From: Marsupella aquatica
Lineage: Eukaryota; Plantae; Marchantiophyta
Direction: 5' to 3'
NCBI GenBank assembly: GCA_973895155.1
Contig: OZ316895.1
Coordinates: forward strand, 16,906,170 to 16,970,169
DNA length: 64,000 nt
Part shown: piece after piece, positions 1 to 64,000 of the stretch
How the letters are laid out: each line of letters opens with the position of its first letter
Position numbering within the stretch: the first letter of the stretch is position 1
Notes under the pieces: generated by a model
Told to the model about the DNA's origin: nothing
Database searches by the model: none
The model's input: the letters and a program-made list of their open reading frames with translations, nothing else
Made by a program: the position numbers and the translations under genes

Positions 1-381
1 TTCACACTCGCGTTGGTAGAAGAGTGCTTCGAAATCTTGTGTGTAGCAGCAAAGGTCCTTGCGGTGGATCATCTCTAGGTGTAGCCTCATACTGTCTAGG
101 AATGACTTGGCCGTCCTTAGTACTAAAAGTAATTTTAATACCCCATTTGCAGAGGTCGTTTCAAGTTGGAACAACCTTAACAATATAGTGTACATATGTT
201 TCTACAATAAGGTTGCCAACGATACAATCTGAGTGGGCCCTTCAGGGCTCGCATCACTTAATGTGAACTTTGTCAACGAGAAACAATACAATGTACAAAT
301 GTTGTCTGTGCATGCCAACAATGCCAACATCATGGACCATTGGCGGCCTCCAATCACTTCAAGTGAACTTTGTTCAGCCAA

Positions 382-845
382 AAGAAATACACTTTGTTCA
401 GCCAAACGAAATACTGCTCCACAGCATTGCTTTTCGGAGCAATATTTTGTTTAGGAGAACTTAGTCTGATTTTGCTTTTTTGGAGGACAAAGAGCGGACA
501 GGGAATGCAGTCTATTTCCAAGAAGGGCCACCGGGAAGCAAGGCCTTTACCGGGCAAGAAGACCATGTTATTCTTCTTCCCTTCCAATTTCCCACAGTAT
601 AGTGTACATATTCAAAAGAAATACACTTTTTTCAGCCAAACGAAATACTGCCCCACAGGACCACAGCGTTGCATTTTAGAGCATTATTTTGTTTCAGGAA
701 AACTTCCAGTAGTTCGATTTTGCATTTTGGGAGGACAAAGAGAGCACACGAAATGCAGTCAATTTCCGAGAAGGGGCACCGGGAAGAAAGGCCCTTTACC
801 GGGCAAGAAGCCCATGTTTTTCTTGTTCCCTTCCAACTTCCCACC
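382..845. repeat. Two diverged tandem copies of a ~235-250 bp unit
   Basis: AAAGAAATACACTTT..TTCAGCCAAACGAAATACTG...CCTTTACCGGGCAAGAAG..CCCTTCCAA occurs at ~382-600 and ~616-845; this explains the internally repeated 185-aa ORF at 370-927. Confidence 0.8.
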
Positions 846-3800
846 GGCAGGCATCCCGCCATCCACCGGGTCAGTCGTCGACTGTCTTACCGTAAAAAGC
901 GGAAGGAGGCAAAGGGGTACACTGTAAAGCGCCACTGCGCCGGACTGTATGGCGCACACACAATACGAGCCCCTGATTGGCTGCCGCGATTAGATACGAC
1001 AAGAGTCCCGCCGGGTGTATGCTGGACAGTGGACAGCGGGAGGACCACCGTACATCTGAATGCATCTAGATACGCCCTACGGGCACTGTGCCTAGATTCG
1101 GCCCAATGAGAAATGGACACGCATGACTTTAGTCACTGTACTGAATGCTTGAGACATGAATAGCCTATGTTTTAGATGCGAATTTTCGCCAACTTGGACC
1201 CCCCCCCACACAATAAAAAATATTTCCGTGACTTTTGACGAAATTTGCTAGATTGTTTCTCATATAATCCATAATCTAATGGTAGTACATAAATCTAGGA
1301 AGATGGTCACTAAACTTCACAAAAACCAAATAATGTATTCTTAACATTTTCTGGTTCACAAGAGGCTTTGGTGAAAGAGAAAACGTTAAAGATTACCTAC
1401 CCTGGTCTGAGACATCCCTACTAGCATTTTCTTTTTTGCTACTGTAGATCCCAGTTTTTCCCTTTCAGTAGTTTTTTGTCTAGCAACAAACCCCATTAGT
1501 CAGAATATGACTGCTTTCCATCTAGCAACCAACCCCATTTAGTTAGAATTTGACAATATCCTGAAAACTAGGGAGGTCTGATTTGATAAAAATGAATGTA
1601 AGAAATTTAGAAAAAGGATCATTTTAGCATGAGTTTTGGCCACTTTGAACCAAACTTCATTAAGTTTTTGCCTTCCCTTGAGACTTTCCCTCCTAGCCAC
1701 GAACAGCATTAGCCAGATTGTGAAAGTTATCCTTCCAGCTAACGAGATCTAAGGATTATAAATTGATCTAAGAAAGTAGATACAAAAATATTCTTGACAT
1801 GCTCTTCACATGGTCATATCTGCCACCTGGCTAAAAAGAAAACACTTTTATTATTCCTTAGGGTGGCTTTATGGGGCTTGAGGGTCATTGTTTGGTTTGA
1901 TTCCATGCAAGATTAAATCTGGACCCTATAATGAATGGAACAGCTGTAGTTAGCTTTGTACAAACTCAAGGGCCCATTAAGGCATAGTAGACTAGGTACA
2001 CTTTATAAGAACTCCAGGGCCCATTCAGCCATGCTGTCTACCAATCATGCATGACAAGTATGAGCCCAAGTAACTGTTGATGTGGAGTGTTTATTTCCAA
2101 TAGAATTTCCAAACTTTTTAAAACTTGGCTCTTGAGTTGCAGTTGTTGGGAGCAAATGACACTGGCTCCCAATCGTATTAATACTACTATGCTTTCATGG
2201 TACTTTTTCCTCTTGTTTGGGGCATCCCGGTTTCTCATATTTTCAAGGGAGGTAAGGTGAAGGCAACATCCTAATTTTGAGCTTAGTACCGCATGTCAAA
2301 CCTGGGCCCATCTGGCCACAATGGGTCAGAGCCACCACTGGATTTTAAAACCAAGTTCTGCAAAACACCCACCAAGAAAGATATATGTCCAGTGGTCCAT
2401 CAGCAGCTTGCAAATGTGCAATACTGAACTTTTGACAGCAAATAGCTCAAATGAAATATGGTTGAGTACAAGCTTTGTAGTGAGCCAAGAATCACTAGAT
2501 TTTGACCAAAGACAATAGGGTGTGCCAAAACAACACCATAAATGAATGAGATACGGCCAAGCCTTTGAAACTGATTTATAGTCAGGACTTAAGGAGTTAT
2601 GCGCTACCTAAATACAAACCCCATAAGAATCTTATGTCTAAAAGCCCAAAAGACTTTGCTCATGGAGATAGTTTGACATGTCCTAATGAAAGTATAATCC
2701 CGCAAAGCTTGGCATGCATGCTTGGTACTCATTGTTCACTTCACTTGATACATTCAATTTCAAAGTTCAAAATTCCAAACAGAAAAGCATTGAGACCCTT
2801 GCCAGAGCTCTTTTTCTATGCCCATCATTTTTGCCTCAAAAGCATGTTTGACTTGCAAAGGGAAAGGGTTGAGAGACGTTACGTTAATGAGTCTGAAATA
2901 ATAATAAAAATGCCTTTCCATCATGCCCCAACTGGGATGATTCTTCAGCCCCTCTTCTTGGTATTGATAAGCTAGGCACCTTTCCCCCAAACAAATGAAC
3001 TGAGATGAGGCCCATGGGCAAGGAAATGGGAGATACAGCTTTTAAGTACATTGCCACTAAAGATGTTTGAATTTACAATACTGCCACTATTTTTTTGTGT
3101 TTACAAAAATGCCACAGTAACCGTATATAGCTCTCATGGTTACCATGATGAACTTGTCATCCATAATCATACAAAACCGTGGGATTTTTATAAATACAAT
3201 AAAAATAATATCAGTATTGTCAATTAGAATATCTTTAGTGGCAAAATACTTAAAAGCTGATGGGAGATAACATGAGGTGGACAAGTGGGACCACCTATTT
3301 TAGCATTGTATTATGTGCATCAAGTCCTACTAGAAGGGTGAGGGGAGCAACCCGGGGAGCAAGGGATGGTTTAAGAAAGTCTCTTGCTTTCTGGGCATCA
3401 CCAAGTAAGTTATTCAACCAAATTGGTACAGTTGGTGATCTCTAGAATCCCTTGCTTCCCTCATGCAAATGAATAAGACCATATAAATATAGTGCTCCTT
3501 CTACAATTTTGGGAGAAAAATGTGCATTTTTATGATCTTAAATATTGTCATTTTTCATATGTATATTTTCACTTAGCAAAAACTCCCACATGGGAGGCCA
3601 GAGAAAACAATAGGGTCATGCACAAAACATAACTCAGCAGCAAGCACAAAGGGGCCCTAAGGGTCAAACCTTGATTAGAACTGCAAATTTACTTGATCAA
3701 TAGCCCAAATACAGGTGACTCGTAAGCATAGTATAAATATCAATCTTTGCTCTTAATCAGAGAAATTCTACCATTGATATGGCTTCACTCCACACAATAG

Positions 3801-5951
3801 TTCACTAAAAGCATTCAAATTATAAAATAGATATACATAAATTCTTGTAGATTGCATAGGTAAGGGTAAAGCTATGACCTACTGTGACACCCTATCATGT
3901 CACATACACGAGAAATTCGTCTCATGTGCCACCAGCCAAAATGCCTTGGTGGAGCCCAATTAGGGAACCACTACCCTACCTATTGCAGTACTGTCACACT
4001 GTCTATGCGTTACAGTCATGCTTGCACATCTGTCTTCCATTCTGTTCCGTTACACATGAAATCAGCGACGGATTACTTTCCGGCAAACCCCCCTGCTCCC
4101 GTATTACGGCTGACGCAAACCCCAAATACGGCAATGCGACGGCCGCCAGCCCCAACCCGGACCGGGCCGGGCGAGCCTGGGTAGCGAGGGCGGATCGGTG
4201 CCGATGGGCCCCACCGTGCCGGGTATTGTGTAACTGCAACTGTGGCTGGCACACGCCCTATCTTCAAAAGCCGGGACATTGGTAGCCGTTAGATTGAATC
4301 GGACGGTCGTGGCTTGATATGGGAGGCCCCCCACGTCACCATCTCTCGTGGCGACCACACGCCCGAAACTCTTCCCTGAGCCACTTTTCTGCTCGCGTCG
4401 TCCTCTGCCCCTCTCGTCCGGAATTTGCTCGCGTTTCTCTTCTTCTCACGGCAGACGGCTCTTCCTTCCCCCCCTCAGTACATAGCCTCCATTGCTCTGG
4501 GCTCTGATAGAATTGATACCAGGCGATGGTGGCCAGGGGAGCAGCGACTCACATAACTCTGTAGCGCTCCGCGAAGGGAAGATTGAAGCCTCTGTCTCAC
4601 GCATTTCGGTGGGATTGGTTTCACAGAAGAATGATTCGTTTGTCAACGAGAGAACTGTCGATCTGATCGAGGAGAGGAGAGGAGAGGAAAGGAGAGGAGA
4701 GGAGGCAGGAGAGGAAGTTTCATCGATTCATTGTTTCGATCGACTGACGAAGGCGAGCCAGGTCTGGAGAGAGGAAGTTGATGCACTATTGTGGCTGACT
4801 TGAGAGGATCAGAGAGATAGGGAACGTCATTTTCGTCGTGTTGGTGCTCGTTCTGCTGGGGGCTCTGAAGGTGGTGCTGATCGGTGTTGTTCTGGACCTG
4901 TTCCTGGATTGGCAGAACGAGTGATCATTGAGGAATACCTTTGTTCGCGTTGCCATTTCGTTTAGTTGTTCTTTGCCGAGGCAGTCCGCTGTTCAGAGTG
5001 GGGAATTTCTTTTTTTGGCCTCGGAAAACTGCACTGAGTGGTGACTTTCTGGATTGTACTTGTGCCAACGCCATCATCTTTTGAGCCTTTTAGATTCCAA
5101 GACTGCTTACTTCGCCGTAGAACCATTCTCCGTGGAAAGGTCGTTATTTTTGTAACTAACTCAGACGACCACCTGAGTTTTTCCCACTTTTTGTATTCAT
5201 CCTGAATTTTCAAAACCCTCTGGCCTAATACTAGTCTAGGAATCCTTCCCCGAAACCGCAATTTGGAAGAGAAGAGAATGAGTGCTGCTTTTGATTCTTC
5301 GTCAGCTGCTTGTTTAATCCATGTCAAGAAGCTGTAGATTGATCAATCTAAAGCTTACTTAGAGAGGGTTTGGTGTGCTATTCCCTGCTCCGATCATACG
5401 GCAAGTTTGTCGATCCATTCAATAACCTTTGAATCCTTCTCCTTTATCATCGTACCCTTTCGCTTCCTCTGCATGGTTGATGGTGTCCGTCTATCACATT
5501 GAGTTTTACCCGCTAGGCTCGGATACCGTGAGAAACCAGTGAAGATTTGAACCCGGTCTTGACCCTCTCCTTTCCAGATTTTTCAGAGTCAGCCTTTCTC
5601 GTATCCGAACTCTCCAATTTCTAGAGCGATTCCCATGCTTGCAGCCTTTCTTCGTTCCTCCTTTCCACAAGCAAAATCTTCGGAAGTCTACGCCAAACCT
5701 GACTGGCGTGACCCTGTCGAACTGCTTCTATCTCCGGCTACACAGCATGTCAATATGCTTTCTTTATCTTCTTGTCTAAGTTTCTACTTTTCGATATCTT
5801 TCTCGCTGGAGGGTGATATATAGCTGCGAAGATCGGCAACCAAAGTGCGGAACACCTGCCTTGAGTTTGCCTGCCATTGTCAATCGATTCTGAGTGGGTG
5901 CGTCATTCTCGTAATATCCAGCCATACATACCGCAGTGAAATCGAGCCAGA

Positions 5952-8167
5952 ATGGACGCGATGGTGGATGCAGCACCCGATTCGCCACTCCCGAGCAACC
6001 CACCAGCAGCTCGAGCAATCACTAGCAAATTATTACAGGAGACGCTCGATCCGGCGCCTCCACCTCCTTCAACAGCTGTTGTTCCAGGAGAGCGAGAAGA
6101 ACACGGTGTGTTGCCGACCCGTGGTGCCGACATCAACGACGACAAAGCAAGAACGGTGTCCGCCTCCAATAACAGCGTTGAAGATCATTACCAGAGCGCT
6201 CCATTTGCCAAATCGTTCGGGAGAGTAGCAGCTGGAGCAGATGTGGAGGCCCAGCTCCAGAATCAGGACCGCGGCGACGGTGATTTTGTGGGGGGCGCAG
6301 CCGAAGCCGGGGGCCCGGAGCCATGGTCTCAGGGCCCGATCATGGACGACAAAGCTCAGGGGCATTGGCACTACAGCCACAGATCTCCTTGGCTGAGAGC
6401 GCTAGTTTTGGGGGCGAACGATGGGCTCGTGAGCATATCATCGCTTATGCTGGGCGTGGGGGCGGTCAAGAGCGATGTCAAGAGCATGACTGTGTCCGGG
6501 CTGGCAGGCCTGATAGCTGGAGCTGGCAGCATGGCCATAGGCGAGTTCGTGTCCGTCTTCTCACAACGCGACACTGAACTGGTATGTACAATTCTGAACG
6601 ATCCTTGGGTGGAACTGTCATCGATTCTCATTCCACTCTCTCCCTGATGCTAAATCTTGCGGTAGAACCAACAAAATTGAAATTATGTGGGCGTGCATGC
6701 AACACCAATTTGGTCCTCAGTGGTCCTTTAGCTCTCGACTGATCTTAGGTTTCAGTCCTTCGTTGTATAACAATGGCTAATGCCATGATTAAATAGGATG
6801 CATCGACTATTGCTTAGAACGTGTTCAGAATCTTTGACACTGTCATTTTGTGACAGGCTGACATCGAGAAGGAGAGGCAAGAGCATGCAAAGGGCCCCGA
6901 AGCTCAGGCGCAAGAACTTGAGGAGCTGACACAAATTTACGTAGCTCGTGGCCTGAATTACTACCTAGCCAAGCAGGTACTGAATGTTCGATGATCCCAA
7001 CAGTTTTCCTTCACTCTTCTAAAGTTACGGAGTGAAATAATAATTCAGGACATTCCTTGCTGATTCAGCAACTGCACAATCATGATCTCCGTTTTATACG
7101 CCCTGACGAAAGCTGTGTATGTGCATGACTTATTTCAGGTAGCGGAGGAGCTCTCCAAAGTAGACGTCTTGAAAGCCCACGTTCGTGACGAATTAGGAAT
7201 CGATGTTGACGCTCTCTCCAATCCTTTGCAGGTGACACACTTTATATCTCCTATCCTCTCATGTAGCTCGATCACTTTGTTGAGTTAACGAGTGACATTC
7301 GATCTCCAGTAGGTTCCATCATGATGTCTCACGACCCTACTCACTAGAGGCAAGGAACAATCAGTCGAGACTTTAGCTGAGAGACATAATTGAAATGTGA
7401 AAGAATAATACGATCATGCCGTAGTGATCAATCTAAACCTTGGAATATCACCAGCAACAGACAGAAAGAGACCATGCCCACTGTTGGGTATTCCTGTCTT
7501 TTTCTTATTCTTATAATACTTTTATTTCCAAGGGAAGAAAAAAAATATAGTCGCACGCTTCGTTTTATAATCAATTTCATTTCATATTCATTCTATTCGG
7601 ATTATAATGTCCTCAGCTTCTTACTATTGATTTTGAATGTGCTTGTTCCTAAGATAGTTGCAGATTTTTAATTAGGATTACTGAAAACTAAAGGTGGCTT
7701 GTAAACTCTCTTTGCAGGCTGCTATAGCGTCAGCAATGGCTTTTTCACTTGGAGGGGGCGTACCTCTTCTTGCAGGTCAGTTTCACATTTCAACTCCAGA
7801 TCACTCTGATGAAATTACTCTAGTATATTGTCAAAATAAATAGTCATGTATTTACATGTTGAAAATGGAAATATGAATGTGACAAACTGGGACTGCAAAT
7901 GAAAAATTATTGATGCTTATGAAATTTTAACTAATATGTGGATTCTTTGGTTTTCCAGGTTCGTTTCTACAAAGTTATAGAACACGAATTATAGTTGTGG
8001 CAGCTATTTCATCCTTAACTTTGGCAACATTTGGTGCCGTGGGAGCACGGTTAGGGGGAGCACCAATGACAAAGGCTGCACTGAGAGTACTGTTTGGAGG
8101 ATGGCTAGCTATGGGCCTTACTTATGGAATCCTAAGATTATTGAGTAGCTGGCTGGAAAAATCCTAG
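5952..8167 (+). CDS. VIT1/CCC1 family vacuolar iron/manganese transporter (VTL/nodulin-21-like); 5 coding exons 5952-6581, 6857-6976, 7139-7231, 7718-7775, 7959-8167
   Basis: Motifs WLRALVLGANDGLVSISSLMLGV, GLAGLIAGAGSMAIGEFVSVFSQRD, ELGID..LSNPLQAAIASAMAFSLGGGVPLL, RVLFGGWLAMGLTYG. All introns GT-AG and in frame; stop TAG at 8165-8167. Start could be 5952 or 5961. Confidence 0.93.
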
Positions 8168-8814
8168 TAGCTGAAGTTGTAACCTCAACTTAGTTAGGAG
8201 CCCCCAAAAGCCAACATGTAAACACATGTGTATGGAGTTGAAAATTTGTAACTTCACCTTAGTTAGAAGCCCCCAAAAGGCAACATGTTTTGATACATGT
8301 ATGTAAAGTAATTAATGTATAAAATGAGTGTAGATAACTAAGGATCTTTTTACACATGTTCTCAGATGGCCATACGCCGTTTGGTTATCTTGTGTTATTA
8401 GAATTATTTGTTACATATTTTTAGGTCAATGTGGTCTAGTGTATGCTTTATTTGCATTACTTATTATGGATTCCCAAGACAAGCTCTTTTCAAAATCCCT
8501 AGAAGCACCTCCATCCACATTAGAATATTTGTCACAAACAAGAATATGCAAGAAGTACCCATGAATAACTATGGACATCCACATTAGAACATTTGTCGCA
8601 AACAAGAATATGCATGAAATACACATTAAATATTATGGACGGAAAAGTATAGAATATTTGTCAACAAGAATATGCAAGAAGTACCCATTAAATACTATGG
8701 ACACAAAAGTAACAAATGAATGAAGAAACCTTTCAAGTACAGCGGACAGAAATATCAACGGAAAGCAAGAACCCTATGGCTAAGTATTTATTGTATAGAA
8801 TATTACATAAGACT

Positions 8815-9190
8815 CGTTCGACATAGAGGTACCATAGGATCATTTTGCATGGATTATCCACATGAATAATCTTACTACTCTTTCTCTTCATTAAATGTAT
8901 AGACATGGAGGTACCATAGGAACCATTGCATGGATTATTCCCATGAATAATCTGAACATTTTGCATGGACTATTCACATGAAGAATCTACTCTTTCTCTT
9001 CATTGAATGTATAGACATGGAGGTACCATAGGAACCAATGCATGGATTATTCCCATGAATAATCTGAACATTTTGCATGGACTATTCACATGAATAATCT
9101 ACTCTTTCTCTTCATTGAATGTATACTTAGACATGGAGGTACCATAGGAACCAATGCATGGATTATTCCCATGAATAATCTACTCTTTCT
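8815..9190. repeat. Tandem repeat, ~3 copies of a ~120-bp unit
   Basis: Repeated GACATGGAGGTACCATAGGAACCA.TGCATGGATTATTCCCATGAATAATCT...CTACTCTTTCTCTTCATTGAATGTA; the unit resumes at 9522 after an insertion. Confidence 0.85.
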
Positions 9191-9521
9191 TTTTGTCTTG
9201 AACGGAAATGGGGAGGAAATACAATTACACTCCCCCCACCCCAATGTGACACTTTTTCTGTAGGGAACCCAGACCAGGGTGAGCCCCAACGGATCCTAGA
9301 GGGACCCGCACCAGGAAGGAGAGAGGATTACATCAGGGCCACAAAGTGGGCAAGCAGGGGCCGAGCAGATAATCAGAACTCTAATCCACCACCCACAAAA
9401 CCCATCACACCTACACACATATACCCTCCACACATAAACCCAGTGTGTGGAGGGGGGATTGAACCTGGGACCTCTCAGTTCCAGGCAATTTTTCTAGCCA
9501 ATTGACCTAAGCCAATTGGTT
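9191..9521 (-). mobile_element. tRNA-derived SINE-like insertion
   Basis: Minus-strand 5' head has a degenerate A box (TGGCTTAGGTCAATTGG) and a B box (GGTTCAATCCC); short A-rich 3' end; flanked by a 15-bp TSD TAATC(T/C)ACTCTTTCT at 9176-9190 and 9522-9536. Confidence 0.7.
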
Positions 9522-10259
9522 TAATCCACTCTTTCTCTTCATTGAACGTTTCCAAAGAACCTCAAAAACTATTTCATTCAGAATCCTCCATTTTAACTTT
9601 GTCCTCGGAATTGTGTAGTAGAAGGGGCTAGCTATCTGAAATTACACATGATAGTAATGTGCTCTTGGCCAGTGTCTCTTGCCTTACTGTTTCACTACTG
9701 AATGCTGGATAATTGTTTGGAACCCTAAACCCTAAAGCTGAACATATGCTTTAAGTGCCATACTCCCTTTTGGGCCAAAATACAATTATTAAAATTGTTT
9801 GAATTCAGATGATGGCTGTCAGCTGAATACCCTGTGACATCCAGGTTTGCTTAAAAACTAAATACTAATGATTAAAACTCCCCACTTACATTCCTGTTGG
9901 CACAATAAACAATTAATTATTAGACTTTTGGAACTGATTGGACACTTTCAAGTGCTTTAAAAATATTCTAAACATCTTGATGACTTTTGTGAATGCCATG
10001 TTTTTATAATTAACAATAAAATAATGTTCTTACATATTAAGTTTATTTATTTTGTGCAGGTCCTATACCAACAAGGATGGCATACCACAGAGGAAGGTCA
10101 CAAAGTGGAATTTGAGGAAACAGAATGTAAAGTACATAGGTCGGAGGATCACAAAGAAGGATTAGAGTAAAAGCGCACCTTCCCCTTAAGAGCTAGACAG
10201 TGAAGTACTGGTCCCCTACTTGCAACTTTCATTATGCAGAGTACACTTTCAATTGTAGT

Positions 10260-10680
10260 ATGTGTTCAGCAAAGATGTGACTCTGTGTAGAGGTTAACTC
10301 AGTCTTGGGTTGAACTATGGTTAGGATGTTAACTAGGGTTAGAGTAAACCCTAGTTGAAGAGATTGATCCTTATCTCTTCAACTTGTATGTGGTATGAGA
10401 ACACATACAAGAGAGTTCTCAAGAGAGAACATAGGGATATAGCAAGAGATGAGAGCTTGAAGAGATGAGAGCTATGGTGATGCTTGAGTACACACATAAC
10501 CGCTAATAAAGCTTGGTCTTCCAGTGGACGTAGCCAACCTTGAGGCGAACCACGTAACTATTGAGCACGTGCATGTTTGGAGTGTTTTTCCTGATCTGAT
10601 TTCTCCCCACACTCTGCAACAACATGCACATGTGATATCCAAAGAACAAGTAGTCACCATCCATGATTGTGGAACACACA
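10260..10680 (+). mobile_element. LTR-like remnant (boundaries uncertain)
   Basis: AATAAA followed by CCAGTGGACGTAGCC..GAACCACGTAA, a motif commonly seen in plant LTRs; no TSD confirmed. Confidence 0.4.
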
Positions 10681-12843
10681 AAAGCCTTACTTCACTTTAG
10701 GCGTGTTAGCTATACCAAGTGTCTGCATCACAAGCACTGACTCCCCATCTCTCAAGTGGCTCTATAACTATGAACTTGAGTTCCTCTTCCACAAACAAAC
10801 ACTCTTTGGATATATAGTGTGCAGCACGGCTAACCTAACCAAGTTTGCGATTACAGTTAGTTTAACTAAATTTACAGTTGAATGTACATCTAAACCTAAG
10901 CAAAAATGTGTAACACTATGAAGGGAGAGCACAATGCAATCAGGTCCACCTTTCCTGTTTAGTTCCATTGCAAGAATTAACTAAGTGAACAGTGGTTAGG
11001 CGGGGAAGGGGCCGCTTTTATATGGGTGGGTGTGGGTAAACAGCATATTAACCACATTGGGGGGTTTTCACTTGCTTATCAAACGATTAAGATGACAACT
11101 ACATGATTTTCTCTACTAAATCGTTTGTATCGTGTACGGGGTACGACGAAGGGACGCTATTTGGATTATTCTCACACCAAGAATGAGTAGTTTAGTTTCC
11201 GCTCTCGGAAATGTTTTGATCAAGTCTACCAACTACTCCACCCCACAGCTTTTGATCAAGTCCTGCCAACTACTCTCTTCCCATTTCCACTCACGGTCAT
11301 CCAAAGAGTGTTGTCACCACCCCTACTCACAAGGCCGACCCAACCATGCAAGTTTCTTCAAATCATACAAGGGAGAACACAACTACGGAAAAGGAAGAGG
11401 GAGAGGAATCACACAAAAGAAATCCATCAAGTAAAATGTCCAGATTCATATCTCTTGGTGAAAGTGATACACATTGCATGAGTAACCCGGCCTCCTGCCG
11501 TTGCCCAACTCTTGCCTCACCGGACAATGAGTATGGCTTCCACCTCACTACTCTGAACACACTCTCAAGCTCCTAATGCTATCCGCTATCCTTCCCTTCT
11601 AACTTCAAAGTGAATTCCCCCTACACTACTCCGGGGCTCTCCCCCTAAATACCACTGAACCCCAAACACCCAAGCACCCAACAGCACTTGGATGCCGCCA
11701 CTTTCTCCTAGCGGCGCCGCCTAAAATCCTATCACCAACAGGTAAATGTCAACTAAACCCTAGTGGTATGCGGCACACACATATCCCTAAACCCTACCTA
11801 ACCAAGGGGCCGACGGTGTCTTCGACGGTGCGCCACAAAATCACTCCGTAAACCGCGAAAATACAAGGTACCCCACAATTGCCAAAACTTGGTGCCACTC
11901 TGATTGCACCTCTGAGCACATCCCTAGGTAGCCCTGTTCCTCCTGATCATGAATCCCCAAACCGCTCCCAAAATAGATATTGGACGACCAACTTATGACT
12001 GTTTTAGTATCCCGTACTGACCAACTTTGCGGGGCTCTAACTTTCTCATCCTGGCTCCGTTTGAGGAGCGCCGCCTCTTGTTGGAATCCGCTCTGCGAGC
12101 TCTTTCTAACGAGCCTGTGAGTGCCCACTTTCGAAAATTTTCAAAATCAAGAGGTCATACGACCAAGTCCGTACGACCACCCTAGTCCTCCTCCTCATGA
12201 CTCACGGTACCATGGCTTGAGCCCCGAGAGTTGGCCTCCTCATCACTCTCATCTGGAGTGAATACCACTCCGCTAAACAAGGACTCACTTGAGTCCACCA
12301 CCTCCTATCCTATCTATCTACCTTGCCTACCAGCCTCAATCCTCCTGATCGTCACCACTGGTCCGTGAAGAGAGCCCCTATAATTGTCAAAACTAAAATT
12401 TTCTTAGAATTCACTTCTGAAAACATATCTGAGGAACCCTCCTCTTCCTCATCACGGCTTGGTAAACGGTGCACAAAACGGAGGTCAAACGGCCAAGATA
12501 TGATCGTTTAAGTTTTTATGGGGCACCGTCTCCCTCCGTTTCGTCCGTACAACACCAGGGGGCCCCGGCTTTGCAAAACATGGATCACGGTTCCTCATAT
12601 GTGCTGCTACCTCCTCCTTCCCTTGCAAAACCGGGATCTCCTGTAGTACGGACGTCCGTACGGCCTCAAAAACCCCAGTATTCTCAAAAAACGTGATCTG
12701 TTGTATCTCCCCCGTCTTAGCTCCGTTTTGGCTGTGTAACACATCGTTGGATTTATCTCGGCGAGCTCTTTCCAACAAGCCCATAGAATCCTGATTTTGA
12801 GATGGCCAAAAAACTAATGTTCGTACAACCAAGGTCTGTACAC

Positions 12844-13451
12844 TATCGTGCGCATACACATCGCTACACAACATACATCGCTTGTCACACATATCCAAGC
12901 ATAGTCACAATCTAACGACACAAACCTAAGAGAATGATCTACAAATAGAACCCATGTCCATACATGCCCAAAACCCACAATAATCTTCTTCAATAGTGCA
13001 AATCAAACAACGATCGATGCTAATCCAACAACGATCCCATCTGAGGCGATCACACATGTATGACAAGCCCAACGCACCTTGTGCTTCAAGGAATCCATGT
13101 TACATGCACACAACCTGGTCAGCCACACCATAGCCACCAAGCCATGCTCAAAGGCTCAACATTGAAAGATGAGGCCTTTGAGCCAACACAAGGGGATCGA
13201 TAACTATCCCTCACACCAACTCAAACTAAACATAGTGCTCATGTAGCACACATACAAAACCTCTATACCTAGATAGTATGATATACTTTACTACCACTCT
13301 AAATGGTGTGACGGCTGTCGTGCGCATACACATCGCTACACAACATACATCGCTTGTCACACATATCCAAGCATAGTCACAATCTAACGACACAAACCTA
13401 AGAGAATGATCTACAAATGGAACCCATGTCCATACATGCCCAAAACCCACA
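12844..13451 (-). repeat. 3' terminal repeat block A-B-A (A = 136 bp, B = ~333 bp)
   Basis: The two A copies (12844-12979, 13316-13451) differ at 2 positions; B (12981-13313) differs from 22994-23329 by ~10 substitutions and 1 indel (hand count). Confidence 0.92.
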
Positions 13452-13462
13452 ATCGCCCCCCT
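13452..13462 (-). other. Polypurine tract
   Basis: Minus strand reads AGGGGGGCGA-T immediately before the TGTGGG start of the inner A repeat. Confidence 0.75.
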
Positions 13463-13626
13463 AGCTGGAAGTGAGGTCCCCTAACTCTAGCTAGCCATGA
13501 GTTCTACAAGGTTGATATACACCTTTTTAGGTGTGAAGATCAGGAGGCCGGGTGCAAGTGAGCCCCATCGATCACCTACCTGCAATCTATATCTTCCATG
13601 AGAACACAAATGATAACTAGTCGGCA

Positions 13627-15860
13627 TCACCGACATTGAGGACACAACCATGATCCACTAGGAATCATGTGCAAGGGTGGTGTCAAACACGACACGTGCC
13701 ATCCTCTAGAACACCGATCACAAATCAACATAGTAGCTGCTCCCTGAACAGACCCACACAACATACACTTCAAGCCAGCACGAACATGTGCCAAACTTGG
13801 ATCCACAGTACCATCAATGTTTGGAAGATGACATGGCGCACAATTACGCACATGATCCTTCCAAACCATACCATCACGTCTTTCCAATATAAGGACTCCA
13901 GAAGGCAATATTTCACGCACACGTAAGATTGTCCGCTCTGCGGTCACATCAAGCGTCGTTGGTGCTGTCTGTTGCAAATAAACATAATCGCCAGGATGAA
14001 ATCTTCTAATCCTCGTGCGATAACCTCCTCCACGAATAGTAGCATACCGTAAAGTATCACGATGTTGGGCAATAGCAAGGTTGTCAAAGGCCATGGGCAT
14101 GACTCTCTCAAAAACTTGTGCCCTCTCTGAACAAACCTTGACCCAAACATTTGAATCATCCAAATCCACAACAGTTGCAACATCACGACGAATAGCCGTT
14201 GGCAAATCTGGCTCTCTACCATAGAGCAAGAAATAAGGTGAGAAGGATGCAAGTGATGCTTGTCGACTAAAACGGTAGCCCATAGCTAACCAAGGTAGTT
14301 GGAGATCCCAGTCTCCCAAATGACCAACCTGCAAGCCATACTTACGCAATCCTCTCTTCATAGTTTGTACAACTCTCTCTGCCAATCCATCTGCCTCAGG
14401 ATGATCGCGAGAAGTAGTACAATGATCAATCAGAGCTTGCTCACACAAACCCTCAAAATCTCCACGGAATTTGGTGCCCTGATCAGTCAACACCTCAGCT
14501 GGTGCTCCAAAGTGACTGAGTACTCGATCCAAAAATGTGGTAGCCACTCCTCCACTAGCTTTATCTGGCAATGCCACTAGTTCAATCCACTTGGAGAAGT
14601 GCTCCACCATAACCAAAACATACCGATTGTGACGTTGGGTAAGAGGCAATGGACCAGCAAAGTCCAAACTCCATCGATATCCCAAACCCATGATCGGTAG
14701 CGGATGCAACTGGGGAGTGGGAGCATTGAACGATGCTCGCACTCGATCACAAACCACACACTTAGCTATCAATTGTTGGACATCAGTGTGCATACCACGC
14801 CACCAATATTGTATCTGCAGCAAGCTGTAAGTGCGCTTTACACCAAAGTGCCCTAACTCTTTGTGCGCATGTCGCACCAAATGTACTCGTTGTGACGGTT
14901 TTGGTACAACCAACACCTTTCCATCACGTAGTACCCTCAAAAGATGGTTTCCTTCCCATCTAAATCTCTTGGCTCTTTGTAGAACCCTATCACGCTCCTT
15001 AGCATCAACATTGCCACCAATGGAGCCAACACGCAAATATTCCAACACTCTCACATCGTTGTGAATATCTTGCTGTCCAAAAACTACATCACCAACATCC
15101 ATATCGGAAGACTCATCATCTACTCTATCCAATGAAGTAGAGTCTACATATCCACTACATACTGGCACCCAACAAAGGAAAGCAGACGCATGCCATCTCG
15201 ACACCATCTCCTTATCCGTCTTATCATGCCATCGGGCTCCAGTCTCATCCTCTTGACTGGTACATGGATTGCGGTTCAACCCATCCGCATCCAAATTCAC
15301 TTTTCCAAGTCTATGCACAACCTGAAAATCATACTCCTGCAACAACAATGTCCATCGTGCAAGCTTGCCTCTAAGCTTGTCAGACTCCATTAACCACTTG
15401 AGAGGTTGATGATCAGTGATCAAGGTGAACAAATTACCAAACAAATAGCAACGGAAATGTGCCACAGCCCACACTGCTGCCAAACACTCTCCCTCATAAG
15501 AGCTATACTTAGCCTCTGCTGAATTGTTGGATCTACTGGCATACGCCACAACAAACTCATTCCCCTCATCATCCTTCTGAGTCAACACTGCTCCAAGTCC
15601 TACTCCACTCCAATCAGTGTGAAGCTGAAATGGTTGCCCTGAAATGGGTCTTCTCAAAATAGGTGTTGACGCCAGTCTTTCCTTCAACTCCTGGAAAGCA
15701 TGCTCCTGGTCGTCTCCCCAAATCCACTCCTGATCCAACTTAGTGAGTATAGTTAAAGGTTTAGCAAGCTAGTTAAATCCTTTAACATACCTCCTATAGT
15801 AGTTCGCCAATCCCAAGAATGCACGAACTCTGCTCACATCAGTAGGACGAGGAATCTGTG
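13627..15860 (-). pseudogene. pol: pol 3' part: RT connection, RNase H, integrase (HHCC + DDE) and C-terminal PHD finger
   Basis: FQLHTDWSGVGLGAVL..YASR..YEGECLAAVWAV..TDHQPL (RNase H); HKELGH..CVVC; SLDFAGP..TDQG..GLAER (DDE core); CMLC..CDRCSRGWHVSC..WLCPQC (Cys4-His-Cys3). One stop at ~15769 and a frameshift at ~15860. Confidence 0.93.
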
Positions 15861-16756
15861 TTAGTAATGGCCTCCATCTTAGTCTGTTGCACACCCAATC
15901 CTCCTGGGTAGATAGTGTGGCCCAAATACTCAATCTTTTCTTGAAAGAACTTACACTTGCCGGGATGGAGCTTCAATCCATGTTCCCTCAATCTCTCAAA
16001 CACAATCTGCAAATGTCTCTGATGTTCTTCCACAGTAGAAGAATAAACCAAAATATCATCAATATAACATCTGACAAAATCCAAACCTGCAAGGATTCGA
16101 TCCATGACTCTCTAGAACTCAACTGGTGCATTCTTCAACCCAAATGGTAAGAAGAACCACTGATACAAATGATCTTTCCCATAAGAACCAATCCCCCAGA
16201 ATGCTGTCTTGGACCTGTTAGAATGCCTAATTGGCAACTGATGGTACCCCGCTCTGAGGTCCAACAAACTAAAAATCCTTGCATGCCCCACTGCATCAAA
16301 GATCTCCTCCGGTGTGGGCATGGCATATCGATCAGATTTTGTTTGACAATTAATAGGCCGGTAATCACCGCACATTCGCCTATCCGTGTAATTGCCATGC
16401 ACATCCTTCTTGGCTGGCATCACTGTGGCAGATGCATACTCTCCGTATGAAATCTCCACCAAACCAGCTTCCAACAAATCCTGAGTTCTACTCCGGATCA
16501 ATGCCCTCTCCATATCACTATATCGATATGGTCGTCGAAAGATTGGCACATCACTAGCCAATTCAATCTGAATACCAGGGTCCTTCAATGTTCCCAAATC
16601 CTTCATGCTAAATGCAGAATAATTCCAGTAACTCTTCAAGAATTGATACATTCGACGTCTCTCACCCCCTGTCAACTTAGGGCCAATTTGTGGCTCCCAA
16701 CTCTCCATCAAAGCTGTGATGTCTTCCTTTGGGGTTGAAGAGATAGTCGGTGGTTG
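15861..16756 (-). pseudogene. pol: Reverse transcriptase domain (Ty3/Gypsy type)
   Basis: RRPYRYS, RMCGDYRPIN, LDLRAGYHQ, LPFGLKNAP..F*RVMD, YIDDILVYS, KLHPGKCKF..YLGH; premature TAG at 16112. Confidence 0.93.
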
Positions 16757-16909
16757 CTATTTAGCAACAATTTGAGCAGTCCCAACCTGCTCAACAATCT
16801 GTCCTGCCATAGGTCTATGGACTGTCTGCTCGCCCCCAACTATGGTCGCTATTGTCTCAGTAGACCGCAAGCTCACCAATGGACGATCAGTAACACCAAA
16901 AGAGCACAT

Positions 16910-19030
16910 CCGCAATTGTTCAGCTAATCCCAAGCTGATAATCCAAGTCAAGCAATTCAAATTGTGGTATAGCCGGAAGAATTAAAAGTGACACTTTTCA
17001 CTTAAAGACCAAGGTTTCGATCCCTTTAAGAACAAAATAGGAATGGATTGAATGATTGTAACTGTTTTGAAGACTTAAGAGTATCACTCAACCAAATCTT
17101 CAGACAAAAGAGAAACAAATGGATAAACTAACAAAATGAACAGAAAAGATTAATTCCCAAGTCATGGATTATGGAAAAGCTTTTAGAACCAAGGTCCAAT
17201 GGATTGAATCTCCACTGCCACTCCTTCAAAAAGGATTCTGGTCTTATTGTGTTAACAAGATTGCAACAAATCTCGCCTCAATTGCTCTTCTCCATCACCA
17301 TGAAAATATAAACAGAAAGGATAAATGCTCACCAACACCAAAGTAGCTTTCTGGTGACCGATACAATGATACTCACTAAAATGCCGTCAACATGGATAGA
17401 ACTTCGGCGATACGCAACTCCGATCTATCACTAGTGGGTATGCCAAAGTAAGGGTAACGGTACTAACTATTCTGAAATCAGAATCTTGCTCCTTTTTATC
17501 CACATTATCATTGAATCCTTAGCGATTCTTGACCCACAAGCAATCCTAATTTGAATTCATATGATCTTGGAAATTTGTAATGAAACACTCAGGCACCAAC
17601 AGGAATAAATTCATTACATCACAAAGGAAGTGTTTTACTTCATTCATAAATCATTCTCGAAAGCAATGATTACAAAGGAAGGAGGGAAACTTGCAAAAGT
17701 TTGCAATACTGAATACAAGCTTCACTGAAAAACAAAAAGGAAAACGATAATCTTATAGGTCTAAGTGGAGCATAAAAAGGGGAAATGAAAAGTCATGCCT
17801 TTTCAAAACTTAGAAAAAAAAGGTAATAAAAATTGAGTACTAAACTAAGGTAGAAAAAGATCACTAAATAACTAGGGTAAATGGGTAACAAAAATCTGTC
17901 TTCGAACTTCCGCCGAGTATCGTCCTTCATAAGTTTGGTCTCCATGGGACACCTCTCAGAAGCGTCCTTCATAAGTATTGTCAGCAAGGTAAAGTTGGGC
18001 ATTTGGGTACCAAAATGCAATTAATTTGTGAACTTTGCATCTTATTTCCATCTTCCATTGATTTTGCGAAAAATTCAGGTGTCACACAAATCCATGGCTT
18101 GACCAAGGACTTGGCAGCGTGAACTCTCTGACACAGAGGCAACCGCAGTAGTGCCAGTCAAAAATCCCATAGCACGCTCTCTTTCATCAGCAGTAGGTTC
18201 CACTAACTGCTGTAGAGTTGTATCCCAGACAAGTCCAGGCCCACCTGCTCTGAATGCATATGAAACAGAATGACTCACAAAAGTGGGTAATGCACAACGT
18301 GGGCGACCAACTACATTGACCACTGCCAATGGAGGTTTGTCAGGCTAGGTCACACCTTGTGCACGACGCCCTGGATCCAAAATATCATCCACCACCAAGG
18401 CTGTTGAGTGAGGAATGCTATCAAATGCTCGCTTCAACACCTCACAAGGTAACAAATTAGTCCACCACAAGCGTGGACGATGTGCACAAGAACCCACACG
18501 TGCAGCATCCAATAACACAGCAGGTCCAATCCAAGACTTAACCTGATGAACGCTGGCAACAAGTTGATGACGATCATCACCCAATAATGGCACATTCTCC
18601 AAAATGTAGGCAGGGGAATGTGTCTAATGCAACTGAAGATGACGCAACACCCGTAACATCTCCCAAAACAATGCAGATCTTGGATCATGAAGTCCATGTC
18701 CAACTCCAGCTCTAGATTGAACCTGACATGGCCAACCCGCAATCACCAAATCAATGGGGCCAACGCGATCCAAATGATCCACCCCCAACAAGGAAATATC
18801 AACTGGCAATGCATGTTGATAACCACGAACGGCATCCACTGGCAACAATTGTGGATAACGTTCAACCAACAATGCCACATGACGTAATGAGACTCTACGT
18901 GCTGTCTCATCAGTCTCCACATACAAATAACGGTGCACAGTCCGAATGCCGGCTTGAAGAATGGCAGCCAATCCAGTGCTAATTCCACCAAATAAATCCA
19001 ACAAACAAATACCCTCATGTGGATATTGCC
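16910..19030 (-). pseudogene. C5 cytosine DNA methyltransferase domain inside pol (split by the solo LTR, with premature stops)
   Basis: Motif I LLDLFGGIS; motif II YVETD; motif IV IDLVIAGWPCQ (catalytic PC); motif VI YILENV; motif VIII AHRPRLWWTN; motifs IX/X ERERAMGF..TT...RCQVLGQAMDL-NCL. All lie in one frame that continues into RT. Confidence 0.9.
16963..18086. mobile_element. Solo LTR of an unrelated family, nested in the methyltransferase domain
   Basis: 1124 bp with TGTG...CACA termini and a 5-bp TSD CAAAT (16958-16962, 18087-18091); removing it restores the reading frame GQAMDL|NCLTWII. Confidence 0.9.
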
Positions 19031-19059
19031 ATGCAATAGGAGTAGTATCCAGTGGTGAA

Positions 19060-20248
19060 GAGTCACTGGTCCATTTGCAGTTGACTGCTCTGCTCCTGAT
19101 TGCGGTGTAAAAGCATGACGCCATGCATCATGTATCAATCGGGCCGCACTTTGTGGCAAGGCCTGTCCAGTACCCCATACTGGTGTCACAACACTATCAA
19201 TGGGCAATCCATGCATCAAGTGTTCCTCATGTGTCTCCTCCACCATAGGAACATTTGCTGCATGTGCGTTACCCTCAATCAAATCATCAGCTCCAGTAAT
19301 CAAACTACTAAATGTTGCCAAAGATAATGGTGCAGATTTGGGGCCTCCAACAGGTCCACTAAATTGCACTGGCAATTGGCTCAATCGAGCATCTCCACAT
19401 TGCCAATCGGGTCGGTACGACATCGATTCATTCCAAAAATCAAGAACAAATCCCATAGGATAGAGAACTGTACATCCCACCAAGACATCATATGACTCAG
19501 CCTTAGTCAAAATAGCTTGAGCCTGGATCCATGAGTTATCCTTTAAATGATCCTCCTGAATCCTAAGTTCAAGTGCTCGTCGAGTGATATGCTGTGTGGG
19601 TGTAGGTCCTCCCAATGAAGTCTGAATGGGAAAGGGACACTCCTCCAAATCATCATAACGCAATCCCAATCCTCTTATCGCAGACTTACCCAACATCAAG
19701 GGCTGAGCACCAGTATCTAGTAACACTCGCTCTGGCTGGTATATTGCTCCAGAAGGCCCAACTAATCGGAAGATACCACTCCGATTATCCAATGATATGA
19801 TGCTAGGTTTAAACCTAGTCCTCTCATAAGCAGGGCGCGCTGGTAAATCTATCAACCTTGCTGCTGCTGCATGCCATGTCTCACCACTAGAAATAGGTGG
19901 ATTCAACTCCACTGCTTCAAAATTGGGCGTTGCTTCTGCATGCGAAGCAACAGCTGGAGTGTCCTCGCATAATGTGGCCACCAATCTAAACACCTCTGCT
20001 GGACTAACTCCCAATGTCAACATATCCGTAGTTGAAAATAATGGCGTGCGCACTATAGTAGTGGCCGCCCCCAACAGGGTACTTGTCATCCCTGTCACAA
20101 CATCACTTGAATCCGCCAACTTACCCCCACCTGGGTTAGTCCAAACCGGATTCATAGAGGTAGTTTGAACTGCCTCTAACAATGTAAATGATTGGGGAAG
20201 CTTCGTTTGACGACAAATATCCCCTCTCTGAGGATCCAACTCTACCAC
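19060..20248 (-). pseudogene. Aspartic protease region of pol
   Basis: RVLLDTGAQPLML (DTG active site) and YDVLVG; same frame as gag. Confidence 0.8.
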
Positions 20249-21631
20249 TGCTCCTCTAGGCTCAAGGGCTTTTGTTGCTCCTCAAGTTAAAGCTGCTGAT
20301 GCATCCACATGCGCAGTACCACACATAAATCCCATGGTGGCAAGATCTCCATCAGCTCCATAAGAGGTTGAAGCTCCATAGGATGTAGAAGCCCCATCAC
20401 TAGCAGTAGGTCTAACTTGAGAACTAGCCATTGCAGCTAGTTGTTGCTCCAATTGAGCAATCTTTGCATCCTTAGGATCTGTGGTAACGGTAGGAGCAAC
20501 ATCACCTCCCTGTCTTCCTACATGTGGTATGCCTCGACCACGTCCACCACCTCTACCTCCTCTTCCCTGATCATACGCACGTGGTCCTTCCCGTCGTAGT
20601 TTAGGATGAAGTACAAAACACCTATCTTTGGTGTGTCCAGCAACTCCACAATGATCACATTGTCATTGATCAGGTGTAGATGCCCCTCCTTGCCCCCTAT
20701 TATCTGGGCAATATCTTTGTGCATGATCCCCACCACAAGTCCAACATCCTGATTGTTGTCCAGCATAAGAAGGCACACGTCTCTGACTAGTAGATTCCTG
20801 TGTTGTAGGCTTCTCTCTCTGGCTCTTACGTGCAGTAGGTTGCAGTGTGGGCGTCGATGCAACCTTTGGTGCTTCCTTGGAAAATCCGGAAGTCACCACC
20901 TTCTCATTCACCATATTGAGCTCAATGCGCTCAGCAAGTGCAAAAACTATAGCCAATGTGGGATCTGAATCCCTCAGTAGAGTGGCATCTGTCACTCTAC
21001 GACGCAACTCCCTATCTAGAATTGCATACCAAAATTGGACCGCTTGGGCCTCTATCACTCCTTGTGTGACCGTAATCAACCTTCGCATACGAGTGTATGC
21101 CTCACGTAGGCTCTCTCCAGTCTTGCGTTGGAACTCCTGAAGACCCTTCAACTTATCGGTTCTCACACCCTGGTAGTTCTGCTTCAATACTTGAAAGAAC
21201 TTCATCACAGGGTTAAATGTTGGCGCAACTCCACTCCCAGCCACAATCACACCGGTAGGAGTAGCGGTGGATGCTGATGGAGTGCCATTCTGGCTAGTGC
21301 TGCTAGAAGAAGCCGCAGTTGTAGCAATGGGTTGGGAAACCACACTTGTGCCATAAGTGATGGACACATAGTTTGGTGACCAATGCTGTCTCCATGCCTC
21401 AATATCCACTAAATGAGCCTTTCAAAACTCATGGTAGTCATCCATGGGTGGCCCCTCCAAATGCTGAAACAACCCTTTCCAAGCCATGAAAAGTGTAAAC
21501 AATGTGGCATTACGCATTATCTGCATATCATACCACGTATCAAACTCTTGGATGAAATTATCCAAATCAATCGTGCCAACTGCACCAGAGTATCTCCTCG
21601 GTCCTTTCGTTGCCCCATACATCTCCTCCAT
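20249..21631 (-). pseudogene. gag: gag with two zinc knuckles and an RGG tract (premature stops)
   Basis: RYSG..DLDNFIQEFDTW; FQRKTGESLREAYTRMRRL (retrotransposon gag); CWTCGGDHAQRYC; CDHCGVAGHTKDRC; GRGGRGGGRGRG. Start codon is tentative. Confidence 0.82.
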
Positions 21632-21876
21632 ATCCCACAACAATGGAACAGTCACTTGATGTCGAGGAGAAGTGGCTACTAAGTCCTCGTCAGAATCACT
21701 ATCTGAAACCCCACTTGTGACCACTAACAATGTCGTCGGCCAAAATTGCACTCCACTCCAAGTGAAACCAGATCGTCGTCCCTCGGGTAACCCCGTATCA
21801 CTAGAAGACTCCGTGATGACCAATTTTCCCTAAATGGTCACCATCAACTCACCACTATCAATAATCAACCAATTGG

Positions 21877-22356
21877 CGGAACGGTGTTCCGCGGATACCC
21901 ATCACTCAATCGCGGAACGGTGTTCCGTAATGCACTACCACCAATCTCCAAGACAATTGACGGAATGGTGTTCCGTAAACTGCTTCGTTGTGGGATAGTG
22001 TTCCGCAACCCTCCATCACCAATAGCCAAGCTAATTGGCGGAATAGTATTCCATGAGCTGCCTAGTAGTTGCGGGACAATGTTCCGCAACCAACCGTTCT
22101 TCACAATGCAGACGAGATGTGTAATGGGGCAGACCAATCTTCAATATGCACCCACGACGGAACAGTGTTCCGTGGAAGACCAATCTTCCCAAAATTATCA
22201 CAACAAAATGGTAATCTGTACCCGATCATTCTCCAATATGCACTCACGAAGGAATAGTATTCTGTGGAAGACCAATCTTCCCAAAACTACCACAACGGAA
22301 CAGTGTTCCGTAGTCAACCAATCTCCAATATGCCCTCTCAACGGAACAGTGTTCCG
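21877..22356. repeat. Array of ten 15-bp pseudo-palindromes, consensus CGGAACAGTGTTCCG, in the retroelement 5' leader
   Basis: Copies start at 21877, 21913, 21961, 21991, 22039, 22072, 22158, 22250, 22296 and 22342. Confidence 0.85.
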
Positions 22357-22993
22357 TGGAAGACCTTCACAACCTTGTTGTTGCGAAAACCCCGCCGCAA
22401 TTCCCGGACAAAGCACTGTTCACTAACTTTGTTATTTTCCTTGTGCCCTAGGTCGCCGCCACACCTCGCCTCTCCGCGGTGCGCTATGTCACCGCAGGCA
22501 ATGCAATTCGCCAACATTCAACGTCACTTTCTTTGAAGGAATGCACTGTCCGTCAACATCAAACTTGATGAATCTCAAATCCGCGACATACAACTTCAAC
22601 GATCAACTCCCGATTGGGACCATCCCCGAACTAGAATCACAAACAATCACAAGTCTGACCGACTTGCCTTCACAAAACCGCAGAAAATACTCTTAGCAAT
22701 CCGTGCACAATAGTCGATGGCAACTTCCAATCATCGACCGGACACTCAGTCTTCCAAAATGCTGCAATGTCGATCGATGCGAACCGCAACTCCAAATGCG
22801 CAACTCAACAACTCAAAGCTCCGCATTCACTCAAGCTTTCTCAACACCAACTTGGAACAGATCGAGATACCAGCGATCCATTCAACAACAAAACCCTATC
22901 CGAGATACCACGAATCGTCAACAACAAAACCACAACAAAATCGAACTTCTGTTTGCACAATCCGTACATCAGAATTTGAAGCTGATCTTTCAA

Positions 22994-23329
22994 TGTAATC
23001 TTCTTCAATAGTGCAAATCAAACAACAATCAATGCTAATCCAACAACGATCCCATCTGAGGCGATCACACATGTATGTCAAGCCCAACGCACCTTGTGTT
23101 TCAAGGAATCCACGTTACATGCACACAACCTGGTCAGCCACACCATAGCCACCAAGCTCATGCTCAAAGGCTCAATATTGAAAGATGAGGCCTTTGAGCC
23201 AACACAAGGGGATCGATAACTACCCCTCACACCAACTCAAACTAAACATAGTGCTCATGTAGCACACATACAAAATCTCTATACCTAGATAGTACGATAT
23301 ACTTTACTACCACTCTAAATGGTGTGACA
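22994..23329 (-). repeat. 5' terminal repeat B (336 bp, TG...CA)
   Basis: Direct repeat of 12981-13313, followed by the TSD ACAC. Confidence 0.92.
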
Positions 23330-23455
23330 ACACACGTTGAAAGCAAGCACAATAGGGAAAGGGTTTAGGGTTTAGGAATGGGTGGGAACCTCACAAGTGA
23401 GAATAGAGAAAAAGGGGAGGAAGAAAGTGTGGGGGCCCCTTCTAGTAATGTGTTT

Positions 23456-23578
23456 TTCTACGGAGTGCCCCTTCTACGGATGTATTCTTCTACGGAGTGT
23501 TCTTCTACGAAGTGCCCCTTCTACGGAGTGCCCCTTCTACGGATGTGTTCTTCTACGGAGTGCCCCTTCTACGGAGTG
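23456..23578. repeat. Minisatellite of TTCTACGGAGTGCCCC-like units, preceded by telomere-like GGGTTTAGGGTTTAGG at 23361-23376
   Basis: About 8 units of 14-17 bp sharing the TTCTACGG(A) core. Confidence 0.8.
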
Positions 23579-25327
23579 GGGTAGGAAAATTGTGGGAAAC
23601 TACGGATTGAGGAAGGGAAATCTCCACGATTGTCCTTTTACGGGCGTTGAGGTCCCTCAAGATGTCACTGTTTTATATAGACCTAAAATCAACTAGAGAA
23701 CCTCAGTTTCGCATGGGGCTCATTGAGGATTCAAAATGAATCCAAACATGACCATGTTTGGAATAGTACTAGCACAGCAACGTCTGTTTTAAGTTTCAAT
23801 GTTTTCTATATTTTGGTCATTCTTCTTGTTTTGCGCCTTACGTGGAGTCTCCGACCAGTGTTAGGTATTGCTCTTAGTCTTGTGACTCATGAGATAACCA
23901 TAGTTAGGCTAACTCGGGTTAGGACTTAGCTAAGGTTAGCAGTATGTAGTGCTATTGTGTATATTGCCAGGGCTGGTGCCAGCCCCTGATGGAACTTAGG
24001 CTCATTGTTACGGAGCTAGTTGAGAGATAGGGAGAGCTTGCGCTGTGGATGCTTGGTATGGCCGGTCGACCTAGAGTGCAGTAAAGCTCTTGTGTGTTCC
24101 CGTGGACGTAGCCTCATGTGGAGGTGAACCATGTATCTCTCTGTGTTGACTCTTGTGCGTTGGATGGTTCATGGGCTTGCAGTTGCGAATGTCATTTATG
24201 CTTAACAACCAGCCCCCACCCCTCCAAGATGCCCACACATTGGCCTCCAAGTCCTTGGGCTGCCTTTTGGCCTCCTTGTACCCCCTCAATGGCTCCATTG
24301 TCATCCATCACCGCCCAACACCCCTCTCAACTCCAGCCTCCAATTGTCACATCAATTTATTAGAACGAACAAAAACTAAAAAAATTTAAAATCCAAACAC
24401 TTTTGCTACACCTACTTGTCTTTCTACTTATATATGCAATTATAAGTTATCACTAAGTTACTACCGGATTTGGGGCCTTGTCACAGGGGTCAAGACATTC
24501 AAGGAATTTGACTAAAGACCTTAAAACCAATATGTTAATAAATCACTAACCTCATCAAAATGTATGCAATAAACCATCTGTACACTGCTTACAATCACTA
24601 GTAGAAAAAGGGGTAGATTATGACCCAACTACTTAGGACTCAAATGACGCCAATAATTTGCTAGGACTCCAAATGGAATGGAGTCATTAATTTACAACAC
24701 TCCCTTAATGACTAATGTCAAAGGAGTATAGCTAAGTCAAGAAGAATTCAACTTTTTAAGATACAAAATAAATAATTTTTCCTATATTGAAGGAGATTTA
24801 AGACTTAGGATTAGGCTGACAATCTTAGATTGTCTTGGTAGGCAACTAAACAGCAGGTGGCAGGATAGACTGAAGAGGAACAATAAGGAACCGGATTGGT
24901 ATGCTTTGGGGGCCATTATGATATGGCTTTTTATGGTGTGTTTCTTTGTTGGCCGCTTCGCCCTCAGCAATGGCGGCCTCTTTTTCTTTGCTTGGGTTGT
25001 TTTTGCCCCCTTGTGTGGTTTTGAGGCCTTGCCCTTAAAAAAAGATTTAAGACTAAAATACATCGTAGGTGATGAGGGGATCTATGTAGTAGTGAGAAAC
25101 CCGAGCCCACAAAACCCATCCCACCCACACATATACCCTACACACCCCTATGTGTGGAGGGGGGATTGGGGCCTGTCAAAGTACAACCATAAGAAAAGTT
25201 TTATGACCAAAGTTTGTTGGAATGTAAGATTCTTACAGGGCATGCATTTAGGTAGCCCATATTAAGGGGTTATCTCCTCACCATGAAAGAGTTTTAGTGT
25301 AGGGTAACCCATCCCCAAGAGGGGGTA

Positions 25328-27392
25328 ATGAGTGGTGGACCTTGCCACGTAGTGCCCTCACCGATCCCGGCACCCATGCCTAAGTGCCCCCAGTGCCCAA
25401 ACGCCTCTACAAAATACTTCAAGCAAGCAACCTAGTGCCCCCTTGCACTACCAACGACCCCTCCCATACGAAGCCGCACTTGCTCTCCAACACCACCGCT
25501 ACTCAACGGTCTTCACAGTTTGCACAAGCAACCAAGCACCTTGGTAAGTAACCCTTTAGGATCTAGAACTCCCAAGTCTAGCATCCTAACTCAAGCTCAA
25601 CAGACATTGGTAAATAGGTCAGCGATAGATCCTCCCGATGCCATAAGCCGGAACAAGAACCCACGCCCATTGTTTGTCCAGAATAGTTCCTTCCTTGGGT
25701 GCGGCCCGGATTCCCCCTCGTACCTATCCATCACCAACTGACCTCCTTGACCCCAGGACATGCTCATGGCCCAAATAGCATAGCTTGTCCTAAAGCTTAT
25801 CCCAAGCTTGTCCCAACACGTTGGGACCAGAATGGCCCCGACTCTAGCAACCAACTCCCGGTTCTCGCCCCACTAATGGTCTAGGGGGCAAGCACCCTTG
25901 AAGCTCAACCTCCATGCCTACTTGGCCTTGCCTCCCCAATGCAAGCTCCCTTGGGTCCAGGCCCGGATAGGCCATCGGGGGAGGACTTAGCATGGGGAGA
26001 TTTGTGGGCAATGAGACATGGCACTAGCGAAGGCATGGCGCCAAGCTGGTGACACACACTAAGGACTTAGACTAGATGAGAGCTGGTCGGGTCAAGGAGA
26101 AAGGCGCCGGGCTCATGCAAGGTCAACCGTCCGAATGCCCAGACGGACTTTGAGTTCTGAGAGCTTGAGTGAGAGCTCCTCTCGGGCCCAAGGCCAATGG
26201 AGTTGACGCCATGGGCAATAAATGCTTGGGGCGCAAGTTATGGCCCGATCCGGGTTGGCCTGTTCGGGGGCCCCAAGTGGCAATGAGATCTAAGGGCCTA
26301 GGCATGAGCACTGGGTTGGCCCGATCACAGAAGGCTAAGGCACTCCGCTTGCGAACACCTAACAAGAAAGTTATGGGCGTTGTCAGTTGGTGGCGTGCCC
26401 AGACATGCGGGATAGGATCCGGGTTGTGGCCCAAAAAGTTGAGGACCAAAGTTGGTCCGGGGGTGGCAGGTCTCCAGAAGCATATATGAGGGGAGAAGGT
26501 GTCTCCCCTGGGGCTAAGGGCGAGCCGAAGTCGTGAGCTGCGACGGTCGCGACACTAAGGGAAAATGTTAAAATAAAAATGTCGATATCTTCCCAACGGG
26601 AAGTCCATTGGATGACTTCTTGGATGCGTTGGAAATCTCTCAAGGAGGGCTACGTCCTTCTGAGCTCAGCTGGGTCTAGGGGTGTCATGGGTTCTCAAGG
26701 TTTGTGGGTGTTAGCTAGCCCGTTTGCCAAATCCTACCAAAACAATGGCCAAACCGCGTTCAGTCTCCCAAGGGAGCTTGCGTTGGGGAGGCAAGGCCAA
26801 GTAGGTGTGGAGGTTGAGTTCCTAGGGTGCTTGGCCCCTAGACCATTAGTGAGGCGATCTTAAAGTTTGTTGCTAGAGTCGGGGCCATTCTGGTCCAGAC
26901 GTGTGGGGACAAGCTTGGGACAAGCTTTAGGACAAGCTACGCTATTTGGGCCATGAGCATGTCCTAGGGTCAGGGAGGTCAGTTGGTGATGGATAGGTAC
27001 GAGGGGGAATCCGGGCCGCGTCCAAGGAAGGAGCTATTCTGGACGAACAGTGGGCGTGGGTTCTAGTTTTGGCTTATGGCATCGGGAGGACCTATCGTTG
27101 ACCTACTTACCAATGTTTGTTGAGCTTGAGTTAGGATGCTAGACTTGGGGAGATCTAGATCCTGAAGGGTTACTTACCAAGACGCTTGGTTGCTTGTGCA
27201 AACAATGAGGACCGTTGAGTAGCGGTTGTGTTAGAGAGCAAGTGCAGCTTCGTATGGGAGTGGCCGCTGGTGGTGCAAGGGGCACTAGGTTGCTTGCTCA
27301 AGGTATCCCGTGGAGGCGTTCAGGCACCAGGGGCACTTAGGCGTGGGTGCCAAGATTGGTGAGGGCGCTGGGTGGCAAGGTCCACCACTCAT
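25328..27392. mobile_element. Foldback / long inverted repeat (~630-bp arms 25328-~25955 and ~26766-27392, ~810-bp spacer)
   Basis: ATGAGTGGTGGACCTTGCCAC... at the left end is the reverse complement of ...GTGGCAAGGTCCACCACTCAT at the right end; arms are colinear throughout and most differences are transitions; no TSD found. Confidence 0.8.
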
Positions 27393-27404
27393 GGCAAAGG
27401 AAAA

Positions 27405-27712
27405 CATTAATGCCTCATAACCTTGTACACAAGTGATTTGCTTGATGGGACCCCAAAATGAAATGTGTTACTTGATAGGACCCTTGAGTGACCCTAGACG
27501 GTTGATTTGAGTTGATCAACATACCCAAAATTTCAGTTTCCTATAAGGAACACATTTCAATTTGAGGTCCCATCAAGCAAATCCTTCCCTCGTACACACA
27601 TGGAGGTCCCATCAAGCAAATCCCTACCTTGGACACACATGGAGGTCCCATCAAGCAAATCCCTCCCTTGTACACACATGAAAAAATTTAATGCCTCATA
27701 ACCTTGTACACA
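27405..27712. repeat. Small composite repeat: 3 x 39-bp GAGGTCCCATCAAGCAAATCC units, one inverted partial copy, flanked by the direct repeat TTAATGCCTCATAACCTTGTACAC
   Basis: Units at ~27564, ~27603 and ~27642; inverted GATTTGCTTGATGGGACC at ~27436; flanking direct repeat at ~27407 and ~27688. Confidence 0.7.
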
Positions 27713-27913
27713 GGGAAAAATTAAGGAAATAATTCAGAAAAGGTTTACGGTCATTGCTGGTACCTCCTTTATGGGGCTGGTTTGGCACACTCTATTGAAC
27801 CTGGGTTTTAAACTCTGACAATTGTCGGTACCTCCATTATGGCGCTGGCTCTGGTTTGGCATACCCTATTGAACCTGGGTTTGAAGTATAGGGTACTAAT
27901 GACAGATTGGTCG

Positions 27914-28244
27914 GGGGTTACTAGTCTGTAACCCTGTGACCAACAATAGCCGGGAAGTGTTTTTGAGCTTTGTGGGAATAGATTTTAGACTAGAATCTCA
28001 GCCCAGACAGTTATTATCATACATAATCTTTGTGTGAATAGGTTTCACATTAGAATCCCAGCCCAAACAGTCATATCATATGCAATTTCTGTCAGGAAGA
28101 AATATTACCGGTGTGCATAATCATTTTTACGATGATAATGACTGTTTGGACTGAGGTTCTAGTCTAAATCCTGTTCCCACAAAGTTCAGAAAAATTTCCC
28201 GGTCAGCATTTCCTCACTTTCTGGTTATATGTACTAGTAACCCC
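27914..28244. mobile_element. MITE-like inverted-repeat element
   Basis: GGGGTTACTAGT...ACTAGTAACCCC termini; inner arms CTTTGTGGGAATAG..TTAGACTAGAA and TTCTAGTCTAA..TTCCCACAAAG are complementary. Confidence 0.6.
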
Positions 28245-29111
28245 AGACCCCCAAACCGTCATTATCCTATAACTAATTCATACCCCAAAAAAGAATACTA
28301 GTAACCCCATACCAAACCTTCATTATACTAAACACATGCCCCAAAAAATTAGCTGATAATAATTTCTGGGGAGAGGGTTATGGAAATGGTAACACACGGG
28401 AGAAAAGGTTACACACCTCTAACCTTTCTTTACAGTGTAACCTTTCTGTACAGTCACCTCTAACCTTTCTTTACAGTGTAACCTTTCTTTACAGTCTGAT
28501 AAAGGATACGTTACCTTGGTCGTACGTTACCATTGTACGCGGTAAACGGTATGAAAGTTGGTTCTGCTTCGAACGAAGTCCCAGAGCAGTTGGCGGCACC
28601 TCACCTCACCTCACCTCACCTCTACTCTACTCCTCTAGGCCTCTGCTTTTTCGTTTTGCCTAGCATTTCGTTTCGTTTCGTTTCGTTTCGTTGCTTCGCT
28701 TTGCTTCAGTGTATGTTGAAGTCCATCCGACAATGCTGGACGAGCTCGCTGGAATTTTCTAGATAGAGCTCCTCCTTCTTTGCTCAAACTCCTCCTCCTG
28801 GGAATGCGCGCTTGCGTCACCACGAAGATTGAGCCCTAACCTGGATTCTCGTTCTGTTCTCGTTCTTGAGGTCGCCTGCGAGAGTATGATGGTACGTGCG
28901 CAATTCGAATGCTTGCCCTGTCGCTGCTGCAGAATTTCTCCGTTGCACTGAACCTCGCGGTGAGTCCTCTCTCGCTCACTCGTGTAATGTCGCGCAAGAG
29001 GCTGGAGTGTGGAAATCGTTTGTGCGTTCATGTTTTCGATCTGTCTGTGGCATTTTTAGGTTTGGTAGGGCTTATTGGCACGGGCTTCTCTTGGATGCTC
29101 TCTTTTCCGTC

Positions 29112-29114
<3 letters not shown>

Positions 29115-29144
<30 letters not shown>
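29115..29144. repeat. (GT)15 microsatellite
   Basis: Read directly; lies upstream of the BOBBER CDS, probably in a 5' UTR intron. Confidence 0.95.
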
Positions 29145-29147
<3 letters not shown>

Positions 29148-29669
29148 GTCGGCGCTGTCTGTTTGAATTAGCGCGGTCGATGGTGCTCTGAGCGCTGCGT
29201 TTCAGGGCCTCTGTCGTGAGGATTCCGTGTGGATTGATTTTTCCTGGATGTCCGTTTCTGTAGAGGTTAGTTAGGGCCTGCCATCGTGGGACTCTTTTGT
29301 GATCTGTTCTGTTGCCGCTGCTTTGTTCATTGTATGTTAGGCTCTCCTTTGGGGTGGGGGATTGTCAGTGTCCTTGAATCTGATAGCGTTCCCTAATTGG
29401 AATTTTTCACATCTTTGTTGCGGGAATCACTTTCCCGTTCAGTATCTACTGGACCATGGTCTCCGGCTCGCACCTCTATCCTTCGTCATTTTTTGTAATA
29501 GCTTGATGGAGTGTCTGGATGTTGTCCCTGATTGTAGTTGATTTCGGTGGTCAATGTGATCTTGGTGATCTTACCAGAGCTGAGCGAAGCCATTCAATTG
29601 GATATTATTTTATCAAAACAGAGTAAACCGGAAAGCCTACTGAACGGAAAGAGACGTAGGGAGGACGGG

Positions 29670-32327
29670 ATGGCAATAATCTCAGAGTACGAGGATGAGA
29701 CGGAAGTGAAGAAGCCGACGCCTCCTGCGGTAGCTTCAAGTAAACCCTCTGCGAAGCCGACTTCCAATTCATCCTATGCTGCGGCAGCTCAGAGAGGGCA
29801 TTCTGCGGCGCCGTCGCCTGCGAAAGCAGCGGTCATAGATTCATCAAGCCCAGCGGAGGTTTTAGACAGGGCTACCAGTAGTAGCGATAGCATCTCTGGA
29901 ATTCACGATCAGGTTTTGAACGACTTGCTGCAGGAGCATGGAGGTGAGCCCTTCGAGTTATTGAGGACAGTTTTTGAATTTCTTGGGAGGAAGTCCGAGC
30001 TTTTGTCCGGAGAGGGAGTGGTGACTAAAGTAAATGATATAATCTGGGATCTCAAGCAAAAGAGAAAGGCGAAGAACTTGGTTCCCGAAGTGCCTATCGC
30101 AAAATCCTTCCCGGTGACTAAAGAACCCGAACAAGTGAAGAAACCGGAGCCCATCCAGGAGACTGTGAAACCATCTGTATTGTCTAGCCCTGAAGAGAAC
30201 GGACTTAAGGAAAAGCAAAAAGGGATCGTTTCTGAAAATAAGGAAGCAGTGGCAGAAGCCCCTAAGGAAGATGAGGAGATGCCAGACGCGTCCGAATCTA
30301 AAGCCTTCGGTACGTATGCTTCCTTTGTTAAATCCTCATGTAGTGCCTTTCTATCTCCGTCTGCCTTGACCTGTGTCTAACAGCATCACCGTTACTTTGA
30401 TATTTGTGTGAACCTCCAATGTAATTTGTGTGCTACTCCACGACGGTCATTCTCGGAGATATGCATGGATATAGTTGTTCCCATAATACGGCTGGGAAGT
30501 CTCATAATTCACACAGTAGTTTTGTAGCTTCCTACTTGCTTTTGTGCTTCTGGATGTAAAATGTCAGGAGCCGTGTTAGTATTTTGAACGGCTGCTGTGC
30601 AAAGTGGATGTGGTTGTTGGTCGTCCTGATTGGTTAGTCTTGTGCCTTACAGCCCCCAACAGAGGAAACGGTGCAGACTTGGACAAGTACAAATGGACAC
30701 AAAGTCTGTCCGAACTGACTGTGTACATCCCTCTTCCGCCTGGCACAAAAACTAGAGGTTTGACGGTTGACATAAAGAAGAATTTCTTGAAGGCTGGTCT
30801 GAAAGGCCAACCTCCTATCCTTGAGGTGTGCACCAATTCTCACTTAGTCATAGTGTATCGGTGAGATTAATGCCGAGCTCTGGTTCATGAGTTTTCTCTA
30901 GAATGTAGAAGCTTGAAAATCTTTCACTAGAAAGGATCGTAACTTAAGGTACTGTAAATGATCTGCAGTGCAAGCTAATGTTTTTCTCCAACTTGTAATG
31001 CAGGGCGAACTGTTCAACCCAGTTCGTGTGGATGACTCTGTGTGGAGCATAGGTAACTATCCAAGCTGAAGTGATGCTATTGAAGTGTCTTTTATGATAT
31101 CCTCTTTCGGATATTGTTTAAAACGTGGGAATTGCCGTGCTTTCTGGGACTCACGCTCTTCACATTTTGCCTGTATCCGTAATTTCGTATTCCTTATTGT
31201 CTCTGGATTGGGTCGATGAGACAACACACGTACTCTTTCATGCTGTGATTGATCATTTTCACTGAAAGGCTTTATCGCTACATTCAATGTGAAGTGAGGA
31301 AGGTATAGAACTGTTGGTGTTCTAGTGGAGTTCCTGGACAGAAGCGGGGTCTAGCGTCGGCTACCAATAACGTACTCGCAAGAAGTCCATTTTCTGTGGT
31401 TGTGAGGTTATGGTAGACTCAGCTACAGGGGGTGCATCTCTCATCATGCGATACGGCATGGTGCCGTGCCAAATATTCACTGACGTCACAATCTCTTTAA
31501 CCTGGCAGAGGATGGAAAGGAACTATCAATCCTACTGACGAAAGTGAACCAGATGGAGTGGTGGAAGACTGTCGTCAAAGGCGAACCAGAAATTGATACT
31601 CAAAAGGTGGAGCCAGAGAACAGCAAACTGACAGACTTGGACCCTGAAACAAGACAGACAGTGGAGAAAATGATGGTATGAAATTGCGACGTTATGGTTG
31701 CTTATCTTTCATGTCAGGCGTTTTTTATATTTTCTTCTTCGTTAAGTGTAAGAGATCTTGTCATTCACTGTTCTCAAGTGAGTGTACCACCACAATGTCT
31801 GCCCGTATGTGTATTATGCACTTAGCCTAGTCGATCGGGCCTTCGAATTTTGCTGTACATGTTCATTAGCCGTATACGAATTTAGTTTTGTGCGGTGTCC
31901 GCGTCGTCATCTTCAGAAATTTGTTTTTGGTATGTCATCTGATGGTGCTTATTGACATTATTTGGTCCAAAATGACCCTCTTGTTTGTTTTCGTACGGAG
32001 TACCAGGCTAGCAACAAGTAATTCTGGATTAGTACTTGGTAGTCCTGTATAAGCCTTCAAATAAAGAAAGCTAACTTGTTTCCTGTGTTCTTCAGTATGA
32101 CCAACGACAAAAGGCCATGGGATTACCCACAGCAGATGAGCAGCAAAAGCAGGACATATTGAAGAAGTTTATGACGCAGGTAACCATTTCCGTTTGCCAT
32201 TTTGGGGAGCGTATGTAGTTGAATATGGCATGCCAACATTCACAGAATGATTTAGTAATTTCTCACCATTTCCTTGTAACGTTTGCAGCATCCAGAAATG
32301 GACTTTTCAAAGGCCAAGATGTGCTGA
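29670..32327 (+). CDS. BOB1: NudC-domain chaperone BOBBER; exons 29670-30309, 30653-30825, 31004-31052, 31509-31675, 32096-32179, 32289-32327
   Basis: MAIISEYE N-terminus; [20 protein letters not shown]; [28 protein letters not shown]; [36 protein letters not shown]; [10 protein letters not shown]. Introns GT-AG and in frame. Confidence 0.93.
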
Positions 32328-34400
32328 AGTTTTCAGGAGGAAACAGAGTGTCATTGTAGACATTTTACCCGGCAAACTGGAAATTCCATGTGATTGAGGC
32401 AGAGTACTGTCCCGCTTTCCCTACCCGTGATGCTCGTATACAGAAAGCGAGGAATGCTTACATTAGCTGGCTTATCAGCTCAAAGAAAGTGGACCCTGAG
32501 CTTCCACCTGCCTATCATGGTCTTCCATATAGAAGAGTAGTACATTATGTTCAAGTATCAGAAGTTACTGTAGTTAAGAGGTGGCCACTGGATAGGTTCA
32601 GACTACAGACGGTCCCTCACGAAAAATATGCCCTGGTAAGTCTTGAGTTTTGGGACATTTGGTAGCAGACAGGACTTATCTCGCGGAAATCAAACTTTTG
32701 TAACTGATGAGCACAAATGTATTTTAACTATTAGTGAGTCTGGAAGTCTGTTTAGAGCGAACGGTTCATCTGCGGAGTTTTTTATGCGCATATTGCATTT
32801 GAGAATCAGGTGATTTCTGGGTGTCGAGAAATTATACACACTATGTTTGGTGGTTAGGGGTTCATTTTGGTCATATTTATGATGATGTGACTGGTCGTTT
32901 TAATCAACGATCACGAACTATCACTCCATTATGAAGAGAACATCCTGTTTAGGGCCTTTACTTCGGATTCTTCCTCTCTGCAAACACAAAAAAGAAGATT
33001 GTACCTGGGAATACAACGGAAAGCGCAAATGCTGGGCAAAACTTATTGCGGGAAAGACATTGTAGACTACTCCAGAAAGCTACAGTCTACTAATAACGAA
33101 TGTAATTCGAAGGGAAAGCAACTTTGATTTAATGTTGTTCTATATCATCAGGAATCGTCTTTGCAATGGCTCAAATGGTAATGATGATTTGGTCATGCAG
33201 AGGCTGTTTACCGTCATAGAACAGAGATCTAAAAGGTGGTCACTGGCAGTTTCTCTAGAAGGCTAGAATTATTACAGTACAATGAATGGGATTCCAAGGC
33301 TGAGCAATTTACATTGCAGTCCGTTCTGCCATAATTTGTGATTGAGCACCAATGGAATCCCAGGGTACACTTCAAATTGTGGGCGGTTTCAAACCGGTAG
33401 GAATCTGATTTGCCACGGTGCCTAGCTTTCCACTATTCATGGACGACTTGTATGAAAATCCGAAGGCACAGCAATTTCCGTTGCCACTCCGGTCTATACT
33501 GACGGAGACATGACCGGCCATTTCTTCAAACAAAGGTCATTTAGAGCCACCCTAAATAGGACTGCGCGAGCTCTGTGTTCGCCAAGACAAACGATTTTGT
33601 GACGAGCCGCAAAAACGTTGGCTTAGTGTGGAGGTCTTTTACTCCCGATCGCAAAATCCCACCATGACCTGGCTCACAGTTTTTCAAGTCATGAGGGGCG
33701 GGCTGCAGGGAAGGAAGGCCCAATCAAGTCTTTGTTCACCACACGTTCCCATCCTCTTTCCGATGCCCTGAAGAGTAAAGATGCCGAACAGCCGACTTTC
33801 AAGGAGATTCGAGCATTTGGAACCGTGGGCGTTGTTCTCGGGGATGTACTACGATTCGAGTTTTGGGATATCTGTCCGTTGCCCACCTATTCTATTGATC
33901 TACTGATTCCAGCAGAAATGTTCACTCGATACCTTCAACCTGTTAAGTGCTCTCTATGGAGGAAAGTGATCAACGAACGCATTCTCTACAACCAAGTGCA
34001 CACTAAACAACAAGAGACTGTAAGCAGAACCAGTAAAGCTTGGAAGATCAGTGATTCCGGTGATTATCAGATAAATTAAAACTAATAATTAACTGGAGCG
34101 ATAACAGTGGGAAAGGTCATTCATTAACGCTCTGAATTCCCCTTCCCAGTCAAAACAGCAATATGCTGAATCATCTCAGTACTTGTACACATCCACGAGC
34201 CACTCCTATCTCAATGATCAGATCGTGCGAGCCAGCCAAATCCTACCTGAAAGTATAACAGCAAATGACAGAGACGGTCATTTCAGTGTTACTCAAAATC
34301 TATCACCAAAATGTTGTTCTAAGAGGTTTGCTGTACAAGTGCTCTCTCGCGGATCTGAATCCCGCCCTCGCAAAATTTCCTATTAAGTGATGGCGAGAAG

Positions 34401-37400
34401 TCACTTAACCAACGGTTGCCCTCCACGGAGGCCGACACCGGTGGCAAGAGTGCGGAGCCCTTTCACCAGAGATGAGGAATTACCCTGCGATGGAATCATC
34501 TTCGCGTTGGAGTGCACCAACCCATTGCCCTGAGATGGAATCACCTTCCCGTTGGAGTGCACCAACTTTGGAATGGACTTGGAGCTCATTAACTTTCCGG
34601 CATTCGAGCCATTCTCTAACGAATTGGCAGAGATAGTATTCTCTATGGGGCGAAACGGTAGACTTGGGCGAACGTAGAGCTGACGCGTTATCGGAGGACG
34701 CAGAGAAGCGAGTCTGCTGCCGATGTTAGTGGGGCACTCTGGCAGCGAACTTACGCGAATATCCTGCTCTAGCTCCTGTTCCACTGGTACTCCCGTATCC
34801 TGCAGATAAAAATTCAATGTGCAAAGCAAAGTGAGAATTGATGTAGTTAGTTTATTACAACATCTCCGAGCTTTCCAGATGATCATGATACATGACCGAA
34901 AATGCGCAAACACAAGAGTTAACGTAACTTACCCCCAGCATCAAAAAGATGAAATCTTCCTTCGCTGTCGGAACATGAGGTTGAATCTCTCTACGCAGAT
35001 CTGCGAGAGTTGCCCCCTTGGGAAGTTTGAGTACGCAAACCAACTTGCCGGTCGTGTCCTTGAAGGACTCCCACTTCACATACACGTCACATTGGCGATT
35101 GTAATCTTGAGCATTGTTGCTCCGGACATCATTCTCGTCCCTGTAGCTGTTAACCTCGCTGGGCTTTCTAACTGAGTATGCTGGAGACGCTGCTCCAGGA
35201 GAGAGCCCCGTGGAGCTTTCCGGAGTTCCTGGGAGAGTTGGGCCTTGCTCATTGGGCTTAGTAAATTGGAAGAGATTTCCTGTCCGGAATTTTCGATGCC
35301 TGGATGGGGAGTCCGATTTCTGAGGCGACGGCAAGACAGGAAGGAGTGGTGAGGACATGACCTCCGGGGAAACTGGGGATCTCAGGCGGTCCTGGAAGTT
35401 CCCTGTTGATCGGGAAGGAGTCCGAGCAGGGCTGTAGTATCCTTCCGCTTCTAGAGAAAGGTGACTCTGGTTGTCTCGCTCTCTAAAGGACGGACGAGGA
35501 GACTCTTTATAAGAAGGAACGGGAGATTCTCTATAAGAGGGAAGAGGAGAGGAGGGAACTGAAGGGAAAGGTGACATGGGTTCGCCAAGCGAGAAGTCTC
35601 TGAAGGAGTCTGATCGTAGGTTGTCTCTGAAGGAGTCCGATCGGAGGTTGTCTCGAAAGGAATCTGATCTGCTGTTGTCTATGAAAGAGTCTGACCGGAG
35701 GTTGGCAGCTGGATCCCGGTCCTCTCTGACAACAGGGCTCGCTGGAACACTTGGGGATGGTGACTCTCCGGTACGTGCTGCAATTTCCCTGCGATGACCA
35801 CAAAGGAGAAATATGTTTTCGATCCGTGCCTTCCGAGCTGAGACTGCTTCCATCACAGGAGATTCATCTCTTGTCTCGGAAATTTTGGGTTCCGACTTGT
35901 CTTCATACTCATTCACTTCCGAAAGGCTTGGACCAAGTCTTTGCAAGAAGGAATCCACAGGACTTCCTGATCTTAAAGAATTTACGGACCCCTCGGCATT
36001 CTTGAGAGTGGAAGTGGGGTGGGCTTCCTCCTCGTGCTTGACAACACTGTTAGTTCTATTCAACAAACCAGCTCCTGGCTCGCCAGCGGAAGAAAACTTC
36101 TCACGAAGCAAATTGCTCGGTAAAATGTTGTTGTATGGAATTTCCGAGGGAGTCTCAGAGCTGGAATGCTGCCAGTTGTTAGAACCCAATTTCAAATAAT
36201 GTGAACCATCACTGAGTCTTGGGCAGCTCATAGACGCTCTTTGTGCAGCCTCTTCCAGACTCTTCCTTGCTAGTCTTTCTAACTCCTCCTCTTTTTCTTC
36301 CACGATGATTGGGAGCCAACCTCTCCGGTGAAGTTTGGATTCACTCCAAGTTCCAATGCCCAGTGGATCCTTTTCAACCAGAAGAGCGAGCTCCGCCTGG
36401 TAATCGTTGATATCGCTCATCGACATTTGCTTGTCACCAGGCGTGGTACTGCTGATCTCGCTGTCAGTGTTCGTTTGGGGAGCATCTGGCAAGATAATGT
36501 CTTTGTTGTTCATGGCCTGCAGCTTACTGAACCAGCTCAAGTGACCATCTTCTAAACTGGGCTTCTTACTGCTCTCTTGATCCTGCTCTCTTGAGCCTTG
36601 CTCCTCGTTGACCTTGAGAAGTTCATGGAGCGTAGAAGGCTGCCACGTGATTGCTTTCAGTGCAGTATCCTGGCCAGTAGTGTGTCTCTTCTTCTCAGCA
36701 GTCTTAGGCGACGGGGCCTCCTGCCCAGCCTGTCGTTTCTTCTCAGATTTCTCAGCTTTCGGCGATGCAAATTGGTGATGAGGACTCTCCTTAGCCTTGC
36801 TCTCCAACCTACCGTTGGACGACTTCTTGGAGCTGTTCGAAGAATCGCCTCCCTTGAAGAAAGACAGGACAGAGGAAGAGAATTTCTTGTCTTTCTTCTC
36901 TTTCGGGCTGGGGCAGCTGCCGTTGCTGCTACCAAACCCATTGCTCTTGATTGAAAGAGGGCTGAGTCCCCTACCTTTTCCAGGTGACTCGACCTTGACA
37001 ATAGCTAAAGACGAATTGTGCTGCTTCACCGATCCCCACTCTGCTGACTCCGGATTACTCTCCAAATTAGAGAAGGAAATCCTCTTCAGCTGGTTAAGTT
37101 CAGCCTCGGCCTTGTCCGCCCGCAAACGATGGAATTCAGTCTCTTGCTCTTTCTGCTGAAGTTGTAGTTCCAGCTCCTCCAACTTTCTGTTCATATTCTC
37201 GTTCTGTAAATCAGCTTGCCTCCTATGTTCATGAAGTTGTAGCTCGGACGCATTTTGTCTCGTACTTAACTGGCTTTCCATCTCGTCTACTTTTCTACGC
37301 AAAGCTTTCACCTCTTTCGTTTGAACCTCTCTTTCCTTATCCGATTTCTCTTTGTCCCTTCGCAGTTTCAAAATGCATTGATCTTTTGCGCTATCCTTCG

Positions 37401-39020
37401 CATTCACTACGGCTAACTTTAGGAGCTCTTCCTCTGAGGCCTTCTCCCTTGCTGGGGAGTTGGGAAGCCGGACGATTCGCTTGGCCTTCGCACCATACTC
37501 GAACGTTCCTAGTGTCTTATACAGATCCTTGGGGCAGGGACTTGCACATAAAATCATCAACACCTTGGCATTTTTGTCTTCGAAAGATTCCTGTAATACG
37601 AATCATTTGCAGCAAAACAGGTTCAATTGCCAAAGAGCTCTGGGACAGCTTAGGGTGATGAATAAAAACCGGTGCCGTAATCGAACGAATAAAGCAATTG
37701 GCAAGAATGTGACCAACCTGGAGAATCATGGTAAGCTTGCTGTCTCTGTAAGGAATGTGATTCTCGCCGTTGGCGATGGCCTCGACCACTCGCTTAAGAG
37801 CTCCATTCCCTTGATTGATTTTTCCTGTCTGAGACACCAAGAAGTGATACGAGCGTTAACACCAAAACAACCAAATTATCAGGAGCAGCTGCAGCAAGCA
37901 CAAATAGGACGATTCTTGTCAAGGCCATTCATTACTGACCTGCATCTTCGATTCTGCTCCAATGCCGGCTTGTTCAATATTCTCAGAACCAGCCATGTCC
38001 ACCAAAACCAAACGCCCGTCGACGGCTGGGACCTCAAATGTGACCTGCGAAAACGAACTCACCGCATCAATGTCACGGAAATCTATTTCAACGCTGCGGC
38101 TTGGTCCAAACAACGCTGAATGTAGAGCAGATTTCTGTATGGTCTAGTCAGATGTCAGCTCACCACGCAATGGCTTCGAGAACTCCGGTCATTGCAGTTC
38201 GTACTCTTGACGACCCTTCGTTTCTCTACTTTCTGAATTTCCTTTAGCAATCTGTTAGGATCGTAGTCGTTTATGCAATTTGAATTGCGGACTTTTTTCC
38301 CTTTCACCTCAAGCTTCACCTGCAGATACCATCACCAGGGCAATCCAACGACGATCCATCCTTCAGCTTTCAGGATCATTATATAGCATGCAGAGGAACC
38401 ATCAACTTCAAGTAGGCTTTGTGGGGATTAACAACTTCACGTACCCTGTTCATCTGTCCTTTCATTGAACCGGGAGGATTGCTAGTCTGTGCTAGGAGGT
38501 CATAAATGTCCTCGTTGAATATTTCCCAGACCGTTGCTTTCACTTCTTGTCCACGGCCAGTCTCGTCCACTAAGCCATCTCCCATGATCTGGATGAGGGC
38601 GTGGTAAGCAACACCACGCTCAGTCCCGGAACCGAACATGGTGTGGCTCTTTCCTGCTCCCGTTGGGCCATACATCATGATCGTACATTTTCCTCCGAGC
38701 TTCACATCCTCCACTCGAGCTTCCGCGTACTTGAGGTAGAAGGCTTCTAGATTCTCATCCTCAGCTTTGGAAACACCATCCAGGGAAAATACTCGGTAAC
38801 CTTGCTGGTGTTCCTTACTCGTGATTCGCAAGTCTCGTCCATTAGGCAGCGCTTGGAGAACCGACGGCTGGCCTATGCCATCTGGATGATTTCGAATTCG
38901 GCCCACAACCTCCACTGGGTGAGTATCAACAGCAGGAGGCAAAGGTGCTGGAGTCGGAGTTGCCGAGACTGTTGACAAAAATGGCCCAATGCGGGGTGTC
39001 GAGGGTGTTCGTTCTGCCAT
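34401..39020 (-). CDS. Kinesin-10 family motor (PAKRP2/KINID1-like); ~6 exons: 39020-~38445, ~38320-~38165, ~38115-~37941, ~37828-~37718, ~37591-~34933, ~34800-34401
   Basis: HPVEVVGRIR; P-loop YGPTGAGKSHTM; switch I NDRSSRSHC; switch II LVDMAGSE; HIPYRDSKLT; LCASP..KTLGTFEYGAKAKRIVR; coiled coil; conserved C-terminal VYVKWES..ATLADLR. Inner exon limits are approximate. Confidence 0.9.
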
Positions 39021-39699
39021 TGCACCTTGCTCCTTATTGACAGCTGTTCCTCGAGCGAAGTGAGGGGTCTCCCTATCAAAATTGTTGTCCGTCCGTCCGC
39101 AGGGCCGCCATTGTCTGCAGTGAGAAATCGCCCGAGACAGGGGACGAGACCTGGCGAGGATAAAGTCCCTAATTTTGCTAGGTTGCTTGATAGAGCAAGA
39201 TCACCGGGAGTCCCGATCGCCGCAGAGACGCTCAAGCGAACTGCTTTGCCATCATTGCAAACAATTCAGTACGTCAAATTCAAGATCAATACAAGATAGA
39301 GTATTTGTAGAGCTCAGATTCCTGTGCTGAGCTTTGACAGCATGCTTAGACCAAATGTAGTAGCCGACGAGAAGGAGGCAGAGCATGAGTGGAGCTAAGA
39401 TTTCTTTGAGCGAGCTTGAATGAGAAAATGCGTCGACCTAGTTACTAGTTACGTAGGACTGGAACGAAAGAGAGTGCTTGTAAAGCTCACATCTTCGTGC
39501 TGAGCTTCGACAAAATGCTGACACCAAATGTAGTAGTAGCGAACGAATACCTGACAGAGTGTGAGAGGAGCTAAGATTCTTTGAGCCAGCTCGAGTGAGA
39601 AAGTGCTTCGACGTAGTTGCGTTCGTCTCGATCAAGACTGAATGTCAATTGACAGGGCTCAGACTGCTGCTGCGCGGAGCTCCAACAAAATGCTTCAGC

Positions 39700-40450
39700 C
39701 TACTACTGTCGTTGCGAACGAGTTTAACGAATCAAACAAGCTTTCAGCTCCCAAAGACTGAGTGAGCGGGAGAAGAAGAGAGACAGATTGTCGTTGCAAA
39801 CCATTTTGACATATCAAACGAGCTCTCCGCTCCCAAAGACTGAGCGAACGAGAGAATAAGAGAGACAAAGTGTATGACACATCAACGAGCTCTCCACTCC
39901 CAAAGACTGAAAGAGCGACAGAAGGAAATAGACAGAGTATCGTTGTGAACGAATTTGACGAATCAAATGAGCTCTCCGTTCTCAAAGACTGAGTGAGCGA
40001 GAGAAGAAAATAGACAGCAACGTTGCCAATGAATTCGACGAATCGAACACGCTCTCCGCCCCCAAAGACTGAGTGAGCGAGAGAAGAAGAGCGACAGTGT
40101 CGTTGCAAACGAAATTGACAAATCAAACGAGCTCTCGGCTCCCAAAGACTGAGCGAACGAGAGAAGAAGAGACACAGACTGTATGACGAATCAAACAAGC
40201 TCTCCACTCCAGTGAACGAGAGAAGAAAACAGACAGAGTATCATTGCGAACGAATTGGACGAATCAAACGAGCTCTCCACACTAAAAGACTGACTAAGCC
40301 AGAAAAGTAGATTGAGAGCGAGAGAGGCGAATCAAACAAGCTCTCGACTCCAGTGAGCGAGAGAAGAAACCAGACAGAGTATCCTTGCGAAAAAATTTCA
40401 CGAATCAAACGAGCTCTCCACGCTCAGAGACTGACAGAGCGAGAGAAGAA
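39700..40450. repeat. Degenerate tandem array (~60/120-bp period) upstream of the kinesin CDS
   Basis: Recurrent GAATCAAACGAGCTCTCC..CCCAAAGACTGAG.GAGCGAGAGAAGAA.AGACAG, roughly a dozen partial copies. Confidence 0.85.
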
Positions 40451-43400
40451 GATCGAGAGCGAGAGGGGTAACGCACCTGCGCACCTGCGCACCAACGCGC
40501 CAGCCGCAACGAGAGGAAACGCTAACTGCACGCACCACCGCCATCACCACCAACGGCTACTCCTGCACGCAGAGAGACGCGCTCTCTGTTTCTGCTGGAG
40601 CTCCATCGCTTCGTGTCCGTGTGGCCTCCCTCGTACTCGCACTGTACAGTGTAGGGGCTCTGCTACTGTGGCCGGGAAATAGAGCGAGCACGAAAAATTT
40701 GAATTGTTTCATGTGAACGTTGTCAGGAAAGGAAGGAGTACAGTGTGATGCTCCCATGGACCGTAACAGAAGCAAACGAAACCGGGGTAGACTACTTAGA
40801 ATCTTATTTAATTAATTTCTAGAATCGGTCAAAATTTCTCGCTTACTTAATGCTCTTCGAGAGATTTCTTTGTCTAAAATTTTAGGGTGTTCATGGAGAA
40901 TGCACGGTCAAGATTTTGATGGACTCATTATGAAGATTCTACTTTGCTTTTAGTAAGTTTAGTGAGAATAAAAAAGTATTAGGCCTTTAAGTGTATTAAA
41001 ATATATTATGGACAATTACTTCAATATCTGCGTGTAGCAACGATGTACTGGTATTCAAGATGTTATTATGTGAAAAAAGTCATAAAGTAAAAAAGTGTAG
41101 TTGAGGAAAAAAAATTGTGACGGCCAAGATCTCTTTATATGAAACATGTCATGTCATGTCATGTCAAGATATTGTTAAGAACAAAAATCATTTTGTCAAA
41201 AATGTCATTATGTGAAAGATATAATAAAATAAAATGATGTTATCAAGTAAAAGTGTGCCCTTTGCCCAACCCCTTGTCATCAAGGCTTGTGCCATGATAT
41301 TCATTATGTATTTGGGCCTTATGTTTTTGTTTTTTATGTTGAAAATGATTCAAAAAATGAATATAAAACATTACCCCAAAATTGGAAGAATAATTTTTAT
41401 TTGATTGGTGTATGTAATCCCCTAACTAAAGTAGTATGTGCAATTTAACTCCTATCACTATTACACTAAACTATACAATATTATTCTATTGAGTATGTAC
41501 ACCCTATGTAATATGTAGAGTAATTCCTTCCATAGATCATGGAGGGAAAATATTTATTGATCGGGTGCATTGTGTTACTAAAGTCCCTTGTTTTTGTTTC
41601 TCTCATTTGATTCCCTCTCTAACAATGGTGTGACTATTTTCCATTCACATTAAACTAAAGTCAGTTTTTGGATTTATTTTTTCTCTCTCAGACAGGATTT
41701 CTCATTTTTTGTGCCCTGCAAATTAAAAGAACTACTGTACCTCCGTAAAAATTGGAGCAAAATGTTCTTATAGTTTTTAATAGTAGCCCCTCTGAACTTG
41801 AACCAGAGCTCTCGTTTTTTGGGCCACAATGCCTTTTCAACAGCTCTACCACTGCATATACTTAGTGGCCTTAGTGACTTTTGACTTTGTAACTTTCGGT
41901 GCATTATTGGGGAAGAATGCACATATCTAGGCTCAATTTTTTTAATTTTTTCTATTTCGGAAGGGGACAAAGCCTGAAACATTATTGTAAAACACTAAAT
42001 CCGTGCAAGAAACATCCATCTGATGGTAGGAGACAGGAAAACAAAGAAAATCACATATCTTGGCTCATTATAAAATTCTGTTCTATTTTTACTAAATTAA
42101 TAATTAAAAAATCTTCTAGGGTTTTTAGCACATCAAGGTCCTCGCTACCAGAGTTATGGGCAATGATGATCTCTCAAAACTCTACTTGAGCTCTCATTGT
42201 TGTTTATAGCCCATAATGCGATATAAACAGGACTTTATTATAAAGATAGAGGGAACCACCAGACCCTCTCTCACGCCCTGCCCGGATCCCTTGTACTTAA
42301 GGTGCTCTACTATTGAGTCTGTCTCCTTGTGACTGGGACATAAAGGGAGCATAAATTGATGTGAACTTGTCAGGAAATAAAGGAATACAATATGATGCTC
42401 CCATGGACCATAATAAAAACAACATAACCAACATGGACTAATTAGAATCTATCTATATTATATTTAAGTCTACAGGTCATGACCTGCTGTGTAGAGGGAA
42501 GCCCTAAGATTGTATTGCCTTGAGCTTGTTGAGGCCCTACATCCTATAGCCTTGAGCTTGTAGCAAGATTGGCCCTCAACAGCCACTGGGTCAAAATTCT
42601 CCTTTGCCTTAGGTTGAAGTAGCAAGATGGATCCGCAATAGCTATGACACAGATTTTGGGTCAAAATTCAAATACAATCTGTAAGAGTGGTGTTTGGAAC
42701 AGGATAGTGGCCAAATAAAAGTAAAACTGACATCATGCAAAGACATGGTAGCACTGGACAACATGTAAGACAATCCATGATGGAACATTCAATATCTAAA
42801 GAAAACATGTTCCATAGAGGGCACATTCAAGTTAAATGAGGAAATTTGTGGGAGAAAATGATGATAGGAATGTAGAATTAATGCACAAATTCAGATGTGG
42901 AGGGGGACTCAGCTTTGAGGAGGGAATAATACTGGGTACTTTTAGGGTTAAGTAACTTCTCAGAAGATTGTACTCACTGAATATGTAGTCACTCTTTAGT
43001 ATACATCAAATTGACAGAAGAGCAGTGCAGCACATAGCATTTTATGGTCACTTTAAGGTTAGACTGGTCTTCAATTCAGGTTCCTTGAGAAATGTGCTCG
43101 GGGATTCTATCTCATTAGAAACTAACCTTATGAATATACTCCTCCAAGGCTAATATGTTTGCCAGCGCTATAGCTGGATGTTCAGGATGTTGTCAGTACA
43201 CATGGAAAAATAAGTTGTGTCGATGTTTGACAACTTCAACTTAATGTTAAGGTTGGTCACTCATCCCTTTATGGGATATATAGTCTCCCATTACGGGCTC
43301 ACATGTCAGAATAATTTGTGTCAATGTTTTGATGACTTTAACATGGCAAAATAAGTAGTGTCAATGACAACTTTAATGTAATGCTAAGGTTGGTCACTCA

Positions 43401-43949
43401 TCCCTTTCTGGGATTTATAGTCTCTCATATTTGGTCTCCCTGCATTGACCCTGGGAACACTGAGTCTATCTGTCCAGGTTTCTCACACTGGGTCCATCTA
43501 TGGCCCGTATAGAGATCAGGAACCAGATTGAATGGGTTTAGACCTGGCTTTTTTAATTGTGTTTACTGGGTTTGATCAACACCTAACACCTGGTTACACT
43601 AATTAAACCCACTAGGGCTGGAGATGCTCGAAGGTTTACTCATTTTCAGCATGATTATGATCAACTGGTCACCGTGTCACGTCATCCCCTCCATTTATGT
43701 ACAACTCTCGTGCGTTCTCATAATTGCGTTTTTGAAATGGGAAACAGGCAAACAGCCCTCGTTGGCTCGTTGGTTCATTTATTGTTTCGGCATAGGTGAC
43801 CATAAAATAACGTGTTGCTCGTTGGTCCATTATTGCTCCAGCCCAGGCGACCATAACATGTTGCCACAATCATGATCAAGCCATTCCGGCATCCGAAACC
43901 TCCTTGCCTGTCTGCCTGTGAACTTTGTTGACATCATCGTGTCCCAATT

Positions 43950-45700
43950 CAACGTTTCCAGTGATCGTTTACTTCACCTGAAACCTTCCATACTTCTCAA
44001 TTTCCCGAATCGAAACCTTCCATACTTCCCAATTTTGGAATCAAATCTCCTCTCGATCGAACCTGCAGGATGTCCTTCTGTGACAGCGGGCTGAGCAGCT
44101 TCGATATTCGGATATGTGCATCTAGTTGTTTCATGCGCCACCTGTGGAACGAGGAAGGGATGGAGATAGTCGCTCACTTGGATGGCGACATCCAAAAGGA
44201 AATCTGCTGGGTTCATTGCTAGCAAAAGCTGAAGTCTGGTGGAATCGAAATACTCCATGCATTCCGTCGCTTCACCAGAACTTACTGGGGAACCCTGTTA
44301 CAGTTTTGTCGAACATGTAGGGTACTCTGCTGGAAGGTTGCTGGATGGTTGTTACTTGTTACCAAAGTTCGCCCTGCCTGTACGCTGCCATCATCGAGAG
44401 GTGAGAAGTATCTTCTTCGGTACTTGATCATCTCATCTCTGTCATGCAGCACATGACAAGGCCCATAAGGGTCGAACATTTAAAAACCGGGTAAAAAACT
44501 GACGTTTCACTACTAGATTGCTATTGGGAAACCAGAGAGGTCAATTGAATGATGAATGAATGGACGGAATTCATTATCCACAGGGACCTAGAAAGGAACA
44601 TAGGGCCACGGAGAGATAGCTTGAGAGGTGCATACGAGGAGTTAAGGAGGCTCTCAACACGCTCGAGGGCAAATTCCACTCTTTCCGACCTTCAACAGCC
44701 ATCCCAGAAAAGTCATCAACGCCCGAATCGAAGGAGAAGCTCGAAAGACTGTCAATGAGAAGGATCGGTAATGTGGGACAAAGTTGTCTTGAAACTTTGT
44801 GACTGGGTACTCAAGATCTTCCATGATGATGGAAAGTCAACCAACACTTCTCAACCGGAAATAAGCAAGATTTTATGTTAAGCTGCGTCAAAATGAACTG
44901 TTTGTTATAACCCCTCAGCTACTGATCACGATGAACGGTAGGGAGTGTCTCAAGATGAGCAAATGGGTTGGTTCAGGAAGGTGCGCGAAGAAAAGCTTCA
45001 TTCAGTTCAGCTGCACAATCTCCTTGGCAGAAGAACTTCCCGAAAGGCTAGCGACCAATTAAGACCATTTTTAACCGATTCTATAGACAACATATTCAAA
45101 ACTCCCGACAGTAGACCCGTTCAACCTGAGTTATCCATCTCTTAAGTAGATCAACCCTTGTGCGAAGTCTTTGCAGCGGTTGGCAGTAGGCTACGTCGTT
45201 GTAGGTGATGCTGCTACCAGACGGAATGCATGGTCTACTCAGTCTCGCCCTCCGAAGAGATTGAGGGATGGCGTCATTCCTATTTCAAGATTAGAATCAT
45301 AATCTTCAGAACTATAGTACAAGGCAATGGACAACCTATTCACGGCAGCCTACCGAACAGCCAGCTTATGTTGCAAATGCCTTCCAGGGCTGCATCACAC
45401 AAACTATATAAAATCTCACGGCTGCCGGAAGGACCCATGAGTACCAGCATTTCTCCCGGGAAGGCAGTCCCTGTGATTCTATGAGTGATCCCTTTCTCGA
45501 CCATATTTTTGTGCCCAAACGAAAAGCAGGAACCGTGTGTCGCAGTCGGATCAACAAAAGCAGGAACCTTCACTGAATATCTGACATCCACATACTGTCC
45601 GAGATCTCCACCTTCTTGTCAGGAGCAATTATTTCCCGGATGTCATCTAGATCCATAATCGAAATCAAGATGTGCAGCATTGCAAAGAATATTCAATATA
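43950..45700 (-). pseudogene. Decayed partial duplicate of the ABCG gene (nucleotide-binding-domain exons with introns)
   Basis: [35 protein letters not shown] and [18 protein letters not shown] match 57540-59760; Walker A KTT is changed to MTP; frameshifts present; signature and transmembrane exons not found. Confidence 0.85.
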
Positions 45701-46190
45701 CAAGCTTTCTTCTTATGACGTCTTTCATTTAGTACTAATCGCATGTCGCCCAGCAAAGAAGGTTAGCTTTATAATTCGTGTACATAATAGAAACCAACCT
45801 TCAAAACAGCTCTGCCTACTTGCTCTACTATTGTCTGCCCTCTGAAGCACTCAGATAGACCTCGCAAACGCGTCCACATTGGAAGGAATCTGACCTCAAT
45901 TCATGGGCTATTAACGTGACTGGTGGACGCCAATCAGTGCCCACTCAAATAATCTCTGTTAAAATTCTGCAGTAACTATTTGGTATACAGCTCTTTGAGA
46001 AAGCTTGAAGGAAATGTTCCCACAGCTTTCTTATTTCCACATCGGAGTGGACAGTGGACCCAACTCATCTGAGCGATACTCATCGCGTGTTCTTTCTTCC
46101 CTATCTTATTCTGCAATGGATTGAACTTGAAAAAATGCTGCTCAGTTGCGAGGGACCAAGAATGAGATTGGGATCGGGTGACATTTATAT

Positions 46191-47522
46191 CTACAAGAAA
46201 TTGCTATTTACTCCAGCTCTATACAATCTAATGGCATTGGGAGGCATCGCTGTTGACCCGTTTCCGTTTCCAATTCCATGCCCATTCCCATTTGCGTATC
46301 CGTTCACATCAACCCCTGTTTTGGCTGATATTTGAAACTCCTTCCCTGCTGGCACAAAAAAACTGTCACCTTTCTTCACCACGGAAGGGCGGCCTCCTTG
46401 AGAGAAAACGACCGTGCCCTTGCCATCCGAGACCAGGAAGATTGATGGCCCAGAGATGGCGGAAATATCTAATGAATCCCCACCCGGAACGGTTATCAAA
46501 TCGACCTCGAATTCCTCGAAAGGGGGAGAATACCGTCTGGTGAAGAGTGAAACGGGATACCCATCCAGCAGATCTGGCAACCCCTGCTCATAAGTTAGCA
46601 TGGACGAAAGAATTGCCGTGTCTCGGAACTTGGGTGTGAGCCCTGCCCGCACCACATTGTCCGATGTGGCCATGCATTCAACGCATTCCCCAGAGATATA
46701 TGCGTGGGGGACGTTGGCAGCTAAGTATACGGCCTCTCCAGGTTTCAATACAATGTGATTAAGAAACAGAGAGGCCAAAACGCCAACATCGTCGGGATAT
46801 TGCTTCTCCAGAATGAGGAGAAGCTCCTCCCTCGCTGAGAGCTTCCTCGAATCCTTCTCCTTTGTCAGTCGAGTAATCAGTGTGCGCACACTCTCCGCCA
46901 CTGTCTGCTTGTCGAGAGTCATTAGCGTTGTGAATGATCTCTGGAGTGCAGCCTGGGATTCGGTCGTGACTCTATCAGAGGGACTCAAATTGAGCAGCTG
47001 AGTAACGTCGCTCTCCTTGAGCACGTTGCGCAGTTCAGGAACGGCTTCCAAGACCAGCTTCAATTCCTCGGAACCCATGAAGCCACACAGAGCCTCGAAT
47101 TCGGTGAGGGCTAGAGCCATCTCCGGCTTGTGGTTGGCATCTTTGTAAACCTTCGGTTGCGTTTGGAACAATTCCTCCGCGAGCCGCTTGTCCGGGTGCG
47201 CCTGGATGGACAGCGCTTTGGCGATGGAGAGAACCTTGAAGAGGAACGGCAATTCCCCCCGCCATTTCTTCAGCACTGCTTCGCCCAGCGCGTCCGGGTT
47301 CTTCTGCAGCCACTCGTTGAGTAGAATGCCTTGCTCTGGGGAGCTCCCGTCCTCGAACAGGACCGATGGGGCGGACGGATGCGTCCCCATCCACAGCTCC
47401 GCGTACGGTTTGCCCTCATCGATCTCATTCCCGGATGAGAGAGTGTACAATCCCGCCACTGCACTGTCCTCTCCGATGCGCCCCCACTCATAATGCTGCA
47501 CCGCGCCTTTCACTCGCAACAT
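46191..47522 (-). CDS. PMI: Mannose-6-phosphate isomerase (type I PMI), single coding exon, ~443 aa
   Basis: VQHYEWG, PYAELWMGTHPS, LPFLFKVLSIAKALSIQAHPDK, YKDANHKPEMALALT, HAYISGECVECMATSDNVVRAGLTPK. First ATG at 47522; the ORF track starts at an upstream TTG. Confidence 0.95.
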   Translation of the reverse strand: MLRVKGAVQHYEWGRIGEDSAVAGLYTLSSGNEIDEGKPYAELWMGTHPSAPSVLFEDGSSPEQGILLNEWLQKNPDALGEAVLKKWRGELPFLFKVLSIAKALSIQAHPDKRLAEELFQTQPKVYKDANHKPEMALALTEFEALCGFMGSEELKLVLEAVPELRNVLKESDVTQLLNLSPSDRVTTESQAALQRSFTTLMTLDKQTVAESVRTLITRLTKEKDSRKLSAREELLLILEKQYPDDVGVLASLFLNHIVLKPGEAVYLAANVPHAYISGECVECMATSDNVVRAGLTPKFRDTAILSSMLTYEQGLPDLLDGYPVSLFTRRYSPPFEEFEVDLITVPGGDSLDISAISGPSIFLVSDGKGTVVFSQGGRPSVVKKGDSFFVPAGKEFQISAKTGVDVNGYANGNGHGIGNGNGSTAMPPNAIRLYRAGVNSNFL

Positions 47523-48319
47523 CGCACCGCCCAAGACACTTCCCTGTTGTTCGGCAGCAAGCAATTCCGCCAATGCACAACGTTTTCAGGACCGAACCAG
47601 AGACGACGACCGTGGAGCAAAACAAACATTCACAGAACCTGAACTCGTACACAGAACGGTCCATCCATCATGCGTGTTCATCAATTCGCTCCATGCTAAA
47701 GCTGATAAATGCTACTTCCAAGCAAAGGCACCGCGTCAGCCGTGACAGGCGGCCCAGATCGAGCAGAGAGCAGAGGCTGGATCACCATAGGACGCAAATT
47801 CGATCAAGAATGAGCTTCAATCACAAACCTTTCAGCAAACGTGCTCCGCGATCCGAAATGCTGCAAAACTCCGTCGCGCGGAGGAAGAAGGTCCTCTGTT
47901 TCGGTCAAGCGAATCAGCGAAAGAACGAGGTGCGATGCAATTCAGAGGTAAGGTCATGCGACGCCAGATTGGAAGCACAACACGGAGGAGGACGAGAATA
48001 ATGCCGCAGCAGCAGAGTCGAGGCCTTCCTGATGAGATGCAGCCACGCCTGCCTGCTTGCCTGCCTGCTTGCCTGCCTGCCTTTTGGCCCGGCTGGGTCG
48101 TTGCTTGCCGTGCGGGATCGCATGCGCAGCCCACCATAGCACCGCTTTTGGTCAATTGGGGCGGCATAGCTTCCACGATTCGCTCGTTCTCTTTCTCCTT
48201 TCGTTCGTGCTTGACAGTTTCGATTCGCATCGGTGGTCTGCTTCCAGTTGACACTTTTGGAAATCTCCATAAATGCTGCTGCCTTGCCTTTTTCAACGGC
48301 TGCCTAACTTAATTAGTAC

Positions 48320-49400
48320 CCAGGTTAGCTTAATTAACAAACAAATACTTACTTAGGGAGGCTTTACAAGAACTTAGGGGTTTAACTATTACGGGGACTC
48401 AAATATTGGTCCGGGAGAGTTTTGCAGCCGCCCGAATTAGGTTCGGGTGGACACAGCCTGAAAATGTGTGGGAGACCGTTAGGCTAGCCCGCACACTCCG
48501 ACTGCGGCATTTCGGAAACACCCGGGGACAGACTTGGCTGAACAGACACTAAGTATGGGCTAGGTTTGACCTAGCTAGGGCCAGGCTTGTAACTACGCAG
48601 GGCTTCGTTTCTCTGTGTGCTAACAAATGTCATCACCGGAGTGCGTCAAAAATGCCCCCGGGAGTCTCACATTATGGACGTAAACAAATTACGGTGACAA
48701 ATATTCTTTCCCCCGTTTCATCACCAGAGTGCGTCAAAAATGCCCACGGGAGTCTCACATTATGGACGTAAAAAAATTGCAGTGACAAAGATTCTTTCCC
48801 CCGTTATACTCGCCCACCGGCAACAATAACCTCCTAGGAATACACATGACGGCCCCATATTTGAGACCCCCTATTTAGGTTGGCTTAATTAACAAATACT
48901 TACTTCGGGGGGCTTTACAAGAACTTGGGGGTTTAACTATTTTTTTCTATGTGTGAGATGTGATCCTAACCATTCATGTGTGAGATGCAATCCTAGCCAT
49001 TCATATGTGGGAACAGGCTACACTTCACTTTACATGAACTTGGGGGCACAATCATGCAACACCATTACCTAACCTAGTCATCTCACTAGGTCCCTCGTGG
49101 GTTGTCCCCTTTTTGCTTATCTGTGCATGTTTTTGAGGCAAAAACTTAGACCTCCTCTTGAGGGTGGCTTTACAAGAACTTGGGGGTAGCAGTTCTTTTT
49201 TTCTATGTGTGAGATGCAATCCAAACCATCATATGTGGGAACAGGTCACACTTCACTTTACATGAAGCAATCTTGGGGGCACAATCAAACAAAACCATTA
49301 CCTAACCCTAGTTATCTGTCACTAGGCCCCTTGTGGGTCCCTTTACTTTCCCTGATATGTCCATGCTTTTTTGTCAAAAACTTAGACCCCCTAAGGTGGT
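48320..49400. repeat. Cluster of local duplications upstream of PMI
   Basis: GGCTTTACAAGAACTT.GGGG at ~48360, ~48911 and ~49166; a ~90-bp tandem pair at 48631-48805; a ~200-bp duplication ~48945-49150 versus ~49200-49390. Confidence 0.75.
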
Positions 49401-51129
49401 CTAGAAAATTGGAACAAACTTGTCACTTCTTTTCAATTGCAATTATTATTTCCAGACCTGACAGGTTGTGTTTTTTTTTTCGGTGATGACATTTATTTTT
49501 TTGGTGACCTGACAGGTTTTGGCTCAAGCATTTTAACTTTTGTGTGTGGAAGTGGCCATCAGTTTTGCTTTGGATAGAGAGTCAATGAAGGGTCCCACCG
49601 TCTTGTAAAGCCCCCCTTAATGAAATTTGAAATTTGGTATCTTGGACCAAATTTTTGGTATTGTTTGCAATACTTGGAAAACTTGGAATTCTCTAAAGAG
49701 TAGCCTAGCCTGAGTGCCAGTTCTTAGAAAATAGATGGAGGTGAGTGTATTCAAGCCCATCATTTGAAAGTAAATGGAAGTGAGTATGTTGAAGCCAACA
49801 TGAGTGTCCGTTCCTTGAAGGCATTGAAGGATGATCTTGAAGCCCATTGCTCCATTTTCAGAGATTCACCTTTCCCCCATCTTTGTTTTCCAGCCCAACT
49901 TCAGTTTTGCCCCTGAGTCATGGTGTGCAGACTTCACTCTAGACAATTAAGAAAGATAAATTTGATTGGATGTATATGGCTAACATATCAAAATTTCAAA
50001 ATTAGAAAAGAAAATCTACATATAGTTGATGACATGGTGCTATAATTTGAAAGGAACAAATATAAAGTTTCTCCCTAGGGCATGCTCTACCTGATAGTCC
50101 CTAGCATGTTACTTGTCCAGGGGAGCCTAAAGTCCATAGTAGCCAAAGAGTTTTGTTTTAAATTCCCTTGGTATTCCTTTGTCCATAGTACCCTAAGGGT
50201 TTCTTATGTTCACTTGGTATTCCGTTCTTTGTTCCTCTATTCATAGTATTGGTATTCCGCTCTTGATAGTACCCAAAAGTTTCTTACGTTGTTATTGAAC
50301 AAATGAAAGACACTGGACTGGAAACAGTGACTTTCCGCCTAACTGTGGGTTCAATTCATTTTTGACATGGAGCTAAAATGCCGAGGTCAATCTAATCGGT
50401 GTGTCAATGCGATATTTTGCAACTTAGTTTTTTTCAATCACTTTAATTTAATGCTACTAATCAGGACATTGACCAAACATCATTGAGGAGAGCAAAATCC
50501 TAAGCTCTTTCCAAACGTCATCATCAATACAACAGACTATCTTAAGAGGTATGCCCTACTTGATGGAATGACTTGCAAAACTAGTGAATTAGAGAGAAGT
50601 GGTGGTAAGAAACCAAACCCCCATTCCTTGATCAAAACAGGAAACTGGTCTGAAGCATTCACACTGTGTGAGGTGTGGGGTGAGCATGGATCAAAGGCAT
50701 GCTTTCATGGGCTATATCACTTTCCTATCATTACATTGCTTATGTCATATACTTTCTCACTTTCCAATTCCCTTGTTCAACTTTTAATTATTTTGTCACT
50801 AAAGATGTTCAAATTGATAAAACTGCTATGGGTTTTTTCTGTATTTACAAATATGTCATAGGGTTATAGTGCCTAGGAAAGGCTTGTGGTCTGCAGGATT
50901 TTGGGTGACAGGGTCAGGAGGCCAGAAAAAAGCTTATGGGCTGCGGGAAAATGCTGCGGCTAACTCTTGTAGGGCAGGGCTAGGGTATGCTCACATCCTG
51001 TCCAAATATTAATGGGTGTCCATAGTTGGGTGATAGGACCAGCTTTCACACCTCCTATTCCTCTAATGTTCTTGCTGGTGTTACTTTAAATGTATCAATG
51101 TCATCCTAATGACAATGTATTTTTGGAAA

Positions 51130-52430
51130 GATTGTGTGCAGGCTTAAAAATAGTACCAGTGGAAACGGTATGGAATGGAGCTCCCATGCAAAGCTTCCAT
51201 TTCATTTCATGCATGGCTCAAAAATAGTGGCTTTCTGTAACCTACACGCTCAACCAGCTCTCCATAAGATAGACGGCCAGCAGGGCACTCTTGATTGTTA
51301 GGGTTTTATAGTGACTGTGGGATTCTCGCTCTCTCCTCTAAAGCCCTCACTAGTATCACTCAAAATCAATATTATCCTGGTGAAAATGTACATTTGGATG
51401 TTCTCAGGCAAGCTTAGAAATACTATATGTGCAAAAGATTATGGAATGGAGATCCCGTCCAAACTATAGCTCAGTAACAGATTGAGTGTGGTTTCCTGCG
51501 TTATTAGTGTTGCTTCATGACTGTAGGATCCTCGCCCTTCCCTCCTCTGCCCAAGGTATTGTATAATGCTAGCAAACAAGACTTTCATAGCGAGGAGAGT
51601 GGCACTAAAGGTTTTAATTCTTTTGCTTTTTTCTGCCTTTTACATTTTGTGTGCTTTTTTATCACTCCAGATGGCTAGCCAGTTTGATAGCAAAAAGAGG
51701 AGTTCAAAAAATGTATATTATCAACCAGGTTCTTGCTAGCTAGGCAGTTGGATATAGAAAACTTAGAGTTCATGTGAAGAAATTTTTTATTGTTTCCTCA
51801 CATGCTACAATGATAGTGTAGATTTGGAAAGATCTCACAGATGCTTAGAAATACTAGGTGCGTGAAGGTTTGGAATGGAAATCCCATCCAAGCTTTTAGT
51901 TAGATAACATATACTATTCACTTTGGTGCTTGAGTGGGTCTCTGTAAGTGTTGGATCAGTGCTAATTAAGATCGATGGCTGGCTGGGCACACATGATTGT
52001 TCGTCTTTTATCCTTAAACCACCACTGGCCATATAAAAGGGAGAAGTTTCCAATATGTTTTTCCCTTTTCATATTCTTCTCCTCTACAGTTAGACTTTGT
52101 TCCACAATTTTCCATAATTTCAGGAAAAAGTATTAAAAATGTTGAAATCTGTGTAACCATGTTTTTGTTTTTGTCATAGCTAGTGGCTGTTTAAGATTCT
52201 TACCCCTTCCTCTAAGGCTCTCACAAGTATTACTCAAAATCCATGTTACACTCGTTTACATTTGGAACGATCTCATGCAGGCTTAGAAATACTATGTGTG
52301 CGAAAGGTTTGGATGGATATCCCATCCAAGCCTATACAGTAGCTTGATAATAGTTACAATTCAGTTTCGTGCTTGAGTGAGTTTCTGGAAGCGTTGGATG
52401 AGCACTCATTAAGATCGACGGCCGGCCGGG
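51130..52430. repeat. Four diverged copies of a repeat upstream of RPS29
   Basis: GCTTAGAAATACTA..TG.G..A.GGT.TGGAATGGA..TCCCAT.CAAGC at ~51140, ~51410, ~51840 and ~52280. Confidence 0.65.
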
Positions 52431-52441
52431 CAAACGTGATT

Positions 52442-52449
52442 TAGGGTTT
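52442..52449 (-). promoter_or_regulatory. Telo-box (AAACCCTA) near the RPS29 transcription start
   Basis: TAGGGTTT ~160 bp upstream of the ATG; telo-boxes are typical of plant ribosomal protein promoters. Confidence 0.65.
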
Positions 52450-52603
52450 CTCAGCGACTATACGATCCTTCTCTCTCTCACAATCCTTCTCTTTTCAGAC
52501 GCGCATCGACATTCTTTCTCTTCGTCTCTCTCTCTCTTCGGCCGTCGTGTGCGATTCTCCGCTCTCTCTCGTCCCGGACGATTTGCTGCTGCAGATTTCA
52601 ACC

Positions 52604-53073
52604 ATGGGGCACGCCGCTGTGTGGAATTCGCATCCGAAGAAGTTCGGCCCCGGCTCACGAACATGGTGGGTAGTTTCGTCTCGTTTTGTCCTGTCCCGGA
52701 TCGATGTGGTGATGTTTCTCTTCGGAAGGTTTTTTTCTCTTTGGTTGTCTGCTGAACTTGTGATTCCGTGTGCATGACTTTCGTTTGGACGACTACAGCC
52801 GGGTCTGCGGTAACGGACACGGGTTGATCAGGAAATATGGCATCAACACCTGCCGACAATGCTTCAGGATATATGCCAAGGATATTGGCTTCGTAAAGGT
52901 GAGAATTGTGGGAAATGAATGTTGTTCTTTTGGGCTGTGCCTTTGTTGTTTTTCCCGATAAGCAGTTCATAGAGTGAGATGCCTGTACCAGTGGTCAGAC
53001 TGGGAGCACGTTCGGGAAGGTTGACGACACTCTTTCTTATCATATGAAACCGTTGTCTCTGCAGTACCGTTAA
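52604..53073 (+). CDS. RPS29: 40S ribosomal protein S29 (uS14); exons 52604-52665, 52799-52898, 53065-53073
   Basis: Spliced product [56 protein letters not shown]; GT-AG introns. Confidence 0.96.
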
Positions 53074-54374
53074 ATATGGCCAGTGAAGGTGGTGAGCGGG
53101 GTTGGTACCCTTGTCACGAGACCCATGGTGTCCGAATATGTACTATCAGTTTTGAAAGGAAGGCATTACACTACACTGCCCTCTAATCTAGGTTTCGAAG
53201 GATCTTTGGAAAAATGCTGTAAATTACGCAGCAGTGAACTCATGTACTTTCGCTTCGCGAGAGCTAACTAATTTTGAAAGTCCTCTTGAAGAGCCTACGT
53301 GCAATTTTCACGATTTCCTGGCCGAATGGTTGTTGAATGTCAGCATTCCATGTCAAGTATTCCTTTTCTTGGTATGACTGGGTAAGGCGGTACTGTTCAA
53401 AGAGAGGCTCAGCTTGTATTGATGACGGGTTGCGAGATAACAGATATCGATAGTCCATATTTCCGAACTTCACCCTATAGATTCGCCCAGTATGGCTTGA
53501 CGTGAATGGATTGTTAGGCGACGTCATTGATCAATCTAGGTCAGTGGGCTTTTGATTCATATCATATCTTCTCAGGGGAATTTTTCCGTTGCACATACAG
53601 CTTTTTCAAGCCCTCTACTAGGATAAGTTACTGTGGCTCAAGTTTGCCTGGAGGTTACCAAATTTGACTGATTGTTATTTTACAGCTGGGCTCAAATTCT
53701 ATGACGTTTGTGAAATTGAAAACAATGATAGAATGAATCTGCAAGACTACTTCGGCCAAACCTGTGTAGCCTACAGAGGTGTAAGAAATTTAACGAACAT
53801 TCGACTCTCAGGACCTTGGACGTGAAAATGCGAGACAAGTAGGGTGCAGGTAGTGTAGCGATCAAGAATCGAGGCGAATGACTGTGAACCTGAATACTTT
53901 ACTCGTGGTTAAAGCAATCAAAGTTTCCTGTGTGAGGGACCTCGCTGCGAAGGCCCAAGTTCGAAGGAATTTGGCTGAAAAGTCCTTCCATTGTTTGAGA
54001 GTGGACTTTGTTTTGTTTGTAATAATTACTGGAAGATTGTGACATTTGGGATCGTTCGCAAGAGTTGGTAGTGAGACTGTCACCTCTGCGCGCAGCTTGT
54101 GATTGATATTGTTAACTCGTGGATAGAAACGAAGGTTTTGTTCAATATTAATGTCCACAGAGATGAAGTTTTCTGCAAAGATCCGTTTTTAAGTCAAGCA
54201 TACCTAGGGGTGGACAAAGTGGCTGGATATCTGTGTTGTGGTATCCAGATTTTGGCATAGAATTATGCCGAAAAACGAAACAGTGAGACAGCGATAGTGA
54301 GTGGATTGTTTCATCGAACTGCTTCAGCTGAGAAAGACAGTGGTTTACGTTTCATACCAAGAGCCTATTTGTAG

Positions 54375-54660
54375 TTGCCTATCTAAAGCCATGAGCTCAA
54401 TTCAACGTTCAGGATTGTACATGCTTGCGTAAACTGAAAGCCATGAGCTCAATTGCCTGAAGTCCACTTCTAAATTCAATGTTCCAAGGGAAATAGAATT
54501 GTAATGCTTGTCTAAACTGAAAGCCACGAGTTCCATTGCCTGTCTAAACTGAAAGCCACGAGTTCCATTGCGTGAAGTCCAGTTCCTGATTTAACCTCCC
54601 AAAGAAATAGGATACTACATCCTATCTAAACTGAGAGCCACGAGCTACATTGCCTGGAGT
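54375..54660. repeat. About 5 copies of CTAAACTGAAAGCCA(C/T)GAG.T.CATTGCCT
   Basis: Read directly. Confidence 0.7.
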
Positions 54661-55460
54661 CAACCTTCTAGAGAAAACAGGATTGTACGTGTAGGAAATG
54701 CAAGCAACAATTAAAACCGGTTGGAACTGGAGCCACAAGCTTAATTGCTTGCAGTCCAAATTTCAATGCACCCCTTAAAAGACAATACTACTGGATAGTC
54801 ACACACCCAATTTGACAAGGACAGTAACAATTAAAACCGATTTGATTGAAGTGAAGGAATACAGAAATGGCTGGGTATGGACAGACAGCATCTGGAACCA
54901 ACTTGCTCTATAGTATCAAATGTGCTGCTCTACTTAGATCACCTAGCACCTTCATAGTTTCTCGATCCGTGGGGACCATGGATCCATCTTATCATAAGTA
55001 GACCCCAAGAGAACGAAAGTGGAAGTTGTTCTCTGTTCCACCTGAGTCATCGAACAGGGGGCATCCATCTTATCATAAGCTGAGCCCAAGCTGGACTCTG
55101 TTCCACCTGAGCCATTGAACAGCATAATAGCGACATTTGTGAGCCACTTCACAATACACTAAGCTCTTTCGTTGCCAGATACGAGATCAGACAGTTGCCC
55201 GATCTAGATCAAACTCCAGGGAATCGGCCCTCTGTGAACCAGCAAAAGACACTGTCAATCATCACATGTCATCCGATTTAGGGGGAAGCCAAATTGGATG
55301 AAGGTGAACGATTGCAAACTCGAACTACTGAATAATGGTGGAGTTTTGAACTCGCCACATGCAAATTGGTTATTCAGAATTGTGCAGCAAACGTAGACCT
55401 TTCCCCATTTTTGGGGCGTACTTCCATTAGCCCTGACTGAACATTTTCGCGTCCTCTAGA

Positions 55461-58400
55461 CTAGGCAAGGAGAACGGTCATTCGTCTGAGTCCAATGTAG
55501 GCTACTATCCGATAGAAAATAATCATTCCCAGTAGAATGAAAACCTCTTTCAATCCACCACCCAGTTTAAGCCCATACAATGCTTGTGAATCTTGAATTG
55601 GGCTGCATCCAGTAGGATCCCCACAATTGATTTGGTGGCTGGACTTGTATTGCACTTTCAGTAGCAATTGATAGCCCCAATAGTGGAACGATATGTACTC
55701 CAGCCACTTGATAAATCCAGGAACGTGCTGCACAATCAGAGAAACAACTTATCAGACATCCTTCTAATCGTTTAGTATGCTGCATGACACCGACCCGATC
55801 CGGTAGCTGATCGTGTTTTCCTAAACCTTCATGAACATTGAAGCGAGAATTGCTATCAGGGGTCAGAACACCGGCCTGGTTCACATGAATTTCAAGAAAG
55901 TGTAGACAAGTACCTGAACAAAGAAACCACCAGCCAATAAGAACGCCACGAGGACTACAGATGCCAATGTTGTTGCTTTCTTAATGTCCGTGACACATGC
56001 TCCTATGGCCAATCCAAGTCCCTGTTTGGACGTTGGAAACTTTAATGATGTGTCATTGAAGGGCTAGCAGTCACTGTTGTTGTGTTAAAACGAGAGAAAC
56101 TAAAAAACTGACGATAGGTTACTCGCAACACATCCTCCAGAAGCTATGATGGAAAGTTTCATTGCAAGTAATTTACCGTTGAACTCATGACAATGAGGTA
56201 AACAATGAGGAGGGTGAGGAAGAACGCCTCCCCTGTCATTCTCAAATTGGCCATGAAATATGCAATGACTTGAAAGACGATGGGCAGAAGGAAGTCCAAA
56301 GGAAGATCTCCAAGAGTGCGACTCATGAAATAAGCAGAGAGCCTGTACATGTCTGCACCCCTCTCTTTCGCCAGCATCGCCCGTTCTTGTGGAAACGTAA
56401 AGATTCCCGTGAAGAGAGGGAAGAAACCCCAGAAGAGGGCTATGAAAAATATCAATCCCACCTGAAAACCGAGGCAAATTAGAAATGTCATCGGTTATCT
56501 TGCATCTACGAAGGATTTGTCAGGAGCATTCGGGCTTCGGCATTACAGAAGGAAGTTGATCTGCTTTGGATTTACCAAAAATGTTCTCTAGTGATGCTAA
56601 TCTTTCCGAAAATTGTTGATCGCCAATGGTTACAAAAGCAGTCCTACCTGGTCCTGCAGGTGCCTTTCTGTGTCAAGCTTGGATTGCCACCAGAGCAAGC
56701 CGGCAACGAAGGCTGTAGCAGCGACTTCCACAAATCTATCAAAACTCAAATACTCCCGTCTTCTCTCCTTCCACCCACGAATAAAGAGCACACTGAACTG
56801 GGTCCACCATGAAGTAGACCATTCTTGTTTCTCACCAATTGCTGTTCGAAACTCATCTTTTAGTTCTCCAAGCTCGAAGATGTTTCTTTGCTCGGCAGGG
56901 TGGATAATAGCGTTGTAGCTATCAACTAGGTACTGGCCAAAAACATCAACGGGGTCTGGTTAGAAACGCTGTCAATACTCTTCAAAATCGAAGACAACGT
57001 ATTTCTTCGGACGTGGACCAAGGTTCTCACCAATTATATCGTAACAGATGCCACCGAGCAGCAAGGTTGGACTTTCCAATTGATGGCAAGGTTGTCAGAG
57101 GATTTCGGTTGGTGGTTAGAAGTTAAATCAAACCCTTGACATGTACTCATAAATTAGTGCTTGTTATGCTTCCGGGTTTAAAACACCCTGTGCATTGCGC
57201 TTGCAGTGTTGACAACATTCACTCTGGTTTGACTAATCCTGTATTTTGTGGTTATCAAAAACATTGTCCTCGACGACATCCATGCCCGGGAGGATGGCAA
57301 TCAATGCAACCTAAGGGAGGAATGTCCCAAGCAATACTTGCAGGAGCGCTTTCACGATCCCGTGTTCCAACCCTTGGGGAGAGATTGTATAGAAAACAGC
57401 CCTGTATGTACTTAGAAGCTCCAACCTTGTCATGGAACAACCCAGATGTTAGACTACGACTGTGTTGGAGTCTAGTTCTCACAATCCTTTAGTATATCAT
57501 GCATATAGTCCTGATAGATTCTACAATCCAACATTTAATCCAACATTTTGGATTGCTGAGAGGGAAATGTCCGAACCTCCAGGACGACTTTGACAGCGGG
57601 CTGAGAAGCTTCCATGTTCGAATAGGTGCTCTTAGGTGTTTCACGGGCCAACTGTTCCAACGAAGAAGGGATGGAGATGTCGTTCACATTCCCGCTGGCG
57701 ACATCCAAAAGGAAATCTGCAGGGTTCATTGCTATCAAGGGCTCAAGCCCGATGGAATCGAAATACTCCATGCATTCCTTCGCTTCCCCAGAATAGACTG
57801 GGGAACCCTGTGACAGGAGAATCAACTTGTCGAACATGTAGAATACACTGCTGGAAGGTTGGTGGATGGTTGCCACCACAGTTCGCCCTGCCTGTACATT
57901 GTCAACATTGAAAGGTGAGACGTACTAGGATATACTAGCGCAAATCTCCCCACTTCTTCAGTTCTTAATCATCCCATCTGTGTCACACAGTATTGCATAT
58001 GAACTACGTAGATTGCAGATCTCCAGCAGCACATCACAAGGTTAATGCTCAATCGTCAAAGAATTGAGGTTTCAATTCAGTGTCCACCGGGGCATGGTGA
58101 GATAGCTTGAAAGATGGTGAGATCGTCTACATTGTTCAGGCTTGCTGATTAGACTAAGGACAGGAGCGACAGCTACAGCAGGTCAGGAATCAGGATCGAA
58201 GTCACGATATTATGAAATGGTGAATCGTATGCAAGAGTTAAACCGACTGCTATGCATTTGGAGATGAAGTGCTGTATATAACACTAAATTTAGCAGAATA
58301 GTTCACGAACCTCTGCAATATTCTGCAAGACCTGCACAAGGCGCATGGCGATGGTCGAATCCAGCCCTGAAGTGGGCTCGTCCAGGAACAGCAGAGAAGG

Positions 58401-60475
58401 GTCGATGAGAATCTCGTGCCCCACGCAAACACGTTTTCTTTCGCCTCCTGATATGCCTCTGAGAAATGTGCCTCCAATGATGGTATCTTTACACCTACAA
58501 TCACCAGCAATTCCACAGGCAGTCATGAAAGGACATCATCTTCAGCGCGGGGTTGGGACTTGGGCGATTCATGGGCCGTGAATGACCTTTCCTCTCCAGA
58601 ATCTGAGATGAGATTTTGTCTAAGTTAGTTTCCACGAGAAGAACCGGTAGGTAGTATTACAGTCCTATAAGCTCGCATGTGGAAAGAACGGCCTTCATTC
58701 ACGGTCTAGTCCCAGCTCGGAGGTGAAACACTTTATGAGGTTTTTCACCTGTCCAGTCCCAGTTCGAAAATGATTTCTTCGGCTCGTTGGATTTTGCTAT
58801 TTCTGCAAATACTATCGGGTAGTCGAAGCATAGCCGCGTAAACTAGCGTCTCCTTCACTGTCAGATGAGGGAAAAGGATATCATCTTGAGTTACGAATCC
58901 TATTCTGCACAACAGCCACAGACCATCTTCCACGAATCAATCCCCATTGATCGATCGCGAACCAGAAAGGATTGTCCCACGAAGCCAAATAACTAAGAGT
59001 GCCATTTTTCAATTGCATAACCTCACAGAAACCGAAGGTCGAGCAACGTCGTTTGTCCTAGAAAGCAAAGCTAGTAACAGTACAGGAAGGATGAAGAAGA
59101 AGCAAAGGTTTGTCCAGTTCAGTTGTAATTTTAAACCAATTCGATGGACCCAAATTTCAAGAAATCCAGTCGGTAGAACCATCCCACTATGTCAGATTAT
59201 TCGTGGCTCTCAACTTGTAGACCAGGCGGTGATCAAATGAAAATACCGTCTTTGCAGCGGTTTGCAGTAGGCTACATCGTTGTAGGTGATGGCGCTACCA
59301 GATTGAGTGCATGGTACTCGCCCTCCCAAGAGATTGAGGAACGTCGTCTTCCCTATTTGACGATTAGAATCAGCTTCAGAGTTGGAGCACAAGTCAGATG
59401 GACAGACGGCAGCCTACTGAATAGCCAGCTTAAGTTGAAAACGCTTCCAGCGCTGCCTCAAAATCACAAACTATGTCAAAATCTTACCGCTGCCTGAAGG
59501 ACCCATAAGTGCCAGCATTTCTCCAGGGAAGACAGTCCCTGTGATTCCATGAATGATCCCTTTCTCGACCATACTTGTTTGCCCAAATGGAAAGCGGGAA
59601 CCCTTTGCCGCGTTCGGATCCGGAGGCGCAGGGACGTGTACTGAATATCTGACATCCACAAACTGTCCGAGGTGCCCGCTTTCGTCTCAGGTTCAGGTTC
59701 AATTGTTTCAAGGATCCCATCTAGATCCGAACATGAAATCAATGTGCAAAGCATGGCAAAGAAAAATCACGAGACTGGTTCTTTTGCAGGGTGCCGAATT
59801 TAGGACTACATCCTCAAATGTATGACGCAGATACACAAACCTTCAGCAAAATAGGCAGCGGAGGAGCCCGAGAATTGAGACACTTCTTCTGAACAAAAGT
59901 ACGCATCTCCATGTCCACGTCCACGTCCTCGACCCCATGATGTCTGCTCGATGGATATCGTCTGTACTGATTATTTCCTGTATTAGGAAAGTTTTGTTAA
60001 TAAGATTGACACTCAAAAGCTAATCTGCTGCTGCTACCAAAAAAAGCTAGGACTTCTGCTGGCATGGTGCTGCAAAAATGAAGAAGCAAGTCTGCTGCTA
60101 GACTGAATTTGGCGTGCAGATTGCCCACTCGACGACCAGCTAGTTCAGCTGAAAGCTCAGAAGCAGGAGCAAATTGGAAGTACGTTTTCTATAAGACAAA
60201 TGACTTATCGACAGATTCATGTTGAAGAGGTTTGGAGGGTACGTGCCTTGATAGGCACCTGCGCCGGCCGTAACCACGAGTGGGCTGGCCCCAAACAAAG
60301 GCCCTGTGATGGACATGTGACTCGAGAAAGACTGTCGAGACCATTCTTCACTTGGGCGCCCTGAATCATGCTCAGTGTATCCTAAACCTCCAATTTCATG
60401 GTGACCGCTTCGTCGTGAATTACTCCGTCTCGGTGTTCCATCATAACTTACGCTGCTTCTCCTTGGTGTCTCCAT
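55461..60475 (-). CDS. ABCG (WBC) half-size transporter, ABCG22/27-like, ~11 exons
   Basis: [25 protein letters not shown] (Walker A); [19 protein letters not shown]; [34 protein letters not shown]; TIHQPSS; [14 protein letters not shown]; [12 protein letters not shown]; stop at 55461. Inner exon limits not all resolved. Confidence 0.92.
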
Positions 60476-62574
60476 GGATGCCGCTGGCCAACTGCTGATG
60501 CTACTTTCAATGCTAAAATGTGAACTAGCTAGCTTACTCCCTACACGTACAGGTTACAGAAACTCTGAGGAGAGCTGCAAAGTGTGCTTATAGCACACAA
60601 GGAAACATGTAGCAGCTGCGGCTGCGCAATAGCAATCCTACAGTCTCCATGTCTTCCATTTTCGGAAGGGGTGGTAACAGGCCAATTAACTTCAATGCAT
60701 AACAACGAGAGTTTTCCAGAATTCTCTGAGCCTGTGCTATCACTGACAGTAGCTCTTATTTTCCATGTAGCGCGTCTCGCCCACCTTTTTTTCTCTGCCT
60801 CATCCAGGACCTGCTAGCTCTCTTGGTCATCTCATTATAGGCGTTGCTGTAGTGTCCCTCGGATCTACATGAAATTAGCCATTTGTGCGGCTACTTTCAA
60901 GGCACGCTGTATTCTCACCCCTCGATAATAACTGAAGTGCATAACTCCTTGCTGGGTTTCAAGTTGAACTGCTTGAATGTGGACTCTCGTGGAAATTTGG
61001 CCGAATAATCCGCAAGCAAACTCTCCAGCTCGCACTCCGTCACTATGAGAATTCAGTCTATATTGATACGCAGACAATGAGCCACTAGCATTACAGTCTG
61101 GTCTTTCACAATGTCCTGCTTCGAACCTAGCCTCTGACCCAGAGTTCCTCAGGTTGGAACTCAGGTCGGATGTTGTCTTTCAGACTGTCCTGCTTCTACC
61201 TCTGACCAAGTGTTCCTCAAGGTCGGAACTCAAGTCGGAGCGACTGTGAACTCGGAAAATCTTCACGCTTTCATAGTTGACATCTTTTGTCTCCTCATAT
61301 TCATTTGATGCAATAAGTTCTTTTGCAGTTTAATTATCAATTCTTTATCATTCTGCGACGAGTGCAGGCCTGTGAATATGTCGCTTGAATGAGATGAAGT
61401 AGGCCAGACACCCTTCAGTGTCAAGTTCTCAACCTATAGTCCAGCTGCAGCTGGAGTGGATCTCCGAGTGGATCGTGCTGCTCAAATTGGCACCTCAACA
61501 TTGCCAGCTCCCATTATCACAGGTCTGACTGCTCCGAAATTCCGATGCTGCCAATTGCTAGCTACGGCATCTGTTAGATTCATTCATGGACCTACGACTA
61601 ATGGATTTCATACTGCAGCTAAATAACGGGCGCAACCTACTCCAACAGTAGCTTCCCTCAGACTAGCTCCCTCAGTCCCTGGTATAGGAGCCATCATGTC
61701 CAATGCTGTACTTCGTTCAGTCTAAACAGTTTTTGTTGTGGTTTCCGTGCATGATATAATGATGAGAGAAAGTGCTCGAGGCTCGTGGAATAGATTACTG
61801 CATTCCGCTGTGCCGGGAAACTCACAGGCACAGCGGAAGCACTCCACTCTATCACATGACTCTATGCGATGCTAGCCAGTGGCTACGTATTAGACCAAGT
61901 TAACCGATGATCATCCCCTCCGCACTAGCTGTATATGTTTGGAGACTCTAATTTGATGCGCACGATAGGGAATTCTGTGTCTGTGCCACAGAATCGGGCA
62001 CAGGATCTAAGCTAAGGTTCCCTGCCTCAGCTAATCTACTCCATGAATTGAAATGCGCACTACTGATGCACTAAGTATTTTGCGGATCGAGTACCAAATA
62101 ACTTCTCTATCCACCTATTGATAATTGTGCAAGTGCAGGACCGGGGATTAATTATGTCGAGTAAACTCTTTTTCTTGAGATGAACTCAACCAAGACAAGC
62201 TCCTGAGTGACGACATGCATCAAATTATAGCTCCAAACATGAACACACCCGTCTGTTCCTGCTGCAGACAGAGAATCACAGTTTGGGAGGGGTTTTCACG
62301 TGGTCGTTGCTGTACTCTGTCCGAGTCTCGACATCGCCTGCATCTTGAGGACAGTAGGATCTGCTCAGCTCAGCTCCAAGGAAACGTATCTGGACGATGA
62401 GTCGTGTTCATTGGTTTTGTCCATAATGAATGAAACCAAGCAGACAAATCTACGATTCTACCCTGCGAATAGGTCAAGTACCCAATCGAAGGTACAACAG
62501 AGCCGCCCAAGTGCTAGCTAAACTCTAATAAACTAATAGACTCTCTCACTCTCTACTCTCTACCCCGAAGCCCT

Positions 62575-63250
62575 GCCCAACTTCATCCGATCTATTAATG
62601 GAGGCAATCCACTCCGTCTGCTGGGTCTTCTCTTGATTGCAATTGATTGACAAACGATAGAAGGTCGGAGTCGCATAGGTACTATCATATTCTCGAATGA
62701 AATATGACCCCGAATCCCTTCCCAATTTCTTCTGATTAATTAATGGAGGCAATCCACTTCGTTAGTCTGCTGGGTCTTCTCTTGATTGCAATTAATCGAG
62801 AAAAGAGAGAATGTGGGAGTCTCATGGGTACTCTCATCGTCTCCAATGAAATATGACCCCGGATCGTACCCAAATTTATCTGATCCATTAGGGGAGTAAA
62901 TCCACTTCGTTAGTCTGCTGGGTCTTCTCTTGATTGCAATTAATCGAGAAAAGATAGAAGGTGGGAGTCTCATAGGTACTCTCATCGTCTCGAATGAAAT
63001 ACGACCCCGAATCCGTACCCAATTTTATCTGATCCATTACGGGAGTAAATCCACTTCGTTAAGACTGCTGGCCGGGTCTTCTCTAGACTCTTGATTGCAA
63101 TTAATTGACAAAAGATAGAAGGTGGGAGTCTCATGGGTACTCTCATCTTCTCGAATAGAATATGCCGTACCCAATTTCATCTGATCCGTTAATGGAGTAA
63201 ATCCACTTCTTTGTCTGCTGAGTCTTCTTTAATTGTCTGCTGAGTCTTCT
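62575..63250. repeat. Tandem repeat, ~4.5 copies of a ~150-bp unit
   Basis: AATCCACTTCGTTAGTCTGCTGGGTCTTCTCTTGATTGCAATTAAT...GGGAGTCTCATGGGTACTCTCATC..CCCAATTT.ATCTGATCC is repeated. Confidence 0.9.
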
Positions 63251-64000
63251 TTGTCTCAGAGTCTCGACTAAAACATGACACAAACGTCCATCTGGTGCCC
63301 GATTACTGATGGAAAACAACATTTAGCGAAGCCGATCGAGCTATGGCAGTTCTAAATAATGATAGATTGCTAGTCTAGCGCAAGACAGTATTGCATGCAC
63401 AATCAATCATGATGTTCCTTGGATCAATTGTTAGTAATTCGGGCATCCAAAAGTAGTGCAACTTCTTTTCCCACCCTTTTAATTAAAGTACTGGTTTCTG
63501 TTGAAGGTGTACGCCTGTCTCTCGTTCCGTAGTAGTACTTCATGTTTCAACACTCGATATTCCATGCTTTTCACGACCACCCTGCCTCTTCTTTCTGTTT
63601 GGAATGATTTAAGAAGACTCTTACTTTAATGGTCCAAATAATATAAGGAGCACTTTAGAATAGGTCCGCCGCCCCAGTCTGCAAAGTCTGTTACCTCAGA
63701 TGAAATGAATCTCCACAGTTGATTTGCATTGCCGGGGCTAGTTAGGAGGAGGTATATGCTTGATGGACCGGCCAAAGTGATAAGTGTTACTTGATGGCAC
63801 CCCTAAGTGATCCAGAAGGTTGGTAAACCTTGAAATTATGTGCCCAAAAACTCAGGGGTCCCATTTAGTAACACTATGTTGGGGTCCATAAAGCAAACAC
63901 CTCCTATGCACTCTATAGAAAGTGCTCTGGCAACTTTTGTTATGGGAACGACTGAACCTAAATGCACCCTGGTTTGGGCAGTTTTCTGCCGACATGGCAA

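Follow-up and report, generated by a model that had tools for sequence, protein, structure and literature searches.

The closest known element to the one described here is KnitGypsy-Dnmt3 of Klebsormidium nitens (de Mendoza et al. 2018, PMC5890265). In the parts of that paper available to us it combines Gypsy domains with an unrearranged, intronless Dnmt3 under purifying selection, has DIRS-like repeats in the order A-coding-B-A-B, encodes DNMT, RT and RNase H in one frame and is presented as an acquisition of the K. nitens lineage. The same passages report that the Dnmt3 carried by SymbioDIRS-Dnmt3 methylates CG in yeast and that the Klebsormidium Gypsy Dnmt3 gave no methylation there, a result that the authors term inconclusive. 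Such elements were described only in this paper among the literature searched, most subscription papers and Repbase-type libraries lying beyond the scope of the search. PMC12344493 cites it, and the accessible parts of PMC9033089, PMC8557442, PMC10952607 and PMC11982613 hold nothing further on DNMT-carrying Gypsy elements.

We analysed a window of 64,000 nucleotides from Marsupella aquatica (contig OZ316895.1). Its minus strand carries, at 12844-23329, a decayed Ty3/Gypsy retrotransposon with a DNMT3-like domain between protease and RT, in the overall order Gag-PR-DNMT, stop, RT-RH-IN-PHD; both the order PR-RT-RH-IN and the DDE integrase are those of Ty3/Gypsy elements. The Gag region (20282-21829) has two zinc-knuckle-like motifs, three stops and no Pfam match in the window copy, and is homologous to the N-termini of the related proteins P0004 and P0064. 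The aspartic protease (LLDTGA, 19300-19800) matched Asp_protease_2 with an E of 0.003, under the Pfam cut-off, and RT, RNase H, integrase and PHD finger were all found. Protease and methyltransferase share one frame in relatives; in the window copy a frameshift near 19055 parts them. The reverse transcriptase (YIDD, 15839-16756) is interrupted by one stop and, at its 3' end, by a frameshift. It is followed by RNase H and a DDE integrase with H2C2 zinc finger (13800-15768; best PDB match Ty3 Gag-Pol, E 1e-42) and, at the integrase C-terminus, by a PHD finger (13630-13797; PF00628, E 3.8e-10), whose closest PDB counterparts are those of CHD4, KDM5B, ATXR5, PHF21A, KDM5A and UHRF1. The domain scan gave no chromodomain match on the integrase, the PHD finger standing there instead, and no tyrosine recombinase match in the element, in which rve and H2C2 domains are present. 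A phosphomannose isomerase gene neighbours the element.

The Gypsy domains, the unrearranged intronless Dnmt3 under purifying selection and the repeat layout are thus common to KnitGypsy-Dnmt3 and the window element or its family. The window element differs in its land-plant host and in a conserved stop before RT. It also has a PHD finger, of which the main text of PMC5890265 as available has no mention for KnitGypsy-Dnmt3, and the passages at hand do not discuss priming, target duplication or an internal attachment site, all given below. Taken as a whole, we consider it reasonably probable that a Gag-PR-DNMT frame is followed by readthrough to RT-integrase, that end-joined cDNA is opened inside the LTR, and that the enzyme methylates the new DNA.

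The methyltransferase (18087-19049) carries motifs I-X unrearranged, as in DNMT3, with the ENV and the catalytic Cys (18728-18726), and is broken by stops at 18626-18624 and 18347-18345. The motif set LDLFGG, GWPCQ, ILENV, AHRPRLWWTN, ERERAMGF and LGQAMDL, which the earlier note had placed between protease and RT, lies there in one minus-strand frame (19049-18087). With the two stops read as X this frame passes the proposed check against PF00145 (E 1.4e-10, 41.5 bits, cut-off 22). The resemblance to DNMT3 is borne out by the best PDB matches (DNMT3A, E 2e-10), by a family profile ranking of DNMT3A (1.5e-23), DRM (3e-10) and HaeIII (2e-6), and by Foldseek, where all top matches of a predicted structure (AlphaFold, built from the related locus L009, mean pLDDT 64) were DNMT3. 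By score, and without a host-DNMT3 tree, the domain is nearer DNMT3 than DRM, DNMT1/CMT, DNMT2 or bacterial enzymes. The model is poor over the target-recognition region, and we therefore make no prediction of the sequence context (CG or CHH). Host DNMT3s of non-flowering streptophytes likewise have a DNMT3-type catalytic domain that is not DRM-rearranged, but carry, according to the accessible parts of Yaari et al. 2019 (PMC6453930), a C-terminal DUF3444. The element domain is longer and lies in the Gag frame, and DUF3444 had no match in the seven element proteins scanned; element methyltransferase genes are intronless.

Between two related loci (L028 and L029) dN/dS is 0.13 for DNMT, 0.12 for protease, 0.08 for RT and 0.56 for the linker, and between the window element and five close loci dN is about 0.25 and dS 1.5-2.8. 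The methyltransferase domain belongs to the family as a whole and, by these rates, evolves under purifying selection. An unlikely reading is that the replication model is right while the enzyme targets host DNA, either where the element inserts or throughout the genome in trans, or contributes to the particle as a nucleic-acid-binding component with no catalytic role. Expression at the Gag level would yield surplus enzyme, WEC replaces WPC in motif IV in one clade, 26 of 150 representatives (fragments included) do not match the catalytic pattern, and the Klebsormidium domain showed no activity in yeast in the published passages. Against this, the catalytic Cys pattern is retained in the other 124, motifs IV, VI and X vary little or not at all across the family, and the domain never stands apart from Gag or Pol, which speaks for action in cis. 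CpG depletion is on a par in the element (0.45-0.52) and in other repeats (0.29-0.55), from which neither CpG nor CWG ratios distinguish it, so that composition gives no hint of self-methylation.

Instead of a pair of ordinary LTRs, complete and integrated by their outer ends, the element has terminal repeats in the layout A-coding-B-A-B. Repeat A1 (22997-23329) opens with the TG attachment end, shares about 97% identity with A2 and likely contains promoter, R and U5. The primer-binding site (22985-22996) adjoins A1 directly, has no tRNA-type TGG start and is complementary to a predicted self-primer at 23177-23186, the likely RNA 5' end (10-bp match in A1, 12 bp in A2). At the other side the polypurine tract GGGGGGCG (13454-13463), with a similar G-run at the same place in relatives, directly precedes B1 (13316-13453), which runs from the tract to a CA end and has two differences from B2 in 138 bases. 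B1 and A2 meet in a near-palindromic internal attachment-site junction, CA-GC-(T/C)G (13308-13321). A2 (12982-13313) ends at the same base where A1 meets the primer-binding site, and B2 (12844-12981), fused to it with no extra bases, provides the 3' end of the element. The ends are TG...CA, as in Ty3/Gypsy elements, whose target duplications measure 4-6 bp, although the window element itself closes with TA (CA in relatives); together with the 4-bp duplication (23330-23333, GTGT on the minus strand, upstream; 12840-12843, downstream) they are located at a CA-NN-TG site inside the LTR.

At the A2/B2 joint the end of the primer site abuts the start of the polypurine tract, exactly at both boundaries in the window element and the L037 family, and to within about 3 bases in that of L048. 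The layout is common to three families whose LTRs give no mutual BLAST match. B preceded A at none of 24 upstream ends, and downstream ends were B-A(-B) in 11 and a lone B in 10; locus counts here and below are not independent, the loci being drawn from few, related assemblies with near-duplicates included. The 4-bp duplication was found in six elements (window, L037, L062, L048, L058 and L026), with one mismatch in L032 and not in L051, the scoring leaving out L066 and L084. The ten lone-B loci were considered as evidence for 1-LTR circles and dropped, as recombination between B1 and B2 or assembly collapse looks alike. Inside families B1/B2 identities reveal no element-specific pairing; the case for B2 being copied anew every cycle comes from the comparison between families.

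Priming looks Tf1-type and self-primed, as judged by sequence. A self-primer of 10-17 bp occurs in all seven elements, and in each, for at least one A copy, none of 200 controls reaches it; that of the window is equalled by none of 200 control probes and is paired in the RNA fold. The accessible parts of Neumann et al. 2019 (PMC6317226) describe Tf1/Sushi and plant Tcn1 chromoviruses, the latter of mosses and clubmosses, as lacking a tRNA primer site and showing self-complementarity of 10 bp or more downstream of the 5' LTR. Those elements carry chromodomains, whereas the window element has a PHD finger, DNMT and permuted repeats, and the two are likened by features, not by an RT tree; PHD, methyltransferase and Marchantia have no occurrence in the main text of that paper as available.

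The same A-coding-B-A-B layout is known from split-direct-repeat DIRS elements of the PAT/Ngaro type (PMC5890265, in part). We consider it rather unlikely that copying proceeds as in these elements, with RNA running from inside A1 to inside B2, the internal B1/A2 junction templating both ends, and B2 inherited via RNA with no end-joining per cycle. This would account at once for the sole occurrence of A-coding-B-A-B (inverse forms in 0 of 24), but leaves unexplained the self-primer site after A1, the purine tract before B1 and the match of the A2/B2 joint to both boundaries although the LTR sequences are unrelated. Moreover, DIRS elements use a tyrosine recombinase, whereas this one encodes a DDE integrase and shows TG...CA ends with target duplications of 4 bp. 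The end-joining favoured here finds a parallel in foamy-virus integrase, which cleaves a palindrome of two attachment ends at 2-LTR junctions (Delelis et al. 2005, PMC1180852, in part). In foamy virus the palindrome arises where the linear ends are joined, whereas in the window element it lies inside each LTR, and its cutting would give a permuted genome.

A nested solo-LTR-like insertion (16963-18086, TG...CA, with a 5-bp duplication ATTTG at 18091-18087 and 16962-16958) interrupts the methyltransferase frame, which resumes beyond it with motif X and a 66-codon tail (16760-16957) matching the C-terminus of P0002 and P0070. Contigs without this insertion exist in three of four public sequencing runs and a near variant in the fourth, with short anchoring sides of 18-24 letters. 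The empty-site joint of the whole element (12839 to 23330, four shared letters) was present in all four runs; we do not count it as proving that the insertion is polymorphic, since high-depth repeat makes up the flanks too. The earlier note had the domain running on in frame into RT as part of a Pol polyprotein. Resumption of the frame and the standing of the domain as a Gypsy module hold, but an in-frame TAG (16759-16757) parts methyltransferase from RT. In the clade of this element the methyltransferase ends the Gag-protease frame, and it would be 'in Pol' only given readthrough.

This stop is found at the same place in 29 of 34 close loci, none with a Gln codon there, and P0002 (86% identical) terminates at the same residue; its conservation is judged from relatives. 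Its context, AAA-TAG-CAA-CCA (16751-16762), is of the TMV readthrough type, defined as CAR-YYA (PMC3159437), and readthrough itself is predicted. L028 and L029 have TAG-CAG-TTA. In the largest clade the stop reads TAG/TAA-CAA-CCC, which departs from CAR-YYA at one base and is followed two codons later by an ATG that would permit reinitiation. A sister clade has a single open frame and no stop, and DNMT shares one open frame with RT and RNase H in the 40% clade, P0071, P0209-P0214, P0216 and P0218. That the stop is not read through, RT-integrase being made by reinitiation or from spliced RNA, seems quite improbable. It draws on the ATG six bases past the stop in a Sphagnum-like clade, but the window has no ATG there and keeps the full context, L028 and L029 have theirs, and undamaged copies preserve the frame across the stop.

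The search for other family members with the domain, suggested by the earlier note, found relatives in Marchantia, Riccia, Calypogeia, Sphagnum, Closterium and chlorophytes. Separate protein-database searches gave 55, 207 and 69 matches, no Klebsormidium-named protein being among the matches listed; 310 related stretches were identified among 600 metagenome stretches examined, 80 of which were retained, and 549 clusters were obtained at E<=1e-30. Contigs from the host species or close kin (42 in run X1) cover DNMT as they do RT and integrase, and do not share the stop at 18626. Viral contigs yielded only six phage-type methyltransferases (30-43% over short stretches), four of which served as tree outgroup. 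DNMT and integrase trees (FastTree, local supports only) both give a PR-DNMT clade with support 99. Relatives thus range across bryophytes, Closterium and chlorophytes, and their two domain orders track both trees, which points to a single old acquisition and not to a Klebsormidium oddity, in contrast to the lineage-specific acquisition presented in the available parts of PMC5890265; the link to Klebsormidium proposed earlier is even stronger than claimed, since the repeat layout matches too. A one-off capture of a host DNMT3 fragment, with repeats rearranged after insertion or by the assembler, would suit a broken copy and the distortions of short-read assemblies, but has a negligible probability and is refuted by hundreds of relatives with the same domain order and layout, by the lack of introns and of a DUF3444 match, unlike host DNMT3s, and by target duplications flanking the permuted unit in six elements, which, with purifying selection, upholds the view of a module.

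On the end-joining reading, most ribosomes would halt after DNMT and place the enzyme at the Gag level; the protease would free it, and the particle may pack it in excess over RT. RNA would start inside A and self-prime, and the plus strand would begin at the purine tract, with B-A-coding-B-A as the predicted product. The integrated element is bounded by the CA-NN-TG site at which B meets A, and not by the ends of that product. The cDNA ends may be joined in a 2-LTR circle or by RT jumping from the right end to the left, and the integrase would open the upstream B/A site and insert with a 4-bp duplication. From a symmetric 2-LTR circle one would expect A-B-A-coding-B as well, a form found in 0 of 24, so that an extra asymmetry is assumed. 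Only the long form A-coding-B-A-B, with A at both ends, would be able to copy again. The weakest steps are that DNMT might methylate the cDNA in cis, the unusual free intermediate or new insertion arriving marked, and that the PHD finger might guide the integrase via histone H3 tails. A broader proposal, possible but doubtful, is that of an old green-plant-wide Gypsy lineage with attachment sites inside the LTR and obligatory end-joined (circular) cDNA, in which a Gag-level DNMT3 methylates the intermediate, possibly marking which internal site opens, and the PHD finger replaces the histone-reading ADD domain of animal DNMT3.

LTR circles are usually regarded as dead ends. A family whose self-copying form arises only from joined ends would, if true, offer an example from nature of a DDE integrase working by the circle route. 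LTR finders expecting paired LTRs would likely miss or mis-bound such elements, and element copies inflate DNMT gene counts in bryophyte annotations. Since Marchantia polymorpha has many copies with long Gag-PR-DNMT frames (e.g., Mp4g09160 and Mp8g17980), the question raised in 2018, for what purpose a transposon carries a DNA methyltransferase, becomes testable.

All six C5-methyltransferase motifs that the earlier note had read between protease and reverse transcriptase (RT) are present in the order and place it gave. Motifs I, IV, VI, VIII, IX and X lie in a single minus-strand frame (19049-18087), which is interrupted by two TAG stops in the window copy. With the stops read as X, the translation produced the PF00145 match that the note had proposed to look for (E 1.4e-10, over the curated cut-off), and its match in the PDB was DNMT3A (E 2e-10). 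Gag and protease precede the methyltransferase (DNMT); RT, RNase H, integrase and a PHD finger follow it. Removal of the nested insertion (18086-16963, with a 5-bp duplication) is borne out, as the frame past it carries on motif X. The window copy of the element is dead: stops interrupt its Gag, DNMT and RT, the frame shifts past protease and past RT, and it carries the nested insertion. Contigs of four public runs covered DNMT much as they did RT and integrase. They did not share the window's stop at 18626, and joints spanning the nested insertion site were present.

The DNMT-carrying Gypsy family is real and widespread. Protein searches yielded 207 proteins of similar length (120 of them listed) and 55 longer ones, many at 60-86% identity. 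Relatives in other bryophytes, for which the note had suggested a search, come from Marchantia polymorpha, M. paleacea, Riccia sorocarpa, Calypogeia fissa and three Sphagnum species; Closterium and Monoraphidium were added by a search starting from a distant member, and Hariotina by cluster look-up. Neither vascular plants nor Klebsormidium were named among the matches listed. A full HMM search returned 549 clusters at E<=1e-30, and the order Gag-protease (PR)-DNMT-RT-RNase H (RH)-integrase (IN)-PHD recurred in 80 metagenome loci wherever the contig was long enough and unrearranged. The methyltransferase domain is under purifying selection, since dN/dS between the related metagenome loci L028 and L029 was 0.13 for DNMT against 0.56 for the linker (protease, 0.12; RT, 0.08). 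The recurrent order, the clusters and this selection make the domain a family module and not a one-off capture. One family DNMT, P0110, 50% identical to that of the window, is filed at NCBI under the bacterial name Candidatus Obscuribacterales and is probably eukaryotic DNA inside a metagenome bin.

A genuine stop precedes RT. In the window it is the TAG at 16759-16757; the closest related protein, P0002, ends at the same residue, and the Gag-PR-DNMT proteins of most relatives terminate ahead of RT. A stop occupies the corresponding place in 29 of 34 close loci (19 TAG-CAACCC, 8 TAA-CAACCC and 2 variants); one of the others has TAC and four miss the region. In this clade, the placement 'built into Pol' that had been proposed would require readthrough of the conserved stop; the frame does resume past the nested insertion, but its run into RT meets this stop. 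The window context, AAA-TAG-CAA-CCA, matches the tobacco mosaic virus (TMV) readthrough consensus, UAG-CAR-YYA with adenines at -1 and -2 (PMC3159437, in the part available). L028 and L029 have TAG-CAG-TTA, and the large clade is one base off the consensus, with an ATG nearby. Readthrough of the stop is likely; it would place DNMT at the level of Gag, with RT-integrase made at a few percent of that amount. In the 40% sister clade (loci L046-L086), DNMT and RT share one open frame and a conserved stop is absent, with scattered stops in 8 of 21 in-frame loci.

A profile built on 28 family members ranked DNMT3A first (1.5e-23), followed by DNMT3C and DNMT3B, with DRM (3e-10) and then HaeIII and HhaI (2-3e-6) at lower ranks. 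The predicted model of the natural domain of locus L009 aligned to DNMT3 structures with TM 0.55-0.59. Host DNMT3s carry DUF3444, according to the accessible part of PMC6453930; it was not found in the seven element proteins scanned. Motif IV is WEC, not WPC, in the 40% sister clade, which comes from the same kind of assemblies. Trees of DNMT (66 rows) and of integrase (36 rows) were built without sequences of K. nitens or host DNMT3s. In both, a single clade (support 99) unites the elements whose DNMT precedes RT and includes the bryophyte and Closterium sequences; the window element groups with Marchantia, Calypogeia and Sphagnum, which makes a bryophyte host probable. Both trees place outside this clade the elements, chlorophyte ones included, whose DNMT sits between RNase H and integrase. 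This second order, RT-RH-DNMT-IN-PHD, was seen in chlorophyte-type elements (proteins P0044, P0245 of Monoraphidium, P0227 of Hariotina and others). Of the best 150 representatives, 90 have this order, 15 have DNMT ahead of RT, and in 45 the domain stands alone. Within the polyprotein, the DNMT has moved at least once.

The repeats of the element, parts A and B, are permuted. On the minus strand it starts with TG at A1 (23329-22997), and 3' of the coding region a purine tract is followed by B1 (13453-13316), A2 and the terminal B2, with GTGT flanking both sides. All four public runs have contigs in which 12839 meets 23330, sharing four letters. The same layout with 4-bp duplications was found in loci L037, L062, L048 and L058, and without duplication in L051. 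B preceded A in none of 24 upstream ends, and downstream ends comprised 11 B-A(-B) and 10 lone B, counts that are not independent as the loci come from few assemblies. The B1|A2 junction is near-palindromic (CA-NN-TG). Directly 3' of A1, all seven elements carry a 10-17 bp complement of a mid-A site, which 200 control probes fail to reach in at least one A copy of each element; by its sequence, a complement so placed agrees with the criterion for Tf1-type self-priming in the available part of PMC6317226. In L048, TATAAAA stands ~30 bases upstream of the mid-A site. Given the repeat layout and the primer and purine-tract positions, the reverse-transcribed LTR is B+A, yet the integrated ends lie at its internal B|A site. 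A2|B2 sets the end of the LTR against its start, and does so in three families with LTRs that show no match to one another. Repeat layout and self-priming are the same in the 40% sister clade. A short form with a single B end was seen in L014, L018, L026, L032, L040, L046, L075, L076, L079 and L086; among these, L026 reads A-coding-B and has a 4-bp duplication. Possible origins of the short form are a 1-LTR circle, cutting at both internal sites, recombination or assembly collapse.

The cycle we propose starts from features seen directly: domain order, conserved stop, repeat layout, duplications, and primer and purine-tract positions. The RNA would self-prime to yield B-A-coding-B-A, the cDNA ends would be joined, and integrase would open the upstream internal site, so that insertion leaves A-coding-B-A-B. 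No other form carries A at both ends and could recycle; the A2|B2 joint would therefore be remade each cycle. Foamy virus integrase sets a precedent for cutting a palindrome made of two ends (PMC1180852, part available). From a plain 2-LTR circle, opening at either internal site would be expected, but the inverse form was never seen (0/24 upstream ends). If the plus strand jumped from right end to left end, the upstream site alone would be used, which would explain both the asymmetry of forms and the exact A2|B2 joint. DNMT may be released in the particle and methylate the cDNA in cis, akin to the self-methylation suggested earlier. This is the least supported step, because base composition did not set the element apart and the Klebsormidium Gypsy domain was inactive in yeast, inconclusively (PMC5890265, as far as accessible). 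The PHD finger resembled those of CHD4, KDM5A/B, ATXR5, PHF21A and UHRF1 in PDB comparison. These fingers recognise H3 tails that lack methylation at K4; that of the element would steer integration.

Tandem repeats built on a GGAACAC..TTCC core, ~46 and ~92 bases long, lie in the 5' untranslated region of the element (21865-22400) and may serve in packaging or regulation. The element is embedded in another high-copy repeat (12000-12843 and 23330-24000), and empty-site joints of the flanks occur in the four runs. Host genes in the window are a VIT-family gene (5940-6647, +), a NudC-like gene (29538-30380, +), a kinesin (34855-39200, -) and an apparently intronless phosphomannose isomerase (46191-47585, -). 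A diverged duplication (44078-45623 and 57588-59691) lies ~13.5-14 kb apart, with 78-90% identity piecewise.

KnitGypsy-Dnmt3 of Klebsormidium nitens has Dnmt3 in Pol and DIRS-like repeats (PMC5890265, accessible part) and, per the review file of that paper, one frame for DNMT and RT. It appears to work similarly to the window element, which does not share the single frame, and the two are probably of the same lineage. Our literature search, with most subscription papers outside it, returned nothing on such elements in land plants, nor on their readthrough, priming or internal attachment site. A DNMT inside Gypsy was known before from a single alga; its occurrence across land plants and chlorophytes and the placement of the enzyme at Gag level are new. 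The chief novelty is the evidence for integration via an internal LTR site.

Follow-up and report, generated by a model that had tools for sequence, protein, structure and literature searches.

Integrases are generally held to need DNA ends, and LTR circles to be dead ends or back-ups; circle-first integration was once proposed for retroviruses. In IS3/IS911 and IS30, an integrase-related DDE enzyme opens a circle at abutted ends 2–3 bp apart, these being DNA transposons that make the junction from their own ends. Split direct repeats mark the tyrosine-recombinase (YR) retroelements, TOC1 among them, which are modelled as integrating from a junction, not from cDNA ends; Ngaro, PAT and VIPER elements occur in only one orientation. 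Ngaro, PAT, VIPER and TATE carry their repeats in the order A...B-A-B (PMC6681497), and the integrases of HIV-1 and foamy virus can cleave the palindromic junction of a 2-LTR circle internally to leave CA-3′ ends (PMC4372172, PMC1905944, PMC1180852), the cut site being the end-to-end junction and the route a back-up (PMC4372172). Canonical Ty3/Gypsy elements (Ty3 7Q5B; Tf1/Sushi/Tcn1) encode PR-RT-RH-IN with an H2C2 and rve integrase, carry a PPT and a self-priming-type primer site, and insert with TG...CA ends and a short duplication (PMC6317226), all of which recur in the family described here. Finally, the legend to Fig. 4c of de Mendoza et al. (2018) gives KnitGypsy-Dnmt3 of Klebsormidium nitens DIRS-type repeats and Gypsy domains (PMC5890265).

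The window analysed here, 64,000 nucleotides of the liverwort Marsupella aquatica (contig OZ316895.1, positions 16,906,170–16,970,169), contains a Gypsy-type element of 10,486 bp (~10.5 kb) on the minus strand at 12844–23329, between two copies of ACAC (12840–12843 and 23330–23333). In element orientation, comparison of the repeats gives B5 (333 bp, 22997–23329; the sole repeat at the 5′ end, starting TGTCAC), a primer-binding site (22985–22996), the internal region, a polypurine tract (PPT, 13454–13465, with a G-run at the same place in relatives), A1 (138 bp, 13316–13453; directly after the PPT and the presumptive start of U3), a GC dinucleotide, B3 (332 bp, 12982–13313; presumably the remaining U3, R and U5) and A2 (138 bp, 12844–12981), the 3′ end of the element, all on the minus strand. 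Between B5 and B3 there are 10 substitutions and 1 indel over 333 bp, and between A1 and A2 2 substitutions over 138 bp, divergences that are compatible with one age (Fisher p = 0.52); A pairs and B pairs diverge in step across 8 full copies.

Four public runs from two studies provided contigs that are related to, not identical with, the window element. Nine contigs in each of two runs (X11 and X12) link the left flank straight to position 23330, possibly from paralogous sites, the flank itself being a high-depth repeat; because they make this join, ACAC is a true 4-bp duplication. The B...A-B-A split repeats and the ACAC duplication, both predicted from the letters of the window, are borne out by the mapped coordinates and these contigs, and the empty site that the original prediction proposed to look for was found. 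Among the contigs listed, at least three of run X10 have loose ends at 23329, weak evidence for the start of B. All four runs show the insertion target (12560–12843 and 23334–23600) as a repeat of high depth; it contains telomere-like GGGTTTA units and, at 23424–23594, a 16-bp tandem array. A 114-bp inverted similarity (72%) flanks the element on both sides (10671–10784 and 23991–24100).

The coding content follows the order PR-DNMT-RT-RH-DDE integrase-PHD, broken by stops, frameshifts and a 1124-bp insertion; the window copy is decayed and dead. Domain searches and alignment place RNase H, the integrase (H2C2, rve core, D-D-E) and a C-terminal PHD finger in one open frame (13627–15768, minus strand), with the reverse transcriptase, broken by stops and a frameshift, at 15842–16756 and a broken C5 cytosine methyltransferase domain at 16760–19127 (both minus strand). 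The latter is interrupted by the unrelated insertion (16963–18086), which has TG...CA ends and a 5-bp duplication (16958–16962 and 18087–18091) and is likely the solo LTR of an ordinary element. A minus-strand frame at 18746–20281 has a weak Pfam match to aspartic protease (E = 0.003, below the curated cut-off), with better matches in relatives L042 and L023, and the region at 20285–21829 (minus strand), in pieces and with two CCHC-like motifs, lacks a Pfam match and is putatively Gag-like by its position. The methyltransferase (PF00145) was detected in the window, L006, L023 and L049, and no match was found in the scanned frames of L042. A homolog search returned 419 matches, across which the integrase is conserved; among the 120 listed, the best named homologs are from Riccia, Calypogeia and Marchantia (57–75% identity), followed by Klebsormidium (42–51% identity), Closterium, Haematococcus and Volvox. 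Viral contigs contained no match to the element. Elsewhere, the window holds a ~630-bp inverted repeat (89%) with ~810 bp between its arms (25328–27392; a foldback or Mutator-like element) and two host genes, one with a type I phosphomannose isomerase frame (46191–47585) and one with a 915-aa frame weakly matching kinesin (34855–37602).

Relatives of the element were sought by scanning 14 of the 64 parts of a metagenome with an integrase alignment, which confirmed 285, and the best 80 loci were analysed; the family counts given here rest on these relatives in short-read metagenome contigs. At the 3′ end, 32 of the 80 loci (29 distinct insertions) carry A-B-A after the PPT and 25 (23 distinct insertions) a single A, while 23 were cut short, interrupted or too distant to be informative. 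None of the 80 is an ordinary copy with AB...AB LTRs, the finding that the original prediction had named as its refutation, and A precedes B in none of 16 distinct 5′ ends (window included; in 15 of them, over 500 bp of upstream sequence is available). Thirteen copies have both ends, nine of them B-internal-A-B-A and four B-internal-A. In these, the 4-bp duplication is exact in eight, has one mismatch in two and is absent from three, compared with agreement in 0 of 156 mismatched cross-pairs; duplication lengths of 3, 5 and 6 gave no consistent match. The shared B...A-B-A ends, 4-bp duplications and common breakpoint expected of other copies are thus seen family-wide. The A-B-A and single-A classes are scattered over the tree (11 changes versus a shuffled mean of 12.8), on which L052 and L070 sit on long branches and are uninformative as to placement. 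Three distant, GC-rich relatives (L055, L066 and L068) show no terminal repeats in the contig sequence examined; they carry further coding-like sequence beyond the PHD.

All 29 distinct A/B junctions conform to a 16-bp near-palindrome, CA(C/T)GACA-NN-TGTCA(T)G, with a spacer of exactly 2 nt in 29 of 29, and this palindrome is kept across four sequence subfamilies whose repeats otherwise differ. The insertion ends are its two halves (TGTC...GACA) minus the two spacer bases, so that the prediction of true ends at an internal palindromic CA-NN-TG with loss of the central bases holds across the family. In the window, the att-like palindrome, recognized from the junctions of relatives, lies at 13307–13322 on the minus strand with its spacer GC at 13314–13315. 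It reads GACA-GC-CGTC in element orientation and A2 ends in GATA in place of the family's GACA; relatives carry the canonical letters at both places, confirming the two transitions suspected at the internal junction and the left terminus. Palindrome variation is mostly C-to-T or G-to-A, a pattern that would fit methylation decay, which would also explain the GATA end. In all four runs, 25–38 contigs per run diverge from the reference where A ends and continue into dissimilar flanks, and other contigs link the B start back to the A end with six letters between; the junction letters are TAGCTG or TAGTTG, and loose ends finish GACAG or GACAGCTG. Four insertions end ~15 bp early at an upstream CGACA-like motif in A (L026:7221, L031:2320, L036:3945 and L057:3880/L076:4250), which may reflect cleavage at a cryptic site or slippage loss of one motif unit. 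At L020:2497–2506, AGC stands before the 5′ end, resembling the palindrome spacer, and there is no duplication; a retained overhang or a chimaeric contig is possible.

The ends set by reverse transcription lie elsewhere. The primer-binding site is not tRNA-like; it is complementary over 12 nt to a site in B (13159–13170, minus strand), the predicted self-primer at the RNA 5′ end, whose twin at 23175–23186 has one mismatch; at 23176, almost all of the contig depth carries the letter that matches. Complementarity between B and the bases after B5 extends over 12 nt in the window, 17 in L006, 15–16 in L022 and L064 and 11 in L027. The match differs in sequence among three subfamilies, and 0–2 of 1,000 shuffles reach such lengths for the 5 of 16 copies examined that were selected because their matches were longest; in several decayed copies, the match is only 6–8 nt. 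The minimum-energy RNA fold of the window 5′ leader, a copy with the mismatch, lacks the self-priming stem (z = −0.72), while that of L006 includes it, with z = −4.27, a value inflated by the choice of a stretch around the stem. From the complementarity, the primer site appears to be of the self-priming type, an arrangement known for Tf1/Sushi/Tcn1 elements (PMC6317226). In relatives, the ends defined by PPT and primer site read ATAC...CAAT or AGTT...TTTC rather than TG/CA, which strengthens the case that the integrase skips them. The conventional TG...CA LTR first proposed for the window is also not supported: its CA is part of the primer site, and the AT in front of the TG that follows the PPT is part of A. 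Likewise, the B/A joint has not lost a CA, as had been suggested, since that CA starts the 12-nt self-priming stretch; because it belongs to the primer-binding site, the end of B and the start of A meet exactly and bluntly at the window joint.

In the window, this joint (12975–12990, minus strand) has the B end abutting the A start at 12982/12981 and likely represents joined ends of linear cDNA; some run contigs bridge it (for example, X10 record 6 and X12 record 20). Among 25 scorable copies, leaving out three of a subfamily without a known B5 end, 13 have a joint of exact length and 12 carry indels, compared with ~0.5 expected from the A1/A2 background and with 0 of 28 at the A/B spacer (p = 2e-5). 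The joint lies in AT-rich, slippage-prone sequence, and the indel excess survives a 10-fold higher rate (p = 0.003). At the joint, L030 has lost 217 bp of B and L064 retains ~137 bp of 3′ internal sequence together with the PPT, while three close relatives in one clade have three different joints. The PPT/A and B/PBS borders, unlike the B/A joint, are constant. Such heterogeneity suggests that the joint is made anew in each round, as expected of freshly joined cDNA ends.

We consider it probable (roughly 60%) that copies start and end at the conserved palindrome within the LTR through joining of the cDNA ends and opening of the molecule at the palindrome by the DDE integrase. RNA would start in B5 and self-prime on the site after it, and PPT-aided reverse transcription would yield A-B-internal-A-B. 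To judge from the variable joints, the B end would then be joined to the A start in each round to form a 2-LTR circle or the equivalent nicked molecule. The form of the inserted ends suggests that each strand of GACA-NN-TGTC is nicked by the integrase after GACA, which would leave CA-3′ ends with 2-nt 5′ overhangs, the geometry of a processed retroviral end; strand transfer would produce the 4-bp duplication, and the inserted TGTC...GACA product is itself observed. Opening at the 5′ LTR would give B-internal-A-B-A, which keeps R at both ends and should still be able to replicate. The B-internal-A form may arise through 1-LTR circles, use of both palindromes or later A-A recombination, and would be a dead end.

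We infer the circle and all pre-insertion steps from inserted copies. Of the circle-based integration originally predicted, the ends at the internal palindrome stand, whereas the mirror product expected of the circle, B-A-B-internal-A, was not found among the two-ended copies (0 versus 9 B-internal-A-B-A, p = 0.002). Since the two palindromes of a symmetric 2-LTR circle are equal, both orientations would be expected equally often; to account for the missing mirror form, one has to suppose either a cis signal or an over-long intermediate that is not circular. Tandem 46/92-bp repeats occur in the 5′ leader (21868–22419) and are a candidate cis signal fixing the left end.

An over-long intermediate is central to the strongest competing explanation, which we regard as unlikely but deserving of real weight: no closed circle would form, and reverse transcriptase would jump from the B end to the A start, creating a linear or nicked molecule on which the integrase always takes the palindrome by the primer site as the left end and either downstream GACA as the right end. 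This would yield exactly the two classes seen, A-B-A (32 loci) and single A (25), scattered over the tree, and is compatible with the lack of a B-A-B form. Small indels and joints with AT micro-homology would likewise be expected from jumps between ends. However, the L030 deletion and the PPT retention in L064 look like end-joined circle junctions, of which large deletions and PPT retention are features in retroviruses, and the asymmetry would still require a cis signal.

The heterogeneity of the joint bears equally on a replication of Ngaro/PAT type, in which RNA would read through to A2, the existing B/A joint would template or splint the circle, and so be inherited, and the recombinase would have been replaced by a DDE integrase. 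The 13 joints of exact length fit such inheritance, and occurrence in one orientation only is a trait of Ngaro, PAT and VIPER as well. The split-repeat order is also the same (PMC6681497). Nevertheless, joint variants differ between close relatives, and the start of A and the end of B are precisely where the PPT and the self-priming site lie, as in copying of the LTR type; we find this explanation improbable.

Integration through the element's own DDE enzyme, as our preferred reading supposes, is in line with its coding content. The integrase is Ty3/foamy-like and, by alignment, has the D, D and E intact. The second D and the E are separated by 34 residues (D-X34-E) in all 100 homologs with a scorable motif, a further 20 of the 120 examined lacking one, and the one-residue gap relative to Ty3 integrase is visible in the alignment; this spacing may be a marker of the clade or have to do with internal cleavage. 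As predicted, a DDE integrase is present without a tyrosine recombinase: 84 frames (at least 85 aa in sense, at least 120 aa in antisense) of five decayed elements contained rve and protease and no YR. A tyrosine recombinase acting in trans on a circle, with the palindrome as its site, could be suspected from the split repeats and palindromic junctions, which typify YR retroelements. This is very improbable, as 4-bp duplications that vary, CA-3′ ends and the missing two central bases are DDE signatures and the integrase is conserved across the 419 homologs. Finally, that an ordinary LTR element was rearranged once or misassembled is negligible as an explanation given 29 distinct related insertions with A-B-A, A and B pairs that diverged together, contigs bridging the B/A joint and an existing empty site.

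The family thus combines features of several systems. Like Gypsy elements, it has the PR-RT-RH-IN order, a DDE integrase with a zinc finger, and a PPT and primer-binding site at the internal borders, and its TG...CA ends with a duplication in the 4–6 bp range are present but at the halves of the internal palindrome. In contrast to canonical Ty3/Gypsy elements, it lacks two complete direct LTRs with PPT/PBS-defined ends (0 of 16 5′ ends with A): there is no full LTR pair at the ends, the inserted ends lie inside U3, the PPT/PBS ends are not TG/CA, the D-E spacing is 34 instead of the usual 35, and a PHD takes the place of the chromodomain. It shares its repeat order with YR retroelements but has a DDE integrase and no YR, a 4-bp duplication, a PPT and a primer site. 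Unlike the HIV-1 and foamy virus junction, its palindrome is separate and genome-encoded with a 2-nt spacer, the end joint is sloppy and the route is apparently the only one. Unlike in IS3/IS911 and IS30, reverse transcription copies the junction along with the rest of U3.

KnitGypsy-Dnmt3 resembles the window element in joining a Gypsy pol and a C5 methyltransferase to DIRS-like split repeats (A-coding-B-A-B), and from sequence the two appear to be related. The accessible text on it contains nothing on ends, duplication, palindrome, priming, mechanism or PHD (PMC5890265), which are mapped here in apparently bryophyte copies. The original description of the integration route as new therefore holds in part: the repeat layout was already in the 2018 legend, whereas neither the palindrome nor the route was found in the literature searched, which comprised sources outside Repbase, subscription journals and figures, and the accessible part of a 2026 preprint (10.64898/2026.05.21.726589) has nothing on split repeats. 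Apparently, the architecture has been noted once before and the mechanism is undescribed. A broader proposal, to which we give slightly better than even odds, is that a bryophyte and green-algal Gypsy clade has dispensed with linear-end integration, cDNA-end joining being obligate and the D-X34-E integrase opening the circle by an IS911-like route at a dedicated att palindrome in U3 that looks as if already processed.

The layout has consequences for annotation. REXdb was built with LTR-FINDER, which required two LTRs with TG/CA (PMC6317226) and would consequently miss the split repeats described here. In early land plants, a large family of repeats is thus overlooked or wrongly delimited by LTR-finding pipelines. 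The DIRS/Ngaro split-repeat layout can arise with a DDE enzyme, and the integrase of this family is predicted to cleave double-stranded DNA internally at a defined 16-bp site. Because the family always inserts by way of an internal palindrome, it allows circle-first integration to be tested directly and, if our reading is true, would be a natural case of it.

Follow-up and report, generated by a model that had tools for sequence, protein, structure and literature searches.

Split direct repeats, a predicted self-primer and an internal palindrome in a Gypsy-type element of Marsupella aquatica

The window, a 64-kb stretch of Marsupella aquatica DNA taken at its full length, holds on its minus strand a damaged Ty3/Gypsy retrotransposon with stops, frameshifts and one nested insertion. 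Self-comparison resolves two pairs of direct repeats, A (333 nt, 97% identity) and B (139 nt, 98.6%), in the order A1-internal-B1-A2-B2. The left end is A and the right end is B, in place of the canonical layout of one LTR per end, and the copy (23329-12844) terminates in TGTC and GATA. Pfam domains follow the Gypsy order: protease (weak), C5 methyltransferase, reverse transcriptase, RNase H, integrase and PHD finger. The parts, all on the minus strand, are listed from left end to right end after the element itself.

12844..23329, minus strand: whole element, Ty3/Gypsy, split direct repeats A-internal-B-A-B, ends TGTC...GA(C/T)A
23330..23333, minus strand: left target-site duplication GTGT, 4 bp
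22997..23329, minus strand: repeat A1 (5' copy), 333 nt, 97% identical to A2 in self-comparison
23162..23199, minus strand: hairpin around the primer sequence, z -4.15; its 5' arm would lie upstream of the predicted transcript start
23175..23186, minus strand: predicted self-primer of A1, where the transcript 5' end is also predicted; position 23176 is a mismatch private to this copy
22985..22996, minus strand: candidate primer-binding site, non-tRNA, beginning at the A1 boundary
20282..21829, minus strand: gag-like region, zinc-knuckle-like motifs recognised by eye, interrupted by stops
18743..20281, minus strand: aspartic protease frame, motif LDTG (PF13650 weak, E 0.003)
18087..19127, minus strand: C5 cytosine methyltransferase domain, broken (PF00145, E 6.5e-8), continuing beyond the nested insertion
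16963..18086, minus strand: nested solo LTR of a foreign element outside the family, TG...CA, 5-bp duplication ATTTG
15839..16756, minus strand: reverse transcriptase, fragmented (PF00078)
13627..15768, minus strand: RNase H, integrase (H2C2, rve) and PHD finger (Pfam)
13454..13466, minus strand: polypurine tract adjoining B1, with an equivalent position in families F2, F3 and F5
13316..13453, minus strand: repeat B1, 98.6% identical to B2 in self-comparison
13310..13319, minus strand: internal palindromic junction GACA-GC-TGTC; C at 13313 in the window copy, palindrome in the family majority
12982..13313, minus strand: repeat A2, with a 12/12 primer copy at 13170-13159 and a hairpin as in A1
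12844..12981, minus strand: repeat B2; at its joint with A2 (A2|B2) the end of A meets the start of B
12840..12843, minus strand: right target-site duplication GTGT, 4 bp

The sequence-only reading had framed the element as one with plain LTRs. That framing gives way to the A-internal-B-A-B arrangement, with ends that correspond to an internal palindrome, and the CA that it noted ahead of TTGAAAGAT is neither an element end nor a repeat end. The element sits in another high-copy repeat (23330-23700 and 12700-12843), and its empty site is present in public contigs: at 23330 a loose end joins both flanks in nine contigs of run X1. A tandem array of 16-bp units occupies 23424-23594, and an element-like inverted repeat lies at 25328-27392 (arms of ~630 bp, 89%, ~810 bp apart). 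Elsewhere the window contains a phosphomannose isomerase in a single 464-codon frame (46191-47585, minus strand), kinesin motor pieces ahead of a 915-codon frame (34855-39200, minus strand) and a VIT-family piece (5940-6647, plus strand), along with tandem arrays at 39712-40460 (68-149-bp units) and 62562-63235 (~148-bp units) and a dispersed two-copy repeat of ~78% identity (44058-45695 with 57572-59769).

Relatives come from a metagenome scan, of which the best 80 of 486 confirmed stretches were taken; a scan of viral contigs gave no confirmed relative, and the 14 runs listed for the element include no RNA run. The loci were sorted by repeat sequence into the window family (W) and F2 (L025 type, ~71% integrase-region identity to the window), F3 (L075, 47%), F4 (L031, 64%), F5 (L076/L054/L042, ~56%), F6 (L068, 52%) and F7 (L028, 65%). 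Complete A-internal-B-A-B elements are present at L004, L049 and L075 among these best 80 of 486. The palindrome, or a variant differing mostly by transitions, follows B1 in all seven families; in F7 the priming site falls off the contig, so that family stands outside the six-family priming set. The contigs of L031 and L068 run tract-B-A-site-leader, L031 with intact long frames, an order that is probably a collapsed high-copy assembly, the alternative being true tandem copies. Two further pieces resemble F5: an A-B piece without internal sequence at L034 ~1090-1490, a possible solo relic, and a tract-B-A-B end without an adjacent pol match at L053 ~6680-7200, a possible non-autonomous partner.

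The gag-like region (20282..21829) has no Pfam match. PF00145 is found in the window and in L031, tblastn detects the methyltransferase in many loci, and L031 repeats the Gypsy domain order of the window with a DDE integrase. A chromodomain after the integrase is absent in the window and in L031, which carry the PHD finger, and from the Pfam lists of the 120 homologs listed. Assignment to PAT or Ngaro of the DIRS order was considered and is ruled out by the lack of a tyrosine recombinase, none being found in 28 window frames of at least 90 aa over the element or in nine frames of at least 120 aa of L031. In the integrase (13627-15768, minus strand), 34 residues separate the second D from the E by manual count; the usual spacing is one residue more. 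The nested solo LTR (18086-16963, minus strand) belongs to an unrelated element and sits in the methyltransferase end.

The methyltransferase frame closes with TAG, followed by an in-frame CAR and the reverse transcriptase frame (window 16759-16751, minus strand; L031 5083-5091). Among the best 80 of 486 relatives, TAG-CAR occurs in 22 of 35 rows and TAA-CAA in four more; in L031 it is all that separates two long open frames. The motif resembles what we take to be a stop read-through signal, and if it acted as one the methyltransferase would lie on the abundant upstream product.

Past the 5' repeat the minus strand reads CATTGAAAGAT (22995-22985) and lacks TGG, in agreement with the sequence-only reading, which had seen no tRNA-type site there and had proposed instead an 11-nt self-complementary one. 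The proposed site is real: elsewhere in the 64 kb the complement of CATTGAAAGAT occurs once only, at 13170-13160 (11/11), with 10/11 at 23186-23176. The pairing in fact grows to 12 nt, ACATTGAAAGAT (22996-22985) matching ATCTTTCAATGT (13170-13159) at 12/12, and the 5' repeat copy pairs with ACATTGAAAGAT at 11/12. Dinucleotide shuffles reach the observed run against the boundary 22-mer in 1 of 2000 cases for the 3' copy and 11 of 2000 for the 5' copy, and in a separate test of the 3' copy in 0 of 1000. Family contigs of run X1 (52 contigs) carry the pairing base at 23176 in 63,603 of 64,345 depth units, and X2, X3 and X5 do likewise, so the mismatch is private to the window copy. The stem-loop described around the partner (23199-23162) also stands, at -24 kcal/mol, z -4.15 and 0 of 200 shuffles; its counterpart in the 3' copy gives z -3.21 and 2 of 200. 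Two TGGTATCTCG motifs (22910 and 22872), which we take to resemble a tRNA-Met site, were rejected as priming site, lying 86 and 124 nt beyond the A boundary.

Priming-site sequences of the six families differ pairwise at 4-9 of 12 positions, a range in which F5 is read 2 nt out of register, the site of L042 having been indexed 2 nt late in both the per-copy score and the column comparison. The sites begin ACA, ACT, ATT, ACT, AAT and ACT (W, F2-F6), TGG in none. Each nonetheless has a partner inside its own A (6/6 families; 12, 12, 10, 16, 12 and 16 nt for W and F2-F6), partner and site coming from different loci in F3 and F5, and the windows in F4 and F6, where the A boundary is not independently fixed, having been chosen after the match was seen. 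Shuffles reach these matches in 0, 0, 5, 0, 2 and 0 of 1000, and in a second test in 5 of 2000 for F2 and in 6 and 10 of 2000 for F3; the 30 cross-family pairings of site and partner span 5-8 nt only. Among the best 80 of 486, 12 of the 16 loci that have both A1 and the site pair at 11/12 or better in the expected position, or 11 of 15 when each insertion is counted once. The exceptions are L010, at 9/12, and three loci in which hairpin-region deletions removed or damaged the partner (L003, L030 and L042). These deletions each take one arm of the primer hairpin in a 5' copy (L003 3796-4119, L030 3690-4016, L042 1975-2252), which suggests that the hairpin also forms in DNA.

Complementarity is thus kept while the sequence changes in all six families examined, the compensatory pattern by which the sequence-only reading had proposed to judge its self-priming interpretation. 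Since the sites differ, each has its own partner in A and four of the six families place a TATA-like box ahead of that partner, self-priming from the transcript 5' end is likely, and we hold it highly probable, from these patterns in the sequence, that the element primes reverse transcription from its own RNA. Other sources of the match fare poorly. The primer might come from the host, as a piece from within a tRNA or as some other RNA, the internal complement serving folding, packaging or strand transfer; half-tRNA priming does occur in plant Copia lineages, according to a portion of PMC6317226. Six unrelated sites would then need several host RNAs, each copied again in A; the pairing stops at the A boundary in the three families with a known boundary (W, F2 and F3); and the one doubtful tRNA that ARAGORN found in the window and the 80 loci pairs with the sites over 5-7 nt only, all of which makes a host primer very unlikely. 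Chance is a still poorer candidate: a one-off rearrangement of an ordinary LTR element would suit a copy as old and broken as this one, and is scarcely credible given the equivalent arrangement in L004, L049 and L075, the recurrence of the match in five other families and the matching A2|B2 joint in related contigs. A rearrangement private to the window copy is ruled out by that joint in family contigs together with the arrangement at other loci.

How the primer would be made depends on where the RNA starts. In F2, F3, F4 and F5 the partner is preceded by a TATA-like box, at a distance of 31, 32, 26 and 29 nt respectively; W and F6 showed none. Folding with ViennaRNA gives an RNA that starts at the partner a partner-site helix probability of 0.72-0.98 in seven of seven loci, and with at least 20 upstream bases added the helix falls to 0.25 or below in five of the seven, L004 and L075 being unchanged; loop-to-site pseudoknots lie outside the program's model, so these values leave a loop pairing in W standing. 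TATA spacing in four families and folding together back the predicted start near 23186, one of two routes that the sequence-only reading had offered, and transcription probably begins at the primer. Its other route, pairing of the loop with the site followed by cleavage, does less well. There the transcript would start upstream, the hairpin loop would pair with the site and a cut would free the 3' end; in W the partner indeed takes up the loop of a hairpin that is significant by shuffling, and there is no TATA-like box to fix the start. The partner lies, however, in the stem in F2, F4, F5 and F6, and F3 has no hairpin (-2.3 kcal/mol), which is why this route is not favoured; the TATA spacing of F2-F5 sets the start at the partner, and an 11-nt loop seems short for a 12-bp helix. 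We regard the loop route as unlikely.

The ends of inserted copies lie elsewhere. In run X1, 55 contigs stop matching at 13316 and continue into unrelated flanks, so a B ending in GACA is the right end of the family. At 13313 almost all of the depth carries the base that completes the palindrome GACA-GC-TGTC at the B1-A2 junction, and the element ends are the two halves of that palindrome. Among the best 80 of 486, 36 distinct right ends (from 44 of 81 sequences) read GACA in 28, AACA in six and GATA in two, a count that leaves out loci with short downstream sequence, families F4-F7, the internally deleted L048, L050, L051 and L063, and L066 and L071. An exact 4-bp duplication flanks seven of the 11 two-ended elements among the same best 80 of 486; L034 and L037 miss by one base, L069 lacks a duplication and L051 is unscorable. 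TG...CA ends with a short target duplication are as in canonical LTR retrotransposons.

Two forms of insertion share these ends. Right ends are B-A-B in 17 of 36 and B alone in 19 (best 80 of 486), and whole A-internal-B elements with exact duplications are present at L003, L025 and L039. All eight insertions that were assembled twice show the same form in both assemblies, and B-only copies are as divergent as the others, which speaks against assembly collapse. B1 and A2 are separated by a 2-nt spacer in 21 of 23 rows, and in the remaining two the junction has been lost. The length of the A2|B2 joint is less constant, differing in 2 of 14 rows for F2 and in 4 of 7 for F3; a variable joint beside a fixed spacer is as expected if the joint is remade by end-joining. 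One or two bases at that joint are common to the A end, the site and the B start.

Priming site and polypurine tract bracket a B+A unit, and the insertion ends fall inside that unit. A G-rich tract adjoins B1 in W, F2, F3 and F5. With the site after A and the tract before B, standard reverse transcription would yield BA-internal-BA. The likeliest account, and on the whole a probable one, is a self-priming Gypsy element with split repeats whose integrase opens a circular copy at the palindrome. Transcription would begin near 23186, and the RNA 5' end would pair with the priming site and be cut after base 11-12, by RNase H if the process is Tf1-like. In RNA that includes the upstream arm, as at the 3' copy, the hairpin would likely mask the primer sequence. 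With B+A serving as the LTR, reverse transcription would then follow the usual LTR-element course to BA-internal-BA, and the A|B joint would form when the cDNA ends are joined. Staggered cutting of the palindrome, following each CA, would leave processed ends with 2-nt overhangs; these would resemble processed retroviral ends, whose overhangs are established for integrases and are presumed here. Opening a two-unit circle would give A-internal-B-A-B; opening a one-unit circle, or cutting both sites in a linear copy, would give A-internal-B.

The steps of this account differ in strength. From the sequences of the ends, the integrase likely cuts at the palindrome; that its substrate is circular cDNA, opened there, is a view toward which the same sequences incline us only modestly. 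The mirror product, A-B-A-internal-B, was found at none of 14 left ends among the best 80 of 486, and its absence counts against a simple circle model, since the two palindromes of a two-unit circle are equivalent; the product might be concealed where short-read assembly has collapsed the A repeat, the longer of the two. The A-internal-B form is predicted alike by a one-unit circle, by a double cut of linear cDNA and by later B1-B2 recombination. Self-priming could be combined with integration that needs no free circle: the integrase would cut the palindrome in linear cDNA or a nicked intermediate, the A|B joint would come from a template jump or from host repair during insertion, and A-internal-B would arise later through B1-B2 recombination. 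Two things besides the missing mirror form speak for this: 12 of 14 F2 rows have an exact A2|B2 joint, and a jump could be guided by the one or two shared bases. Such a course needs steps for which we know of no precedent, and 19 B-only right ends against 17 B-A-B seem high for recombination of 115-175-bp repeats; we think it possible and rather less probable than opening of a circle.

Among the homologs listed, the closest named proteins are those of the liverworts Riccia, Calypogeia and Marchantia (64-75%), followed by Klebsormidium, Closterium and chlorophytes, the K. nitens proteins at 42-51%. The nearest described element in structure is KnitGypsy-Dnmt3 of Klebsormidium nitens (PMC5890265), alike in its Gypsy domains, a cytosine methyltransferase in the polyprotein and DIRS-like repeats. 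The legend to Fig. 4c of that paper (2018) describes DIRS-type repeats with Gypsy domains and gives no mechanism; the main text does not use 'priming', 'palindrom' or 'circular', and its three supplements do not use 'PBS', 'palindrom' or 'TSD'. The window family differs in its PHD finger ('PHD' is missing from the text of PMC5890265), in its A-internal-B forms and in having its closest named proteins in liverworts. Elements of the DIRS order, PAT, Ngaro and SymbioDIRS-Dnmt3, share the A-coding-B-A-B layout and an internal copy of the end junction, as given in part of PMC5890265; the window element differs from them in its DDE integrase, protease, polypurine tract, TG...CA ends and 4-bp duplication. 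Gypsy-7a_cRei of Chlamydomonas, an element active in laboratory strains, is likewise a Gypsy element with a PHD finger and an LTR drawn in subparts, set apart by its description alone, in the relevant part of PMC9940879, as having left and right LTRs and not split repeats.

In Tf1 the RNA's first 11 bases anneal to the site, with RNase H cutting between bases 11 and 12, according to a section of PMC7175516, and self-priming has been predicted in plants for Tcn1 and the Copia TAR lineage (PMC6317226, in part). The window element is like Tf1, sushi and Tcn1 in having a self-complementary site and no tRNA site, here as a prediction from sequence; it is unlike them in carrying a PHD finger in place of a chromodomain, a DNMT and split repeats, and in a primer site that would set the A|B joint and not the integrated end. 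Foamy virus integrase, likewise a DDE enzyme, has been reported to cut 2-LTR circles at the palindrome where their ends abut (PMC1180852, in the part bearing on this); there the palindrome arises from cDNA end-joining, while the window element carries it within the repeat unit itself, at a distance from the ends that the primer would define. The open literature outside subscription journals, Repbase reports and theses yielded no account of priming or integration for the clade. Circle junctions of IS3 and IS30 offer a further parallel, a DDE enzyme cutting the junction of abutted ends in a circle.

What is new, then, is that neither self-priming nor opening at a palindrome was found described for the Gypsy-DNMT3-type clade, of which one bioRxiv preprint (10.64898/2026.05.21.726589) makes, in the part drawn on here, a single mention; self-priming itself is known elsewhere. 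Taken alone, the priming site adds one more lineage to a short list of self-priming elements. The larger point is that the working LTR is B+A, as site and polypurine tract show, and that insertions end inside it, which offers a testable route to a DIRS-like repeat structure in an element that bears an integrase and touches the old question of whether LTR circles are true integration substrates. A further prediction is that there are insertions lacking repeats, corresponding to roughly half of the sampled right ends, and that standard annotation would overlook them or label them truncated. Whether a wide green-lineage Gypsy clade self-primes, circularises and has its DDE integrase open the circle at an encoded palindrome, uncoupling cDNA ends from insertion ends, is to us an evenly balanced proposition. 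If it is true, circles, which are dead ends for retroviruses, would be the normal substrate of this clade; one-unit circles would give insertions without terminal repeats, invisible to LTR-finding programs; and split repeats would have converged on those of DIRS elements without a tyrosine recombinase.
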